Source of the DNA: an uncultured Actinomycetes bacterium
GTDB taxonomy: Bacteria > Actinomycetota > Thermoleophilia > Gaiellales > Gaiellaceae
NCBI GenBank assembly: GCA_963847985.1
Contig: CAWKBS010000009.1
Span: 59,470-123,469, forward strand
Direction of reading: 5' to 3'
Length of the DNA: 64,000 nt
Part shown: one piece after another, positions 1-64,000 of the stretch
Position numbering within the stretch: the stretch's first letter is position 1
How the letters are laid out: each line of letters opens with the position of its first letter
The notes under the pieces: generated by a model
Told to the model about the DNA's origin: nothing
Databases searched by the model: none
Seen by the model: the letters and a program-made list of their open reading frames with translations, nothing else
Position numbers and translations under genes: made by a program

Positions 1-601
1 TCAGGAGCGGGATGAGGATGCGGTTGACGACGAAGCCCGGGGTGTCGTTGCAACGGATCGGCTCCTTGCCGAGCCGCTCGGCGAGCTCGAACGCCGTGTC
101 CACCACCTCCGGCGCGGCGAGCTCGGTGCGGACGACCTCGACGAGCGGGAGAATCGGCGCCGGGTTGAAGAAGTGCATGCCGACGACGCGCTCGGGGCGC
201 GCGGTCGCCTTCGCCACCTCGGTCACCGAGAGAGCCGACGTGTTCGTGGCGAGGACCGCGCCCTCCCCCACGACGTCCTCGAGCGCCCGGAAGAGCTCCT
301 GCTTGGCGTCGAGCTCCTCGACGATCGCTTCGATCACGAGGTCGCACCCGGCGAGATCGGCAAGCTCCGTCGTGGTGGTGAGCCTCGCCAGGGCCGCGTC
401 CCGCTCCCCGGCCGTGAGGCGCCCTTTCTCGACACCGCGGCCGAGGTAGTGGCCGATGCGCTCCCGCGCGCGGTCGCAGAGCTCCTCGCTCACCTCGCGC
501 CCGACCGTCTCGATCCCCGCCTGGACGCAGACCTGGGCTATCCCGGCACCCATCGTGCCGAGACCGACCACCCCCACCCTGCCTACGTCGGCTCCGCTCA
601 T
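1..601 (-). CDS. 3-hydroxyacyl-CoA / 3-hydroxybutyryl-CoA dehydrogenase, N-terminal ~200 aa (3' end off window)
   Basis: Own minus-strand translation from ATG 601 gives MSGADVGRVGVVGLGTMGAGIAQV (GxGxxG Rossmann), then NTSALSVTE and GMHFFNPAP. ATGA overlap with the stop of the upstream lipoprotein gene. Not in the ORF track because no stop lies in the window. Confidence 0.8.
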   Translation of the reverse strand, partial: MSGADVGRVGVVGLGTMGAGIAQVCVQAGIETVGREVSEELCDRARERIGHYLGRGVEKGRLTAGERDAALARLTTTTELADLAGCDLVIEAIVEELDAKQELFRALEDVVGEGAVLATNTSALSVTEVAKATARPERVVGMHFFNPAPILPLVEVVRTELAAPEVVDTAFELAERLGKEPIRCNDTPGFVVNRILIPLL

Positions 602-1008
602 CCTGCGACCGTGATTGTCACCCGAAACCGCACCGGCTCGTCGGGGCACCCGTGCTCGCCGTCGCAGGCGGGCGTCCCCAGGGAGGAGATCGCCGCCGTC
701 CCGGGCCGGACGCCGCCGACCGTCCACTCGGAGAAGCCGGGGTCCTGGAGGTAGTCGACGCGGCCTAGCTCGACCGCGTCGCCCTCGACGACCGGCTCGT
801 CCCAGACGTACTCGCTCGAGAGGCGAAGGCTGGTCTGCCCACCCACGGCGAGCGTGAAGCTCCGGCCGGAGTCGGAGGCCGTGATCGCATCGCCGGCCTC
901 GGCCTGCGGCGCCTCCGACTCCGTCTCGGCAGGCGGCGGAGCATCGCTCCCGCCGCAGCCGGTCAGCGCGGGCAGGAGGAGCAGGAGGAAGGCCAGGACG
1001 CGGGCCAT
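598..1008 (-). CDS. small secreted lipoprotein, unknown function
   Basis: These are the last 136 codons of track ORF 598..2442. MARVLAFLLLLLPALTGCGG is a signal peptide plus lipobox. The rest of that 614-aa ORF is antisense to the aldehyde dehydrogenase and is Arg/Gly-rich noise. Confidence 0.6.
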   Translation of the reverse strand: MARVLAFLLLLLPALTGCGGSDAPPPAETESEAPQAEAGDAITASDSGRSFTLAVGGQTSLRLSSEYVWDEPVVEGDAVELGRVDYLQDPGFSEWTVGGVRPGTAAISSLGTPACDGEHGCPDEPVRFRVTITVAG

Positions 1009-1062
1009 GCCCCTACAGGTTGCCGGACGGCGTGGGCCGACGAGGCGTGCTTGAATAGCGCC

Positions 1063-2493
1063 ATGGCGGTGACCGCGCGGGAGCGCAAGCTCCTCCTCGA
1101 CGGCGAGTGGGTCGAGACGGGCGACTGGCACGAGGTCCGCTCGCCCTACTCGGGGGACGTCGTCGGACGCGTGGCCCGCGCCGGGGCGGCCGAGACGCGG
1201 CGCGCGATCGACGCGGCGGCACGCGCGATGACCGACCCGCTGCCCGCCCACGCGCGCGCCGAGATCCTCGACCGAACCGGCGACCTCGTCGCCGAGCGGC
1301 AGGAGGAGATCGCGCGCACGATCTCCGACGAGGCCGGCAAGCCGATCAAGACCGCGCGGGTCGAGGCCGAGCGCGCCGTCTCGACGTTCCGGGCGGCAGC
1401 GGCGGAGGCCCGCACGCTCGCCGGCGACGTCGTCCCGATGGACGCGAGCCCGGCCGGAGTCGGCAAGGTCGCGTACACGGCGCGGCTTCCGATCGGGGTC
1501 GTCGGGGCGATCTCGCCGTTCAACTTCCCCTTCAACCTCGTCGCGCACAAGGTCGCGCCGGCCCTGGCGGCCGGCTGCGCCGTCGTCCTCAAGCCCGCGA
1601 GCGCCACCCCGCTCTCCGCCCTGCTCCTCGCCGAGCTCGAGGCCGAGGCCGGCCTGCCGGCCGGCTGGCTCAACGTGCTCGTCGGCAGCGCGTCCGAGAT
1701 CGGCGACGTCCTCGTCGAGGACGAGCGCGTGCGGCTGATCAGCTTCACCGGCTCCGCGGAGGTCGGCTGGGCTCTCCGCGAGCGCGCGGCGCGGAAGAAG
1801 GTGCTGCTGGAGCTCGGGAACGCGACGCCGGTGATCGTCGAGGCGGACGCCGACGTCGCAGAGGCCGCCGCCAAGTCGGCCGCGAACGCCTTCTCCTTCG
1901 CCGGCCAGAGCTGCATCTCGATCCAGCGCATCTACGTGGCGCGGGCCGTCTACGACGAGTTCCTGGCGAGCTTCCTGCCCAAGGTGGCCGGGCTCGCAAC
2001 CGGCGACCCCGGTGACGACGAGACCGACGTCGGCCCCGTCATCGACGAGGACGCAAAGGCGCGCCTCCTGGCCTGGATCGAGGAAGCGAGGGACGGCGGC
2101 GCCGCCGTCCTGGCGGGCGGTGGGACGACCCGCGAGGGGCTGATCGAGCCGACCGTCCTCGCCGACGTGACGCCCGAGATGAAGGTCTCGTGCCTCGAGG
2201 CCTTCGGCCCGGTCTGCACGGTCACGCCGTACGACGCGCTCGAGGAGGCATTCGAGCTTGCGAACGGGACGGAGTACGGGCTGCAAGCCGGGATCTTCAC
2301 CGGCAGCGTCGCCACCGCCATGGCCGCCGGGTCGGCGCTCGAGTTCGGAGGCGTTCTCGTCAACGAGGCCCCGACTTTCCGCGCGGACCAGATGCCGTAC
2401 GGCGGCGTGAAGGCGTCGGGGAACACGAAGGAGGGGCCGCACTACTCGGTGCGCGAGATGACCGAGGAGCGGCTCGTGGTGATCGCACGCTGA
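1063..2493 (+). CDS. NAD(P)-dependent aldehyde dehydrogenase family protein
   Basis: Track ORF 1051..2493. Family motifs present: PFNFPFNL, ELGNATP (catalytic Glu), FAGQSCISIQR (catalytic Cys), PYGGVKASG. ATG 1063 is preferred over TTG 1051. Confidence 0.85.
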   Translation: MAVTARERKLLLDGEWVETGDWHEVRSPYSGDVVGRVARAGAAETRRAIDAAARAMTDPLPAHARAEILDRTGDLVAERQEEIARTISDEAGKPIKTARVEAERAVSTFRAAAAEARTLAGDVVPMDASPAGVGKVAYTARLPIGVVGAISPFNFPFNLVAHKVAPALAAGCAVVLKPASATPLSALLLAELEAEAGLPAGWLNVLVGSASEIGDVLVEDERVRLISFTGSAEVGWALRERAARKKVLLELGNATPVIVEADADVAEAAAKSAANAFSFAGQSCISIQRIYVARAVYDEFLASFLPKVAGLATGDPGDDETDVGPVIDEDAKARLLAWIEEARDGGAAVLAGGGTTREGLIEPTVLADVTPEMKVSCLEAFGPVCTVTPYDALEEAFELANGTEYGLQAGIFTGSVATAMAAGSALEFGGVLVNEAPTFRADQMPYGGVKASGNTKEGPHYSVREMTEERLVVIAR

Positions 2494-2552
2494 CGGCCCC
2501 GGCGCCGCCCTTCGCGGTCCAGGGTGTCCGTTAGACTCGACTGCCTGCGACC

Positions 2553-3137
2553 ATGCCAGGACGCGACGACGACCCGTTCTACCGCCAGCCCCTCCCTCCC
2601 GAGCCCGGAGCGGAGGTCGTCGAGGTCGTCGAGGTGGTCGAGGGCTCGGCCCTCCCGCCCGAGTCCGACCCGGCCCGGCTCCAGCGCGAACGGCGTGAAC
2701 TGACCGACCGGCGGGAGGTCGAGATGCGCGACGTCGGCGGCCTCACGGTCGAGATGGTGCGCCGCGATCGCTGGAACCCGGACCTGCTCGTCTCGCGGGC
2801 GCACGAGGTGCTCGCGCTCGAGGGGCGCATGCACGAGCTCGACTCCATGCTCGTCGCCGAGACGACCGCGCGGAGCTTCCCGAACGTCGTCTACTGCAAG
2901 TGCGGATCGCCGCTGGTGCCCGGCATCCACTTCTGCGGCCACTGCGGCCGCCCGGCGCCCACGGCCCCGCCGGTCGTGACCTGCGCCCACTGCGGCCAGC
3001 CGCTGCCGGCCGACGTCAACTTCTGCTCGTTCTGCGGGAACGCGGCCACCGCCGAGGACTACGAGCCGGCCGAGAGCCCGGTGGACGAGACGATGGTGCG
3101 GCCGCCGCCCGACGACGAGACCCAGGGCGGGTTGTGA
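2553..3137 (+). CDS. double zinc-ribbon domain protein
   Basis: CKCGSPLVPGIHFCGHCG and CAHCGQPLPADVNFCSFCG Cys pairs. GTGA overlap with the next gene. Confidence 0.6.
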   Translation: MPGRDDDPFYRQPLPPEPGAEVVEVVEVVEGSALPPESDPARLQRERRELTDRREVEMRDVGGLTVEMVRRDRWNPDLLVSRAHEVLALEGRMHELDSMLVAETTARSFPNVVYCKCGSPLVPGIHFCGHCGRPAPTAPPVVTCAHCGQPLPADVNFCSFCGNAATAEDYEPAESPVDETMVRPPPDDETQGGL

Positions 3138-3865
3138 GCACCCCGCCGGCCGAGCCGCCGCGGCCCGCCGCGGATGCCTCCCCCTACGGCGAGAACCACT
3201 GCCCGCGCTGCGGCGCGCCGCACGACCCGCTGCAGGAGTACTGCCTCGAGTGCGGCCTCCGCCTCGTCGCGCTCCCCGGGCAGCGGTACACGCGAACGAT
3301 CGTCTGGTCGCGGGAGTCGCCCGTGTGGCTCTGGATCGCACTCGGCGCGCTCCTCCTGGTCGCACTCGCAGCCGGGGGCATCGTCGCGCTCGCGGCGACC
3401 GACGACGACAAGGACGCCGCGCCGGTCTCGAGCGGGACGACCGTGCCGGTGGGCCCACCGCCGGTCACGCTGGACACGGTCACCGGCGACTCGACGATCA
3501 CGATCCCGCCGCCGACGACGACGCCGACGCTGCCGACGACCACCACGACGACGACGCAGCCGACGACGACGACCGCGGGCACGATCATCTCGTGGCCCGA
3601 CGACACCGACGGGTACACGATCGTCCTCAAGTCGTCGCCGACATCGCAGGGCCGCGGCCCGGCCAACGCTGCCGGCGAGCAGGCGATCGACGCCGGGCTT
3701 CAACAGGTCGGCGTGCTGAACTCGTCGGACTACTCGAGCATGAACCCCGGCTACTACGTCACCTTCTCGGGCGTCTACACGACCCAGAGCCAGGCACAGG
3801 GCGCGCTCCCGAACGCCCGGAGCAAGGGTTTTCCGACGGCATACGTGCGCCGCGTCGCCGACTGA
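3134..3865 (+). CDS. zinc-ribbon / TM / Thr-Pro-rich linker / SPOR-like domain protein
   Basis: In-frame GTG 3134 inside track ORF 2900..3865. Contains CPRCGAPHDPLQEYCLECG, a TM helix (VWLWIALGALLLVALAAGGIVALAA) and a PPPTTTPTLPTTTTTTTQPTTTT linker. The C-terminal GYTIVLKSS...GYYVTFSGVY...A resembles SPOR domains. Confidence 0.6.
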   Translation: MSTPPAEPPRPAADASPYGENHCPRCGAPHDPLQEYCLECGLRLVALPGQRYTRTIVWSRESPVWLWIALGALLLVALAAGGIVALAATDDDKDAAPVSSGTTVPVGPPPVTLDTVTGDSTITIPPPTTTPTLPTTTTTTTQPTTTTAGTIISWPDDTDGYTIVLKSSPTSQGRGPANAAGEQAIDAGLQQVGVLNSSDYSSMNPGYYVTFSGVYTTQSQAQGALPNARSKGFPTAYVRRVAD

Positions 3866-3909
3866 GGCGACTCGCGGACCTGGTGACGGCCGCCTCAGGC
3901 CCGACTTTG

Positions 3910-3932
3910 TAACACGGCGACGGACCGTGTTA
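3910..3932. promoter_or_regulatory. perfect 8-bp inverted repeat TAACACGG-N7-CCGTGTTA in an intergenic region
   Basis: Read directly from the sequence. It lies 45 nt after the SPOR-like gene stop and ~90 nt before the next gene. There is no T-tract, so an operator or a terminator are both possible. Confidence 0.3.
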
Positions 3933-4020
3933 GACTGCGCTCTCGGAGCGGTTTGGGGGCGCTCCTTAACCCGATGTTAACCAGGTTTTGCAGGTGTTTC
4001 GCGTCGGCAAGGGATAGTGT

Positions 4021-4473
4021 GTGACCGAGCAAGCACAAGAGAGGATTCGTACTCGTATGTATCAATACTCCCGGGCGATCTACCGCTCGATCAAGGATCT
4101 GATCGATCCGTGGGCGGAGCCCGAGAAGCAGCTCGAGTACCGCCGAGAGGTCCTGGCGGCGTGCGAGGAGTGCGTCGAGCGGCTCGCCAAGGATCCTCGC
4201 TACTTCGCTCATCCCGACCGCACGCTCTTCCAGGACATCCGCCGCTACTTCCCGATCACGTATCAGGCGCAGGTCGCCTGGGCAGTGACCGAGGGGATCG
4301 GCGCCGCGGTCGAGTACATCGAGGCTCAGATCGAGGCAGGCGCGTTCGACGGCGGCATCGCCCGCTGCCGCGCCACGACGCGCAAGGGGAAGCCGTGCCA
4401 GCGCACGCCCCTCCCCGAGCGCGAGTACTGCCCGTCGCACCAGCACCTCGAAGCGCGTCCCGCAGCCGCGTAG
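4021..4473 (+). CDS. hypothetical protein with C-terminal Cys/His cluster
   Basis: Track ORF with good GC3. C-terminus reads CRATTRKGKPCQRTPLPEREYCPSHQH. GTG 4021 sits directly after a TTGCAG...GATAGT promoter-like pair (possibly leaderless). ATG 4057 is an alternative start. Confidence 0.5.
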   Translation: MTEQAQERIRTRMYQYSRAIYRSIKDLIDPWAEPEKQLEYRREVLAACEECVERLAKDPRYFAHPDRTLFQDIRRYFPITYQAQVAWAVTEGIGAAVEYIEAQIEAGAFDGGIARCRATTRKGKPCQRTPLPEREYCPSHQHLEARPAAA

Positions 4474-4500
4474 CCGAACCGGCGCGTTAGGCTCCCGCGG

Positions 4501-5280
4501 ATGATCCGCGTCTGCGTCGCCGGCATCACCGGCTGGACCGGCGGCCCCATCGCCGGGGCGGTCGCCGCCGCCGACGACCTGGAGCTCGTCTCCGGCGTCT
4601 CGCGCTCTGCCGCCGGCACGAGCTTCGAGGACCGCGGCGCGCCGATCTTCGGATCCGTCTGGGAGGCGCTGGAGAGGGCCGAGACCGACGTCGTCGTCGA
4701 CTACACCGACGCCGCCGCGGTCAAGGAGAACGTCCTGGCCGCCCTCGCTCGGAAGACCGCGGTCGTCGTCGGCTCGAGCGGGCTCGCCGCGGAGGACTTC
4801 GAGGAGATCGAGGCGCGGGCGCGCGAGGCGGGCGTCGGCGTCATCGCCGCCGGTAACTTCTCGCTCCTGGCCGCGCTCCTCTCCCGGAGCGCCGCCGAGA
4901 TCGCCCGCCACGTCCCGGCCTGGGAGATCATCGACTACGCGAGCGCCGCGAAGCCGGACGTCCCGAGCGGCACCGCGCGCGAGCTGGCCGAGCGGCTCGG
5001 CGAGGACGGCGGCGCAGCGCTAGGACGCGAGCTGGACACGATCCTGGGGCCGGTCGAGGCCCGCGGGGCGACGGTGGCCGGCACGCAGATCCACTCCGTT
5101 CGCCTGCCGAGCTTCGTCGTGTCGACGGAGATCGTGTTCGCCGCCGAGGGGGAGCGCCTGACGCTCCGCCACGATCCCGGCGAGAGCCCGGCGCCCTACG
5201 TCGCCGGGACGTTGCTGGCGATCCGCTCGGTGCCCGGCCGAGTCGGCCTGACTCGCGGGCTCGACGCGCTGATCGACTGA
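4501..5280 (+). CDS. dapB: 4-hydroxy-tetrahydrodipicolinate reductase
   Basis: MIRVCVAGITGWTG N-terminal Rossmann, then VVDYT, VVGSSG, and WEIIDYASAAKPDVPSGTA (matches the HHxxKxDAPSGTA-type region). Length 259 aa. Confidence 0.8.
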   Translation: MIRVCVAGITGWTGGPIAGAVAAADDLELVSGVSRSAAGTSFEDRGAPIFGSVWEALERAETDVVVDYTDAAAVKENVLAALARKTAVVVGSSGLAAEDFEEIEARAREAGVGVIAAGNFSLLAALLSRSAAEIARHVPAWEIIDYASAAKPDVPSGTARELAERLGEDGGAALGRELDTILGPVEARGATVAGTQIHSVRLPSFVVSTEIVFAAEGERLTLRHDPGESPAPYVAGTLLAIRSVPGRVGLTRGLDALID

Positions 5281-5427
5281 CTGGCCACGTCGGTCTCGGC
5301 GTCGTAGGATCGACGTGTGCCCGGTTGACGCTAGAGCGCTGCCGACCATCACGGCAAGGACGTACGCCCCGCGCCCGAGTGCCTGGGTGGAGGGGCTCGT
5401 GCGCCTCCTTGCGGGGCTCCTGGCCCC

Positions 5428-6483
5428 CTAGGCCAACGCGAGCTGCTCGAAGTCCTCGATCTTCGACACGGTCACACCGACGAGCCGGAGCGCCCCCGGC
5501 CGGTCGGCCAGGGCCCGGTCGAGCAGGTCGCACGCCAACTGGCCGAGGCGCTCGCCGTCGGCGAGGCCTGCTGCCAGCGTCGTCGAGCGGCTGCGGATCG
5601 AGAAGTCGGGATAGCGGAGCTTCGTGGTCACCGTCCGCGCGACCTGGCCGGACTCCGCCAGGTACCCGGCGATGCGAACAGCCATGCGGCGCAGCTCGTC
5701 GTGAAGCTGCTCGCGGTCGGAGACGTCGCGCGGGAACGTCTCCTCGTGGCCGATCGAGATGCTCGCAACCGGCTCCTCCAGCCCGCGGGGATCGATCCCC
5801 TGGGCGCGGTCGCGGAGCAGGCGCCCGCTCTTCCCGGGAAGCAGCCGCGCCAGCTCGCCGTCGGGAAGCGCCGCGAGCTGCCCGACCAGCTCGACGCCGG
5901 CCGAGGCCAGGCGCTCCTCGGCCTTCGGACCGACCCCGGGCAGGAGCCTTACCGGGAACGGCGCCAGAAACGCGGCCTCGCGACCCGCACGCACGACCGT
6001 GATCCCGCCCGGCTTCTTCCGGTCGCTCGCCACCTTGGCCACCACCTTGCAGCTGGCGACGCCGAGCGAGCACGACAGGCTCGTCGCGCCGCGCACGGCG
6101 GCTTGGACGGCCTCCGCGACGACGCGGGCGCGCCGGTAGTCGGGCGCCACCTCGCCGATGTCGAGGTAGCCCTCGTCCAGCCCGGTGCGCTCGACTCTCG
6201 GCACGACCTCGCGGATCGCCGCCCACACGGCGCGCGAGTAGTCCGAGTATGTGCGGTGGCGCGGCGAGACGAAAACCGCGTGCGGGCAGCGCCGCAGCGC
6301 CTCGGCACAGCTCATCGCGGAACGGATACCGTAGGCGCGGGCGACGTAGTTCGCGGTAGCCACGACGCCCCGGCCGCGGGGATCGCCTCCCACGACCAGC
6401 GGCTGTGTTGCCAGCTCGGGGCTCTCGAGCTCCTCCACGGCTGCGAAGAAGGCGTCCAGGTCGAGATGCGCGACGATCACCAC
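5428..6483 (-). CDS. dinB: DNA polymerase IV (Y-family)
   Basis: MVIVAHLDLDAFFAAVE, VVGGDPRGRGVVATANYVARAYGIRSAMS, and SLDEGYLD-type motifs (LDEGYLDI). 351 aa. Confidence 0.9.
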   Translation of the reverse strand: MVIVAHLDLDAFFAAVEELESPELATQPLVVGGDPRGRGVVATANYVARAYGIRSAMSCAEALRRCPHAVFVSPRHRTYSDYSRAVWAAIREVVPRVERTGLDEGYLDIGEVAPDYRRARVVAEAVQAAVRGATSLSCSLGVASCKVVAKVASDRKKPGGITVVRAGREAAFLAPFPVRLLPGVGPKAEERLASAGVELVGQLAALPDGELARLLPGKSGRLLRDRAQGIDPRGLEEPVASISIGHEETFPRDVSDREQLHDELRRMAVRIAGYLAESGQVARTVTTKLRYPDFSIRSRSTTLAAGLADGERLGQLACDLLDRALADRPGALRLVGVTVSKIEDFEQLALA

Positions 6484-6503
6484 GGCATGGAAGGATAAGA
6501 ACC

Positions 6504-6527
6504 GTGTCGCACGACACCGACAAACTG
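6504..6527. promoter_or_regulatory. 14-bp palindrome GTGTCG-CA-CGACAC plus minus-strand TTGTCGGTG box at the dinB/pafBC divergence point
   Basis: Read directly. TTGTCGGTG (complement of 6515-6523) matches the upstream half of the mycobacterial RecA-NDp / PafBC motif tTGTCRgtg. No TAnnnT lies at the canonical 8-nt spacing. Confidence 0.3.
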
Positions 6528-8504
6528 ATCCGCCAGCTCTCCCTCGTGGCCTTCCTCATGGCCGAGCGGAGGCCCCTGACCGCCCGCGAGATCAAGTCCG
6601 TGGTCGAGGGGTACTCGGAGATGTCGGACGAGGCGTTCGCACGGCGCTTCTACTCGGACCGGTCGGAGCTGGTGGCCCTCGGCGTCCCCCTCCACTCGCA
6701 GCGGGACGAGTTCACGGGCGAGGAGCTCTACACGCTCCGCGCCGAGCAGTACTTCCTGCCGAAGCTCGACCTCGACGACGACGAGCTGGCGGCGCTGCAG
6801 ATCGCCCTGCACCTGCTCGACGGCCAGTTCGCCTACGCGGAGCCGCTCCGCCTGGCGCTCCAGAACCTCGCGCTCGGCCGGCCGACGCAGCTCGAGGCCG
6901 CACCCGAGAGCGCGCTCCGCGTCGAGGTGCGCGACCCGGACTACTCGGACGAGATGTCGGGCCGGCTGACGAAGCTCGAGGGCGCCATCTCGAAGCAGCG
7001 AACGGTGCGTTTCACCTACTGGTCGATCTCGCGCGACCGGACGCGCGAGCGAACGGTCAACCCGTACGCACTCCTGCCGGAAGCCGGCTCCTGGTACTTG
7101 ATCGGCCGTGACCTCGACGAGGAGGACGAGCGCACGTTCCGCGTCTCGCGCATCGTCGGGGACATCCGCTTCGCCACGCGCCGCGAGCGCGATTTCCGTA
7201 TGCCCGAGTACGACCCGTCCGACTTCCGCGGCCGTCAGCCGTGGCAGTACGGCGAGGCGAGCGGCGAGGCCGAGATCGAGCTCGACGCGGACACCGCCTG
7301 GTGGGTCGAGCGGATGGTGGAACGCGGCGAGGTCGTCGACCGGGTGTTCACCACGCCCTACTCGCGCCTCGACCTGCTCGCCGGCTGGGTGCTCCGCCAG
7401 GAGGGCAGGGCGAGGCCGGTGTCGCCGCCGGAGCTGGCCCAGGAGGTCGCGGCCGGCCTCGAGCGCGTGCTCGAGCGCCACGAAGGCGAGCCGACGAAGC
7501 CGCCGCGTCCCAAGACCATTCCCGTCACCGAGCAGCTCGACCGCCCCGCCGGCCCGCTCGCGCCGGAGCGCTTCGGCGTCCTGCAGGCGCTCCTCGCACA
7601 CCTGCTCGCCCGCTGCGGCGACGAGACGCGCGCGACGATCCCGGCCCAGGAGCTCGTCGATCGCTTCAACATCCCCTACGACCAGCTCGACGACCACCTG
7701 CAGCTCCTCAACCTCGTCAACTTCGGCGGTGGGTGCTACGCGGTGTACGCGTCCCTCGACGGCGACCAGGTGCGGGTCGACAAGGAGCTCTTCGGCGACG
7801 CCTTCCGCCGCCCGCCGCGGCTGACGCCGCTCGAGGCGCGCGCGATCCGCCTGGCGCTCGAGTTCGTCGGGCCGATGATCGCGGCCGAGGCGCAGACGCC
7901 GCTCGAGCGCGTCCGCAAGAAGCTCGAGGACACCTTCGGCGAGTTCGCTCTCCCCGAAGCCGTCGAGGACGAAGCCGGCACCGAGGAGGAACAGCTCATC
8001 CGCACGCTCTCGCAGGCGATCCGCGAGCAGCGGCTCGTCGAGATCGAGTACGTCGCCGTCGGCGAGGAGACGAGCGTCCGCGTGATCGAGCCGCACGCGC
8101 TCGAGCGCGAGCTGCCCTGGTGGTACGTCCACTCCTGGGACCGCACCCGCGACGCCCAGCGCAGCTTCCGCCTCGACCGGATGCGCCGCGCCACGCTCCA
8201 GAAGAAGAGCTTCGACCCGCGGCCGGGGCTCGACCCCCGCAAGCTGCGCGACGTCCGCGTGGCCAGGGTGCTCTTCGACCCGGAGGTGGCACGCTGGCGC
8301 ATCGAGCGCGGCGCGCTCCCGCTGGCGAAGGGCTACGCGCTGGAAGAGGTCGGCGTCGGCGGCACCGACTGGCTCGCCGGCGAGATCCTCTCGCACCGCG
8401 GCTTCGCCGAGGTGCTGGAGCCGGAGGACCTTCGCCGCGAGGTCGCCGCGCACGCGAAGAAGCTCAAGTCCGCGCTCGCGAAGCGGCCCGCCCGGGCGCG
8501 CTAG
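6504..8504 (+). CDS. pafBC: fused PafB/PafC-like transcriptional regulator (2 x HTH-WYL-WCX)
   Basis: GTG 6504 follows GGAAGGA. Two modules, each with a WYL core: TVRFTYWS...NPYALLPEAGSWYLIGRD and LVEIEYVAV...EPHALERELPWWYVHSWD. The track start at 6405 would overlap dinB with an Arg-rich leader. Confidence 0.75.
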   Translation: MSHDTDKLIRQLSLVAFLMAERRPLTAREIKSVVEGYSEMSDEAFARRFYSDRSELVALGVPLHSQRDEFTGEELYTLRAEQYFLPKLDLDDDELAALQIALHLLDGQFAYAEPLRLALQNLALGRPTQLEAAPESALRVEVRDPDYSDEMSGRLTKLEGAISKQRTVRFTYWSISRDRTRERTVNPYALLPEAGSWYLIGRDLDEEDERTFRVSRIVGDIRFATRRERDFRMPEYDPSDFRGRQPWQYGEASGEAEIELDADTAWWVERMVERGEVVDRVFTTPYSRLDLLAGWVLRQEGRARPVSPPELAQEVAAGLERVLERHEGEPTKPPRPKTIPVTEQLDRPAGPLAPERFGVLQALLAHLLARCGDETRATIPAQELVDRFNIPYDQLDDHLQLLNLVNFGGGCYAVYASLDGDQVRVDKELFGDAFRRPPRLTPLEARAIRLALEFVGPMIAAEAQTPLERVRKKLEDTFGEFALPEAVEDEAGTEEEQLIRTLSQAIREQRLVEIEYVAVGEETSVRVIEPHALERELPWWYVHSWDRTRDAQRSFRLDRMRRATLQKKSFDPRPGLDPRKLRDVRVARVLFDPEVARWRIERGALPLAKGYALEEVGVGGTDWLAGEILSHRGFAEVLEPEDLRREVAAHAKKLKSALAKRPARAR

Positions 8505-8998
8505 CCCTCCCGCAGGTCGAGCCGCCAGTCGTTGCAGCGCATCCAGTGGCCCGGCGGGTACTCGTAGTCCGACTCGCCCAGGAGCGTGAACCCCAGCTTG
8601 CGGCAAATGGCGTTCGAGGGGGCGTTCTCGACCGACGGGTAGGCGAGGAGATAGCGGCGCCTGCCCTCCCGGCGTGCCTCCTCGACCACCTCCGCGGCTG
8701 CGGCCGAGGCGATCCCGCGGCCCTGGAAGCCAGGGAGCACGGCCCAGCCCATCTCGTAGACCCCCTCCCCGCGCCAGTCCCGCTCCCAGAAGCCGACCCA
8801 GCCGACGCCGACCCCGGTGGTCGACTCGACGATCCGGAACTGGCCGGAGTCGGCCGCCTCGTAGCGGCCATGACGCTCGGCGATCTTCTCCGCCGACTCG
8901 GGCCCGCCGAGGTGCAGGGTCATCACCGGGTCGGCCAGCAGCTGCTCGAGGAGCGGCAGGTCCCCCGCGCCCCACGACTCGATGCGGATGTCGCTCAC
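8501..8998 (-). CDS. GNAT family N-acetyltransferase
   Basis: LPGFQGRGIASAAAAEVVEEA (acetyl-CoA Q/RxxGxG/A motif) and NAPSNAICRKLGF. GTGA overlap with the upstream small ORF. Confidence 0.8.
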   Translation of the reverse strand: MSDIRIESWGAGDLPLLEQLLADPVMTLHLGGPESAEKIAERHGRYEAADSGQFRIVESTTGVGVGWVGFWERDWRGEGVYEMGWAVLPGFQGRGIASAAAAEVVEEARREGRRRYLLAYPSVENAPSNAICRKLGFTLLGESDYEYPPGHWMRCNDWRLDLREG

Positions 8999-9186
8999 CG
9001 CCGCTCGTTCCCGCGCTTGAAGTTGCCGGTGACACGGGCCATTGCGAGCTGCTCGGCCTCCTCGTCGGCGCCCTCGACCTCACGGAGGAATCGGTCGGCG
9101 CCGGAGCCGGTCAGGGTCGTGACCACCCGTCCCCGCCACGAGATCCGGACCCGCCCGTCCTTCGTCGCGTGCCAGGCGAAGGTCAC
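8995..9186 (-). CDS. small hypothetical protein (63 aa)
   Basis: A GTG at 9186 overlaps (GTGA) the histidine-kinase stop, and its own stop overlaps the GNAT start. High GC3. No recognisable motif. Confidence 0.4.
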   Translation of the reverse strand: MTFAWHATKDGRVRISWRGRVVTTLTGSGADRFLREVEGADEEAEQLAMARVTGNFKRGNERR

Positions 9187-10850
9187 GCGCCCGCCAGCGG
9201 GATGCGCACCGTGAACGTCGCGCCCGCCCCCGCGGCCGACTCGACGTCGAGCGTCCCGCCATGGGCCTCGGCGATCGAGCGGGCGATGTAGAGCCCCAGG
9301 CCGGCACCGGGCTTGGAGAGGCCGCCCTGGCTCACCCTGCCGAACTTCTCGAAGATGAGCCGGTGCGATTCGGCGGGGATCCCCGGGCCGTGGTCGCTCA
9401 CGCTGACGGCAACGACGCCGTCCTCCCTTGCGGCGGCCACCTCTACCTCGTCGCCCGTGACCGTGTACTTCACCGCGTTCGCCAGCAGGTTCCACAGGAG
9501 CTGGCGCAGGCGCTCCCGGTCGGCCTGGACCGGCGGGAGCGCGGACGGGACGCGTGTCGTCACACGCACCTCGTCCTGGCCGAGCGAGACGACCGCGGCC
9601 GTCTCGCGGACGAGCTCCTCGACGTCCACGGCGGCGAAGGCGTACGGGAAGGTTCCCGCTTCGATCCTCGACGTGTCGAGGACGTCGCCGACGAGGTCGG
9701 AGAGGCGCGAGGTCTCGCTCTCGATCAGGCCGAGGAACGACTCGCGCTGCTCCTGCGTCAGGTCGCGCCAGCGGTGGTTCAGCGTCTGCGCGCAGCCGAT
9801 CACGGAGGCCATCGGAGCGCGAAGCTCATGCGAGACCATCGAGACGAAGTCGGCGCGGAGCGACGACAGGCGTCGCAGCTCCTCGACGGCGCTGCGCTGG
9901 GCCTCGTAGGCCCTGATGTTCTCGACAGCGGCGGCGACCTGGCCGGCGAAGAGCATGACCATCTCGACCTCCTCGGACGTGAAGGACGGCCCGTCGTCGC
10001 GCGCGACCGTGAGCGTGCCGAGCGTGCGGTCGGCGAGGGCGAGCGGCGCCACGATCTCCTCACCCCCCTCGCCGCCGAGGATGCCGCCCGAGGAGGCGAA
10101 GACCATGTCGGCCTCCCCGGCGAGCCCGATCTGGAGCCGGTCGAAGGCGATCATGCTCTGGAGCTCGTGCCTGAACGCGGCAAAAGCCCGGCGCTGGTCG
10201 AGCGAGGAGCCGAGCGCGCGCGCTGCGCGGTTGACGGCTTCGAGCACGTCCGCGCGGCGCTCGAGGCGGTCGCGGAGGTCCTCCGCTTCGGCGGCCCGTG
10301 CCTCCGCCACGGCCGTCTCGGCCCGCAGGCGGTCGACGAGCCAGCCGACGACGAGGCCGATCAGGAGCTGGAGGCCGAACGGGAGCGTGACGTGATCGAA
10401 GTCGAAGGGCGGCGGCCCGAACTCCTCGGCGCGCCACCATTCGGCGAGGAAGACGAGCGGCAGGACCACGACCGGGACGATCGCGCCGCCCTTGACCCCG
10501 TAGCGGAGCGCGCCCTCGATCACGGGGATGTAGAGGATCCCCCAGGCGGGCGTGCTCGGCTCGAACGTGTAGACGAAGACGAACGCGTACACGATCGCCG
10601 TGTCGAAGGCGAGCGCGAGGAACCCGATGCGGCCGAGGGCCTTGCGGTCGAGGTCACGGCGGGCGAGCCAGAAGAAGGCGACGGCGCCGAGCGAGAGCGT
10701 AACCGCGGTGGCCCAGCCCCAGCGCTCGTAGCCCGGCGGATGCTTGTCGCCGACGACGGCGACCTCGAAGAGGGCGAACGGCACCGCGATGACGCGGACC
10801 CATGCGATCCAGATCTCCGTGCGTCGAAGGCGCTCGAACTCACCGCTCAC
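9183..10850 (-). CDS. membrane sensor histidine kinase with GAF-like domain
   Basis: N-terminal TM helices. HisKA box VSHELRAPMASVIG. HATPase N/G boxes LLANAVKY and DHGPGIP...GLGLYIA. GTG 10850 overlaps the queG stop (GTGA). Confidence 0.85.
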   Translation of the reverse strand: MSGEFERLRRTEIWIAWVRVIAVPFALFEVAVVGDKHPPGYERWGWATAVTLSLGAVAFFWLARRDLDRKALGRIGFLALAFDTAIVYAFVFVYTFEPSTPAWGILYIPVIEGALRYGVKGGAIVPVVVLPLVFLAEWWRAEEFGPPPFDFDHVTLPFGLQLLIGLVVGWLVDRLRAETAVAEARAAEAEDLRDRLERRADVLEAVNRAARALGSSLDQRRAFAAFRHELQSMIAFDRLQIGLAGEADMVFASSGGILGGEGGEEIVAPLALADRTLGTLTVARDDGPSFTSEEVEMVMLFAGQVAAAVENIRAYEAQRSAVEELRRLSSLRADFVSMVSHELRAPMASVIGCAQTLNHRWRDLTQEQRESFLGLIESETSRLSDLVGDVLDTSRIEAGTFPYAFAAVDVEELVRETAAVVSLGQDEVRVTTRVPSALPPVQADRERLRQLLWNLLANAVKYTVTGDEVEVAAAREDGVVAVSVSDHGPGIPAESHRLIFEKFGRVSQGGLSKPGAGLGLYIARSIAEAHGGTLDVESAAGAGATFTVRIPLAGA

Positions 10851-11857
10851 GGGACGTCCTCCAGCCGGGCCAGGGCCCACCCTGCATGCTCGCTGAGCAG
10901 CGAGTCGTCGCCCTCGGCATGCGGGCGCACGGCTTCCACCAGGCTTCTATCGGCCGAGTTGCCGGCGGCGACAAGAGCATTTCGCCGCAGGTAGCGCGCG
11001 TCGTTCCGCGGGAAGTAGAGCCTCGCGTAGCGATCCCGCAGCTCCTCGTCCGGCAGGCTCAGCCACTCGAGGAGCGAGACCACCGGCTCGGCGTCCGGCG
11101 CGGGCTCGGTCCCGGCGCGCCGCTTCTCGACGCCCCGGTTCCAGGGGCAGACGTCCTGGCAGATGTCGCAGCCGTAGACCTGGGCGCCGAGCTCCTCGCG
11201 GTAGCCCTCCGGGATCGGCGCCGGTGCCTGCGTCCAGTAGGAGAGGCACTTGGTCGCATCCACGACGCCGGGCTCGTCCAGGGCGTCCGTCGGGCAGGCG
11301 TCGATGCAGAGCGTGCACGAGCCGCAATCGAGCGCCAGCCCGCCGCTCGGCTCGATCTCGACGTCGGTGACGAGCGTTCCCAGCACGACCCAGGAGCCGT
11401 GCGTCCGCGTGATCAGCATCGTGTTCTTCCCGTAGAAGCCGAGGCCGGCCCGCACGGCGCCCTCGCGGTCGACGTGCTGGTTCGCGTCCACGAGCACGCG
11501 GTAGCTCCCGCCGAGCCGCTTCCCGAGGGCCTCCAGCTTGCCGCGCAGCTCTGCGTAGTGGTCGGCCCAGGCGTAGCGCGGCAGCCTCCCCTCGCCGGCG
11601 CCGGGCTCCGGCCCCGGCGCGTAGTAGCAGAGCGCTGCCGAGACGACCGTGCGGGCGCCGGGCAGGAGCGTCTCCGGATGGCACGAGACCTCCGGCTGGG
11701 CCATGGTGAAGCGCATGTCGGCGAACAGGCCGCGGGCGCGGCGGTCGCGGATCGCCTGCTCGGTCTCGGCGTAGGGCTGGGCGGCCGCTGCCCCGACGAC
11801 ATCGATTCCGAGCTCCAACCCCAGCCGGGCGAGCTCGTCGCTCGTCATCTCACGCAA
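10847..11857 (-). CDS. queG: tRNA epoxyqueuosine(34) reductase
   Basis: Two 4Fe-4S motifs, CGSCTLCIDACPTDAL and CDICQDVCPWN, plus a C-terminal HEAT-like tail. 336 aa. Confidence 0.8.
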   Translation of the reverse strand: MREMTSDELARLGLELGIDVVGAAAAQPYAETEQAIRDRRARGLFADMRFTMAQPEVSCHPETLLPGARTVVSAALCYYAPGPEPGAGEGRLPRYAWADHYAELRGKLEALGKRLGGSYRVLVDANQHVDREGAVRAGLGFYGKNTMLITRTHGSWVVLGTLVTDVEIEPSGGLALDCGSCTLCIDACPTDALDEPGVVDATKCLSYWTQAPAPIPEGYREELGAQVYGCDICQDVCPWNRGVEKRRAGTEPAPDAEPVVSLLEWLSLPDEELRDRYARLYFPRNDARYLRRNALVAAGNSADRSLVEAVRPHAEGDDSLLSEHAGWALARLEDVP

Positions 11858-11883
11858 GGTAGCACCGGCGGTACGATCGCCTC

Positions 11884-12867
11884 GTGAAGGCGATCCGCAT
11901 CCACGAGGACGGCGGGCCCGAGGTTCTCCGCTTCGAGGACGTCCCCGACCCGGAGCCGGGCCCCGGCGAGGTCCTGATCGGCCTCAGGGCGGCCTCCCTC
12001 AACCACCTCGACATCTGGCTCCGCCGCGGGCTTCCCTCGGCGCCGAAGCCCAGGATCCTCGGGGCCGACGGAGCGGGCGTCGTCGTCGGGCTCGGCGAGG
12101 GAGTCAACGGCTTCGCCGAGGGCGACGAGGTCGTGGTCAACCCGGGCCTGGACGACGGAGCCCGGATCGTGGGCGAGCACATGGACGGAACGCATGCCGA
12201 GCTGATCGCCCTCCCTGCAGACTACGTCTATCCGCTGCCGGACGGGCTTTCGTTCGAGGAGGCCGCGTCGTTCCCTCTCGTCTTCGAGACGGCGTACCGC
12301 ATGCTGGTCACGCGGGCCGGGCTCCGCGAGGGTGAATGGGTCTTCGTCTGGGGCATCGGCAGCGGCGTCGCCACCGCCTCGCTGCAGGTGGCCAAGGCGC
12401 TGGGCGCTCAGGTGGTGGTCACGTCGTCGAGCGACGAGAAGCTCGAGCGCGCGCGCGAGCTCGGCGCGGACGCGGCCGTCAACCATGCGACCGGCGACGT
12501 TGCCGGCGCCGTTCGCGAGGCGACCGGGGGCCACGGCGCGGACGTCGTGATCGAGCACGTCGGCGAGGCCACCTGGAAGACGTCGCTCCAGGTCGCCGCC
12601 ACGGGCGGCCGCATCGCCGTCTGCGGCGCCACGAGCGGCCCGAACCCCCCGGCCAACCTTCACCGGATCTGGTGGAAGCAGCTCACCGTGGTCGGCTCGA
12701 CGATGGGCACCCAGGAGGACTTCCGCGCCGTCTACGACCTCGTGGCGAGCGGCCGCGCCAAGCCTGTCGTCGACCAGGTCTTCCCGCTCGCGGAGGCAGC
12801 GGCGGCGCACGAGCATCTCGAGGCCGGCCGCCAGCTCGGCAAGGTCGTCCTCAGGATCCCCGCGTAG
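11884..12867 (+). CDS. zinc-type alcohol dehydrogenase / quinone oxidoreductase (MDR superfamily)
   Basis: MKAIRIHEDGGPEVL..., GEVLI...ASLNHLD, and GIGSGVATASLQVAKALGAQVV nucleotide fold. Confidence 0.85.
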   Translation: MKAIRIHEDGGPEVLRFEDVPDPEPGPGEVLIGLRAASLNHLDIWLRRGLPSAPKPRILGADGAGVVVGLGEGVNGFAEGDEVVVNPGLDDGARIVGEHMDGTHAELIALPADYVYPLPDGLSFEEAASFPLVFETAYRMLVTRAGLREGEWVFVWGIGSGVATASLQVAKALGAQVVVTSSSDEKLERARELGADAAVNHATGDVAGAVREATGGHGADVVIEHVGEATWKTSLQVAATGGRIAVCGATSGPNPPANLHRIWWKQLTVVGSTMGTQEDFRAVYDLVASGRAKPVVDQVFPLAEAAAAHEHLEAGRQLGKVVLRIPA

Positions 12868-12874
12868 GTCTCGG

Positions 12875-13078
12875 CTAGAGGACGATCCGCCGTGCCACGT
12901 CGTGCGGGCAGCCGGCGGCGACGAGCCTGCGCACCTCGGCGAGGTCGACCGGCGCCTTTGTCAGCGCCGACGCGTCGGTCGAGTTGAAGCCGAGGGCGAT
13001 GAACTGCGACCGGCGCCAGCGGCGCACCCGGGTGTCCTCGGGAAGCCCCGGCCGCCTCGTCTCCGCCTGTTCCCCCAT
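12875..13078 (-). CDS. small hypothetical protein (67 aa)
   Basis: Internal ATG 13078 of track ORF 12875..13135. Moderate GC3 and no motif recognised. Confidence 0.3.
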   Translation of the reverse strand: MGEQAETRRPGLPEDTRVRRWRRSQFIALGFNSTDASALTKAPVDLAEVRRLVAAGCPHDVARRIVL

Positions 13079-13178
13079 GCCTAAGAGTGTGCGCAAGAAT
13101 CGCCTGCGCGCACCCGCCGAAAGTCGAGTTCCCAAGTAACAGTCTGTTACTTGGAACGGGCTTCCGCCTCGCGGAGGG

Positions 13179-13478
13179 CTAGCCGAAGCCGAGAATGAAC
13201 TTGGCGTCGTCGGACATCCGCTCCGGGCTCCAGGGAGGGTCCCAGGTGAGCTCCATCTCGACGTCCTCGACGCCGTCCAGGCCGGCGACGACTTCCTGGA
13301 TCTGCTGCTCGATCATCGGCCCGACGGGACAGCCCATGGACGTGAGGCTGTAGGTGACGTGCACCTTGGGCCCTTCGATCTCGGCGTCATAGAGGAGGCC
13401 GAGCTCGACGATGTCCATCCCGAGCTCCGGGTCCTCGACGACCCGTAGCGCCTCGAAGATCTCTTCGCGCGTGGGCAT
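13179..13478 (-). CDS. DUF59 / SufT-like Fe-S assembly family protein
   Basis: EALRVVEDPELGMDIVELGLLY...TSMGCP matches the MIP18/DUF59 signature. 99 aa. Confidence 0.8.
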   Translation of the reverse strand: MPTREEIFEALRVVEDPELGMDIVELGLLYDAEIEGPKVHVTYSLTSMGCPVGPMIEQQIQEVVAGLDGVEDVEMELTWDPPWSPERMSDDAKFILGFG

Positions 13479-13487
13479 GTTCGAAGC

Positions 13488-14456
13488 CTAGCCGAGGAGG
13501 CGCACTTCCTCGCGCCGGTCTCGCGCGAAGAAGTGGATGCCGTCGACGAAGCGCACCCAGTTGTGGCGGGTGCACAGGACGAGCGAATGCGTTCGCGCGC
13601 TGTCGGTCAGGAAGCGGACGCCGCGCAGGAGGTCGCCGTTGGTGACCCCCGTCGCGGCGACGATCACCTCGCCCGGCGCGAGCTCGTCGGTCTCGAAAAC
13701 CTTGTAGAGGTCGTCGATCCCGTGCTCCTGCGCCTGCTCGATCTCGGCGCGGGAGGTCGGCCAGAACTGCGCCTGGAGCTCGCCGCCCAGGCAGCGGAGC
13801 GCCGCGGCGGAGAGCACTGCCTGGCGCGCGCCGCCGATGCCCACGGCGAGATGGTCGTTCGTGCCGCGGACGGCCGCGGTCACCGAGGCCGTGACGTCGC
13901 CGTCCTGGATGAGCTTGATGCGCGCGCCCGCGGCGCGGATCTCCTCGATCAGGTCGTGGTGGCGCGGCCGGTCGAGGACGATCGCGGTAATGTCGGCGGG
14001 GCGGCGGCCGTAGGCCTCGGCGATCGCAACGACGTTCTCGCCTATCGACTTCCCCAGGTCGATGGCGCCGCGGGCGACCGGGCCGACCGCCATCTTGCGC
14101 ATGTACATCTGCGGCAGCCGCGGGAAAGAGCCCGACTCGCCCACAGCGATCATGGACATTGCTCCGTAGTCGCCGCGCGCCACGACCGCGCGGCCTTCCA
14201 GTGGATCGACCGCGAGGTCGACCTCGGGCCCGCCGCTCCCGGCCGTGGCGCCGATTGCGATCGCATCGGCCTCCTCGTCGCCTCCGACGACGATCCTGCC
14301 GGTGATCGGCAGCGCGTCGAGGCCGTCGCGCATCGCTGTCGCCGCTGCGTCCTCGGCTCCCCTCACGTCGCCGCGGCCAAGCCACCGGGCGCTCGCGAGC
14401 GCAGCGCGCTCGGTCACCGCCGCGTACGCCTCGCACTGGCAGCGGTCGGTGCTCAC
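13488..14456 (-). CDS. divergent class II fructose-1,6-bisphosphatase (GlpX)-family protein
   Basis: GTG 14456 overlaps the 2PGK stop (GTGA). GlpX-like AVDPLEG, GDVTA, GIGGA and VAATGVTNGDLLRGV are present. The canonical GEGEKDEAPML metal region is replaced by GGDEEADAIAIG, and DPLEGT by DPLEGR. Confidence 0.75.
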   Translation of the reverse strand: MSTDRCQCEAYAAVTERAALASARWLGRGDVRGAEDAAATAMRDGLDALPITGRIVVGGDEEADAIAIGATAGSGGPEVDLAVDPLEGRAVVARGDYGAMSMIAVGESGSFPRLPQMYMRKMAVGPVARGAIDLGKSIGENVVAIAEAYGRRPADITAIVLDRPRHHDLIEEIRAAGARIKLIQDGDVTASVTAAVRGTNDHLAVGIGGARQAVLSAAALRCLGGELQAQFWPTSRAEIEQAQEHGIDDLYKVFETDELAPGEVIVAATGVTNGDLLRGVRFLTDSARTHSLVLCTRHNWVRFVDGIHFFARDRREEVRLLG

Positions 14457-15376
14457 ACCCGGGCCTGGGCCTGGGCGCGCTCGACCTCGGCGAGCACCAG
14501 GTGGATGACCCCGTTGACCGCTGACTCCATGCGCGTGTTCTCGATCACCGGCACGCCGGCCTTCTCGGCCCGCTCGACCAGGTAGTCCTGGATGCGGCGG
14601 ATCTCCGCGAGCGAGCGCAGGTACTTGTGCATCGGCCGCAGCCCCTGCGAGCCGGCGTCGCGGATCCAGAAGTGGCGGGCATGCTCGTCCTCGTCCGCGA
14701 TGGCGAGCATGCACTGGACGACGACCGCGTTGTCGTACGAGCGCGGCAAGGCCCCGGGGACGAGGTGAACGCCCTCGACGGCGAGCGAGTAGCCCTCCTC
14801 GAGCGCCCTGCCGATGACGGCCTTGACGCCGACGAGGACGTTCCGCGTCTGCTCCTTGAACCCGAGCAGCGCCGCGTCGACTTCCTCGCCCTCGTGGATG
14901 CGAACGGCGGGCCCCGCCTCGAAGCTCGAGTAGTGGATGGAGGGCATGAACTTCTGCGAGAAGAAGGCCCGCATCGTCTGGCGGACGGTGTCGGTGGAGG
15001 TGACGCGGGTGATCCCGAGCCGGTGGGCGATCTCGGTGGCGAGGGTCGACTTGCCGGTCCCGGTCGCGCCCCCGACCAGGAGGACGATCGGAAGGTCGAG
15101 CTCGCGCAGCGCCTGGAGGCGCCGCAGGAGGAGCACGGCGGCCTCGCCTTCGTGATCGGCCAGCACGGCGGCGGCCACGTCGTACAGCCGCTCGGGCCCG
15201 ACGGCCTCGTCCTCGTGGTTGCGCACCAGCTCGCCCTCGATCAGGCGCGCCAGCTCGTAAGCACGCTCGGGCCGGATGCCCGTGCCCATCAGGGTCTTGG
15301 CCATCAGCCCCTTGGAATAGGGGAGCACGACCTCGTCGGAGACGAGCGCTTCCGGCGGCCGGCGGTCGGTGTTCAC
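14453..15376 (-). CDS. pgk2: 2-phosphoglycerate kinase
   Basis: C-terminal 307 codons of track ORF 14453..16621. LPYSKGLMAKTL...AYELARLIEGEL (ATP-cone-like N-terminus), P-loop LVGGATGTGKST, STDTVRQTMR, VEGVHLVPG, and YLRSLAEIRRIQDYLVERAEKAGVPVIEN all match my recollection of archaeal 2PGK. GTG 15376 forms GTGA with an out-of-frame stop (see findings). Confidence 0.7.
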   Translation of the reverse strand: MNTDRRPPEALVSDEVVLPYSKGLMAKTLMGTGIRPERAYELARLIEGELVRNHEDEAVGPERLYDVAAAVLADHEGEAAVLLLRRLQALRELDLPIVLLVGGATGTGKSTLATEIAHRLGITRVTSTDTVRQTMRAFFSQKFMPSIHYSSFEAGPAVRIHEGEEVDAALLGFKEQTRNVLVGVKAVIGRALEEGYSLAVEGVHLVPGALPRSYDNAVVVQCMLAIADEDEHARHFWIRDAGSQGLRPMHKYLRSLAEIRRIQDYLVERAEKAGVPVIENTRMESAVNGVIHLVLAEVERAQAQARV

Positions 15377-16660
15377 ACCGCCGCCCTCGCCGCGATCGCC
15401 GCCTCGGCCAGCGCGTCGACGGCCGCCTCCAGGCCAGGCTCGCCACGCCAGCGGCAGCACCTCGTTGTCGGCGAACACGACCGGAAGCCGGCGGGTGTCG
15501 GCGGCTTCGGCGACGACGTCGATGGCCGCGGCCTTGATCTCGGTCAGGTAGACCTCGGCCCGCGCCGCGGCCGGCGAGTCGAGCTCGGCCAGCAGTGCGC
15601 TCCTGTCGGCCAGGCTCCCGGAGACGAAGACGACCTCGGCCCCGTGCTCGCGCTCCAGGTGCTCCCGAAGCCGATCGTGGATGACCGCCGGAGCGGTGGA
15701 GAAGAACGCGACACGGCGCCCGGCGACCGGCTCGGCCGGCCTCGGCCGGAGCACGGAGGCGATCACGGGCAGGTCCGGGTCGACGTCGGCGATCGCCACG
15801 CGAAGGGCGTCGACCTGCGCCCGCGTCGCGAGCGGCTCCTCGCACATGGTCAGCACGACGAGGTCGCTCAGGAGGATGCGATAGGCGCCGAGGTAGCCGG
15901 TGACCCCCTCGGGGCCCTGCTGGGCGCCGGCGACGAGGATGCGGGCGCCCGCCTCCACGGGCGGCACCGTCGCCCCGCTGGCCTCGAGCAGGACGAGGTC
16001 GGGCCCGAGCGCAGCGGCGACGCGCGCGGCCTCGGCGACGTTGGAGACGAACGGCTCGCCGGCCAGCCCGCCGCCGCAGCGCCGGGCGCCGACGGTCACG
16101 ACCTCGGCCAGCGCCGCGTCCTCGAGGTAGTCGGAGGCGGCGTGCACCCCGGAGCGCGAGAGGGCGAGGAGGTCGGCGACCGAGGGGGACGGCTGCATCA
16201 CGACCGGCTCGGCCGGGCCTCCCCTGCCCATGGCGACGACGACGACCTCGTGCGAGCCCGCGAGCAGGCGCACGACGTGGCCTGCCACGGCCGTCTTCCC
16301 CACGCGCTTGCCGGTGCCCATCACCGCGAGGGCCGGATGGCCCAGGGGCGCGAAGCGCACCGGGTCGAGCCGGAAATCGGCCCCGACGTACGGGACTCCC
16401 GCCGCGAGCGCGCGCGAGGCGAGCCGGAAGCGCCGGCGCGGGCCGACCACGGGCTCGTCGGAGAGGTCGACGACGACCTCGACGTCAGCCTCGGCCAGCG
16501 CCTCGGCGAGCGTCCTCCAGAGCGGGACGCCGTAGTCGGGCGTGCCGTCGCGCAGCTTCTCGGTCCCCCCGAGCAGGACCGCGCCCACCACCTCGTGGCT
16601 GAGCGAGCGGAGAGCCTCCACGACGACGTCGGGGTAGTGCTCGCCGTCGATCAGCGCCAG
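15373..16660 (-). CDS. cpgS: cyclic 2,3-diphosphoglycerate synthetase (frame change near 15445-15452; start unresolved)
   Basis: LIDGEHYPDVV, LLGGTEKL, DLSDEPVV, RFRLASRAL, GADF, GTGKRVGKTAV, VAMGRGGP, GVHAASDYLEDA, VGARRCGGG, EASGATVPPV, TMCEEP and TEIKAAAIDV follow the order I recall for Methanothermus fervidus cDPGS. The conserved N-terminus lies upstream of the first canonical start. The C-terminal 25 codons are in the +1 frame. Confidence 0.7.
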
Positions 16661-16666
16661 GGCTCC

Positions 16667-17452
16667 TCATTGCCGGCCGGTGAGCTCCGTCTCGATCCGC
16701 GCCGTGTACTTCTCGAACTCGAGCGTCTCGGTGGAGAACTGGATGATCCGCTCCTGCCCGTGGAAGGGGTATTTCCGCCAGACGTCGACGTGCTTGCCCT
16801 CGATTTCGATGAGGTTGTAGCACGGCCTCGTCTTGCCCCTGAGCCGAAGGGAGGAAACGGTGCCGGCGTTCACGACGAAGAGGTTCTCGAGGCGCCATGC
16901 GTACGGCACGTGCTTGTGACCGGAGAGGACGAGGTTGACGCCGATGTGCTGCAGGACCTCGAGCGCGTCGCCGGCGTCGTAGACCACGTTCCGCTCCCGG
17001 CCCGTGCCCGGGACAGGCAGCAGGTGGTGGTGGAGCACGAAGATGCGGAAGTCGGCGGGCTCGGCGAACTGCTCCTCGATCCACTGGTAGCGGCCGCGGC
17101 CGATGACGCCATGGTCGAGATCGGGCTCGGACGAGTCGACGGCGACGACGGAGACGCCGTCCACGTGCACCGCACGCCGGCGCTCGCCGAACAGCTCCTC
17201 GAAATGGATGTAGCCGACGTTCCGGGAGTCGTGGTTCCCCGGGACGATGACCACGTGGTCGCACGCGAGCCGTTCGAGGTAGGTCTTCGCCTCGGCGTAC
17301 TCCTGCTGGAAGCCGAAGGTCGTGAGATCGCCCGAGCAGACAACGATGTCCGGCTCGAGCTCGTTGATCTCCATGATCGCCCGGTCGGCCAGGTTCGGCA
17401 CGAAGTACGGCGAGCCGCAGTGGAGATCCGAGAAATGGGCGATCTTGAACAG
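16667..17452 (-). CDS. calcineurin-like metallophosphoesterase
   Basis: Motifs GDLT, GNHD, HHH and GHKH fall in track ORF 16667..17401. The first motif (HFSDLHCG, DxH) is in frame 5' of GTG 17401 and is reachable only from CTG 17452, which follows AAGGGAG plus 6 nt. Confidence 0.75.
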   Translation of the reverse strand: MFKIAHFSDLHCGSPYFVPNLADRAIMEINELEPDIVVCSGDLTTFGFQQEYAEAKTYLERLACDHVVIVPGNHDSRNVGYIHFEELFGERRRAVHVDGVSVVAVDSSEPDLDHGVIGRGRYQWIEEQFAEPADFRIFVLHHHLLPVPGTGRERNVVYDAGDALEVLQHIGVNLVLSGHKHVPYAWRLENLFVVNAGTVSSLRLRGKTRPCYNLIEIEGKHVDVWRKYPFHGQERIIQFSTETLEFEKYTARIETELTGRQ

Positions 17453-17529
17453 CGCGGGCTCCCTTGGTGGACGGCGGTAGCCGAAGTGTAGGGAGGGTCG
17501 TCCGGGGTCGTTGCTACCTTTTCTAGAGG

Positions 17530-17889
17530 ATGCGCCCAGAAAGCGGCGATTTCCAGGAATATTCCGGGACCGTCTTTGCCAACGAGGCCGAGGTTGAATG
17601 CGCTCGTCTCCTCGACTACTACGGCATCGCCTGGGAGTACGAGCCGACCTCGTTTCCGCTCGAAACCGACGATGAGGGGCGGGTCGTCGAGGCCTTCACG
17701 CCCGACTTCTTCCTGCCCGAGCAGGAGCTCTATCTCGAGGTCACCGTGATGAAGCAGTCGCTCGTGACGAGGAAGAACCGCAAGATCCGGAAGTTTCGCG
17801 AGCGGTATCCCGACATCAAGGTCAAGCTGTTCACGCGGCGCGACTTCGAGCGGCTGGGTCAGAAATACGGCCTGAACCTCGTTACGTAG
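17530..17889 (+). CDS. hypothetical protein, possible PD-(D/E)xK nuclease fold
   Basis: FTPDFFLPEQELYLEVTVMKQ resembles a D...E-x-K core. 119 aa with good coding bias. Confidence 0.45.
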   Translation: MRPESGDFQEYSGTVFANEAEVECARLLDYYGIAWEYEPTSFPLETDDEGRVVEAFTPDFFLPEQELYLEVTVMKQSLVTRKNRKIRKFRERYPDIKVKLFTRRDFERLGQKYGLNLVT

Positions 17890-17939
17890 AGCCTCGCCCC
17901 GGCGAGGTCTACCTCTCCCGCGAGGAGATCGCGACGCGC

Positions 17940-18413
17940 GTGGGCGAGCTCGGCGCCGGCATCGCGCAGGACTACGCCGCGCGCGACCTCGTCCTCGTCA
18001 CGGTGCTCAAGGGCGCGTTCGTGTTCGCGTCAGACCTCGCGCGGGCCGTGAACATCCCGCATGCCATGGACTTCCTCGTCCTCGCCGGCTACGGCGGCGA
18101 CCTGGGCGGCCGCACCCGCATCCGCCTGCTCAAGGACCTGGACCTGCCGATCGCGGGGCGTGACGTCCTCCTCGTCGAGAACGTCGTCGACACGGGGCTG
18201 ACGCTGAACTACGTCGTCAAGACGCTCGGCCTCCGCAATCCCGGGAGCATTGCGATCTGCACGCTCTTCGACCGCCCCTATCGCCGCCTCGTCGACGACC
18301 TGCCGATGCGCTACGTCGGCTTCACGATTCCCGACGAGTTCTTCCTCGGCTACGGGTTCGACCTGCACGAGCGCTACCGCGGCCTCCCGGACCTGCACGT
18401 GGCCGAGCAGTAG
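17940..18413 (+). CDS. hpt: hypoxanthine phosphoribosyltransferase (true start probably ~17889-17905)
   Basis: LVTVLKGAFVFASDLARAV, the PRPP loop VLLVENVVDTGLTL, and FLGYGFDLHERYRGLP. The homologous N-terminal strand (GEVYLSREEIATRV) is in frame upstream of the first canonical start. Confidence 0.85.
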   Translation: MGELGAGIAQDYAARDLVLVTVLKGAFVFASDLARAVNIPHAMDFLVLAGYGGDLGGRTRIRLLKDLDLPIAGRDVLLVENVVDTGLTLNYVVKTLGLRNPGSIAICTLFDRPYRRLVDDLPMRYVGFTIPDEFFLGYGFDLHERYRGLPDLHVAEQ

Positions 18414-18424
18414 TCGCCGGCCGG

Positions 18425-19672
18425 TTAGAGATAGCCCAGCGGGTCGACCGGCGAGCCGTTGACCCGGACCTCGAAGTGCAGGTGCGGGCCGGTCGAGTTC
18501 CCGGTCGAGCCGACGGCGCCGATCACGGTGCCCTGCGAGACCGAGCCGCCGCCGACGTAGAGCGCCGACTGGTGGCCGTAGGCGGTGGCCAGGCCGTTGC
18601 CGTGGTCGATGATCGTCAGGTTCCCGTAGCCGCCCATCCAGCCGGCGTAGATGACGGTGCCCGCCGCGGCCGCCCGGATGGGCGCCCCCGAGCCGGCGCC
18701 GATGTCGATGCCCTCGTGCATCCGGCCCCAGCGCCAGCCGAAGCCGCTCGTCACCACGCCGCTCACCGGCCAGATGAGACCGCTGGAGGAGCTGCCGTCG
18801 CCGCTCGAGCCGCCGCCCGAGCCGCTGCTTGCGGAGCGGATCTGCGCGGCCAGCTCGGCGCTCTCCGCCGCCATCGCCTCGACGTCCTCCTCCGCCGAGT
18901 GCCGGTTCGACTGCACGCTCGCGAGGACGCTCTCGCGGCTGGCCCGCGCCGCGGCGAGCGCGTTCTGCTGCGCCACGAGCTGGTCCCGCGCCGCGATCTG
19001 CTCGGCCGTCTTGCGCGCGAGCACCCGGGTCTCGCCGGCGACCTCGGCCCTCGTCAGCTTTGTCGTCTCCCGCGCGACCTTGAGCTCGCTCCGGAGCCCG
19101 CGGATCTGAACCGTGATGGCGTGGTCCTGGCGTCCGATCGACTCGAAGTACTCGAACTGGTCGACGAGGTCGCCCAGGCTCTGCACCTGGAGGAGGATCC
19201 CGAACGCGTCCGTTTCCTCGTTTTGGTACAGCTCGACCAGTCGTTGCTCGAGCCGGCCCTGCGCGATCGTGAACTCGTCCTGTAGCCGCTCGATCTCCTG
19301 CGACTGGTCGCGGATGCGCTCTCGCAGGCGCTCGAGCCGGTTGCGATGACGGGTGAGGTCGGCTTCCAGCACCGCGATCGCTGCCGTGAGGGAGCCGATG
19401 TCGCCGCCGAGCGCGTCGATACGCTCGCCGGCGGCCTGGATCTCCGTGGTGAGGACGCCCTCCTTCCTCTTGGCCGCCTGGATCTCCTCGCGCAGGCCCG
19501 AGATCTTCCGGTCGAGCTCTGCCTTCCGGTCCCAGGAGGACTGGCCCTGGGCAGCCGGCACGGCCAGCGCAACGAAGGCCCCGAGGAGGAGGCAGGCAAC
19601 TAGACAGATGCGGCGAGCGTCAACCACCGGGACGATTTCGGCGGGAACGCAGGCGTACCTGCGCGTCCTCAC
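18425..19672 (-). CDS. M23 family peptidoglycan metalloendopeptidase with coiled-coil N-terminal region
   Basis: Signal/TM segment, long coiled coil, then HEGIDIGA...GNLTIIDHG...GSTGNSTGPHLHFEV (HxxxD / HxH). Confidence 0.85.
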   Translation of the reverse strand: MRTRRYACVPAEIVPVVDARRICLVACLLLGAFVALAVPAAQGQSSWDRKAELDRKISGLREEIQAAKRKEGVLTTEIQAAGERIDALGGDIGSLTAAIAVLEADLTRHRNRLERLRERIRDQSQEIERLQDEFTIAQGRLEQRLVELYQNEETDAFGILLQVQSLGDLVDQFEYFESIGRQDHAITVQIRGLRSELKVARETTKLTRAEVAGETRVLARKTAEQIAARDQLVAQQNALAAARASRESVLASVQSNRHSAEEDVEAMAAESAELAAQIRSASSGSGGGSSGDGSSSSGLIWPVSGVVTSGFGWRWGRMHEGIDIGAGSGAPIRAAAAGTVIYAGWMGGYGNLTIIDHGNGLATAYGHQSALYVGGGSVSQGTVIGAVGSTGNSTGPHLHFEVRVNGSPVDPLGYL

Positions 19673-19741
19673 CGGGGGTCTTCGGACTCGAACGGCATAG
19701 GTTGTAGCACGAGGACCGGCGGTCGTGTGCCGGTGAACCGA

Positions 19742-20500
19742 TCAGGTGTTCGTGGCTCCGGAGGCGCGGGAACGCCCTGTTTCAGGGGCAGGCGGCTGTT
19801 CCGGCACGGGCGGAGGGTCGTCGGGCGACGGCTCCGGGACGTGCGCGGGCTCCGGCGGGTTCCCCTCGTCCGGAGGCGGAAACGGCTCCGGGATCCGGGC
19901 CGGCTCGGGCGGCGCCTCGAGGCGCTGGGTCGGGGTGGTCTCGGCCTGTGCCTGCCGGACGCGCCGCTCCATCTCGCCCAGAAGGACGCCGATCTCCGCC
20001 TCCTTGGCCGCGATGCGGGCAGCGACCTCGTCGACCTGACCGGTCGCCCGCTCGGCCCGCAGGGCGTCGCCCTCGTGGGTGGCCCGCCCGAGCACCTGGT
20101 AGGCGCGGGCGCGCTCGGCCTGGAGCTCCGCCAGCTCGCGCCGGAGGCGGAAGAGCTCGAGCTGGCCGCGCGAGCGAGCGCCGACGACGCGGCGCTGCGT
20201 GGAGACCGAGGCCAGTGCCGAGGCGGTCGCTCGCCGGCCTGCCTCCACGCGAAGGACGACGACCAGCGCGGCGAGCCCGAGCGCAAGCAGCGCCCAGAGC
20301 CACATCTGCGCTCCCAGCAGCACGATCCCGACCACGGCGAGGACGCCGCCCGCGAAGAGCCCCAGGTCCGGCGCCGACCAGTACTTCCGCAGACGCGTCT
20401 CGACGCCCTCGGGCCCGGGCATCGGGCTGCCGCACTCGCTGCACGAGCCGGTGCCGGGGGCGACGGTCGCACCGCAGGTCGGGCACTCAGCGGCTGACAT
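19742..20500 (-). CDS. zinc-ribbon / TM / coiled-coil / Pro-rich membrane protein
   Basis: MSAAECPTCGATVAPGTGSCSECG, two TM helices, and a Pro-rich tail. ATG 20500 is preferred over 20536. Confidence 0.55.
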   Translation of the reverse strand: MSAAECPTCGATVAPGTGSCSECGSPMPGPEGVETRLRKYWSAPDLGLFAGGVLAVVGIVLLGAQMWLWALLALGLAALVVVLRVEAGRRATASALASVSTQRRVVGARSRGQLELFRLRRELAELQAERARAYQVLGRATHEGDALRAERATGQVDEVAARIAAKEAEIGVLLGEMERRVRQAQAETTPTQRLEAPPEPARIPEPFPPPDEGNPPEPAHVPEPSPDDPPPVPEQPPAPETGRSRASGATNT

Positions 20501-20822
20501 CGGCCTTTTCTCGTTCCCGTTCGGGGCTGTCCTCATGCTCGAGAGCCTTCAGCGCCTCGGCGGCCTCGCGGCGGAGCGGGCCCACGAGCGCGCGGTAGTC
20601 CTCATCCGAGATCTTGCCTGTCCGGTGGTCGAGCTCGAGCTCCTTGAGGGCGGCCAGGGAGCGATCTCGCTCCTCGAACAGGCGGAGGCGTGCTTCCTCC
20701 GCCGCCGTCGGCGCGCCCAGCTCGTCATCGCGCCCCCGCGCCGGCCGCAGGAGCGGGCGCGCGACGAAGACGACGCACGCGACCGCGAGCGCCGCGCCGA
20801 GAGCCAGGGCGACGACCTCCAT
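20487..20822 (-). CDS. small TM protein resembling the CcmI N-terminal module
   Basis: MEVVALALGAALAVACVVFV TM helix, then LKELELDHRTGKISDEDY (compare CcmI L-x-E-x-D-x3-G-x-I/LS motif). Starts 5 nt after the ccmF stop. Confidence 0.5.
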   Translation of the reverse strand: MEVVALALGAALAVACVVFVARPLLRPARGRDDELGAPTAAEEARLRLFEERDRSLAALKELELDHRTGKISDEDYRALVGPLRREAAEALKALEHEDSPEREREKADVSR

Positions 20823-20826
20823 GCTC

Positions 20827-22827
20827 CTAGGCGCGCGCCGGTGCACCCGCGGCGGCGAAGCGCGCCGCGAGCCGCCGCTGCTCCCGCGCGTCCGGCCACA
20901 TGGTTACCACGGACCCGAGCACGAAGATCAAGGCCGAGAGCCAGATGAAGTTCACGAGCGGGTTGACGATCGGCTTGATGACGACCGACCCGTCGGGGTA
21001 GAAGCGGTCGGCGATGACGAAGAGGTCCTCACCGCGCAGCCAGTCCGTCCGGATGCCGACCTCGTTCGAGGTCTGCTCCTCGGCGAAGTAGCGGTTCTTG
21101 CCGGCCTGCATCGTCCCGACGCGATCGTCCCCGCGGAACACGTCGAAGCCCGCCCGCACCTCCTGGGCGTTGGCGCCGCGGCTCTCGCTGGTCCCCGTGT
21201 AGACGAGCCGGTAGTCGCCAACGTCCACCGATTCGCCCGGTGCGAGCCGCGGGGCCGGGCTGACGGTCGTCGAGAACCCGCCGATCCCAACCGCGCCGAT
21301 CAGGAGGACGATGATCGCGGCATGGACGATGTACCCGCCGTAACGGCGGCGGTTCCTGGCCACGAGCCCGGTGAACGCGACCCACCATCCCCCGGTCCCG
21401 AGCGATTTCCGCGCGCGCGTGCCGCGCACGAACTCGAGCACGATCGTCGTCAGGACGAAGGCGGCGAGCGTGTAGCCGATCAGTCCGGCCGGGCTCGAGC
21501 CGGCTCCTCCGAGCAGAAGCAGCGCGCCGGTCGCGAGCGCCACGCCGGCCGGCCAGACGAGCTGCGAGCCGAGCGAGCTGAGCGAGGCGCGCCGCCAGGC
21601 GACCACCGGGCCGATCCCCATCAGGAGCACGAGCGGGAGCCCGAAGACCACGGCGAAGAAGTCGTAGTACGGGGCCCCGACCGACACCGCCACGCCGCGC
21701 ACCGCCTCGGAGACCAGCGGGTAGATGACGCCCCAGAGGATCGTGAGCGCGAGCGCGACCAGGAAGAGGTTGTTGTAGACGAACGCCGCCTCGCGGGAGA
21801 CGAGCGACTCGAGGCGCGTCGGCGAGCGCAGGACGGACAGCCGCGTCAGGATGAGGACGATCGAGAACGCGGCCACGACCGCGATGAATCCGAGGAAGAA
21901 CGGCCCGATGGACGACTGCGTGAAGCTGTGGATCGAGCTGATGACGCCGCTTCGGGTCAGGAACGTCCCGAAGAGGGAGAGCAGGAACGCGCCGGCCACG
22001 AGCACGACGTTCCAGACGCGCAGCATGTTCTTCTTCTCCTGCACCATCACCGAGTGGAGGAACGCCGTGGCCACGAGCCAGGGCATGAGCGCGGCGTTCT
22101 CGACCGGGTCCCACGCGTACCAGCCGCCCCAGCCGACCTCCTCGTAAGCCCACTTCGCGCCCAGGAGGATCCCGAAGCCGAGGAACGTCCACGCCGCGAG
22201 CGTCCAGCGGCGGGTGACCACGATCCAGCGCTCGTCCACCTGTCGGGACGCCAGCGCGGCCATGGCGAAGGCGAAGGGGATGGTCAGCCCGACGTAGCCG
22301 AGGTACAGCATCGGCGGGTGGGCGATCATGTACGGGTTCTGGAGGCTCGGGTTCATCCCGGCGCCGTCGGCCGGCGCCGCCTGGGTGGCGAACGGGCTCG
22401 CCACGAACACGAGCAGGAAGGCGAAGAAGAGCGCGACGGCGGCGACGATCGAGATCGTCCACGGCAGCACCTCGCGCACGAGCCGCCGGTTGAGCGCGAC
22501 CGCCGCGGAGGCCGTCCCCGTCAGGACGAGCAGCCAGAGGAGGAGCGATCCCTCCTGGCCGCTCCAGAACGCGGCGAGCGTGTAGCCGAGCGGCAGCTCG
22601 CGACTCGTCGAGCGGGCGACGTAGTCGAAGGAGAAGTCGTTCGCGACCAGGGCGCCGAGCAGGACGAGCGAGGCGACGGCGACCGCGGCGAAGGCGGCAT
22701 AGAGGGCGTTGGTCGCCGAGTCGAGCAGCCGCCGGCGACCGCGCCACGCCGCGTAGCCGCCGACGACCACCGCGTACAGGATCAGGCCGAAGGCGGCAAC
22801 GAGCGCGGCACGGCCCAGCTCGGGCAT
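20827..22827 (-). CDS. ccmF: cytochrome c-type biogenesis heme lyase CcmF
   Basis: 666 aa and polytopic. WWD domain WGGWYAWDPVENAALMPWL, with conserved His-containing loops. Confidence 0.9.
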   Translation of the reverse strand: MPELGRAALVAAFGLILYAVVVGGYAAWRGRRRLLDSATNALYAAFAAVAVASLVLLGALVANDFSFDYVARSTSRELPLGYTLAAFWSGQEGSLLLWLLVLTGTASAAVALNRRLVREVLPWTISIVAAVALFFAFLLVFVASPFATQAAPADGAGMNPSLQNPYMIAHPPMLYLGYVGLTIPFAFAMAALASRQVDERWIVVTRRWTLAAWTFLGFGILLGAKWAYEEVGWGGWYAWDPVENAALMPWLVATAFLHSVMVQEKKNMLRVWNVVLVAGAFLLSLFGTFLTRSGVISSIHSFTQSSIGPFFLGFIAVVAAFSIVLILTRLSVLRSPTRLESLVSREAAFVYNNLFLVALALTILWGVIYPLVSEAVRGVAVSVGAPYYDFFAVVFGLPLVLLMGIGPVVAWRRASLSSLGSQLVWPAGVALATGALLLLGGAGSSPAGLIGYTLAAFVLTTIVLEFVRGTRARKSLGTGGWWVAFTGLVARNRRRYGGYIVHAAIIVLLIGAVGIGGFSTTVSPAPRLAPGESVDVGDYRLVYTGTSESRGANAQEVRAGFDVFRGDDRVGTMQAGKNRYFAEEQTSNEVGIRTDWLRGEDLFVIADRFYPDGSVVIKPIVNPLVNFIWLSALIFVLGSVVTMWPDAREQRRLAARFAAAGAPARA

Positions 22828-22996
22828 CAGATGCCTGGCCGGTGATTCGCGGGCCCGGCGGGGGCGGCTGAGACCAAGCCGGGCGTCGCGATCGTCCGCA
22901 GTCGCGTACCGGCAGTACGTGCAAGGGCGATCGCGGCGAACCGGCGCCGTGTCGCAGATGCCATCCGCGGGCGCGGGAATCGCCGGTCAGGCATCC

Positions 22997-23386
22997 CTAC
23001 TCGCTCTCAGGCGCGTACTTCGACGGGCACTTCGTGACGAGGGAGTCCTCGGTCGCGACGAAGGTGCCGTCGGTGAGCCGGCCCTTCACGTAGATCTCGC
23101 GGCCCACCTTGAACAGGTCGGGCACCGAGCCCGTGTAGACGACCGGGACGGTGGACTCGCCCTCGATGTCGCGCAGCGTGAACTCGAGCCCGGAGCCGCG
23201 GGCGTCTCCCTCGACCGGGCCGACCACGATCCCGGCGAGCCCGACCTCACCCGACGCCTCGTGGAGCTGGCTCGGCTGCAAGGACGGCGTTCCGCCGGCC
23301 AGGCTCGTCCAGATGAGGAAGATGGCCAGCACCGCCGCGACCGAGAGCGCGACGACGAGGCGCACCGGATTGCGCCGCTTAGCCAC
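22997..23386 (-). CDS. ccmE: cytochrome c maturation heme chaperone CcmE, CxxxY variant
   Basis: GTG 23386. N-terminal TM anchor, OB-fold core (FTLRD...VPVVYTGSVPDLFKVGREIYVKGRL). The C-terminal TKCPSKY sits where canonical CcmE has HxxxY. Confidence 0.8.
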   Translation of the reverse strand: MAKRRNPVRLVVALSVAAVLAIFLIWTSLAGGTPSLQPSQLHEASGEVGLAGIVVGPVEGDARGSGLEFTLRDIEGESTVPVVYTGSVPDLFKVGREIYVKGRLTDGTFVATEDSLVTKCPSKYAPESE

Positions 23387-23415
23387 GACTTCGAGTTTAC
23401 CGGGCGATCCGCCGG

Positions 23416-23655
23416 CTAATCGGGGGTAGGCGTCGGGCGGCGGTCCGGGATGCGGTAGCCGTGATCGCGGCAGAGGCTCCCGGGCGCATCCTCGGTGAGC
23501 GCGTCGCAGTAGCCCTTCCCGTAGGCCGCCCGCAGGAAGGCGGCGACGACCTCGAGGTTCCACTCGGAGATACCGCAGGCCTCGCCCCAGAGGTCGGCAA
23601 GACGCAGGTCGATGTCCAGCTCGAGCAGCTCGATGCGGGAAGGTCGCTTTGCCAT
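23416..23655 (-). CDS. small hypothetical protein (79 aa)
   Basis: Track ORF with good GC3. No recognised motif. Confidence 0.4.
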   Translation of the reverse strand: MAKRPSRIELLELDIDLRLADLWGEACGISEWNLEVVAAFLRAAYGKGYCDALTEDAPGSLCRDHGYRIPDRRPTPTPD

Positions 23656-23764
23656 GGGCTGAAAGTACTCAGCCGATCGGACGGACGAGTAGGCTGGCCC
23701 GCGTGGGGTTAAGAGCTCCCAACAGAACGAGGAGCGATGCCGTCATCATCCTGTTAGGAGCTCT

Positions 23765-24574
23765 CTGACCCGCATCGGCCCTGCGCGCGTGCCCTCCCGC
23801 GAGAGCCCCGAAGCCGCCGTCGAGCTGCTCCTTCAGCGCGGCTACACGGCCTGCGAGATCGACTTCGAGGGGAGGTTCTGGATGGACTACCCCTGGGCGG
23901 AGCGCTTCGGCGAGGCGGCGCGGGAGGCGGACGTCGCGCTCTCGGTCCACGCCCCCATCGCCGGCTTCATGGGCCACCTCGAGCGCGACAAGAAGTACAA
24001 CATGGCGACCGGGATGCTCGACCACTCTGCGGGCGTGGCGGTCGCCTGCGACGCCGAGCTCGTCGTCTTCCACCCGGGCTTCCTGCTCGGCCGCGAGCGC
24101 GAGGCGGCGCTCGCGGCGGTCGCCGACCAGCTCGGCTCCCTGCGGGAGCGGCTCGAGGGCAAGGCCCGCGCGGTGCCGTTCGGCGTCGAGGTGATGGGCC
24201 GGGTCAGGGACCTCGGCACCCTCGACGACGTGATCTGGCTCGCCGAGCACGTCGACTGGGTCCGGCCGGTCCTCGACTTCGCGCACATGCACGCGACCTC
24301 CGACGGCGCCTACCTGGAGGCCGAGCTCTTCGCGGAGGCGCTCGCAAAGGCCGACGCCGTGCTCGAGCCGGGCGCTCCGTTCCACATCCACTTCAGCGAC
24401 ATCGCTTACGCCAACCGGAACGAGACGAAGCACCTGCCCTACGGGGAGGGCACCCTGCGCGCCGAGCCGCTCGCCAAGGCGCTGACCCGCTTCGATCGCC
24501 CGGCGACGGTCATCTCCGAGTCGCCGGACGAGGAGTCGAGTCAGGCGATCAAGGCGATCTTGCTGGAGGCCTAG
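23765..24574 (+). CDS. xylose isomerase-like TIM-barrel / AP endonuclease 2 family protein
   Basis: EIDFE, SVHAP, VVFHPG, VEVMG and HIHFSDI strand-end motifs. The in-frame LTRIGPAR upstream of GTG 23789 follows AGGAG, suggesting CTG 23765 as the start. Confidence 0.65.
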   Translation: MTRIGPARVPSRESPEAAVELLLQRGYTACEIDFEGRFWMDYPWAERFGEAAREADVALSVHAPIAGFMGHLERDKKYNMATGMLDHSAGVAVACDAELVVFHPGFLLGREREAALAAVADQLGSLRERLEGKARAVPFGVEVMGRVRDLGTLDDVIWLAEHVDWVRPVLDFAHMHATSDGAYLEAELFAEALAKADAVLEPGAPFHIHFSDIAYANRNETKHLPYGEGTLRAEPLAKALTRFDRPATVISESPDEESSQAIKAILLEA

Positions 24575-24688
24575 GCGCAGCCGCCGACGGTGCCCGGGCC
24601 CACGAGCGACGGCGCTTTCAGCCGTGTCGGGGCTTGTGCTCGTGGAGCACAAGGCGGCGCCGGCACGGGGACGCGCTAGCCTCCTGCT

Positions 24689-25168
24689 GTGAGGATCCGA
24701 CCCGTCGAGGCGGGCGACACCGAGGCCGTGGGGGACGTGTTCCTCGCCGCGCTCGCCGGGATGACCTACCTGCCCGAGCTGTACACCGACGAGGAGACGC
24801 GCACGTTCATCCGGGACGTGCTCCTGCCGCACAACGAGGTGTGGATCGCCGAGGAGGAGGGTCAGGTGATCGGGTTCACCGGGCTCGGCGACGACTCCGT
24901 CCGGCATCTCTGGGTGCTGCCCGAGGAGCAGAACCGAGGCGTGGGGACGGCGCTGCTCGAGCTGGCGAAGGAGCGCCGGGCCGAGGGGCTACAGCTCTGG
25001 GTGTTCCAGCGAAACGTCGGCGCGCGTCGCTTCTACGAGCGGCACGGATTCACGCTGACCGAGCTAACGGACGGCAGCCGGAACGAGGAGCGCGAGCCGG
25101 ACGCGCTCTACGTGTGGAAGCCGGGAGCTAGCCGCCTGGGACGACCCGGAGGCCCGGCCCCTCGGTGA
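24689..25168 (+). CDS. GNAT family N-acetyltransferase
   Basis: LWVLPEEQNRGVGTALLELA (Q/RxxGxG) and ARRFYERHGF. Confidence 0.8.
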   Translation: MRIRPVEAGDTEAVGDVFLAALAGMTYLPELYTDEETRTFIRDVLLPHNEVWIAEEEGQVIGFTGLGDDSVRHLWVLPEEQNRGVGTALLELAKERRAEGLQLWVFQRNVGARRFYERHGFTLTELTDGSRNEEREPDALYVWKPGASRLGRPGGPAPR

Positions 25169-25523
25169 CGGAGACCGTCCGCTCGTTGCCGGGACGGCGC
25201 CAGACATCGCCGAGCTTCTCCTCCAGCGTCGCCTCGAGCTGACCGGTCACCGCCAGCTCTTCGACGATGTCGGCGCCGCCGACGAGCTCGCCCGCGACGA
25301 AGACCTGGGGGATCGTGGGCCAGTCGGAGAGCGCTGAGAGCTCCTCTCGGATGCGCGGGTCCGGGAGAACGTCCACTGTCGCAAAGCCGGCGCCCACGCC
25401 TCGGAGCGCCTGCAATGCGCGGTCGGAGTTGCCGCAGAATGCCTGCTCGTGCGTTCCCTTGATGAACGCGACGACCGGCTCCTGCTCGATCGTGCCCTTG
25501 ATGCGGTCGCGGAGCTCGTTCAT
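25128..25523 (-). CDS. monothiol glutaredoxin (Grx4-type; CGNS instead of CGFS)
   Basis: ATG 25523. VVAFIKGTHEQAFCGNS and WPTIPQVFVAGELVGGADI. ATGA overlap with the BolA stop. Confidence 0.8.
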   Translation of the reverse strand: MNELRDRIKGTIEQEPVVAFIKGTHEQAFCGNSDRALQALRGVGAGFATVDVLPDPRIREELSALSDWPTIPQVFVAGELVGGADIVEELAVTGQLEATLEEKLGDVWRRPGNERTVSVTEGPGLRVVPGG

Positions 25524-25750
25524 CTCTCTCCCCTCGTGGTGATTCGCAGCTCGTGGATCGTGCCGTCGCGCAGCGGCTCGGTGAGCGCGTCGTAGACGAG
25601 CCGGTGCGCGTCGACGAGCGAGAGCCCGGCGAACGAGCCGTCGACGACGGTGACGTGGAAGTGGTCGCCGCCGCCGGTCCGGTCGACCACCTCGACCTCG
25701 TCGGCCTCCGGGAAAGCCGTCCGGAGAAGCCCTGCGAGCCGTTCGCTCAT
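25520..25750 (-). CDS. BolA family protein
   Basis: GGGDHFHVTVVDGSFAGLSLVDAHRLVYDAL...IHEL fits the BolA signature. Paired with a monothiol Grx, as is typical. Confidence 0.8.
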   Translation of the reverse strand: MSERLAGLLRTAFPEADEVEVVDRTGGGDHFHVTVVDGSFAGLSLVDAHRLVYDALTEPLRDGTIHELRITTRGER

Positions 25751-25795
25751 CCTTGGCGACGATACCACCAGGCATCGCGGCTACGATGAGACCGG

Positions 25796-26623
25796 ATGCG
25801 CCGTCTGTCGCTCTTAGGGGTCATCGTCGCCTGCGCCGTTTCCGCCCTCGCCGGGGCGGTCCCGGCTGCCGCGGTCAACGGTGTCCAGGCGAAGATGTGG
25901 GCGGGGAGAATCGCCGCGGTCGGGCCGCGGCCCGCCGGCGGCGCCCACGAGCGCCAGGCAGGCGCGATCGTCCGGAACCGACTCAACGACCTCGGCTACG
26001 ACGTGACCGTGCAACAGGTCCCGCTCCCCGAGGGCAGGAACTCGCTGAACGTCGTCGGCAGGACGCCGGGGCCGCCCCGGGTCATCCTCGTCGCCCACAT
26101 GGACGGCGTGCCGGGGACGCGCGCCGCCAACGACAACGGCTCGGGCGTCGGCCTCATGCTCATGCTGGCGCAGTACCTCGCCGCGGAGCAGGGAGTGCTG
26201 GTGGCCGCCGTCGGAGCGGAGGAGCGCCGGTACACGGGGGCCGGCTACCACCTCGGCTCGCGCCGGCTCGCCCGCTCGCTCACGCCGACGCAGCGGCAGG
26301 GCGTGCAGCTCGCGCTCTCGCTCGACATGGTCGGCGTCGGCACGACGCTGAACATCCGCGGCCTCGAGCGCGCGCCCAACCGCTCGGCGCGCATGTTCCT
26401 CGCGGCCGCCCGCCGGCTGGGGATCAGGGCCAGCTATCTGCGGGACACGGGACAGTCCGACCACGACGAGTTCGTGAAGGTCGGCATCCCGGCAGCCTGG
26501 GTGGAGTGGCGCTGGGACCAGTGCTGGCACGAGCGGTGCGACCGGATCGAGCGCCTGAAGCCCTACCGGCTCCGCGCCGCAGGCCGCGTCGTGCGCAACG
26601 CCGCATTGAACGTCCTCCGCTGA
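25796..26623 (+). CDS. M28 family aminopeptidase (secreted)
   Basis: Signal peptide, VILVAHMDGVPGTRAANDNGSGVGLML, and SDHDEF. Confidence 0.8.
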   Translation: MRRLSLLGVIVACAVSALAGAVPAAAVNGVQAKMWAGRIAAVGPRPAGGAHERQAGAIVRNRLNDLGYDVTVQQVPLPEGRNSLNVVGRTPGPPRVILVAHMDGVPGTRAANDNGSGVGLMLMLAQYLAAEQGVLVAAVGAEERRYTGAGYHLGSRRLARSLTPTQRQGVQLALSLDMVGVGTTLNIRGLERAPNRSARMFLAAARRLGIRASYLRDTGQSDHDEFVKVGIPAAWVEWRWDQCWHERCDRIERLKPYRLRAAGRVVRNAALNVLR

Positions 26624-26928
26624 CCGCCGACTGAACCCCTCGCAGGCGGTACCCCGTATGGGGGACGACGTGCCCCTCGAGGTGTCGATGATTCGACTTG
26701 CCGCATGAACGACCTCGCCGCGTGTCCCCCTGAGTTCGGAACCGGCCTGCGAGACAGGCTCCAACGGGCAGACCGTGTCCGTGAGCGCCCCTCGCTCCCG
26801 TCGAGCCGTGACCTCGTCGACCTCCTCGAAGAGGACCCGGCGGAACGGTCGACGCCCGAGCTTGTCCTTGTCAGCGGCGATGTGGCACGGCGGCGGGCCG
26901 TAGGCCCGGTCGCAGTCTGAGTCGCGCG

Positions 26929-27636
26929 ATGTCCGGCGGGTTCACCGACAAGCTGCGCGGGTCCCTCGAGAGCTACCTGGCGCGAAGCGCAGCCGAGCTC
27001 GACGAGCGAGGATCCGACCTGGACGAGCGGGCCCGCGAGCTGGACGAACGCGGGGCCGAGCTCGAGCAGGCCGAGATCGCGCTCGAGGAGCGGGAGCGCA
27101 CGCTCGAGGAGCTGGGGCCGCTCCCCGCCCGCCTGAGCCAGGCGCTCGACCGGGCCCTCGACACGCTGGCGGAGCGCGCCCGCACCGTCGAGGAGGCCAC
27201 GGACGCCGCCCGCAACCGCCTGCTCGAGCTGGCCGAGGCCGAGGCCGAGCTCGCTGCGCGCGAGAAGGGCTTCACCGAGAAGAGCGACCGCATGCGCGTC
27301 GAGCAGCGGCGCCTCGCCGACCGGGAGCGCGAGCTGGCCCAGTTCCACCGCGATCTGCTCGACCCGGGCGCCCTCGACGCCGGCTGGGTCGCACAGCGCG
27401 ACCGCTCCTTCGCCGAGGCCGAGACGCTGCTCGAAGAGCGCCGGCGCGAGCTGGACTCCCGCGAGCAGGAGCTGGACGAGCACCAGGTGCGCGAGCACGC
27501 CAGGCTCCACGTCGTCCGCGAGGAGCTCGAGCGCCGGGAGCACGAGCTCGACGAGCTCCGCGAGCGCCTCGACCGGCGCGAGCAGGAGCTGAACGCGTAC
27601 GTCGCCCAGCTCCAGTCCGGCCTGGTGCGCAACTAG
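26929..27636 (+). CDS. coiled-coil protein with ELDER-type internal repeats
   Basis: Repeated ELDERG/ELDERA/ELEQAE/LEERER heptad-like segments. No enzymatic motif. Confidence 0.5.
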   Translation: MSGGFTDKLRGSLESYLARSAAELDERGSDLDERARELDERGAELEQAEIALEERERTLEELGPLPARLSQALDRALDTLAERARTVEEATDAARNRLLELAEAEAELAAREKGFTEKSDRMRVEQRRLADRERELAQFHRDLLDPGALDAGWVAQRDRSFAEAETLLEERRRELDSREQELDEHQVREHARLHVVREELERREHELDELRERLDRREQELNAYVAQLQSGLVRN

Positions 27637-27679
27637 CAAGCGCAGCACGTTCTACCGCGCGGCGTTCTAGACTCAGCGC

Positions 27680-28093
27680 GTGCCCGCAGCGCCGCTGCCA
27701 CCGGAGCTCGAGCGCTTCGTCGCCAAGCCGCGACAGGCCGTCGTTGGCACGGTTCGCGACGACGGGACGCCGGTGACGACGCCCTGCTGGTACGGGATCG
27801 ACGACGTGGGCCGCGTCGTCCTCTCCATGGGCCGCGACAGCCACCGGCTCCGGCACATCCGCGCGAACCCGCGCGTCTCGCTCAGCGTCCTGGGCGACGA
27901 CTGGTACTCGCACGTCTCCGTGATCGGGACCGCGGTCGAGTTCCGAAGCGACGACGACCTGGCCGACATCGACGCGCTCTCGCAGCGGTACGCCGGCGTG
28001 GACTACGACGACCGCACGTATCGCGGCGTGACGGTCTTCGTCGAGCTCGACCGCTGGCACACCTGGGGCGACCCGGCCGCCGAGGTTGGCTAG
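27680..28093 (+). CDS. PPOX-class (pyridoxamine 5'-phosphate oxidase-like), probably F420-dependent, protein
   Basis: AVVGTVRDDGTPVTTPCWY...RLRHIRANPRVSLSV is a typical split-barrel N-terminus. Confidence 0.7.
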   Translation: MPAAPLPPELERFVAKPRQAVVGTVRDDGTPVTTPCWYGIDDVGRVVLSMGRDSHRLRHIRANPRVSLSVLGDDWYSHVSVIGTAVEFRSDDDLADIDALSQRYAGVDYDDRTYRGVTVFVELDRWHTWGDPAAEVG

Positions 28094-29649
28094 CCGCAGG
28101 GCTCGAGCCGCGAGGCTCCGCGCAGGCAGATCGCCACGACGTCGTCGCTGTCGGGCTCCCGGTAGCGGTGCTGGAAGGACGGGCCCTTGGGCGCGCCGGA
28201 GAGGTCGCAGTAGGCGCCGGCGAGGATGCACTGCTGCTCGCCCCAGCGGCCCGGGAACGCGTTCCAGAGCGCCGGCTCGCCCTCCGCGGTCAGCGGCAGG
28301 CGCTTGACGCACTCCACGCACTCCTCGTTGTGCGCCCACGGGACCGCGCCGTTGTGGGCCGCCTCTGGGAGCTCCCGCGTCTCCTGCTTGCAGCCGCCGA
28401 AGCACGGGCTCGGATAGGACGCATGACTGTTCCGGGCGACGAAGGCGATCGCGCGGTCACCTGCGTCGGCTATCGCGGGAAGCACGACGTCCTGCCAGGT
28501 GTCCTGGACGGCGGCGACGCGCGGGATGCCGAGCGAGCTCCAGTACGGGACAAGCGTCTCGTTCCAGTCGTAGGCGACCACGTGCTCGTGCTGCCCGTAG
28601 CGGACCTCCTCCGGGGCGAGGCTCTCGTCGCCGACGGGCTCGCAGTCGGTGCACGGGGCCAGCACGACCGTCAGCCCCTCCCAGTCGCCCGCGTGCTGTT
28701 GACAGGTGTACGGCGGCCAGCGCAGCCCAGGCCCGCAGAAGACCTTGTCGGCCACGGGCGAGGGGTTGAGCGAGTAGAACCACCAGTAGTCGACATAGAC
28801 GCGCTCGTCGCCGTCCGGACGCGTCACGTGGTAGTAGACGGCGCTCGTCTCGTTCCCGCCCCGGGGCGTTCCCGGCGCCTCGTCGAGCTTGAGGTAGTCC
28901 TGGTTCGCGTCGATCAGCCTTGCGTCCTCGACGATCGAGCAGTTGTCGTCCCCCACCGCCTTCCGGCACATCTGCACGCGGTCGTCCGCGATCGCGTCCT
29001 GGACGTCGAGCGGGTAGCGGCGCTCGCCGGAGTCGAAGAAGAGCAGCGGCCGGAACGCCTCGGCGAGGGCCTGATCCTGCTCCCCGCCCTCCGTGTCCTC
29101 GACCGGCACCGCCTGCGGCACCCGGTCGGCCGCGCCCACCGAGGGCGCGACGAAGAGGACGATGGCCAGGAGCGCGACGCCGACGACCTCCGCCTGCCAG
29201 AACACCGGGAAGCGCGGCGACTTCTTGCCGTCCTTTTCGCGGAGCCAGTACACGAACTGACAGACGGCCCACACGAGCACCGGCGCGAGGAGCAGGACGA
29301 GCCCCCAAGGGCGCGTGACGTAGGCGACCGGGATGCCGACAAGGACGAAGATCGTCGTTGCGAAGGCTCGAGGCAGCGCCCGGCCCGCGTCCTCGCCGAG
29401 GAAGAATGCCGCCGCCTGCCGGGCGATCCAGAAGATCGCGGTCGTCACGACAATCGCAAAGGCGAGGTCGCCCCAGAGGCCGGCTCCCCGCAGGAGCCAG
29501 CTCAGGCCGACGAGCAGGAAGAGCGAGACGACGAAGAGCAGGATGGCGAGCGCCCAGCGCGCGGCCACACCGCCGCGCCCCTCGGCGACGAAGGGCCGGC
29601 GGACGCGCTCGAGGAGCTCGTCGAGCCGGGAGGGCTCCTGCGCGCTCAT
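28090..29649 (-). CDS. polytopic membrane protein with Vps62/DUF946-like extracytoplasmic domain
   Basis: About 5 N-terminal TM helices, then RRYPLDV...YYHVTRPDG..VYVDYWWFY..NPSP...QQHAGDWEGLTVVL. Confidence 0.55.
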   Translation of the reverse strand: MSAQEPSRLDELLERVRRPFVAEGRGGVAARWALAILLFVVSLFLLVGLSWLLRGAGLWGDLAFAIVVTTAIFWIARQAAAFFLGEDAGRALPRAFATTIFVLVGIPVAYVTRPWGLVLLLAPVLVWAVCQFVYWLREKDGKKSPRFPVFWQAEVVGVALLAIVLFVAPSVGAADRVPQAVPVEDTEGGEQDQALAEAFRPLLFFDSGERRYPLDVQDAIADDRVQMCRKAVGDDNCSIVEDARLIDANQDYLKLDEAPGTPRGGNETSAVYYHVTRPDGDERVYVDYWWFYSLNPSPVADKVFCGPGLRWPPYTCQQHAGDWEGLTVVLAPCTDCEPVGDESLAPEEVRYGQHEHVVAYDWNETLVPYWSSLGIPRVAAVQDTWQDVVLPAIADAGDRAIAFVARNSHASYPSPCFGGCKQETRELPEAAHNGAVPWAHNEECVECVKRLPLTAEGEPALWNAFPGRWGEQQCILAGAYCDLSGAPKGPSFQHRYREPDSDDVVAICLRGASRLEPCG

Positions 29650-29696
29650 CGGAGCAAAGGTACACCCACAATTGACATATTCCTATATCGGTATAT

Positions 29697-30059
29697 ATGA
29701 TGATCGCCATGGCACGAGCAGCGACGACCGCAGACGCGTTCAACGCGGTGGCCGAGCCCCGACGGCGACAGATCCTGGACGTCCTCGCCGGCGGGGAACG
29801 CCCCGTGAACGACCTCGTCGCGCTGCTCCGGCTGACCCAGCCGCAGGTGTCCAAGCACCTGCGCGTGCTCCGAGAGGTGGGAGTGGTCGACGTGCGCGAA
29901 GACGGACGACAGCGCCTGTACCGGGTCAACGGCCATGCGCTCAAGCCCATCCACGACTGGGTCCAGTGCTACGAGCGCCTCTGGTCCGAGCGGTTCGATC
30001 AGCTCGATGTCGTGCTGGAAGAGCTCAAAGACGAGGAAGGAGACGGCAATGGTGACTAG
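29697..30059 (+). CDS. ArsR/SmtB family transcriptional regulator
   Basis: AVAEPRRRQILDVLAGGERPVNDLVALLRLTQPQVSKHLRVLREVGVV winged HTH. Confidence 0.85.
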   Translation: MMIAMARAATTADAFNAVAEPRRRQILDVLAGGERPVNDLVALLRLTQPQVSKHLRVLREVGVVDVREDGRQRLYRVNGHALKPIHDWVQCYERLWSERFDQLDVVLEELKDEEGDGNGD

Positions 30060-30528
30060 CGGAACAGCAACGGTGACGCTCCCCACGGACGAGCAGATCC
30101 TGATCACGCGGGAGTTCGACGCCCCCAGGCACCTGGTCTGGGAGGCGTGGACGAACCCGGAGCTGGTGAAGCGCTGGTGGCACGCGAACCGCGGCGACGT
30201 GACGCTCGTCGAGATCGACCTGCGCGTCGGCGGCGCCTGGCGGTACGTGATGGTGACCCCCGACGGCCTCGAGGTCGGCTTCCACGGCGAGTACCGCGAG
30301 ATCGTCCCGAACGAGCGGCTCGTCTCGACGGAGGTCTACGAGGGCTTCCCCGACGGCGAGGCGCTCAACACCTTGACGTTCACCGAGGTCGACGGGCGCA
30401 CGACGCTCGAGGTGCTCGTGCAGCACTCGAGCAAGGAGCACCGCGACGGCCACATCGACTCCGGCATGGAAGCGGGCATGCAAGACGCAATGGACCTGCT
30501 GGAGCAGATCGCGGTCTCGCTGCGCTGA
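30049..30528 (+). CDS. SRPBCC / AHSA1 (Aha1-like) domain protein
   Basis: ATG 30049 after GAAGGAG. ITREFDAPRHLVWEAWTNPELVKRWW. This is the typical partner gene of ArsR-type regulators. Confidence 0.8.
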   Translation: MVTSGTATVTLPTDEQILITREFDAPRHLVWEAWTNPELVKRWWHANRGDVTLVEIDLRVGGAWRYVMVTPDGLEVGFHGEYREIVPNERLVSTEVYEGFPDGEALNTLTFTEVDGRTTLEVLVQHSSKEHRDGHIDSGMEAGMQDAMDLLEQIAVSLR

Positions 30529-30585
30529 GGCATGGGAGCGGTGGGATCACCGGACGCGAGGCCCGGTGATCCCACCATTCGAGGC

Positions 30586-32205
30586 CTAGGGCTCCTGGAC
30601 GGCACCGGCCGGCGGCAGGCCGACCATGTGCGTGCTCTGCGCCAACAACTCCTCGGGCACGTCGAGGAACGGGTTGGGGTTCGCCGGGCAGACCGTGCCG
30701 ACGGGCGGCAGGGCACCGTCGAGGAGGTACGCGTCGACGTATTCCTGCGTGCACAGGTTGCGCCCGTAGGCGGTGTGGCCCCAGCCGGCGTAGCTCAGCA
30801 GGCGGCTGTTCTTGAGCAGCCTGGTCGTTGCCTTCGCGCCGGCATAGTCGGTGACGCCGTCGAAGAAGTTGCCGACGACGAGGACGGGCGCCGACGTGCG
30901 CGCCGTCCACGGCCCGATGTAGCGATCCTTGTTCACCGGCCATTCGGCGCACGGACTGTTGAACCACCACCAGTAAGGGCCGAAGCGAGAGCCCGCCCGC
31001 GCGAACCGGTCGATCGCCCGGAACTCGTGGAAGCTGTCCGGGTATTCCGTGTCGGCGCACTGGTTGCCGAAGTACGCATCGAGCCCGTTGTCGTAATCGG
31101 GCTCCGGTTGCGGCGGCGACAGCGCCTGGACGAGGCCGCGGCGCACCGCCCGCGCCTTCGCCTTCGCCGACTGGTCGCCGAGCGCGACGTCGGCGACGAA
31201 GTCGAGGAAGGCTCCGTAGCCCTCCGGGCCGCCCCAGACCTCCGGGGAGTACATCGCGCTCGTAGCGTCGGCGATCAGGAAGTCGTACGTGTAGAGGAAG
31301 CCGTCGCCGAGGTCGACCGGCTCCTCCTCGATCGTCCGCGCGAGCGTCTCCCACCGCTTCGCCGTCCGCCGTCCGTCACCGAACGCACAGGCTGGTCCCG
31401 CCTCCTTGCAGAGGCGCAGGAACTCGTCGAACTCCTCCTGCGTGGCGACCCGGTCGGACTCGATCTGGCGACCGCTCGACCAGAGGCGCGGGTCGAGCAC
31501 GCCGTCGATGACCAGCGCGCGCACGTTCTTGGGGAAGAGGTTGGCGTACGTGTTCCCGAGGTAGCTCCCGTACGAGAACCCCAGGTAGCTCAGCTTGTCG
31601 TCGCCGACCGCCTGGCGCAGGAGGTCGAGGTCGCGAACGACGTCGGCAGTGCTCATGTGCTCGGCAATCCGCTCGCCACGGCTCAGGCAGAGGTCTGGGA
31701 GCGACGAGTACTGGTCGTAGAACGGCCGGTACTGGTCGTTCTGGTACGGGAAGATCGGCACCGAGGAGAAGAAGGCGTTGAGCTCTTCCTCGCTCTCGAA
31801 GCAGTGCAGCGGATCCGAGTTGCCGACCCCGCGCGGATCGAAGCCGACGACGTCGAAGCGGCCGTCGAGGTTGTCGTGCAGGAACTGGCCGAAGCCGCTC
31901 AGAGCGAACCCCACGCCGGAGCCGCCGGGACCGCCGGGGTTGATGAAAACGCTCCCGATCCGATTGGCGGTGTCGCTCGCCGGAATGCGGGCCAGCAAGA
32001 TCGACGTCTTCTTTCCCCTGGGCGAGTCGTAGTCGAGCGGCACCTCGACCAGCGCACACTCCGTGCCGGGGAAATCGTCTCCGCACGGCTCCCAGTCGAT
32101 CACCGGCACCTGCGGCCCACCGCCGCCGGCCGCAACAGCCGGCCCCGCCGCAATGGCGACGAGCAGAACCGCGACCGCGACGAGCAACCCGCCTCGGGTG
32201 AACAT
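30586..32205 (-). CDS. secreted alpha/beta hydrolase, tripeptidyl aminopeptidase (S33) family
   Basis: Signal peptide from ATG 32205. NPGGPGGSGV and nucleophile elbow GFSYGSYLG. C-terminal TAP-like region with GWGH. Confidence 0.8.
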   Translation of the reverse strand: MFTRGGLLVAVAVLLVAIAAGPAVAAGGGGPQVPVIDWEPCGDDFPGTECALVEVPLDYDSPRGKKTSILLARIPASDTANRIGSVFINPGGPGGSGVGFALSGFGQFLHDNLDGRFDVVGFDPRGVGNSDPLHCFESEEELNAFFSSVPIFPYQNDQYRPFYDQYSSLPDLCLSRGERIAEHMSTADVVRDLDLLRQAVGDDKLSYLGFSYGSYLGNTYANLFPKNVRALVIDGVLDPRLWSSGRQIESDRVATQEEFDEFLRLCKEAGPACAFGDGRRTAKRWETLARTIEEEPVDLGDGFLYTYDFLIADATSAMYSPEVWGGPEGYGAFLDFVADVALGDQSAKAKARAVRRGLVQALSPPQPEPDYDNGLDAYFGNQCADTEYPDSFHEFRAIDRFARAGSRFGPYWWWFNSPCAEWPVNKDRYIGPWTARTSAPVLVVGNFFDGVTDYAGAKATTRLLKNSRLLSYAGWGHTAYGRNLCTQEYVDAYLLDGALPPVGTVCPANPNPFLDVPEELLAQSTHMVGLPPAGAVQEP

Positions 32206-32380
32206 GGAGAAGACTCGCAAGACGCACCTCCCGGGATTCGTCAGAGGCGCGAACCTACCGCCAAGCCACGTTCGCCACAAGTCCAGCATCGCGCGCTGCC
32301 CAACGGCGAAGCGCGGACCTGCGATGTCCGGCTTGAGACCGGGCGCTGTAAGCCGGTCATGGCGCGTAGGCTACGGAGCG

Positions 32381-32524
32381 ATGACTACGCTCGAGCTCAC
32401 AGACGAGGAGCTCCGCCTCGTGCGCTCCGCGCTCACCGCCTATCTCGAGGACTTCGGGCACGACGAGGCGGACATCCTGCGGGAGCTCAAGGCGATCCTC
32501 GCCAAGCTCCCGCCGCGCGACTAG
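32381..32524 (+). CDS. possible small protein (47 aa)
   Basis: MTTLELTDEELRLVRSALTAYLEDFGHDEADILRELKAILAKLPPRD. Good GC3 but a weak, very short SD spacing. Confidence 0.3.
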   Translation: MTTLELTDEELRLVRSALTAYLEDFGHDEADILRELKAILAKLPPRD

Positions 32525-32652
32525 GAACACGAAGCGCTCAGGCTCAGGGGCTTGCTGCGTCGATTGCTCGCGGCCCGGATGCCAGCGGACCCGGTGAGTT
32601 TCGTCTCGAAGACCGGTCCGTAGTGACAGTCCTGTGAACCGAGGAGGTCGAA

Positions 32653-33417
32653 ATGCTGCTCGAAGGCAAGAGCGCTGTGATCTACGGGGGCGGTGGGTCG
32701 ATCGGCGGCGCGGTCGCGCGGGCCTTCGCTCGCGAAGGAGCGAGCGTCTTCCTCGCCGGTCGCACGGAGGCCAGGCTCGAGAAGGTCGCGGAGGACATTC
32801 GCGCCGCCGGCGGACAGGTGAATACGGCAGTCGTCGACGCGCTCGACGAGAAGGCGGTCGACCGCCATGCCGACGCCGTGGTCGCCGAGGCGGGAAGCCT
32901 CGACATCTCCTTCAACGTGATCACTCACCCCCACACCCACGGGGTCCCGTTCCACGAGATGCGGGCCGACGACTTCATGGCGCCCGTGGAGACGGCCGCC
33001 CGCACGACGTTCATCACCGCCAGGGCGGCTGCGCGCCACATGATTCCCCGCGGCTCGGGCGTGATCCTCGCCTTCGGCGGCCCTGGCGATCGCAGCGCCC
33101 CGCTGCGCGACTACTACCTCGGCGGGACGCAGGTCGCCTTCGACGCGATCGAGACGATGCGACGACAGCTCTCGGTGGAGCTCGGGCCACATGGCATCCG
33201 GTTCGTGACCCTGGCCAGCGGCGGCGTGCCGGAAACGTTCTCGCCGGACTTCGAGGGCGCGCCGGACATCACGAAGATGATCGAGGATCAGACGCTGCTC
33301 GGCCGAGCGGCGACGCTCGAGGACGTCGGCAACGCTGCGGTCTTCGTAGCCTCGGACTGGGGTCGCACCCTGACTGCGACGATCGTCAACGTCAGCTGCG
33401 GCGCGCTGATCGACTAG
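32653..33417 (+). CDS. SDR family oxidoreductase
   Basis: GKSAVIYGGGGSIGGAVARAFAREGASV (TGxxxGxG-like). 254 aa. Confidence 0.85.
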   Translation: MLLEGKSAVIYGGGGSIGGAVARAFAREGASVFLAGRTEARLEKVAEDIRAAGGQVNTAVVDALDEKAVDRHADAVVAEAGSLDISFNVITHPHTHGVPFHEMRADDFMAPVETAARTTFITARAAARHMIPRGSGVILAFGGPGDRSAPLRDYYLGGTQVAFDAIETMRRQLSVELGPHGIRFVTLASGGVPETFSPDFEGAPDITKMIEDQTLLGRAATLEDVGNAAVFVASDWGRTLTATIVNVSCGALID

Positions 33418-33594
33418 GCACGCCGCGCCCGGTTGGCCGCAAGGAACCTCTAAGCGATTGTCTCGGGACCTTTGCGGCTTCGCCGCCGTCGAGACACAGC
33501 ATGGACATTCGTGACAAAAGGTGCTATGTGTCGCCCGTCCCAGGGAGGCCGTCCTCGGGGGCGCGCGCCTCCCGGAAGTCAGTCAGGAGGTCCC

Positions 33595-35196
33595 ATGCGA
33601 CCACCACTCAAAAGGGCTCGATGGGCGCTCGCGATTGTCGGCGCTCTGTCCGCGATGCTCGTCGCCGCTTCACCCGCCGGCGCGCGTCCTCAACCGTCGG
33701 TCCCGACACTCAAGTGGACGGAGTGTGGCGACGGAGTCGAGTGCGCGACCGCAAAGGTGCCGCGCAACTACGCAAGACCCCACGGACGAAAGATCGAGAT
33801 CGCCGTGGCAAGGACTCGGGCGCTGGACCCGAGCCGCCGCATCGGCTCGTTGTTCTTCAACTTCGGCGGCCCCGGAGGCGAGTCGGTCGGCGCCCTCCAA
33901 TCGGTCGGCGCCGACCTCTTCCCCACGCTGAGCGATCGCTTCGACATCGTTGCTTTCGATCCGCGGGGCGTGGGACAGAGCAGACCGGCAATCGACTGCA
34001 AGGTCAATCAGGAAACCGTCGGTCTCTACGCACAGCCCTTCACGACACCTGAGAATCTCGACGTCCGTGCCCTGATCGACCGCTCCAAGTTCTACGGCCG
34101 CCGCTGCCTCCAGCTGAACCCGGGGATCCTTCCCTACGTCGCAACCGCGAACGTCGCCCGCGACCTCGACCTACTCCGCGCGGCCGTCGGCGAGCGCAAG
34201 CTCAACTACCTCGGCTGGTCGTATGGCACGTACCTCGGCGCGACGTACGCGAGGTTCTTCCCGCATCGCTTCCGCGCGCTCGTGTTGGACGGCGCCATCG
34301 ATCCGGACCAGTATGCGAATCGCCCGCACGCGTACCTCCTGGGCCAGAACGGCGGATTCGAACGGGCGCTCGGCCGTTTCCTCCAGGCCTGTGCCGCGCA
34401 CCAGGACGTCTGCGGCTTCGGAGGCGACGACCCCTGGACCGCCTACGACGAGCTCCTGGAACGGCTCGATGTCACACCCATCCCCGCCGGCGGCGACGAC
34501 CCGCGGCCGGTCGACGGCGACGACGTCCGAGCAGTGACCGTGGCCGCGCTCTACGCAAAGCAGAACTGGCCGTTCCTCGCGCTCATGCTGCAGGAGGCCG
34601 AGGACGGAGACGGGACCCTCGTCCGTGAGGTCGTCAACGGCTTTTACGGGCGCCTGCCCGACGGTACCTTCGATCCGTTCGGAGATCGCTACTTCACGAT
34701 CGAGGGAGTCGACCAGCGGTTCAAGAACGACATCGGCTTCTACCTTCGCGGCGGCGCCGACTCCTGGGCGACCTTCGATCACTTCTGGTGGAACGCCGGC
34801 TACTCGGAGATGCCCTGGGGCCTCTATCCGGTGAAGCCGCGAGGCGTCTACTACGGCCCGTTCAACGTGCCACGGTCAGCTCCGATGACCCTCGTAGTCG
34901 GCACGACGTACGACCCGGCCACGGTCTACCGCGGTGCGAAGCAACTCGTGGCGCAGATGGGTCGCGCCCGGCTCCTGACGATGCGAGGCGACGGCCACAC
35001 CGCCTACTACGGCAACTCGCCGTGCATCGACACGGCCGTGGACGCCTATCTCGAGAACCTCAGGCTCCCCGCCCCCGGAACGGTCTGCCTGCAGGAGGTC
35101 CCGTTCGAGGCGGAAGCGGCGTTGACAAATCGAGCCGCCGCCGCCCGCTTTGTAGACGTGCTTCGACTGCACCTAAAGCCCGGATTCCCTCGCTAG
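33595..35196 (+). CDS. secreted alpha/beta hydrolase, tripeptidyl aminopeptidase (S33) family (paralog of 30586..32205)
   Basis: ATG 33595 after AGGAGG. Signal peptide RWALAIVGALSAMLVAASPAGA. FGGPGGESV, GWSYGTYLG and GDGHT. Confidence 0.8.
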   Translation: MRPPLKRARWALAIVGALSAMLVAASPAGARPQPSVPTLKWTECGDGVECATAKVPRNYARPHGRKIEIAVARTRALDPSRRIGSLFFNFGGPGGESVGALQSVGADLFPTLSDRFDIVAFDPRGVGQSRPAIDCKVNQETVGLYAQPFTTPENLDVRALIDRSKFYGRRCLQLNPGILPYVATANVARDLDLLRAAVGERKLNYLGWSYGTYLGATYARFFPHRFRALVLDGAIDPDQYANRPHAYLLGQNGGFERALGRFLQACAAHQDVCGFGGDDPWTAYDELLERLDVTPIPAGGDDPRPVDGDDVRAVTVAALYAKQNWPFLALMLQEAEDGDGTLVREVVNGFYGRLPDGTFDPFGDRYFTIEGVDQRFKNDIGFYLRGGADSWATFDHFWWNAGYSEMPWGLYPVKPRGVYYGPFNVPRSAPMTLVVGTTYDPATVYRGAKQLVAQMGRARLLTMRGDGHTAYYGNSPCIDTAVDAYLENLRLPAPGTVCLQEVPFEAEAALTNRAAAARFVDVLRLHLKPGFPR

Positions 35197-35205
35197 ACAT
35201 CCACG

Positions 35206-35239
35206 ATTGGCCCCGCCGCATTCCGGCGGCGGGGCCAAT
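35206..35239 (+). terminator. 14-bp perfect stem hairpin (ATTGGCCCCGCCGC-attccg-GCGGCGGGGCCAAT)
   Basis: Read directly, 10 nt after the stop at 35196. No U-tract follows. Confidence 0.55.
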
Positions 35240-35448
35240 CTCACTCCCTTGTTCGGAATGAAAAACCTGCGTGAGCGGGGCTTTAGGAGAGGGAGGGAGA
35301 GAGGGTGAGTTCCAAGGAACCAGCGCGCCCTGTTCTGAAGCTGGCTTCGAGAGCACCTACAGCCGAGGCACTTCAGACATGCAACGATGAATTCTGAACC
35401 GCCGTCCTCTAGCTAGCTGCCGCCGTCCGGTCAGTCGTTCTAACCAAG

Positions 35449-35473
35449 CCGATGAGGCGGGAATCGAACCCGC
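35449..35473 (-). other. tRNA-like 3' fragment (T-arm plus acceptor 3' strand only)
   Basis: The minus strand reads GCGGGTTCGATTCCCGC-CTCATCG. No matching 5' acceptor strand, D-arm or anticodon arm could be folded from the 90 nt upstream. Confidence 0.3.
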
Positions 35474-35835
35474 GCAAGATCCGGGACGTAGGAGCCTGAT
35501 GGGAAAGCAAGGTCGCGCGCGGTCACGAACTGTTCCTCGATCAGAAGTCGTGACGGTCAACAGACGGTTACTGGCTTCCTTGAGACTGTGCTGCGGCGAT
35601 GAATCCCTACTTGGCGCGTCCTGATGTCCCAGGCGAGACGGCGTAGATCGGCTTCTCCGGCGGGCAGTCGGGATCTAGTCGCGACGATCAGGGCGTCTAC
35701 TGCGAGTCGCAAACGAATCACCGCAGGGCTGAGTTGCGCGTTGAGGCGGTAATGCGGTGATATGGAGGTGCCTTGAACGCCTGTCGCGCGTGAGGGACAC
35801 TGACTGGACCGTCCTCAGGAGTAGGGAGGGCACGC

Positions 35836-38666
35836 GTGTCGAGTTCGCTGCGCCAGCCAACCTCTGCGGCTCCAGCTTCTTCGCCGGCTAGCGGCAACGG
35901 CAAGTCAAGCGCGGACTACGACGGCTTCATCTCGTACAGCCACGCCGTCGACGGACGGCTCGCGCCTGCCCTGCAAAGAGGCCTGCACCGGTTCGCCAAG
36001 CCGTGGTACCGCCTGAGAGCGCTCCGGGTCTTCCGCGACGAGACGAGCCTTTCCGCGACTCCAGAGCTTTGGCCCTCGATCGTCGAGGCGCTGGACGGCT
36101 CCCGCTGGCTCATCCTGCTCGCTTCGCCCGAGGCCGCCGAGTCGCCGTGGGTGAACGACGAGGTCGCGCACTGGTGTGCCACGGACTCGAACGAGAAACG
36201 CGTCATGGTGGTCGTGACGAAGGACGATCACGAAGGTGGCTTCGACTGGGAGACATCGACTGCCGTCCCGCCTGCTCTCCGGACGGCTCTCCCGTACGAG
36301 CCTCGCGTCGTCGACCTGCGCTGGGCGCGCGAGGATGGCGATGTCTCGCTCCAGAACGCGCGCTTCCGCGACGCGGTCGCCGACGTCGCGGCTCCGTTGC
36401 ACGGACGGGCGAAGGACGAGCTTCACGGCGATGACGTGCGGCAGCACCGACGCTCGAGGCGCCTCGCGAGTGCCGCGGCGGTGGTCCTAGGGATACTGGC
36501 GCTCGCCGCGACGATCGCCGCAATCCTCGCCGTCCGCGCGTCGAACCGCGCCGAGGCCGAGGCCCGCGTCGCCACCTCAGTCGGTTTGGCCGGCCAGGCA
36601 GTTGGTGAGTTCGACACGCGGCTTGACCTCGCGCTCTTATTGAGCCTGGAGGCATATCGAGTCGAGCCCACGTTCGAGGCTCGGCGCAGCGGGCTGACCG
36701 CTGTGCAGCGCAGCGCTCGGATGATTCGAGTACTGCGAGGCCACGAGGGTTCGGTGCCTAGCGTCGCCTTCAGCCCGAACGGGGAGACGCTCGCCTCGGC
36801 CGGTGGGGACGGGACGGTCAGACTCTGGGACGTCGCCGAGCGCCAACCGCTGGGCGAACCCCTCATCGGCCACGAGGGTACGGTGTGGAGCGTCGCCTTC
36901 AGCCCGAACGGGGAGACGCTCGCCTCGGCCGGTGAGGACGGGACGATCAGACTCTGGGACGTCGCCGAGCGCCAGCCGCTGGGCGAACCCCTCCTCGGCC
37001 ACGAAGGTTCCGTGTCGAGCGTCGCCTTCAGCCCGAACGGGGAAACGCTCGCCTCGGCCGGTGGGGACGGGACGGTCAGACTCTGGGACGTCGCCGAGCG
37101 CCAGCCGCTGGGCGAGCCCCTCCTCGGCCACGAGATTGCCGCATGGAGAGTCGCCTTCAGCCCGAACGGGGAGACGCTCGCCTCGGCCGGCCTGGACGGG
37201 GCGGTCAGACTCTGGGACGTCGCCGAGCGCCAACCGCTGGGCGAGCCCCTCATCGGCCACGAGGGTCCGGTGTCGAGCATCGCCTTCAGCCCGAACGGGG
37301 AAACGCTCGCCTCGGCCGGTGGGGACGGGACGGTCAGACTCTGGGACGTCGCCGAGCGCCAGCCGCTGGGCGAGCCCCTCATTGGCCACGGGCTTGCGGT
37401 GTGGAGCGTCGCCTTCAGCCCGAGCGGAGAAACGCTCGCCTCGGCCGGTGACGACGGAGCGGTCAGACTCTGGGACGTCGCCGAGCGCCAGCCGCTGGGC
37501 GAGCCCCTCATCGGTCACCAGATTGCCGCACGGAGCGTCGCCTTCAGCCCGAAGGGGGAGACGCTCGCCTCGGCCGGTGACGACGGGACGGTCAGACTCT
37601 GGGACGTCGCCGAGCGCCAGCCGCTGGGCGAGCCCCTCCTCGGTCACGACGGTCCGGTGTGGAGCGTCGCCTTCAGCCCGAAGGGGGAGACGCTCGCCTC
37701 GGCCGGTGACGACGGGACGATCAGACTCTGGGACGTCGCCGAGCGCCAGCCGCTGGGCGAGCCCCTTCTCGGCCATGAGGGTGCGGTGTTGAGCGTCGCC
37801 GTCAACCCGAACGGGGAGACGCTCGCCTCGACCGGCTACGACGGGACGGTCAGACTCTGGGACGTCGCCGAGCGCCAGCCGCTGGGCGAACCCCTCCTCG
37901 GCCACGAGGGTGCGGTGTGGAGCTGGAGCGTCGCCTTCAGCCCGAATGGAGAGACGCTCGCCTCGGCCGGTGACGACGGGACGGTCAGACTCTGGGACGT
38001 CGCCGAGCGCCAACCGCTGGGCGAACCCCTCATCGGCCACGACGAGTACCGTGCGGGAGGTCGCCTTCAGCCCGAACGGGGAGACGCTCGCCTCGGCCGG
38101 ATGACGACGGGACGGTCAGACTCTGGGACGTCGCCGAGCGCCAACCGCTGGGCGAACCCCTCATCGGCCACAAGGGTAGGCTGTGGAGCGTCGCCTTCAG
38201 CCCGAACGGGGAGACGCTCGCCTCGGCCGGTGACGACGGGACGGTCAGACTCTGGGACGTCGCCGAGCGCCAACCGCTGGGCGAGCCCCTCATCGGCCAC
38301 GAGGGTACGGTGTTGAGCGTCGCCTTCAGCCCGAACGGGGAGACGCTCGCCTCGGCCGGCCCGGACGGGACGGTCAGACTCTGGGACGTCGCCGAGCGCC
38401 ACCCGCTGGGCGAACCCCTCATCGGCCACGAGGGTACGGTGCAGGAGGTCGCCTTCAGCCCGAACGGGGAGACGCTCGCCTCAGCCGGCGAGGACGCAAC
38501 GGTCAAATTGTGGGACAGCATTCTCTGGAGTGACGACTTCGATGCCTGGCAGGATCGCCTGTGCGACATCGTGGCGCGGAACCTCACCCTGAGTGAGTGG
38601 GGGGACTTCCGCTCCGGCGCACCGCCCACCAGGACCTGCCCGCAGTGGCCGATCGAGCCCGAGTGA
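35836..38666 (+). CDS. TIR domain / single TM helix / 14 x WD40 repeat protein (two 1-nt frame disruptions in blade 11 as given)
   Basis: GTG 35836 after GGGAGGG. TIR motifs YDGFISYSH, FRDETSL and SRWLILLASPEAAESPWVNDEV. RQHRRSRR plus a 23-aa hydrophobic helix. The WD40 array spans three frames: track ORFs 35836..38316, 37910..38104 and 38310..38666. Confidence 0.8.
36739..38516 (+). repeat. tandem array of 14 near-identical 129-nt (43-codon) WD40 units
   Basis: The period was verified at unit starts 36739, 36868 ... 38424 (GGCCAC). Unit 10 carries +6 nt and unit 11 carries +2 nt. Consensus: GHxxxVxSVAFSPNGETLASAGxDGTVRLWDVAERQPLGEPL[IL]. Confidence 0.9.
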
Positions 38667-38952
38667 TTCGGCGGCAGCCGAGCCGTCTCGGCAGCAGAAG
38701 GGGCGCCAGGCCGTCGCACAAGCTCGACTCCATATGGGGACCGCTGGCTCTCCGGCGACTAGTGGCCGGCTTCGTCGGCCGGGGGAAGGCGGGGGCCGAC
38801 TCGAGCAGTCGTGTCGCGTATGCCTCTGCCGCCTTAGGAACCCATGCAGGTGCGTCTAGGCTCTCCTTGAGCGCTTCGCGCGGTCGACGACACACTGAGC
38901 GCGCCAGGCATCCACGTATGCGCACCGACGGCGCCGCTCATACGGTGAGAGG

Positions 38953-38988
38953 GAGGAGGGGCGCACCGAGCGAGCGCGCGCCCTCCTC
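38953..38988. terminator. GC-rich hairpin between convergent genes
   Basis: GAGGAGGGGCGC...GCGCCCTCCTC imperfect 11-bp stem, read directly. No clear U-tract. Confidence 0.3.
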
Positions 38989-38994
38989 GCTGTC

Positions 38995-41693
38995 CTACTT
39001 CTCCTTGGGCGGCTTCGCGAGCTTGGGGTCGATGAGATAGCTGAGACCGCCGACCACGCGGCCGTCGACCTTCGCCAGGATGCGGATCATCTGTCCGCCT
39101 TTGAGCTCGCTCGGCTTGAAGGGCCTTCCCTCCTTGAGCACCGTCCTGATCGCACGGCTCTCCCGCGCCGTGAGCGTCAGCGTCCGCGTGCCCGTCCACT
39201 CGAGTTTCAGCTCCCAGCCGCGCCTCCGGAGGAGGGGCGGCAAGACCGGCTCGAGGACCATCTTCACCCTCTTCTCGAACGGGTTGTGCGCCCAGAACCT
39301 CCGCTTCTTGAAGGACGCGACGAGCCCGAGCGTTGTCCCCGCGACAGGCGCCACGTTGCGTTGGCCGATGTTGTTGTCGTAGGGAACGAGGCGCCAGTGT
39401 GGAGTCGGCCCCAGGGCACACGGCCGGCCGGAGGCCGCGTCGATGTTGCTCAGATCGCCCGTTGTCGTCGCCGTGGCGAGCAGGCACTCGTGACCGACCA
39501 CGGTCGGCGTCCACTCGAACGGGCCGACGAGGACAGTGCCGCCGGGGCCGATCGGTGCCCCCACGGGCAGCTCGGGCGTCGTCGTCGCGACCCAGTCGGC
39601 AGGCCAGACGAGACCGGACGCGGGGCGGCAGTGGTAGCACCGGACGGTGACGGTGGTGGCGGTCTGTGTGCCGCGGTTCTTGACCTTGACGTAGAGGAAG
39701 TTGGGCCGGCCGACGATCGGTGTCTGGTGGACGAGGCCGGCGTCGGCGGCCAGTCTGTTCCAGATGTCCTGGTTCTCCCAGAACACCTCGCGGTAGGGGT
39801 ACTCGCCGTGCCGCCCGTCGTCGATGTAGACGTCAATGTCTGGTGGCGCCCCGACCGTCGTCACCGGGGCCGGCGCGCCCGCGGGCTGGTAGAGGCCCTG
39901 CTTCTCGAACGCCCAGCGGATCACCTTGGCATAGGCGCCGCCGGGCTGGCCCTCGAAGCTCGCCGAGGCGGTGTCCGCCGTCTGTAGCGCGGTCGCGAAG
40001 ATGGTCGCCGTCGGTGTGGCTACGATCGGGCTCTGCGCCAGGCTGCCGATCGCCCGGACGATGAGATACGCCGCGTACCGCGCGCCGAGACGGCGCATGC
40101 TGACGTTCGTGGAGTCGCCGCCGATCGAGCGGTAGAACCGAAACAGGCTCGTCGAGAGGATCTGCTCGCTCCCGTAGTCGGCGCTTCCGTTGACGGTGGG
40201 GCCGTTGTCGTTCGGCCCTCCCCACGCCCATGACGCCACCGGCCGATCGTGGCGCCTCATGACCACCGTCCAAGGGAACGTGCGGAAGCGGTCGGGCGCG
40301 AGGGAGCCCGGGTCGTTCAGGATCGCCGCCAGGCTGTCCCCGGCGCTGTGGGCGAACCCGAAGTTCGCGGAGTTGACGCTGTCCCAGAGCAGCGCATGCC
40401 CGAACTCGTGCAACACGACGCGCCAGTCGCAGGCGATCCCGACGGGCTGCCCGCTCGCCTGGAGGGCGAAGCGGAAGCCGTCCGAGCCGGTGCCGCCTGT
40501 ATTCCCGGGAGCAGAGGCGTTGACGCAGTTCCCATTCGGACACTGGGTTCCGATCGTTGCCCGGTGATCGACGCGCACCGGGAACGTCGTCCCGTTGAAG
40601 TAGGTCGAGATCGTGAAGCCCATGCCCGCGACCATCCGGAAGAGGGCGTCGCAGTGGTGGTAGGCGTTCACAGCCGCGAAGTTGTCGGTCGGCACGGAGT
40701 AGTTGAAATTGCCGGTCGACGTCGGCGGCGCCACGGTCGGCGCGGTGATGTCCACGAGCTGGACGTACTGACCCGTCAGCGTCTGCGGGCTCGCCGTCGT
40801 CAGGCCCTGGAGGGTGACGGTGTCGCGGTGCGCGTCGAGCGTCGCCGCGGGGGAGGCGGGCGTAATCGTGGCGTCTCCCGTCTTGGTGAGCGGATCCCTT
40901 AGATAAACGGCGCCGTCCACCGCGGCGACGAACGCGCGGAGGTACAGCACCCCGCCCGTCTCGGGCTCGACGAACGAGCGCCAGTTGATCGGCTCCCCCC
41001 AGCCGCGGATGGAGGCGGTGAAGAGGACTTCCGTCACGACGTAGTGTCGATCGTCCTTGATCCCGTCCGGCACCGGCGGCAACGGGAGCGACGGTGACTC
41101 GAAGTGGAGTTTGCCGCCATCATCGTCGTCCGCGGGCACGAGCTCAGGGTCGAAGCGCTGGAGCGCGTCGTAGCGGTAGACGAGGAGCCGCGTGCCGTTG
41201 ATCTTCACACCCCCGCGCCGGCCCTCGAGACCGAGGAGCGGCCGCAGCGTCTTCGGGGTGATCCCCTCCGGCAGGAACGGCGCGTCGGCCGGCGGGCTCT
41301 TCGCGTCGATCTCCGTGTGGATCGTGCTGTTCGAGCTTGTCACGCGCGGGGGCTTGTCCTGGAGGACCACCGCCACCCCGGCCTCCCACACCGGCAGACC
41401 GAGGTACGTCTGCTGATAGGAGATCAGCGCCGTCTCCATGACGGACTTCTCGTCAGCGAAGTGCAGCGCCGCACCCTCCCCTTCTGCCAGCTCGTCGCCC
41501 GCGCTCGCGTCCACGTCCGCCAGCATCGGCTTGGTGAGCCCGTACTCCTGCGCCACCTCGGCGACGTAGTCGGCGGCCACCCCGCGGAGGTCCTGTCTGG
41601 GCTGAAATAGGGCTGGGCGATGTGCTCGATGTGCCGAGCGACGCCCTGCTCGTCGTACTCGACAGTGACGTTGGGCGTGATCTCAAAGGCCAT
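38995..41693 (-). CDS. large thermolysin/fungalysin-like HExxH metallopeptidase homolog without signal peptide (frame break at C4 run 41580-41583)
   Basis: Track ORF 38995..41580 (VVLHEFGHALL...FAHSAGDSLA; FTP-propeptide-like YQQTYLGLPVWEAGVAV; CARDB-like NFLYVKVKNRGTQTATTVTV). The first 38 codons of ORF 41424..41693 (MAFEITPNV..., ATG preceded by AAGGAGG) join it if one G is added. Confidence 0.7.
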
Positions 41694-42152
41694 CGACTAC
41701 CTCCTTGCTGATGAGCGCGGCGGGACGCGTTCCCCGCCGACAGGCGGGTGGTCAACCGCATGGATCTTGCGCCTGGCACACCTCCGGACTTAGAGGGCGC
41801 CGCAGAGGCTCCAATCCATACCACTTTGGATCGGTCGAAGAAAGCTCGGCCGTGCCTGGCGGGTTCGCGACCGAAGCCTTCCGCGGCTGCGCTGGCTGAG
41901 CCGTCAATCGGCGCGGGCTCGAACGGGCGGGCGCGGCGCTGATCCGATGGGCTGCCTAATGCCACGCTGAACGACGCCGCCAGGACGACCGTCACTCCCC
42001 TGGGTAGCGCCAGAGCTCCGCGCTTCACACGAACTTCATTAGGCACAAACACGTCATAGCCGATTTGCGATTGCGAGGCGACACTTATGCAAGGCAAGCG
42101 AACCCCGCCCGCTGATGCTGGGGAACCCTGACGAAAGGACGTTGAAGTAGCC

Positions 42153-42434
42153 CTGCATGAGTTCACGATCCGCATCGAGACTCCGCCGGGCACCGAGTGC
42201 GACGAGGAGAAGGCCGCGCAGGTGGACGATGCCATCGAGCCGCGTCCAGAGATCACTTCCGTGACAACGGATCACTCGAGCCAGTCGGGCACGATCTCGT
42301 CGACGTTCCGTGTGCGAGCGCCAACCGTCGACGACGCACAGGAGATTGCGCTACGGGCCTTCACCGCCGCCCTGTTGGTCGCGAGCATCAGCAGCGAGCA
42401 CGGTTGGCTGCTCGTTGAAGTAGCGGGCCCCTAG
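42153..42434 (+). CDS. small hypothetical protein (70-93 aa)
   Basis: Track ORF 42222..42434. High GC3 extends upstream to CTG 42153 (frame open from 42132). Sequence: LHEFTIRIETPPG...FRVRAPTVDDAQEIALRAF...WLLVEVAGP. Confidence 0.35.
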   Translation: MHEFTIRIETPPGTECDEEKAAQVDDAIEPRPEITSVTTDHSSQSGTISSTFRVRAPTVDDAQEIALRAFTAALLVASISSEHGWLLVEVAGP

Positions 42435-42995
42435 GCGCGCGAGCGCCGGGTGGTTCCTTCCACCGGCCTGCTGCCAAACGGTCACCGGATCGGAACACCG
42501 TGACTCTCCCCGCTGCGTTAGCTTCGCTGAGTTCCTTCGCTCTCGCCCAAGTGAGAGGGGACATAGGGCGAGTGTCGGCTCGGCGTAACCCGGCGGACCG
42601 CGCTGCCAGGCGCCGCCCTTAGCCGGGCCGACACCCTCCGTCTTCTCGCTGGCGGAAAAGATCGGGAGCCGGTTGACTCCCTGAGACTTGCGCCCTCCTC
42701 TTTGGCTGACGCCTAGAGAGCCGTTGGTGACGTGCCCGCGAGCCCGGAGACGCGCAGCCGCCATTGAATCTCAGCCTCAGAGCCTGGCGGAAAGTCGACG
42801 GCCATCTCGTTTCGCCCATCCCGCCAGGTGAGGCGGTCCAGGGTCCGGGCGAGGACGTAGCCGATCGCCAGCCCGGCAAGGATGAACCCGAACGCGTTAG
42901 GGACAGTCCGCACCGGCGGTGAAGTCTATGGCGTTCGGGCCTGAGCTGGTGGCCGGAGGGCGGGGCTGCACGCCCTCGCTTCCGAAACGACGAAA

Positions 42996-43018
42996 CCCCT
43001 GCGCCTGCGGGGGGTTTT
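42996..43018. terminator. hairpin plus T4, degenerate copy of the tRNA-Gly-proximal hairpin
   Basis: CCCCTGC-gcct-GCGGGGGG-TTTT, preceded by AACGACGAAACC as at 44493. Confidence 0.35.
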
Positions 43019-43584
43019 ACTGAGAGGGGGCGAGCGTTCCAAGAACACTCACATCCCGCTGTTCAGGCCGTGTCTCAGGCGTCTTGGCTACGGCGCACTT
43101 CCGCTGCGAGAACCGGTGAGCGCCTGAAACCGCGATCTCCGGCTTGAGTCGCCCTTGCCTGTCCACCCAGGGGCCGGGTCCGCGGGGCGTCGCGCGGGCC
43201 TTAACACGTCCGCGCGGACCCCCTAAGGCCTCGAAATCTCACAGCAATCGTCTGCAGGGCGGCGGCGCGCGGGCGGCGGGCCCGGTTGACCGCGGCGGCC
43301 GCCGACCCCTCAGTGTGAGCCGAGGAACGAGCACGCTGCGACCTAGCCCGGCACCGCGTGGGCCCAGCAGACGTCGGAACCGACAGGAAGGTTGTGATCG
43401 GGGAGACGCGGCGTTCATCCGATAGACGTCATCGATTCGTTGACGCAGTTCACGGTCGAAGGCGGGATCGGAGGCAGCCAGCTGAGATGGAGGGTGCATC
43501 GTCACTCATTCCTAGACGGGCGGCGTGCTCAGCGCCCGACACGACCGAATGGCCGCATGAGATCGACGAGATCATTCCAAAATC

Positions 43585-43821
43585 GGCGAGTAGCTCGCCA
43601 CGCGCGCCTGGGGCCACCCACTCTGGGATCTCCTGGGCGCTCGCCGCCGGATCCCGCCGAGCGACGTCGCCCGCTTCGGCGGGACGAGCGTGACGATGCT
43701 CGAGCGCACCTACGCGCACCTGCTCGAGGGGAGCGCCGAGGCCGCGAGGCAGCGGCTCGACGCGTTCACCAACAACGCCGCCCACGAGGCGGAAGAGGCA
43801 AGGCATGAAAGGGCTATGTAA
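43585..43821 (+). pseudogene. tyrosine recombinase (integrase) C-terminal remnant, frameshifted and 5'-truncated
   Basis: Own translation gives ...ATHSGISWALAAG in one frame, then IPPSDVARFGGTSVTMLERTYAHLLEG...* in the next. This is box II (HxxR...Y) with the catalytic Tyr. No N-terminal or core domains lie upstream. Confidence 0.5.
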
Positions 43822-44197
43822 GGGCCGCGTAGAGGTCGACCCGTACACCGTCGGGGTCGCCGAGCAGGGCGTAACGTTGGCCCCAGAAGGCGTCCCACGG
43901 CTCCTTCTCGCCTTCGAAGCCGGCCGCGACGACGCGAGCGTACACCGCGTCGACCTCGGCGGCGCTTGCGCATTCGAACGCGAGCGAGAGTTGGTTGCCG
44001 TTCGCCCGCGTCCAGCCGGGAAGGAAGCTGCGAATGACCTCCTCGGTGTCGAACATCAGACGCGTGCCATTCGCCATCGTCGCCTCGACATGCCCCTCGG
44101 TGGGGTCGTCCGGAAGCTCGAGCCCGAGCAGACGGTAGAACTGCACCGAGCGTCGCAGGTCAGCCACTGTGATGCCGATCGCGTTCAGGTCGGCCAC
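43814..44197 (-). CDS. VOC / glyoxalase-bleomycin resistance family protein
   Basis: IGITVADLRRSVQFYRLLG...FWGQRYALLGDPDGVRVDLY. 127 aa. Confidence 0.8.
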   Translation of the reverse strand: MADLNAIGITVADLRRSVQFYRLLGLELPDDPTEGHVEATMANGTRLMFDTEEVIRSFLPGWTRANGNQLSLAFECASAAEVDAVYARVVAAGFEGEKEPWDAFWGQRYALLGDPDGVRVDLYAALT

Positions 44198-44502
44198 ACG
44201 ACAACGTTACACGGGCGTGTCGTTCGGACGTTGGGGCCATCGGGTGACATCCCGAACACTGGCGCACGCCGGCGTGCTCGCGCTCGGAGCAGGACGGACA
44301 GAGAACGGTCTCGCCTGGCCTACTCTCGGCCGGAAGCCAACAGCGGACACAGTGGAACGCCACCCCGCCATGTTGCCTGAAACGAGAACGCGAACCGAGG
44401 GAAAGAAAGTGCGGACGAGAGGCACGTCGAGTACTACCGTCAACGTTTGGGCCACTAGCGGGCCACGGAACGGGCGCCCGCCGCGCCCCTTAGACGACGA
44501 AA

Positions 44503-44528
44503 CCCCCGTGTCTGCGGGGGTTTTCTTT
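44503..44528. terminator. hairpin CCCCCG-tgtctg-CGGGGG followed by TTTTCTTT, abutting the 3' end of tRNA-Gly
   Basis: Read directly. The U-tract is on the plus strand and the A-tract on the tRNA side, so it may act bidirectionally. Confidence 0.5.
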
Positions 44529-44530
44529 AG

Positions 44531-44603
44531 AGCGGACGACGGGGCTCGAACCCGCGACCCTTGGCTTGGGAAGCCAATGCTCTACCAGCTGAGCTACGTC
44601 CGC
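44531..44603 (-). tRNA. tRNA-Gly (anticodon CCC)
   Basis: Hand-folded cloverleaf: GCGGACG-TA-GCTC-AGCTGGTA-GAGC-A-TTGGC-TTCCCAA-GCCAA-GGGTC-GCGGG-TTCGAGC-CCCGT-CGTCCGC-T. 73 nt, CCA not encoded. Confidence 0.85.
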
Positions 44604-44747
44604 CTGCGTCGAGCACGATAGCACCGCGCTGGAGCGCCAATAACTCATCGGAGGGATGGCCTCCGGGGTGCCTATCGACGACGATATGAGGGAATTCTGA
44701 CGTGCGGTGTGCGGCCACCACCCGCCGGCTTGCTGGAGGTGTCTGCC

Positions 44748-44906
44748 TTGGGCTACACAAAGCTGACGCGACGCGAAAAAGGACAGACGATGGCCGAGTA
44801 CGCCGTCGTCCTCGGTGTCATCACGCCCGTGCTCGTCCTCGTGTTCGCCACCATGGGAAGCGCGATCGTCGCCCGACTGCAGACGGTCGTCGGCTTCCTC
44901 ACATGA
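44748..44906 (+). CDS. Flp/Fap family type IVb pilin (orphan in this window)
   Basis: ...EKGQTMAEYAVVLGVITPVLVLVF matches the Flp motif (G-x4-EY plus a hydrophobic helix). TTG 44748 follows GGAGG plus 8 nt. The track start at 44709 is unlikely. Confidence 0.6.
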   Translation: MGYTKLTRREKGQTMAEYAVVLGVITPVLVLVFATMGSAIVARLQTVVGFLT

Positions 44907-44967
44907 TGCTCGGATAGCAACCGAAGGGGCCCGGGCAGACCGGGCCCCTTCGTCTGTGCGCTCGCCT

Positions 44968-46830
44968 CTAACGTCCGAGCTTGAGGATGTAGAGGCCGTA
45001 GTTGCGGTCGCTCGCCAGGAGCAGTCCCTCGTGCGGGACGACGCTCCAGATGTTGACGGGCGGCGCGTCCGCCGGCGCGCCGGCGCCGACCCAGAAGGCC
45101 ACTTCCTCCGGAGCGGTCGGATCCCTCAGGTCGAGCACCCGGATGCCGTCGCTGTACCACGACGCGAACACCTTCGTGCCGTGCCATTCGGGGTTGTGCA
45201 CGCTCCAAAGCCCGTCGAGCGCCACGTCCGCGTTGTTCGTGTTCGGCGTGGCGAACGTCGAGAGCAGAACCGGGTTCGCCGGGTCGGAGATGTCGTAGAA
45301 GCGCAGGGCGCCCCAGCCGTTGAAGAACGCCTCCGCCTTGGCCGTCACCGGCGGCGTCCCTCCGACCAGGAGGAGCCCCGTGCTGCGGACAACCGACACA
45401 CCCGCAATGGTGATCACCGTCCCGATCACGTCGGGCGAGCCCAGGACGACCGGGCTGTTGCCGCCCATCAGGAACGGGGTCTCGCCGTTCGCGGCGTTGT
45501 TGTAGACGATCGCGCCGATGGCGCCGGCCAGCTGTGCCCGGGCGACCTTGTTGTCGAAGCGGCACACGCCGCGCTCGATGAGCGCGATCTTGCCCGCCGG
45601 GTTCGCCAGGTACGGGTCGGCCACCGGCAGCCCCAGTGCGGGATCTGCCGGGCAACCGCGCCCGACGTGGACGACCTCGCCGTCCATCGCGCGGTCGGAG
45701 AGCGTCGCGATCGGCACCGTGAACTCGCCCTCGAACGCCTCGCGAAGCCCCGCGAAGGCATTACTCGAGAACTGGAGCTCGAACGGGCTGAAGTCCTCGT
45801 CGGCGGCGGCGAGGAGCATCCCGTTCGGCGACTCGTCCACCGAGTGGGCGTTGCCCTCCTCCCCGGGCTCGTACGCGGCGCGTCCGAGGAAGACCGGGTC
45901 GGCCGGGTCGCTGATGTCGAGGGTGATGAAGCCCGCGTCCCAGTAGGACACGTACGCGAGCGTGCCGTCCTTGTTGGCGCGCACGCTGTGGTCGAGCGTC
46001 CGAGCATCGCCTCCCGCGAGCACGCTCAGGTAGACGCCGAGGCCCAGCGCCGGCTCCTGAAGCACTCCCCAGTGGCTGAGGAGCGTCGGGTTCGACGGGT
46101 CGGTGATGTCGACGATCAGGAGATCGCCGATGCCGTCGTCGAAGAGCGGCGGGTTCGACGTGAGCGCCTCCAGGTCCGGAGAGGCGAGCAGCGCCAGCGT
46201 CCGGCCGTCCGGCGTCCTGGTGAGGTCGAGCTCGTGGACGTGCCCGTGCTCTGCCTCCATCCCGAAGTCCTCGCCGTTGAAGAGGCTGAGGAACTTCGGG
46301 TTGCGCGGGTCGGTGATGTCGTAAAGCTCGAGCCCGACAGTCCCTTCCGTCGCGCTGTTCCCGCAGTCCTGGAGCCCGATCCCGAGGATGTCGCGGCCGC
46401 GGATCTTCATCACCTGCATGTCCTCCATGGACGTGTCGGCGTAATCCAGCGTGTCCGCGATCTTGACCGGCTTCTTCGGCCGCTTGATGTCGATGATGTC
46501 GACTCCCGTCCCAGGACAGGCCTCGCGCCACTTGCCGACGAAGGCGAGGTCTTTCCAGCCCGCCACGTCGCCGTGGACGCCAAGGTTGAACGGATCGAGC
46601 TTGAGCGCGCCGACGAGCGAGACCTCACGCCCGCTGCGCTGTCCCCCGCCGGCCGGGCTCTGGCCGCCGAGGAAGGGCTCGACGGCGGACATCCCGGAGC
46701 CGTCGAAGCCTGTGCCCGCGTGTTGTCCCGACGGGTCGTCCGTGACGGCGCCGCCGGGATGGCTGGCCGTGGCCGCGCCGGCAAGGGCAAGCGTCGCCAC
46801 GAGCACTGCCGCGAGAAGGACCGATTTCAT
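44968..46830 (-). CDS. secreted LVIVD-repeat beta-propeller protein with inserted PA domain
   Basis: Signal peptide. Repeated D-[IL]-[ST]-D-P-x-x-P units (LLIVDITDPSNP, FITLDISDPADP, LRFYDISDPANP, IRVLDLRDPTAP). PA-like GKIALIERGVCRFDNKVARAQLAGAIGAIVYNN. Confidence 0.7.
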   Translation of the reverse strand: MKSVLLAAVLVATLALAGAATASHPGGAVTDDPSGQHAGTGFDGSGMSAVEPFLGGQSPAGGGQRSGREVSLVGALKLDPFNLGVHGDVAGWKDLAFVGKWREACPGTGVDIIDIKRPKKPVKIADTLDYADTSMEDMQVMKIRGRDILGIGLQDCGNSATEGTVGLELYDITDPRNPKFLSLFNGEDFGMEAEHGHVHELDLTRTPDGRTLALLASPDLEALTSNPPLFDDGIGDLLIVDITDPSNPTLLSHWGVLQEPALGLGVYLSVLAGGDARTLDHSVRANKDGTLAYVSYWDAGFITLDISDPADPVFLGRAAYEPGEEGNAHSVDESPNGMLLAAADEDFSPFELQFSSNAFAGLREAFEGEFTVPIATLSDRAMDGEVVHVGRGCPADPALGLPVADPYLANPAGKIALIERGVCRFDNKVARAQLAGAIGAIVYNNAANGETPFLMGGNSPVVLGSPDVIGTVITIAGVSVVRSTGLLLVGGTPPVTAKAEAFFNGWGALRFYDISDPANPVLLSTFATPNTNNADVALDGLWSVHNPEWHGTKVFASWYSDGIRVLDLRDPTAPEEVAFWVGAGAPADAPPVNIWSVVPHEGLLLASDRNYGLYILKLGR

Positions 46831-47015
46831 GGGTCGTCTCCTCTCCCCAAGTGACAGGTGCCTCTTATACCGCGCGGAGGGCCCGTTGTGAAGGGCGGAG
46901 AAGCACGAGGGGCGGCTGCCGCAAAGCCGCCCCGCGCTGGCTCGATCCTACTCCTCCTCGCCGCCCGGGTGGATGGAATACTGGGTCCAGACGGTTTCCG
47001 AGAGGAGAGGAAGCG

Positions 47016-48047
47016 ATGAGCACCGAGACGCTGGAGGCGACCGCCCGCGCCCTCGTGGCGCCGGGCAAGGGGATTCTCGCCGCCGACGAGAGCACCGGCA
47101 CGATCGAGAAGCGCCTGAAGTCGATCGACGTGGAGTCGACCGAGGACGCGCGCAGGAACTACCGGGAGATGCTGTTCACGACGCCCGGGCTGGGCGACCA
47201 CATCTCCGGCGTGATCCTGTACGACGAGACGATCCGGCAGTCGACCCGCGACGGCGTCCCGTTCGCCAAGGTGCTCGAGGACGCGGGCTCGATCCCCGGC
47301 ATCAAGGTCGACCTCGGTGCGAAGCCGCTCGCCGGCGCAGAGGGCGAGGTCGTGACCGAGGGCCTCGACGGCCTCCGCGGACGGCTCGAGGAGTACCGCG
47401 AGCTCGGCGCCCGCTTCACCAAGTGGCGCGCTGTCATCGCCATCGCCGGCGACAAGATTCCGAGCGCCTACTGCATCCACGTCAACTCGCACGCCCTCGC
47501 CCGCTACGCGGTGCTCTCGCAGGAGGCCGGACTCGTCCCGATCGTGGAGCCCGAGGTGCTCATGGACGGCGGCCACACGCTCGAGCGCTGCTACGAGGTG
47601 ACCGAGGCGACGCTCCAGGCCGTCTTCAACGAGCTGTTCTCCCAGCGCGTCGTCTACGAGGGGATGCTGCTGAAGCCGAACATGGTCATCTCGGGCAAGG
47701 ACTGCCCGCAGCAGGCCGGCCCGGAGGAGGTCGCGAGGGCGACGATCCGCTGCTTCGAGGGCGTCGTGCCCGCGGCCGTTCCCGGGATCGTCTTCCTCTC
47801 CGGCGGCCAGGGCGACGAGGAGGCCACCGCCAACCTGAGCGCGATGAACGCGCTCGGCCCGCACCCGTGGGAGCTGTCGTTCTCGTACGGCCGCGCGCTG
47901 CAGGCGCCGTCACTGAAGGCGTGGGGCGGCGAGGAGGCCAACGTCCAGGCCGGCCAGCAGGCGCTCGCGCACCGCGCCCGCATGAACGGCGCCGCGCGCG
48001 ACGGGAGCTACACGGCGGAGCTGGAGAGAGAGCCGGCCACCGTCTGA
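47016..48047 (+). CDS. class I fructose-bisphosphate aldolase
   Basis: ATG 47016 after GAGAGGAGAGGA. GKGILAADESTGT, GIKVD, LLKPNMV (Schiff-base Lys) and LSGGQ. Confidence 0.9.
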   Translation: MSTETLEATARALVAPGKGILAADESTGTIEKRLKSIDVESTEDARRNYREMLFTTPGLGDHISGVILYDETIRQSTRDGVPFAKVLEDAGSIPGIKVDLGAKPLAGAEGEVVTEGLDGLRGRLEEYRELGARFTKWRAVIAIAGDKIPSAYCIHVNSHALARYAVLSQEAGLVPIVEPEVLMDGGHTLERCYEVTEATLQAVFNELFSQRVVYEGMLLKPNMVISGKDCPQQAGPEEVARATIRCFEGVVPAAVPGIVFLSGGQGDEEATANLSAMNALGPHPWELSFSYGRALQAPSLKAWGGEEANVQAGQQALAHRARMNGAARDGSYTAELEREPATV

Positions 48048-48050
48048 CGG

Positions 48051-49043
48051 CTAGCGGTACTCGCGGCCCGAGAAGCGCTCGAGCTTGTCGAGCGCGTGCT
48101 GCGCCTCGATCCGGCGGACCGTGCCCGAGCGGGAGCGCATGACGACGGACTCCGTCTGCGCCCCTCCGCGCGTGAAGCGGACGCCGCGGAGGAGCGCGCC
48201 GTCCGTGACGCCCGTCGCCGACACGAAGACGTTGTCGCCGGCGACCAGATCGTCGGTCGTCAGCACCCGGTCGGGGTCGTAGCCGGCGTCGACGAGCGCC
48301 CGCCGCTCGCCCTCGTCGCGAGGCCACAGGCGGCCCTGGACGACACCGCCCAGGCACTTCACGGCCGCGGCCGCGATGACGCCCTCGGGCGTCCCGCCGA
48401 TCCCCATCATCAGGTCGACGCCGGTCCCCTGCCGCGCGGCGGCGATGGCCGGGGCGACGTCGCCGTCCGTGATCAGGTTGACCTTGGCGCCGGCCTCGCG
48501 CACGCCCTCGATGATCCCCTGGTTGCGCTCGCGGTCGAGGACGACCACTGCGATCTCGCTCGGACGCACGCCTTTCGCCTCGGCGGCGCGCAGCACGTTC
48601 TCGCCGGGAGGCGCGTCGATCGAGACCGCACCGGCGACCTCCTCCCCGCCGACGAGCTTGTCCATGTACACCGCTGGGCCGGGGAAGAACATCGACCCGC
48701 GCTCGGCGACGGCGATCACTGCGATCGCGTTCGGCTGGCCGACGGAGGTGAGCCGCGTGCCCTCCAGCGGATCGACGGCCACATCGACCTCGGGGAGCTG
48801 GCCGTTTCCGACCTCCTCCCCGTTGTAGAGCATCGGCGCCTCGTCCTTCTCTCCCTCGCCGATGACGACGACGCCGCTCATGGAGACCGTGTCGAGCATG
48901 GCGCGCATCGCGTCGACGGCCGCCTGGTCGGCTGCGTTCTTGTCGCCCCGCCCGATCCAGCGCCCGCAGCCCAGCGCCGCCGCCTCGGTGACGCGCACGA
49001 GCTCGAGGGCGAGGTTCCGGTCGGGGACGGAGCCGGCCGCCAT
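48051..49043 (-). CDS. glpX: class II fructose-1,6-bisphosphatase
   Basis: ATG 49043. Canonical GEGEKDEAPMLYNGEEVG, AVDPLEGT, ITDGDV, GIGGTPEG and VSATGVTDGALLRGV. Confidence 0.9.
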   Translation of the reverse strand: MAAGSVPDRNLALELVRVTEAAALGCGRWIGRGDKNAADQAAVDAMRAMLDTVSMSGVVVIGEGEKDEAPMLYNGEEVGNGQLPEVDVAVDPLEGTRLTSVGQPNAIAVIAVAERGSMFFPGPAVYMDKLVGGEEVAGAVSIDAPPGENVLRAAEAKGVRPSEIAVVVLDRERNQGIIEGVREAGAKVNLITDGDVAPAIAAARQGTGVDLMMGIGGTPEGVIAAAAVKCLGGVVQGRLWPRDEGERRALVDAGYDPDRVLTTDDLVAGDNVFVSATGVTDGALLRGVRFTRGGAQTESVVMRSRSGTVRRIEAQHALDKLERFSGREYR

Positions 49044-49146
49044 GACCCGGGGATCGTATGCCACCCGCGACACTCCGTGGCGGACGCCTCTTAGGATGGC
49101 CTGACACCGACCGAAGGGACCCGCGCTGACGCTGAGCCAGCTGGCC

Positions 49147-50334
49147 GTGACGGTTGCCGTCCTCGCCGTGCTCGGCCTCGTGGCGAGCCGCTTCGGCCTT
49201 TCCGCCATCCCTGCGTACCTGCTGGCGGGCATGATCCTGGGCCCGAACGAGCCGGAGCTCACGAGCTTCATCGAGCCCTCCGAGGTGACGGAGTTCGTCG
49301 CCGAGCTGGGGATCATCTTCCTCCTCTTCTTCCTCGGCCTCGAGTTCACGCTCGACCGGCTGAGACGCAGCGGGATGCACCTCGGCGTCGGCGGGACGAT
49401 CGACTTCGTCGTCAACGCGGGCCTCGGGCTGATCGTGGGCGTCGCCGCGTTCGGGTTCTCGTTCGCCGCGCTGATCCTGGCGGGGGCGATCTACGTGTCC
49501 TCGTCCGCGGTCGCGGTCAAGGGGCTCATCGACTTCCGCCGGCTGGCGGACGACGAGACCGACCTCGTGCTCGCCATCCTCATCGTCGAGGACATCGCCA
49601 TCGCGTTCGTCCTCGCCTTCGCGGGCGGCGGGGGCGGCGGCGTCGAGGACTCCCTCGCGCTCGCGTTCAAGGCGATCACGTTCATCATCGTCTCGCTCGC
49701 GGCCTCCCGCTGGCTCGCCCGCCCGATCGACCGGCTCCTCGAGTGGATGCCGCGGGAGTTCTTCCTCCTCTTCACCTTCGCGCTCCTGATCGGGATGAGC
49801 GCCATCTCCCACTGGCTGGGCCTGTCGGAGGCGATCGGCGCGCTGATGGCCGGCGTGATCCTGTCGGGAACGTCGGCCCGCCACGAGCTCGAGGAGCGGT
49901 TCCTGAGCTTCAGGGACATCTTCGGAGCGCTCTTCTTCTTCGTCTTCGGCCTCTCCATCGACGTGGGCGCCCTCGACTCGCTTGCGTGGCTGCTCGCGCT
50001 CGCCGTCGTCGTCAGCGTCATCGGCAAGCTGGCGGGCACGTACGCCGCCGGAAAGGTGGGCGGCTTCACGCCGCGCCAGAGTCTCAACGCGGGCGCCGCG
50101 CTGGTGGCCCGCGGCGAGTTCACGGTCATCCTCGCCCAGGTCGCGGCCACGAACCCGGCGATCTCGGCGGCGGAGGAGCGCGACCTGGTCGCCTTCGCAG
50201 GGCTGTACGTGCTCGCCACCGCTGTGATCGGCGTGCTGCTGATGAAGGAGTCGAAGCGCCTCGGGCGCAGGCTCTTCCCCACGCCCCCTAGACTGGCTCC
50301 CGAAGGAGGGACACATGGCCCGCGAGCTCCGTGA
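49147..50334 (+). CDS. cation:proton antiporter (CPA2 family)
   Basis: About 11 TM helices. AYLLAGMILGP and LGLEF motifs typical of Kef/KhtU-type exchangers. Confidence 0.85.
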   Translation: MTVAVLAVLGLVASRFGLSAIPAYLLAGMILGPNEPELTSFIEPSEVTEFVAELGIIFLLFFLGLEFTLDRLRRSGMHLGVGGTIDFVVNAGLGLIVGVAAFGFSFAALILAGAIYVSSSAVAVKGLIDFRRLADDETDLVLAILIVEDIAIAFVLAFAGGGGGGVEDSLALAFKAITFIIVSLAASRWLARPIDRLLEWMPREFFLLFTFALLIGMSAISHWLGLSEAIGALMAGVILSGTSARHELEERFLSFRDIFGALFFFVFGLSIDVGALDSLAWLLALAVVVSVIGKLAGTYAAGKVGGFTPRQSLNAGAALVARGEFTVILAQVAATNPAISAAEERDLVAFAGLYVLATAVIGVLLMKESKRLGRRLFPTPPRLAPEGGTHGPRAP

Positions 50335-50812
50335 GACACGCCTTCCCGGCGTCGGTGTCAAGTACACGTGCCTGACCGCGCACGGCGGCAAGCTGACCGT
50401 GATCCTCCACAACGAGGGACAGCGCGAGCTGTACTGGTTCCCGCACGCCGGCGACGACGAGCCGCAGGCGGTCATCCAGCTCGAGGACGACGAGGCGCGC
50501 CAGATCGGGGCGCTCATCGGCGGGGCCTACGAGCGGCCGAAGATCGTCGAGGAGCTGGAGATGGCCTTCGGCGAGCTGGCGATCGAGTGGGTGCCCGTCC
50601 CGGACGAGAGCCCCGCGATCGGGAAGACGCTGGCCGAATGCGCGTTCCGCCAGCGCACCGGCATCACCATCATCGCCATCCTGCGCGAGCCCGAGCCGGT
50701 GGCCGGCGCCCAGCCCGGCGACGTGGTCGAGCAGGGCGACACGCTGGTCACGGTCGGCAAGCTGGGCCAGTACCCCGCCTTCCGCAAGCTCCTGGCCGAA
50801 GGCCCCTTCTAG
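50315..50812 (+). CDS. TrkA-C (RCK_C) regulatory subunit of the antiporter (KhtT-like)
   Basis: N-terminal LPGVGVKY...GG.L.VI domain. C-terminal GKTLAECAFRQRTGITIIAILRE...GDTLVTVG TrkA-C domain. Overlaps the antiporter gene's 3' end. Confidence 0.8.
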   Translation: MARELRETRLPGVGVKYTCLTAHGGKLTVILHNEGQRELYWFPHAGDDEPQAVIQLEDDEARQIGALIGGAYERPKIVEELEMAFGELAIEWVPVPDESPAIGKTLAECAFRQRTGITIIAILREPEPVAGAQPGDVVEQGDTLVTVGKLGQYPAFRKLLAEGPF

Positions 50813-50866
50813 AACGTCCGAGGGCGGCCCGGAGGCCGCCCTCAGCTAGATCGGGTCGAGCAGGCG

Positions 50867-51457
50867 CTACGCGACGTAGACGGCCTCGAGCTCGCGGCGC
50901 GGCTCGTACGTCGGCTGGAAGCCGGCGAGCTTGCCGACCGCGGCACCGGTGACGAGCGCGGCCTTCTGCGCGAACGCGGGCACGTGCGGCAGGCGGACGT
51001 CGTCGAAGTGGGCGTTGGCGATGACCGCGAGGCGGAGCGGGTTCGGCATCCCCTTCTTGTTCGTCTTGCCGTCCTCGGCGAGGCCGAACATCGTCTCGAG
51101 GAAGCGCTCGAACTGGAGCGCGGGGCGAACCTCGCAGCGGAAGCGGGCGGTCTCCTCGCCGGCGTTGCGGAAGCTGTGCTTGGTGCCGGCGGGGACGGTG
51201 ACGACCTCGCCGGCGCCCGCGACGACCTTCTCGCGGCCGCGGCGGAACTCGAGCGTGCCGGCGAGGACCTCGAAGCGCTCGGTCTGGAACGGGTGGACGT
51301 GCGCGGCGGCGACGGCGCCGTCGGGCTGGACGCAGACCTCGATCTCGACGAGCTCGCCGTCGGTCTCGGCGGCCGTGCGCAGGAACGTGACCCGCTCGCC
51401 GGTGACGGGGTTCGTGATCGTGTCGCCTGCGCGGATGGATGTCTGGAAGTTGTTCAT
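50867..51457 (-). CDS. cupin domain protein
   Basis: ATG 51457 after AAGGAG. HVHPFQTERFEVLAGTL...VTVPAGTKHSFRN (G-x5-H-x-H...H cupin motifs). Confidence 0.75.
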   Translation of the reverse strand: MNNFQTSIRAGDTITNPVTGERVTFLRTAAETDGELVEIEVCVQPDGAVAAAHVHPFQTERFEVLAGTLEFRRGREKVVAGAGEVVTVPAGTKHSFRNAGEETARFRCEVRPALQFERFLETMFGLAEDGKTNKKGMPNPLRLAVIANAHFDDVRLPHVPAFAQKAALVTGAAVGKLAGFQPTYEPRRELEAVYVA

Positions 51458-51604
51458 TGGAATCGGTCTCCTTGGCTCGGGTTGATGTAGCCCGAACCTT
51501 GCGGGAACGCGGGCGGCGCTCCCACGGGGAGAACTCGACTCCACAGGGCGGGAAACAGGCGTCCCGGGAGTGCGGTTATCCGCACGCCCCGCGGCTGCGT
51601 GGCG

Positions 51605-53140
51605 CTACATCCGGTCGGGCGCCTCGACCCCGACCAGGTCGAGGCTGCGGGCGATCACGGCCTTCGCGGCCATGACCAGCGCGAGCCGGAAGGCCTGCTC
51701 CTCGCTCTCGAGCACGCGGTGGTGGTGGTAGAAGCGGTGGAAGTCGTCCGCGAGGCGGATCGCGTAGGTGGGGAGCGCCTGCGGGCTGCGCCGCTCGGCC
51801 GCCTCCGCGGCGATCGCGGGGAACTCGGCGAGCCGCTTGACGAGGTCGCGTTCCTCCGCGGCCAGCTCGGCGTGCGGCTCCGGGTCGACCACGGCCTCGC
51901 CCGCGTTCCGCAGGATCCCCGCGATGCGCGCGTGGGCGTACTGGACGTAGTAGACCGGGTTCTTCTCGCTCTTCTCGCGGGCCAGGTCGACGTCCACGGT
52001 GATCGTCTGGTCCGGCCCCCGTGCCGCCAGATACCAGCGGCCGGCGTCGACGCCGACCTCGTCCACGAACTCGTCGAGCGTGACTACGTCGCCCCGGCGC
52101 TTGGACATCTTCACCATGTCTCCGCCCCGGGTCAGGTGGACGAGCTGGTAGAGGATCACCTCCACGCGCGCAGGGTCGTAGCCGAGCATGCGGGCGATCA
52201 CCTCGTACCAGCCGCGAACGCCGTGGTGGTCGGCGCCGAGGACGTAGATCGCGCGGTCGAAGCCGCGCTCGAGCTTGTCGCGCAGATACGCAATGTCGGC
52301 AGCCTCGTACGTGGGCAGGCCTCCGCGCTCGGCCGAGCGGACGAGCACGCGGTCCTTCTCGTCGCCGAAGGCCGTCGAGCGTACCCAGACGGCGCCGTCG
52401 CTCGCGTAGGTGTCGAGCCGCTCCAGGAGCTCGGGGAGCTCCAGCTCGACCTCGCTCTGGCGCGCCCAGGAGTCGAAGTGGATCCGGAAGCGCTCGAGGC
52501 TCTCCTCGATCCGGTGGAGCATGTGCGGGACCGGGTCGCCCTCGCGCGCCGCAAGCTCCTCGACGTAGTCGCCCGCGTAGCCGTTCTCGGGCGCCGGCTC
52601 GCCGCGGCGGGCGGCCTCGACCGAGGCGCGGAAGCGCTCCATCTGCGTCCCCGCGTCGTTGTAGTAGTACTCCCGCTCGACCTGGTGGCCGGCGAAGGCG
52701 AGGAGGCGCGCGACCGAGTCCCCGTAGGCGCCGTTGCGGGCCGCGGCGACCGTGATCGGGCCGGTCGGGTTCGCGCTCACCATCTCGACCTGCACGCGCT
52801 CGGGGCTTCCGGCCGAGCCTGCGCCGTACTCCGCTCCGGCCGCGATCATCTCGTCGAGGGCTTCGCCGAACCAGGCGGGCGAGAGCCAGAGGTTCAGGAA
52901 CCCGGGCGGCGCCGTCTCGGCCCGCTCGACCCCCGGGACCGCGGTGGCAGCCGCCGCCAGGTCGGCCGCGATCTCGAGCGGCGGCTGTTTGCGGGCACCC
53001 GCCAGCCGCAGCGCCACGTTCGTCGCGTAGTCGCCGTGCTCCGGGTTCCCGGGGCGCTCGAGGACGACCGGCGAACCGGCGACCCGCGCAAGCTCCTCCT
53101 CCAGCCGGCCGAGGGCCGTGGCGGCGGTGTTCACGGTCAT
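51605..53140 (-). CDS. argS: arginine--tRNA ligase (HIGH motif degenerate)
   Basis: Add1-like N-domain, SANPTGP, YYNDAG, KMSKRRG, DALR anticodon-binding tail ending ...DRM. The expected P-L-H-x-G-H reads PITVAA. Confidence 0.8.
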   Translation of the reverse strand: MTVNTAATALGRLEEELARVAGSPVVLERPGNPEHGDYATNVALRLAGARKQPPLEIAADLAAAATAVPGVERAETAPPGFLNLWLSPAWFGEALDEMIAAGAEYGAGSAGSPERVQVEMVSANPTGPITVAAARNGAYGDSVARLLAFAGHQVEREYYYNDAGTQMERFRASVEAARRGEPAPENGYAGDYVEELAAREGDPVPHMLHRIEESLERFRIHFDSWARQSEVELELPELLERLDTYASDGAVWVRSTAFGDEKDRVLVRSAERGGLPTYEAADIAYLRDKLERGFDRAIYVLGADHHGVRGWYEVIARMLGYDPARVEVILYQLVHLTRGGDMVKMSKRRGDVVTLDEFVDEVGVDAGRWYLAARGPDQTITVDVDLAREKSEKNPVYYVQYAHARIAGILRNAGEAVVDPEPHAELAAEERDLVKRLAEFPAIAAEAAERRSPQALPTYAIRLADDFHRFYHHHRVLESEEQAFRLALVMAAKAVIARSLDLVGVEAPDRM

Positions 53141-53160
53141 GGCGTATATCGTAGGGAGCC

Positions 53161-53460
53161 GTGGAGGAGGACGAACAGCGTGAGCGGCAGCTCAACATCC
53201 ATCTCGACCCCGAGAACCTGGCGGGCGTGTACGCGAACTTCGCCAACGTCAGCTTCTCGGACTACGAGTTCACGCTGACGTTCGCCCGGATCGACCACGA
53301 GGTCGAGGACGGAGATGTGCCCGGCGTGGTCGTCAGCCGCGTGAACATGTCCCCGCGGTTCATGAAGGAGCTCATGGACGCGATGGCCGACTCCTGGTCG
53401 AAGTGGTCGACCCGCGAGGGGATCCGAAACCTCCCCGAGCAGGAAGACAACGAGTCCTAG
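53161..53460 (+). CDS. DUF3467-like small protein
   Basis: LAGVYANFANVSFSDYEFTLTFARI resembles that family as I recall it. 99 aa. Confidence 0.6.
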   Translation: MEEDEQRERQLNIHLDPENLAGVYANFANVSFSDYEFTLTFARIDHEVEDGDVPGVVVSRVNMSPRFMKELMDAMADSWSKWSTREGIRNLPEQEDNES

Positions 53461-53465
53461 GCGGG

Positions 53466-54719
53466 TTAGCCCGGCCAGGCCTGCGCCATCCCGATCCGCT
53501 CCAGCGGGGTCGGATGGGAGCCGTACCAGAGCGCGAGCCACGCAGGCGGGTCGGGGTCGGCGAGGCCCGTCCTGACGAAATTGCGGTCGAGGGCGATCCC
53601 GCTCTCCGGATCGCGGGTGGCCTCGAGGGCGAGCCAGTCCGCCTCGGCCTCGTAACGCCGTGAGACCGCGTTGGCGAGCGGCTCGGTAAGGAGCAGGTAG
53701 GCGAACGCGAAGGCGAGCCCGAGCGGCACGAGCCGCGGGCCGAGGCCGCCGTAGCGGTTCGTGATCCATGCGAGCCCGAAGACGCCGGGCACGGCGAGCA
53801 GCGTGAACCAGGCGAGGCCCTTCCACAGGTGGCGCTGCTCGACGTGGGCAAGCTCGTGCGCGGTGACGAAACGGATCTCGCCTCGGGAGAAGCGGCCGTC
53901 GAGCAGCGTGTCGTAGAGCACGACGCGCCGGGTCGGGCCGAGGCCCGCGATGTAGGCGTTCGCGGTGGTCGTGCGCCGGCTCGCGTCGGCGACGAGGACG
54001 TCGTCGACCTCGACGCCCATGCCTGCGGCGAGCGCCTCGATCTCCGTCGCGAGGGCCCGGTCGGGCAGCGGCTCGAAGCGGTTGAAAAGCGGCTGGACGA
54101 CGAGCGGCTGGACGACGATGAAGACGACGCCGATCGCAGCGAGCGCGGGCGCGCCCACGAGCCACCAGCGCCGCCCGAAGCGCCCGGCCAGCCAGACGGC
54201 GCCCGCGACCGCGATCGAGACGAGCACGGCCCGGACGCCGAGCGCGGTCAGCCGATCGGTCAGCCAGCCGGTCCAGGACTGCTCGGAGAGACCGAAGTCG
54301 CGGCGCCGCGCAAGAAACACGGCGCCGAACGGGAGCGTGGCGAGCCAGCCGGCGACCACGACCGCCAGCCCGACGAGAACCGACGTGCGAACCCGGCCGC
54401 GCCCGAACCGCTCCAGGCCGGCCGCGAGCGGCCTCGCCTTCCAGACCGCCACAGCCAGTACGGCCACCTCCGCCGCCAGCGAGAGGAAGAAGAGCAGCCT
54501 CGACGTGGTGCGGTAGTCGTCGATCCGCTCGAGGAGGGCCGCCGGGAAGTAGTCGCCGGCAGCCAGGTCGGGGAGCGCGAGGTCGGGGACCTCCGTCCGC
54601 CAGAGCAGGAGCGCCGCCGCGACCCAGGCGACGGCAGCCGCGGCGAGGGCGAGGCCCTTCGCTAACGTCCGCCTGCCGTGCGCGCCGCCGTTGTCTCCGA
54701 CATTCACGGGAACCTCCAT
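53466..54719 (-). CDS. M48 family (Ste24/HtpX-like) membrane zinc metallopeptidase
   Basis: Multiple TM helices, FVTAHELAHVEQRH (HExxH) and a downstream EAEAD. Start at ATG 54719 (or GTG 54707). Its 5' end overlaps the divergent gene. Confidence 0.8.
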   Translation of the reverse strand: MEVPVNVGDNGGAHGRRTLAKGLALAAAAVAWVAAALLLWRTEVPDLALPDLAAGDYFPAALLERIDDYRTTSRLLFFLSLAAEVAVLAVAVWKARPLAAGLERFGRGRVRTSVLVGLAVVVAGWLATLPFGAVFLARRRDFGLSEQSWTGWLTDRLTALGVRAVLVSIAVAGAVWLAGRFGRRWWLVGAPALAAIGVVFIVVQPLVVQPLFNRFEPLPDRALATEIEALAAGMGVEVDDVLVADASRRTTTANAYIAGLGPTRRVVLYDTLLDGRFSRGEIRFVTAHELAHVEQRHLWKGLAWFTLLAVPGVFGLAWITNRYGGLGPRLVPLGLAFAFAYLLLTEPLANAVSRRYEAEADWLALEATRDPESGIALDRNFVRTGLADPDPPAWLALWYGSHPTPLERIGMAQAWPG

Positions 54720-55403
54720 GCCCTCGAGGCCGTGCTCGAGGCGATCGACCGGGACGCGCCCGACGAGCTCTGGTGCCTGGGCGACCTCGTTGGCTACGGC
54801 CCGCGCCCGAACCGCTGCTGCGCCCTCATGGCGGAGCGGGCGGACGTGTGCCTGATAGGTAACCACGACCTCGCTGCCCTCGGCCGGCTCGACCTCGCGA
54901 TCTTCTCCCCGGACGCCGCCCTCAGCGCCGCCTGGACGGCAGCGTGCCTCGAGCCCGAGAGGCGGGCGTTCCTCGAGCCGCTCGAGCCGCGCGGAGAGCG
55001 CGACGGCACCGGCCTCTTCCACGCAAGCCCCCGCGACCCGGTCTGGGAGTACGTCCTCTCGCCCGGCATCGCGTACGCGGGCCTGGCTGCGACGCCGCAC
55101 GAGCGCGTGCTCGTGGGCCACAGCCACGTCGCGCTCCACTTCCGCCTCGCCACCACGACCCTGGCGACCGCAGAGGCGGGCACCGAGCTCGAGCTCGCCG
55201 ACGACCGCTGGCTCCTCAATCCGGGCTCGGTCGGGCAGCCGCGGGACGGCGACCCGCGGGCGGCCTGGCTCCTGCTCGACCTGGAGGCGGGGAAGGCGAC
55301 GTTCCGGCGCGAGACGTACGACGTCGGCGCGACCCAGGCGGAGATCCGCGAGCGCGGGCTACCCGAGGCCCTGGCCGCCCGCCTCGAGCACGGCGTCTCC
55401 TAG
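54678..55403 (+). CDS. metallophosphoesterase (YfcE/MJ0936-like)
   Basis: VVSDIHGN, LGDLVGYG, GNHD, GHSH and NPGSVGQPRDGD. Confidence 0.8.
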   Translation: MRAAVVSDIHGNLHALEAVLEAIDRDAPDELWCLGDLVGYGPRPNRCCALMAERADVCLIGNHDLAALGRLDLAIFSPDAALSAAWTAACLEPERRAFLEPLEPRGERDGTGLFHASPRDPVWEYVLSPGIAYAGLAATPHERVLVGHSHVALHFRLATTTLATAEAGTELELADDRWLLNPGSVGQPRDGDPRAAWLLLDLEAGKATFRRETYDVGATQAEIRERGLPEALAARLEHGVS

Positions 55404-55990
55404 GTCAGCGTCTCGGCCCGCGCGCTCTGGCGCGAGACCTCGACCTCGATGCCCTCGCGCTCGAGCGCGAGCTGCACCTCTTCGCGGGCCTTGAAGATCC
55501 GCCACTTGACCGTGGCGAGCGTGATCTCGAGGGAGTCGGCGATCTCCGTGTAGGAGAGCCCGACGACGTCGCGGAGGAGCAGGGCCATCTTGAGGTCGGG
55601 GTTGAGCAAGCCGACCGCGCGCCAGACGGCATCGATGACCTCGGTGCGCTCGGGCGGCGTGTCCACCACCTCGAGCGGAGGCATGTCGTCCAGCGTCACG
55701 ACCGCGTGGGGCTTCCGGTCGCGGGCCCGCAGCTCGTCCAGGACGCGGTTCTTGGCAATCTGGAAGAGCCAGGTCGTGAAGCGGCAGCGCAGCGAGAAGC
55801 CCGGCAGCCCCTGGTAGATCCGCAGGAAGATCTCCTGCGTCAGATCCTCCGCCAGGGCCCGGTCACCGACGATCCGGAGGACGTAGTTGAACACCGGCCC
55901 CTCGTACATCTCGAGGAGCACCTGGAAGGCGCGTTCGTCCCCCTTTTGCGCTCGCCGCAGGAGGAGATGGTCAGGTTGAGGTAAAGGCAC
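55400..55990 (-). CDS. ECF-type RNA polymerase sigma factor
   Basis: GTG 55990. Region 2 VFNYVLRIVGDRALAEDLTQEIFLRIY and TWLFQIAKNRVLD. Region 4 LLLRDVVGLSYTEIADSLEITLATVKWRIFKAR. Confidence 0.85.
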   Translation of the reverse strand: MPLPQPDHLLLRRAQKGDERAFQVLLEMYEGPVFNYVLRIVGDRALAEDLTQEIFLRIYQGLPGFSLRCRFTTWLFQIAKNRVLDELRARDRKPHAVVTLDDMPPLEVVDTPPERTEVIDAVWRAVGLLNPDLKMALLLRDVVGLSYTEIADSLEITLATVKWRIFKAREEVQLALEREGIEVEVSRQSARAETLT

Positions 55991-56034
55991 GCGTGTGGCC
56001 CGGGCCGCGGGGTGAGCGGAGTATAGCTCCGGGG

Positions 56035-57522
56035 TTAGACCGAGCGGACCAGGATCCTGCCGGTCATCCCCTTCGCCATGGGAAGTCCCAGTAGCCACAG
56101 ACACGTGGGTACTAGATCGGCAAGCGCACCGTCCTCCTGTAGCACCCCGTTTGGCATGGTGACGACGAGGGGCACCGGGTTCGTCGTGTGCGCCGTGTGC
56201 GGGCTCACCCCGTCGGACTCGAGTTGCTTCTCGGCGTTCCCGTGGTCGGCGGTGATCACGCAGACGCCGCCGAGCGCCTCGACGGCAGCGACCGTCTTCC
56301 CGAGCGCCGCGTCGGTCGCCTCGACTGCCTTCACGACCGCGGGGATCACGCCCGTGTGCCCGACCATGTCCGGGTTCGCGTAGTTGACGACCGCGAACCG
56401 GTAGCCGTTCGGGAGCTCCGCCGCGAAGCGCTCGGCCACCTCCGCGGCGGACATCTCGGGCTTCAGGTCGTACGTGGCCACGTCGCGCGGCGACGGGACG
56501 AGGACACGCGTCTCCCCCTCCCACTCCTGCTCGCGGCCGCCGTTGAAGAAGTAGGTGACGTGGGCGTACTTCTCCGTCTCGGCGGCGTGGAGCTGGCGCA
56601 GCCCGTGCCCGGCGAGCACCTCGGCGATCGTGCCCTCGACCACCTGCTCCTCGAAGACGACCGGGCAGTCGAAGTCGGCGCGGTAGCGGGTCATCGTCGT
56701 CAGGTCGACGCCCTCCTCCAGGAGCCGCTGCGAGAGCTGACGAGCCCGGTCGGGCCGAAAGTTGAAGTGGATCGCGGCGTCGCCCGCCGTCAGCCGCGGC
56801 AGCGGCAGGACGACCGGCTCGACGAACTCGTCCGTCACGTCGCGGGCGTAGGAGGCTTCGACGGCCGCGACCGGGTCGTCGGCCTGCTCTCCTTCCCCGC
56901 GCAGGATCGCGGCGAGCGCGCGCTCCGTTCGCTCCCAGCGCTGGTCGCGGTCCATGGCGTGGTAGCGGCCCGAGACGGTGGCGATGCGGGCGCCCTCGGC
57001 CACGAGCTCCGCCAGGTCGCTGCGCGCCGAGGTCGGCGAGACGTCGCGGCCGTCGGTGAACGCGTGCACGTAGGTGCGCTCGGCCATCCCCTCTCGGCGG
57101 GCGAGCTCGAGCAGGGCGCGCAGGTGGTCGATGTGCGAGTGGACGCCGCCGTAGGAGACGAGCCCGAGCAGGTGGACGTTGCCGCCGCGCTCCTTCGCCC
57201 GCCGGAAGGCGCCGGTGAGCGCAGGACTCTCGAAGAGCGCGCCCGACTCGATCGCCCGGTTCACGCGCATGAGGTCCTGGAAGATCACACGGCCGGAGCC
57301 GATGGTCAGGTGGCCGACCTCCGAGTTGCCCATCTGGCCCGGCGGCAGGCCGACGTCCTCGCCCGACGCGCCCAGCGTCGCGTGCGGGTAGCGCTCCCAG
57401 AGCGCGTCGAAGACGGGCGTGTCGGCGAGCTCGACCGCGTTCCCCGGGCCCGGCGGCGCGCAGCCCCATCCGTCCAGGATGACGAGCGCTACGAGCGGGA
57501 AAGGCGGGCGGCCGTCAGGCAA
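56035..57522 (-). CDS. gpmI: 2,3-bisphosphoglycerate-independent phosphoglycerate mutase
   Basis: LVILDGWG, GNSEVGH, GGVHSH, FTDGRD, ANPDMVGHTG and ITADHGN. The only in-frame canonical start near the conserved N-terminus is TTG 57522. Confidence 0.85.
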   Translation of the reverse strand: MPDGRPPFPLVALVILDGWGCAPPGPGNAVELADTPVFDALWERYPHATLGASGEDVGLPPGQMGNSEVGHLTIGSGRVIFQDLMRVNRAIESGALFESPALTGAFRRAKERGGNVHLLGLVSYGGVHSHIDHLRALLELARREGMAERTYVHAFTDGRDVSPTSARSDLAELVAEGARIATVSGRYHAMDRDQRWERTERALAAILRGEGEQADDPVAAVEASYARDVTDEFVEPVVLPLPRLTAGDAAIHFNFRPDRARQLSQRLLEEGVDLTTMTRYRADFDCPVVFEEQVVEGTIAEVLAGHGLRQLHAAETEKYAHVTYFFNGGREQEWEGETRVLVPSPRDVATYDLKPEMSAAEVAERFAAELPNGYRFAVVNYANPDMVGHTGVIPAVVKAVEATDAALGKTVAAVEALGGVCVITADHGNAEKQLESDGVSPHTAHTTNPVPLVVTMPNGVLQEDGALADLVPTCLWLLGLPMAKGMTGRILVRSV

Positions 57523-58220
57523 ATCGCTGCGAACGATTCCACGTCGAGCGAGGCGCCGCCGACGAGCGCGCCGTCCACGTCCGGCTGGGAGAGGAGGTCC
57601 TCGGCGTTCTCGGGCTTGACCGAGCCGCCGTAGAGGATGCGGCCGACCGGGTACAGGCCGCGGATCAGCGCGTGCGCCTCCTGCGCGGTCTCGGGCGTCG
57701 CCGTCTTGCCGGTTCCGATCGCCCAGACGGGCTCGTAGGCGACGTCGAGCGCCGCAGGCGGCTCCGGAACGGCCGCGGCGATGGCTTCGACCTGGCGGCG
57801 CAGGACGGCCTCGGTCTCGCCCGCCTCCCGCTCTGCGAGCGTCTCGCCGACGCAGGCGATGACACCGAGCCCGGCGTCGAGCGCCGCGCGCGCCCGGCGG
57901 GCGGTCGTCTCGTCGGTCTCGCCGAAGTACTGGCGGCGCTCGGAGTGGCCCACGATCGCGCCGGCGACGCCGGCCTCGAGCAGCATCGTGCAGGAGACCT
58001 CCCCCGTGAACGCGCCCTCGTCCTCCCAGTGGACGTTCTGCGCGTAGACGTGGACGGCGGTCCGGTCGAGCTCGGCGACGGCCGCTTGGAGCGAGACGAA
58101 CGGCGGGGCGACCACGACGTCGACACCCTCGGCGCCGCCGAGGGCGGCGCGAAGCCGGGCGCAGAATACGGCGGCCTCCCCCGTCCCTTTGAACATCTTC
58201 CAGTTGCCGGCGATCAGCAT
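57489..58220 (-). CDS. tpiA: triose-phosphate isomerase
   Basis: IAGNWKM, VGHSERR, AYEPVWAIGTG and GGSV. Confidence 0.9.
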   Translation of the reverse strand: MLIAGNWKMFKGTGEAAVFCARLRAALGGAEGVDVVVAPPFVSLQAAVAELDRTAVHVYAQNVHWEDEGAFTGEVSCTMLLEAGVAGAIVGHSERRQYFGETDETTARRARAALDAGLGVIACVGETLAEREAGETEAVLRRQVEAIAAAVPEPPAALDVAYEPVWAIGTGKTATPETAQEAHALIRGLYPVGRILYGGSVKPENAEDLLSQPDVDGALVGGASLDVESFAAICLTAARLSRS

Positions 58221-58230
58221 GGCGGTCCAT

Positions 58231-59193
58231 TCATGGCGTGATCACGACCTTTCCGCGAGCGTGCCCCTCCTCCACGTACGCGATGGCCTCGGGGACCTCG
58301 CTCAGCGGGTAGGTCCTGTCGATGACCGGCGTGACCTTGCCGGCTTCGACGAGCGCCGTGAGGGTCACCAGGTCCTCGTTGGTCTCCTTCGTCATGAGCA
58401 CTCGCATGTGCTGACCCACGAACGGGGACGCCACGAGTGCCCGCAGGATCCGGTCGATCCCCGCGAACCAGCCCTCGCCGCTGCTCAGCACCAGCGTTCC
58501 CTTCGGGGTGAGCGCGCGTCTGCAGGCCGAGGGCGAGGCGGTCCCCGCCAGCTGGAAGATCAGGTCGTACCGCCGTTCGCCGCGCGTGAAGTCCTCCCGC
58601 GTGTAGTCGACCACGTGGTCGGCCCCGAGCGAGCGGACGAGGTCCACCTTCGACGAGCTGCAGACACCGGTGACGCCGGCTCCGAGCTCCTTGCCGATCT
58701 GGACGGCGTACGTGCCGACGCCTCCGCCCGCACCGATGATCAGGACCTCCTGGCCCGGCTGCATGGCCCCGACGTCGCGGAGCCCCTGGAGCGCCGTGCA
58801 GCCGGCCATGGCCACGGTGGCGGCGCTCTCGAACGAAAGACCGGCCGGCTTCGGCACGAAGTGGCTCTCGTCGGCGCAGGCATAGTCGGCGAACGCGCCT
58901 TTGCACCAGCCGAGCACGTCGTCACCCGGTCGGAGCCGGGTCACGTCCTTGCCGACGGCCTCGACCTGTCCGGCGACGTCCGTGCCCCTGATCGGCACCG
59001 TCGGGGTCCGCAGCCCGGTTCCCGCCGCGCGGACGATGAAGGGGCTGGCCCGCATGAGGTGCCAGTCCTGGGGATTGACCGAGGCTGCGCGCACGCGCAC
59101 GAGCACATCGCCGTCGCCGACCGTCGGGCTCTCGACCTCCCGCAGCTCGAGGACGTCCGGCGGGCCGTACTTGTCCTGGACAACGGCCCTCAC
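58231..59193 (-). CDS. NADPH:quinone reductase-like MDR oxidoreductase (inserted between pgk and tpiA)
   Basis: MRAVVQDKYGPPDVLEL...VRVRAASVNPQD and IIGAGGGVGTYAVQ. Confidence 0.8.
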   Translation of the reverse strand: MRAVVQDKYGPPDVLELREVESPTVGDGDVLVRVRAASVNPQDWHLMRASPFIVRAAGTGLRTPTVPIRGTDVAGQVEAVGKDVTRLRPGDDVLGWCKGAFADYACADESHFVPKPAGLSFESAATVAMAGCTALQGLRDVGAMQPGQEVLIIGAGGGVGTYAVQIGKELGAGVTGVCSSSKVDLVRSLGADHVVDYTREDFTRGERRYDLIFQLAGTASPSACRRALTPKGTLVLSSGEGWFAGIDRILRALVASPFVGQHMRVLMTKETNEDLVTLTALVEAGKVTPVIDRTYPLSEVPEAIAYVEEGHARGKVVITP

Positions 59194-59196
59194 GTG

Positions 59197-60228
59197 TCAG
59201 GCCTCCGGGATGGCGACGACGCCGGGCAGCTCTTTGCCCTCGAGCAGCTCGAGCGAGGCGCCGCCGCCGGTCGAGATCCAGTCGATCCGCTCGGCGAGGC
59301 CGAGCTCCTCCACCGCCCGCACCGAGTCGCCCCCGCCCACGACCGTGTGCGCGCTCGCGGCGGCCACGGCCTCCGCGACCGCCTTCGTCCCCTCGGCGAA
59401 CCTGGGCCATTCGAAGACGCCCATCGGGCCGTTCCAGAACACCGTGCGGGCCTCGGCGATTCGCGCAGCGTAACGCTCACGCGTTGCCGGGCCGACGTCG
59501 AGGCCGAGCCAGCCGTCGGGCACGTCGTCCCAGGCGACCACCCGGGACTCCGCGTCCGGCTCGAACGCGGCCGCGGCGACCACGTCAGCCGGCAGCTCGT
59601 AGCCGGCGTCGCGCTCGACCTCCTCGGCCATCTTCCCACCGATCAGGAGCGTGTCCGCCCGCTCGGCAAGCGAGGTGAGGACACCGATCTTGTCCGCCAC
59701 CTTCGCGCCGCCGAGCACGGCGACGAACGGCCGCTCGGGGCCCTCGAGCAGGGCGCCGAGCTCGTTGAGCTCCAGCAGGAGTAACAGGCCCGCGTACGCC
59801 GGAAGCTCGTGCGCCACACCCTCGGTGGACGCATGCGCGCGGTGGGCCGAGCCGAACGCATCGTTGACGAAGAGATCGCCGTGCGCCGCCAGCTCGCGCG
59901 CGAGCCCGGGGTCGTTCGTCGTCTCGCGCGGGTCGAAGCGCGTGTTCTCGAGGAGTCGGATGCGCTCGTCGGGGACCAGCTCGCGGAGCCGCTCCTCGAC
60001 CGGCGCCAGCGAGAACGCGGGATCCTGGCCCTTCGGGCGGCCCAGGTGCGACATGAGCACCACCTCGGCCGCGTCCCGGTCGAGCAGAAGCCTGATCGTC
60101 GGCAGCGCCGCGGTGATCCGCGTGTCGTCGGCGACGCGCCCGTCCTCGAGCGGAACGTTGAAGTCGACGCGGGCGAGCACCCGCTTGCCGGTGACGTCGG
60201 CAGCCTCGACGGAGCGCGGTCGGTGCAC
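59197..60228 (-). CDS. pgk: phosphoglycerate kinase (compact, 343 aa)
   Basis: GTG 60228 after GGGAGG. KRVLARVDFNVP, SHLGRPKG, NDAFGSAHRAHAS, LGGAKVADK, WNGPMGVFE, GGGDS and STGGGASLE. Confidence 0.85.
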   Translation of the reverse strand: MHRPRSVEAADVTGKRVLARVDFNVPLEDGRVADDTRITAALPTIRLLLDRDAAEVVLMSHLGRPKGQDPAFSLAPVEERLRELVPDERIRLLENTRFDPRETTNDPGLARELAAHGDLFVNDAFGSAHRAHASTEGVAHELPAYAGLLLLLELNELGALLEGPERPFVAVLGGAKVADKIGVLTSLAERADTLLIGGKMAEEVERDAGYELPADVVAAAAFEPDAESRVVAWDDVPDGWLGLDVGPATRERYAARIAEARTVFWNGPMGVFEWPRFAEGTKAVAEAVAAASAHTVVGGGDSVRAVEELGLAERIDWISTGGGASLELLEGKELPGVVAIPEA

Positions 60229-60242
60229 CGCCGCAGCCTCCC

Positions 60243-61278
<1,036 letters not shown>

Positions 61279-61481
61279 CTAGCGGCGCCCGGCCCCGTGG
61301 AAATTTCTGGTCGAGGGGTCTTGCGCGCCCTTCGAGCGCGGATTACGCTCGCCGGGAGCGGGTCTACGCTCGTCCTGCGCTGGATACAGACCCCGTCCGG
61401 CGCAACGGTCCGGAGCGTGGTGAAAGGCGGAGGGGGAGGTCGTCCTCGGAGCTTCCCCTCCGGCCCGCTCGCCGGAAAGCG

Positions 61482-62402
61482 CTAGAGCTCCGCCAGCCGC
61501 TGGACGCGCGCGAGCCGGCGGTGCGCGGCCGCCTTCGTCGCGGGCGGGTCGCACCGGCGGGCGAGCTCGCGCAGGGAGAGCATCGGGTGGCGGACGCGGA
61601 GGCGCGCGATCTCGCCCAGCTCCGGCGCCAGCTCGTCGAGCCTGCCCTCGCGCTCCAGCCTGCGGATCGCCCGGAGCTGCGCGTCCGCAGCGCGGCTCGT
61701 GCGCACGATGTTGGCGTGGTCGGCGTTGGCGAGCCGGTTCGCCCGGGCGCGGGTCGCCGCGACGACGGCCTCCTCGCCGAGGCGCAGCGCCGCGTCCTGG
61801 GCGCCGAGGAAGGCGAGGAAGTCGGCGATCGTGTCGGTGCCCTTCGCATAGGCGACGGCATGCCGGCTGCGCTCGTAGACCGCCAGCGTGAACCCCTCCG
61901 CCGCCGCGAGCTCCGCGAGGAACCGCGCCGAGCCCTCGTCGGCGGTCCGCAGCTCGAGATGGGCGTTTCGCGGCCCGCTCGCCGAGCCGGCGGCCAGGAA
62001 CGCGCCGCGCAGATAGGCCGCCCGGCAGCACGGGCGGGCCACGACCCTCCGCGGCGGCCGCTCCAGCGGTGCCAGATTCGCGTCGAGAACGCCGGCTTCG
62101 TTCAACGCCTGCAGGGCGCGCGCGTCGTCCTCCAGATGGAGCTGGTAGCGCGTTCCCTGCTCGAAGGCGCGCCGGCGGTAGGTCCTGATCTCGCAGGGCA
62201 CGCCGTAGGAGCGTAGGAGCGAGAACGCACGGCGCGCCACTGGGCCGCTGGCCAGCTCCAGGTGGAGAGCGATGCGCCCGCCGCCCCGGAGATGGACGCT
62301 GCCGGCGCCGCGTACGAGCGCCGACAGCTCGGCGAGGCGGCAGCACGCCCGGCGCGGCTCGATCGCGGCCAGCTCGTCCCGGACGTCCTCGGACAGGCTC
62401 AG
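61482..62402 (-). CDS. whiA: DNA-binding protein WhiA
   Basis: SEDVRDELAAI...ACCRLAELSALVR, LAGLIDADG-like repeats, and a C-terminal HTH LSLRELA. The conserved N-terminus starts at CTG 62402, which overlaps the ogt stop as CTGA. No canonical start lies nearby. Confidence 0.8.
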   Translation of the reverse strand: MSLSEDVRDELAAIEPRRACCRLAELSALVRGAGSVHLRGGGRIALHLELASGPVARRAFSLLRSYGVPCEIRTYRRRAFEQGTRYQLHLEDDARALQALNEAGVLDANLAPLERPPRRVVARPCCRAAYLRGAFLAAGSASGPRNAHLELRTADEGSARFLAELAAAEGFTLAVYERSRHAVAYAKGTDTIADFLAFLGAQDAALRLGEEAVVAATRARANRLANADHANIVRTSRAADAQLRAIRRLEREGRLDELAPELGEIARLRVRHPMLSLRELARRCDPPATKAAAHRRLARVQRLAEL

Positions 62403-62869
62403 AGCTCGACGCCCTCGAGCGCCAGCAGCCGGCGCTTGTAGTCCGACCCGAGCGAGCCGTAGCCGCCGAGGCCCGACGAGGAGACGACGCGGTGACACGG
62501 GACGACGAGCGGGAAATTGTTCTCGGCGCAGAACGTCCCCGCCGCCCGAGGCGCGCCCGGGCGCCCGGCGAGGGCGGCGAGCTCGCCGTACGTGACCACC
62601 TCGCCCCACGGAATTCCCCGCAGCGCGCGGGCGAGCGCCTCCTGGAAGGGGGTCGCCCACTCGGCGTCGAGCTCGACGTCGTCGAAGGACGAGCGCTCGC
62701 CGCGGAAGTGCGCCTCGACCCGCTCCGCGAGCGGATGGCCCCCGCGCTCGGCCGTCGAGGAGCCGGCGCGCGGAAGCTCGTGGAAGAGCAGCTTCGCGCC
62801 CCTGAAGTAGAGCTCGCCGACGCCCCAGGCAGGCACGTCGTACGCGACCACGTCCATCCCCACGCCCAT
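62399..62869 (-). CDS. ogt: methylated-DNA--protein-cysteine methyltransferase
   Basis: IPWGEVVTYGELAALAGRPGAPRAAG...NNFPLVVPCHRVV (PCHR active site). Confidence 0.85.
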   Translation of the reverse strand: MGVGMDVVAYDVPAWGVGELYFRGAKLLFHELPRAGSSTAERGGHPLAERVEAHFRGERSSFDDVELDAEWATPFQEALARALRGIPWGEVVTYGELAALAGRPGAPRAAGTFCAENNFPLVVPCHRVVSSSGLGGYGSLGSDYKRRLLALEGVEL

Positions 62870-62872
62870 AGA

Positions 62873-64000
<1,128 letters not shown>

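Follow-up and report, generated by a model that had tools for sequence, protein, structure and literature searches.

To our knowledge, almost all characterized bacterial immune sensors, including those that use TIR domains, sense cytoplasmic cues, and almost all of them are switched by a partner protein, an NTPase or a nucleic-acid guide. In the enzymatic TIR families, activity depends on self-association. TIR NADases need TIR domains to be brought together to form active sites, and NADase activity requires the catalytic glutamate but is not guaranteed by it. In animal Toll-like receptors (TLRs), the TIR domains are scaffolds and lie at the C-terminal end of proteins with a cleaved signal peptide, an N-terminal LRR ectodomain and a type I span. 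STAND NLRs (HET-E/NWD proteins and the NACHT-, NB-ARC- and nSTAND1-WD40 types) carry a P-loop NTPase between effector and repeats, and in the fungal allorecognition NLRs, the WD40 repeats are near-identical and have hot spots that vary. Propellers are also found in receptors of simpler build, such as Mycobacterium tuberculosis PknD, a single-pass protein with an extracytoplasmic propeller. Likewise, a preprint on plant CRINKLY4 describes a WD40 ectodomain on a single-pass receptor (bioRxiv 10.1101/2020.08.10.245050). According to Hu et al. (2017; PMC5587647), highly repetitive WD40 proteins of prokaryotes show variation at hot spots of the top face that are predicted to serve interactions, and the survey makes no mention of a TIR domain or a membrane span in the context of WD40 repeats.

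Here, we analyzed a gene within a 64,000-nt stretch of DNA (the window) from an uncultured Actinomycetes bacterium. The gene is a member, with a broken reading frame, of a large TIR-TM-WD40 family whose members are entered in databases as "TIR domain-containing protein." Translation of the ORFs placed it exactly where the original prediction had located it (Table 1). As sequenced, the gene consists of two ORFs, 35836..38316 (826 aa) and 38310..38666 (118 aa), and the final ~80 aa of the former are out of frame. Two +1 frameshifts deprive this copy of the intact frame of the family; removal of a single A at each of 38045 and 38101 yields one protein of 942 aa.

Table 1. Coordinates of the TIR-TM-WD40 gene, its parts and the adjoining gene (numbering of the window).
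Feature	Position	Strand	Basis or remark
Whole TIR-TM-WD40 gene	35836..38666	+	ORFs, three-frame translation, repair
TIR domain with family-specific C-terminal extension, aa 27-190	35914..36405	+	Pfam, AF2/Foldseek, invariant Glu
Basic juxtamembrane cluster RQHRRSRR, aa 202-209	36439..36462	+	Family consensus RQHRRTRR
Single hydrophobic helix, predicted membrane span, aa 210-233	36463..36534	+	Kyte-Doolittle, homologues, AF2
Charged stalk helix and two short linker helices, ending in the closing strand of the first propeller, aa 234-301	36535..36738	+	AF2, conserved motif
Fourteen WD40 units, 43 aa/129 nt each	36739..38516	+	Pfam WD40 x14, TRF
In-frame 6-nt duplication TGGAGC (WS to WSWS), unit 10	37924..37929	+	Missing from related contig L062
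Frame-breaking extra A no. 1, unit 11, within hot-spot codons	38045	+	Comparison with repeat consensus
Frame-breaking extra A no. 2, unit 11, GGCCGG[A]TGAC	38101	+	Comparison with repeat consensus
C-terminal tail with C909 (38562-38564), C934 (38637-38639) and stop codon	38517..38666	+	Family consensus
HExxH metalloprotease-like protein gene	38995-41693	-	Adjoins the TIR-WD40 gene

The TIR motifs were found at the residues first assigned to them (DYDGFISYSH, aa 27-36; FRDETSL, aa 66-72; SRWLILL...WVNDEVAHW, aa 89-113). Pfam searches matched the domain above cut-off to TIR_2 (PF13676; 31.2 bits, cut-off 28) and to ThsB_TIR (26.9 bits, cut-off 21.2). Modeled with AlphaFold, aa 20-205 (pLDDT 84.9) showed the flavodoxin-like, alternating beta/alpha fold of solved TIR domains, and such domains were the best matches to the model in the PDB by Foldseek (E-values of 1e-4 to 1e-2, TM-scores of 0.4-0.55). 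The matches included NADase-competent plant TIRs, SPARTA, MyD88, ThsB and AbTir, with a sequence identity of 14-24% to the solved TIRs. Glu109 (codon 36160-36162) lies in the helix after the W-x-x-x-E motif, as in NADase-type TIRs, and aligned with the Glu of W-C-L-x-E-L in the flax L6/L7 TIR. It was invariant in the homologue alignments (A1, A2, and A4), and its conservation in 41 genome-derived and 83 database homologues upholds the original identification of a TIR domain with Glu at the catalytic position. These features suggest that the TIR domain is of the NAD-cleaving type, with a putative NADase output. Fold, best structural matches and the Glu at the catalytic position are shared with the enzymatic immune TIRs (plant L6/L7, RPP1, and RUN1; AbTir, ThsB, and SPARTA TIR-APAZ; SARM1). 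In contrast to these, the TIR domain is joined via a membrane helix to a WD40 sensor, and it comes without a ThsA-, Argonaute-, STING- or NLR-type partner or module. In the window, PADLOC made no Thoeris call and no ThsA-type gene was found; the neighbors of the TIR gene are hydrolases, an SDR and the HExxH protein.

Beyond the TIR domain, the expected succession of a basic cluster and a single hydrophobic helix was confirmed. The helix has a mean Kyte-Doolittle hydropathy of 2.78 over 19 residues and is the only such segment in the protein. A helix with a value of at least 1.8 occurs ~212 residues from the N-terminus in 105 of 107 full-length homologues, in which a second hydrophobic segment is absent. 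It is 20-25 residues long among homologues and has kept its hydrophobicity but not its sequence, as is the case for membrane spans. In the AF2 model, the hydrophobic stretch lies mid-way in a continuous helix of 66 residues (aa 193-258), followed by helices at aa 263-276 and 280-292, and the linker bears the conserved motif SR.LAA....D.ALLLA.EA.R..PT.EAR. The predicted layout, in which one span connects a catalytic domain in the cytoplasm to a propeller outside it, resembles that of the propeller receptor kinases PknD and CRINKLY4. Unlike in those proteins, the output domain is a TIR instead of a kinase, and the propellers are classical, doubled WD40s. Separately, a kinase-TM-PD40 protein adjoins one homologue (L013:4594-7437).

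The presence of 14 WD40 blades, enough for two seven-bladed propellers, was supported by 14 Pfam stretches (E = 7e-174). TRF reported a period of 129 nt with 13.7 copies, 90% matches and a score of 2703, and the units share 90.4% DNA identity. Units 1-13 all share H2, S20, D24, and W30. In the AF2 model of the receptor, which covers aa 1-604 of the repaired 942-aa protein, the first seven blades mostly have pLDDT values >90, dropping to ~70-88 in the last two. The units vary mainly at top-face hot-spot codons, namely codons 3, 5, 7, and 23 of each unit, at which 2.97 codons differ non-synonymously vs. 0.21 synonymously per unit pair. When the gene was compared to its syntenic counterpart on contig L062, the mismatch was 32% at the hot-spot codons, vs. 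7.4% in the remainder of the repeats and 5.8% in the N-terminal part. With 14 repeats, two propellers, a full D-H-S-W tetrad per blade, high internal identity and variable hot spots, the array is like those of highly repetitive prokaryotic WD40 proteins, including PkwA (Hu et al., 2017; PMC5587647). Near-identical repeats occur in only a minority of homologues. The C-terminal tail follows a family consensus, AC.R..RNLT..EW...PY..TCP, in which 24-26 residues separate the final two Cys in 94 of 107 homologues; the spacing is 25 here. The tail is probably stapled by a C909-C934 disulfide.

The combination of an N-terminal death or immune effector with C-terminal WD40s that vary at the top face is shared with the STAND NLRs. 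Unlike the STAND NLRs, the protein has a membrane span and lacks an NTPase. As had been predicted, no NTPase separates TIR and WD40: the N-terminal 301 aa match TIR families alone, and the interval that would hold a P-loop NTPase in a STAND protein is predicted helix, with ~100 all-helical residues between the two domains. In the rest of the protein, no NTPase but only WD40-type families were found among the 25 of 55 Pfam matches listed. Activation by nucleotide exchange is impossible here. One nSTAND1 protein, which adjoins a homologue (L053:3345-8015), possesses the same TM-WD40-Cys-tail chassis.

Judged by sequence matches, the TIR-TM-WD40 architecture is common across phyla rather than rare. 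At ~940 aa, it is represented by >3,000 protein clusters (50% identity) from many phyla; 3,250 clusters match at E<=1e-30, and most of them are 900-1000 aa long. The repaired protein has the length of the family (~900-1000 aa), its ~14 WD40 units and its AC...TCP tail. Residues 11-301, which span the TIR domain, basic cluster, helix and linker, are 40-68% identical to hundreds of proteins. One intact homologue, P0241 (953 aa), shows 68% identity. Among 41 homologues, Pfam identified TIR_2 in all and WD40 in 39, and the 25 most frequent families listed for them included no NTPase. Other N-terminal modules on the TM-WD40 chassis were also sought: an HMM of the linker matched only TIR-type relatives in the homologous loci collected, and a search with the last two WD units and the tail returned only fragments (<=215 aa) too short to reveal an architecture. 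PADLOC, NCBIfam, and PHROGs gave no meaningful family for the receptor, and PADLOC assigned it to no defense family. Literature searches turned up no characterized single-pass TIR-WD40 receptor, in line with the original view of the system as undescribed.

The TLR-like layout that was originally proposed holds as an analogy, in that a repeat sensor, a single span and a predicted cytoplasmic TIR domain are combined. It does not hold for the domain order, which is reversed, or for the sensor, which is made of WD40 rather than LRR repeats. In contrast to the N-terminal LRR ectodomain, type I span and C-terminal TIR of animal TLRs, the protein is of type II, with an N-terminal TIR, a signal-anchor and a C-terminal sensor, and it has kept the enzymatic Glu. 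There is no sign that the architecture as a whole shares ancestry with TLRs. Ligand-induced juxtaposition of TIR domains, as in TLRs, provides a natural model for signaling. We propose, with confidence evenly divided for and against, that the protein could be a self-contained, single-pass receptor-effector in which sensing at the surface and clustering would activate a TIR NADase in an immune role. The N-terminal TIR, of the NAD-cleaving type, would reside in the cytoplasm, and one long helix would span the membrane and continue outside as a charged stalk that bears two highly stable WD40 propellers and the tail. With their variable top faces, the propellers may recognize a foreign, fast-evolving protein at the cell surface; candidates are a lytic enzyme, a competitor's toxin, and a tail or ejection protein of a phage. 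Binding would cluster or re-orient the receptors and thereby juxtapose their cytoplasmic TIR domains, and NAD+ would be consumed or turned into a signal, such that the infected or attacked cell stops growing. Neither an NTPase switch nor a partner gene would be needed. In this scheme we infer the topology, the ligand-driven clustering, the NADase output and the immune role. A wider version of the proposal, in which the family would comprise one-protein, TLR-like immune receptors throughout bacteria, whose hypervariable external double propellers would sense proteins of phages or competitors and whose clustering would directly activate the cytoplasmic NADase TIR, is tentative and would sooner fail than hold. 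The family, with its thousands of members, couples an enzymatic-type TIR directly to a fast-evolving, predicted-exported, protein-binding sensor. If the proposal were true, recognition outside the cytoplasm would exist in bacterial immunity, and the family would offer a clean, single-polypeptide model for the activation of TIR NADases by clustering across a membrane. It would also constitute a striking convergence with Toll-like receptors, the same receptor logic having arisen independently. Furthermore, near-identical repeats with variable hot spots are a natural scaffold, the specificity of which might be deduced from its sequence or altered by engineering.

The topology of the protein was judged from flanking charges and cysteines. 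The positive-inside bias noted at the outset is real: the 15-residue flanks of the helix average 4.4 K+R on the N side vs. 2.8 on the C side, with N>C in 41 of 46 homologues. In the larger set of 107 homologues, the averages are 4.84 and 3.82; the N side has more K+R in 72, fewer in 8 and the same number in 27. The bias is moderate because the stalk just past the helix is itself Arg-rich. Cysteines C-terminal to the helix are even in number in 96 of 107 close relatives, with 0, 1, and 2 extra cysteines beyond the conserved pair in 63, 5, and 25 of them, and the TIR side shows no even bias (0 cysteines in 65, 1 in 31). The flanking charges and, in actinobacterial relatives, the even cysteines favor a cytoplasmic TIR and exported propellers. 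Among distant, mostly Gram-negative members, the even-cysteine bias is gone (13 even vs. 13 odd), and parity was rejected as a universal topology marker, holding only in the close, actinobacterial clade. Loss of parity outside this clade would suit a model in which both globular parts are cytoplasmic, the helix being a mere membrane tether or oligomerization helix and the protein a membrane-associated intracellular sensor, like a STAND-type TIR-WD40 protein minus the NTPase. Classical WD40s with a D-H-S-W tetrad are typical of cytoplasmic proteins, and the Arg/Lys-rich stalk (2.8-3.8 per 15 residues) would also suit that arrangement. However, the two flanks of a single membrane-spanning helix cannot share one side, and the helix has the length and the conservation of hydrophobicity over sequence described above. 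Furthermore, in the close relatives the even cysteines and the conserved terminal Cys pair are restricted to the C-terminal side, and PknD and CRINKLY4 are precedents for extracytoplasmic propellers in single-pass receptors. We consider a wholly cytoplasmic protein improbable. A transmembrane protein with a non-immune role in signaling or scaffolding is also conceivable, albeit unlikely. Its propellers would bind a self component (cell wall, neighboring hypha, or partner protein), and its TIR would be an interaction module or the maker of a regulatory nucleotide in development, envelope stress or kin recognition, without killing. Consistent with this, the neighborhoods of homologues contain no obvious defense islands but ABC transporters, including MacB/FtsX transporters, penicillin-binding proteins and kinases, including Ser/Thr kinases with TM-propeller layouts. 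PADLOC assignment is lacking, the locus is syntenic in the related strain and off the mobile insertion, and near-identical, hot-spot-variable WD40 repeats also serve the fungal allorecognition NLRs. On the other hand, the invariant Glu at the catalytic position speaks for an enzymatic TIR, and divergence of the hot spots between strains is easier to reconcile with a ligand that is changing, foreign or polymorphic than with a conserved component of self. A conserved partner is also missing, any one neighbor being common to at most 5 of ~45 homologous loci.

Apart from the function of the family, this copy may have no activity; alternatively, the extra bases at 38045 and 38101 may be assembly errors. 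That the gene is dead in this genome, a decaying remnant along with its HExxH neighbor and with no present function, is a possibility that we rate just short of even. The two 1-nt insertions and the 6-nt duplication all fall in units 10-11, and the adjoining HExxH gene has a 1-nt deletion at ~41593, judged against homologues reading MAFEITPN...FSPDKDLRGVAADYV, such that the locus may be decaying, whereas the other genes inspected in the window look intact. Since the public gene call P0121 is identical to the 118-aa downstream ORF, the split is also in the deposited record. In contrast, indels apart, the TIR-WD40 gene shows neither stop codons nor decay, and its repeats keep a selective pattern, with variation confined to the hot spots and the D-H-S-W tetrad intact. 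In addition, the source and the relatives L062-L064 all seem to be metagenome assemblies, and consensus errors in near-identical repeats are plausible because L062 has ~30 indels in its TIR-WD40 gene alone. The extra base at 38045 is absent from L062, which at 38101 has the same length in a noisy assembly. With so many indels, L062 was dropped as an arbiter of the frameshifts. The HExxH gene had also been considered a linked partner, in which case the two genes could form a system whose metalloprotease-like protein processes the receptor or is controlled by it. In both the window and syntenic L062, they lie side by side in convergent orientation, which rules out a common operon. By tblastn, the HExxH protein was missing from all 61 homologous loci, and 89%-identical HExxH homologues (L063 and L064) lie in an unrelated context without a TIR-WD40 gene. 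Linkage to the receptor was therefore not supported, and a two-gene system, which we regard as highly improbable, is close to refuted.

The TIR gene was originally placed on a tRNA-linked island, which did not prove to be the case; the sole tRNA-linked insertion is a separate segment of 1.5 kb. L062 lacks one segment only, 43037-44528, which is delimited by 44-nt repeats (42974-43017 and 44481-44524), and the TIR-WD40 gene itself is syntenic in L062. No direct repeat of a tRNA 3' end was found around the TIR gene, the 44-nt repeat that flanks the 1.5-kb insertion being the only one. Across the window, Rfam identified tRNA alone, and neither Pfam nor PHROGs found an integrase. A candidate integrase remnant at 43594-43818 (+), ...FGGTSVTMLERTYAHLL..., seen by eye, had no support from Pfam or PHROGs and was dropped. 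A lower G+C content (0.65-0.69) over ~29-47 kb is the only island-like trait.

Three-frame translation showed that the two open reading frames of the TIR-TM-WD40 region constitute one gene, in which the frame moves +1 twice inside WD unit 11; with both extra A residues deleted, a protein of 942 aa is encoded. The landmarks of the original prediction lie where it had placed them, namely DYDGFISYSH at aa 27-36, FRDETSL at aa 66-72, SRWLILL...WVNDEVAHW at aa 89-113, the basic cluster RQHRRSRR at aa 202-209, the hydrophobic helix at aa 210-233 and the start of the WD array, with its first GH at aa 302. In Pfam, the N-terminal part matched TIR_2 (31.2 bits; cut-off 28) and ThsB_TIR (26.9 bits; cut-off 21.2), and the remainder gave the expected 14 WD40 stretches (E = 7e-174). 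The predicted lack of an NTPase module is borne out, as the N-terminal 301 aa matched TIR families only and no NTPase family is among the Pfam families listed for the full protein; PADLOC and NCBIfam contributed nothing for the receptor. With an alignment of 84 sequences as input, AlphaFold modeled aa 20-205 confidently (pLDDT 84.9), and the best PDB matches to this model were TIR domains (flax L7/L6, RPP1, RUN1, SPARTA TIR-APAZ, MyD88, EcThsB, and AbTir). The proposed Glu at the catalytic position is E109. It is invariant in homologues, and sequence alignment pairs it with the Glu in the flax L6/L7 motif W-C-L-x-E-L, the residue that acts as catalytic Glu in plant TIR NADases; the PDB matches include a RUN1 "E100A" mutant with NAD bound.

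A second AlphaFold model (aa 1-604; pLDDT 85.3) predicts that aa 193-258 form one continuous helix of 66 residues, the middle part of which is the hydrophobic stretch, and that two short helices (aa 263-276 and 280-292) and seven blades follow, with pLDDT mostly >90 and ~70-88 in the last two. The protein has only one hydrophobic segment, whose length (19-26 residues) and hydrophobicity, but not sequence, are conserved among relatives. The positive-inside bias first proposed is present, with 4.4 Lys+Arg per 15 residues before the helix vs. 2.8 after it (N>C in 41 of 46 relatives) and, in a second set, 4.84 vs. 3.82 (N>C in 72 of 107, equal in 27, N<C in 8), although it is moderated by the stalk C-terminal to the helix, which is likewise Arg-rich. 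Cysteine counts C-terminal to the helix are even in 96 of 107 full-length close relatives (two in 63, four in 25, six in 6, and eight in 2), and on the TIR side the same relatives carry none (65), one (31), two (9), or three (2). The final two cysteines are spaced 24-26 residues apart in 94 of these relatives, and those additional to the terminal pair occur in twos (none in 63, one in 5, two in 25, three in 4, and four in 6), a departure from Poisson (p = 4e-21) in which non-zero counts are odd in 11 and even in 33 (p = 0.0013). Cysteines paired on only one side of a membrane helix are the known mark of exported, disulfide-bonded proteins. Actinobacterial members show 8 even vs. 1 odd counts, but the parity bias is missing among members farther away, which are mostly Gram-negative (even in 13, odd in 13). 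Taken together, the single hydrophobic segment, the N-terminal Lys/Arg excess and the even cysteine counts after the helix suggest that the TIR is inside and that the propellers are probably outside.

Units 1-13 of the array are 90.4% identical in DNA, and DNA-level periodicity was found in only 5 of 45 homologous genes, there at 69-77%, which makes the window's copy an extreme case of a "highly repetitive" WD40 protein. The stabilizing tetrad H, S, D, W is invariant over these units, and variation centers on codons 3, 5, 7, and 23 of the 43-codon unit, with 2.97 non-synonymous vs. 0.21 synonymous differences per pair of units. These codons specify the loop and inner-strand start after GH and the residue preceding the tetrad Asp, positions that in established WD40 structure lie on the propeller top face. 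A like pattern of variation has been reported in highly repetitive prokaryotic WD40s (Hu et al., 2017; PMC5587647). In L062, a related contig syntenic with the window, repeat number is equal, and base mismatch is 32% at the hot-spot codons vs. 7.4% at other repeat positions and 5.8% in the N-terminal part, indicating that the binding face is what changes between strains.

When a single genome was scanned for each species, relatives of aa 28-300, a query that includes helix and linker, were found encoded at 61 loci, spread over Actinomycetota, Acidobacteriota, Myxococcota and other "delta" lineages, Gemmatimonadota, Alpha-, Beta-, and Gammaproteobacteria, Verrucomicrobiota, Nitrospira, and Planctomycetes. 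Most of these ORFs have 850-1200 aa and a strongly hydrophobic 19-mer ~190-250 residues from the start. Among full-length homologues, TIR_2 was found in 41 of 41 and WD40 in 39 of 41, and the 25 families listed as most frequent include no NTPase family. Their consensus retains W-V-x-x-E and RQHRRTRR, a post-membrane motif (SR.LAA...D.ALLLA.EA.R..PT.EAR) and a C-terminal tail (AC.R..RNLT..EW...PY..TCP). When 1.84 billion representatives were searched exhaustively by HMMER with aa 1-301 as query, 3,250 clusters matched at E<=1e-30 and 5,722 clusters at E<=1e-10; top matches center on 900-1000 aa, the 14-blade format. Source names go no further than "hypothetical," "WD40 repeat protein," and "TIR domain-containing protein." TIR-WD40 fusions and TIR-STAND-WD40 proteins are already known kinds; unlike the latter, the present family is single-pass and has no NTPase. 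As the original prediction supposed, we found no description of such a receptor in the searchable literature, as far as which shows it is undescribed, yet it is abundant in databases.

There is no conserved partner gene, the most widespread neighbor cluster occurring in 5 of ~45 loci. The suggested link to the adjoining convergent HExxH ORF was rejected, since none of the 61 homologous loci has this protein and its 89%-identical homologues lie in unrelated context without a TIR gene. It had no match in Pfam, NCBIfam, PADLOC, PHROG, or PDB; its family has >2,000 members of 890-1030 aa, sometimes labeled "zinc metalloprotease ZmpB" by JGI, and some carry the FTP propeptide PF07504. Homologues start MAFEITPN...FSPDKDLRGVAADYV, and in the window the loss of one A at ~41593 puts the first 33 codons into another frame. 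At some homologous loci (L001, L006, and L053) a second TM-linker-WD40 protein adjoins the TIR-TM-WD40 gene, from which the exported WD40 sensor seems to be a shared module.

Features of the window and of homologous loci (L-numbers)
Feature	Position	Strand	Remark
Upstream ORF	35836..38316	+	826 aa
Downstream ORF	38310..38666	+	118 aa, frame differs from 826-aa ORF
In-frame 6-nt duplication, unit 10	37924-37929	+	WS -> WSWS, vs. 129-nt repeat consensus
Extra A, GACG[A]GTACC	38045	+	vs. 129-nt repeat consensus
Extra A, GGCCGG[A]TGAC	38101	+	vs. 129-nt repeat consensus
HExxH neighbor	38995-41693	-	861-aa ORF, HEFGH motif
44-nt imperfect repeats	42974-43017 and 44481-44524		77% identical, bounding 1.5-kb segment
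Extra segment, 1.5 kb	43037-44528		Missing from L062
Glyoxalase-family gene	43814-44197	-	Within 1.5-kb segment
tRNA-Gly(CCC)	44530-44603	-	
TIR-TM-WD40, different TIR type	L001:1903-4893		Adjoins TIR-TM-WD40 gene
Paralogue	L006:7168-9855	-	Adjoins TIR-TM-WD40 gene
nSTAND1 NTPase-TM-WD40	L053:3345-8015		Membrane helix at aa 712, same Cys tail
Kinase-TM-PD40	L013:4594-7437		Neighbor of homologue

The receptor combines, in this order, a TIR with an invariant Glu, one membrane-type helix within a long rigid helix, and stable propellers whose top face varies, with neither NTPase nor partner. If, as seems probable, the TIR is inside and the propellers lie outside, their binding to a variable foreign protein might cluster or re-orient receptors, self-association of the TIRs would then lead to NAD+ cleavage or signal production, and growth arrest could be the outcome. 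The main alternative to this immune role is a non-immune receptor for the envelope or for kin recognition.

The window's copy is an ordinary family member, possibly broken. Three frame-breaking indels fall within 3.6 kb across the TIR gene and the adjoining HExxH gene, and their hitting two adjacent genes, the unbroken frames of the other window genes inspected, and a public gene call on a 412,921-bp contig (P0121) identical to the 118-aa downstream ORF argue that they are real. Sequence or assembly artefacts are suggested instead by near-identical tandem repeats, which are error-prone, by the absence of decay in the TIR gene besides the indels, by contig names of relatives that suggest metagenome assemblies, and by ~30 indels in L062 within the TIR gene alone. 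Gene calling there also splits that gene, into four pieces, and assembly indels are the likeliest cause; in P0127, a protein from this contig (ENA contig_112309), the last-but-one repeat reads GHEGPANSVAFSPTGE in place of GHEGTVQEVAFSPNGE, and the called ORF begins within the preceding repeat, read out of frame. We give just under an even chance to the reading that the gene is a true pseudogene.

Contrary to the original prediction, a tRNA-linked island is not supported for the TIR gene. The window and L062 are collinear over 28.3-43.0 kb and 44.5-50 kb, and the 1.5-kb segment between is the sole tRNA-linked insertion, with the TIR gene outside it. Its bounding repeats are copies of a terminator-like hairpin after tRNA-Gly, and it resembles what is left of an element that integrated beside the tRNA, with no integrase detected by Pfam or PHROGs. 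G+C is 0.65-0.69 over ~29-47 kb vs. 0.71-0.73, as old foreign DNA might show, though this is no proof of such an origin. Within this region, 41700-43000 (~1.3 kb; G+C ~0.66) had no convincing ORF, no Pfam match in any stop-free segment and no Rfam match, and from 42147 onwards it is 97% identical to L062. Relative to L062, the block left of 42 kb (28319-42092) has lower identity, 94.3% with 151 gap openings over 13.9 kb, and ~4x denser indels than the stretch to the right of the tRNA (44529-50000), which has 97.5% identity and 14 gap openings over 5.5 kb; the left block is either strain-variable or poorly resolved in metagenome assemblies. The window also holds two paralogous TAP-like alpha/beta hydrolases (Abhydrolase_1 + Abhydrolase_4) at 30586-32289 (-) and 33472-35196 (+), with a short-chain dehydrogenase (32653-33417) between them, an arrangement kept in L062. 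Apparently two genes encode a GlpX-type (class II) fructose-1,6-bisphosphatase, one at 48051-49415 (-) backed by Pfam and one at 13491-14480 (-) recognized only by eye from its translation.
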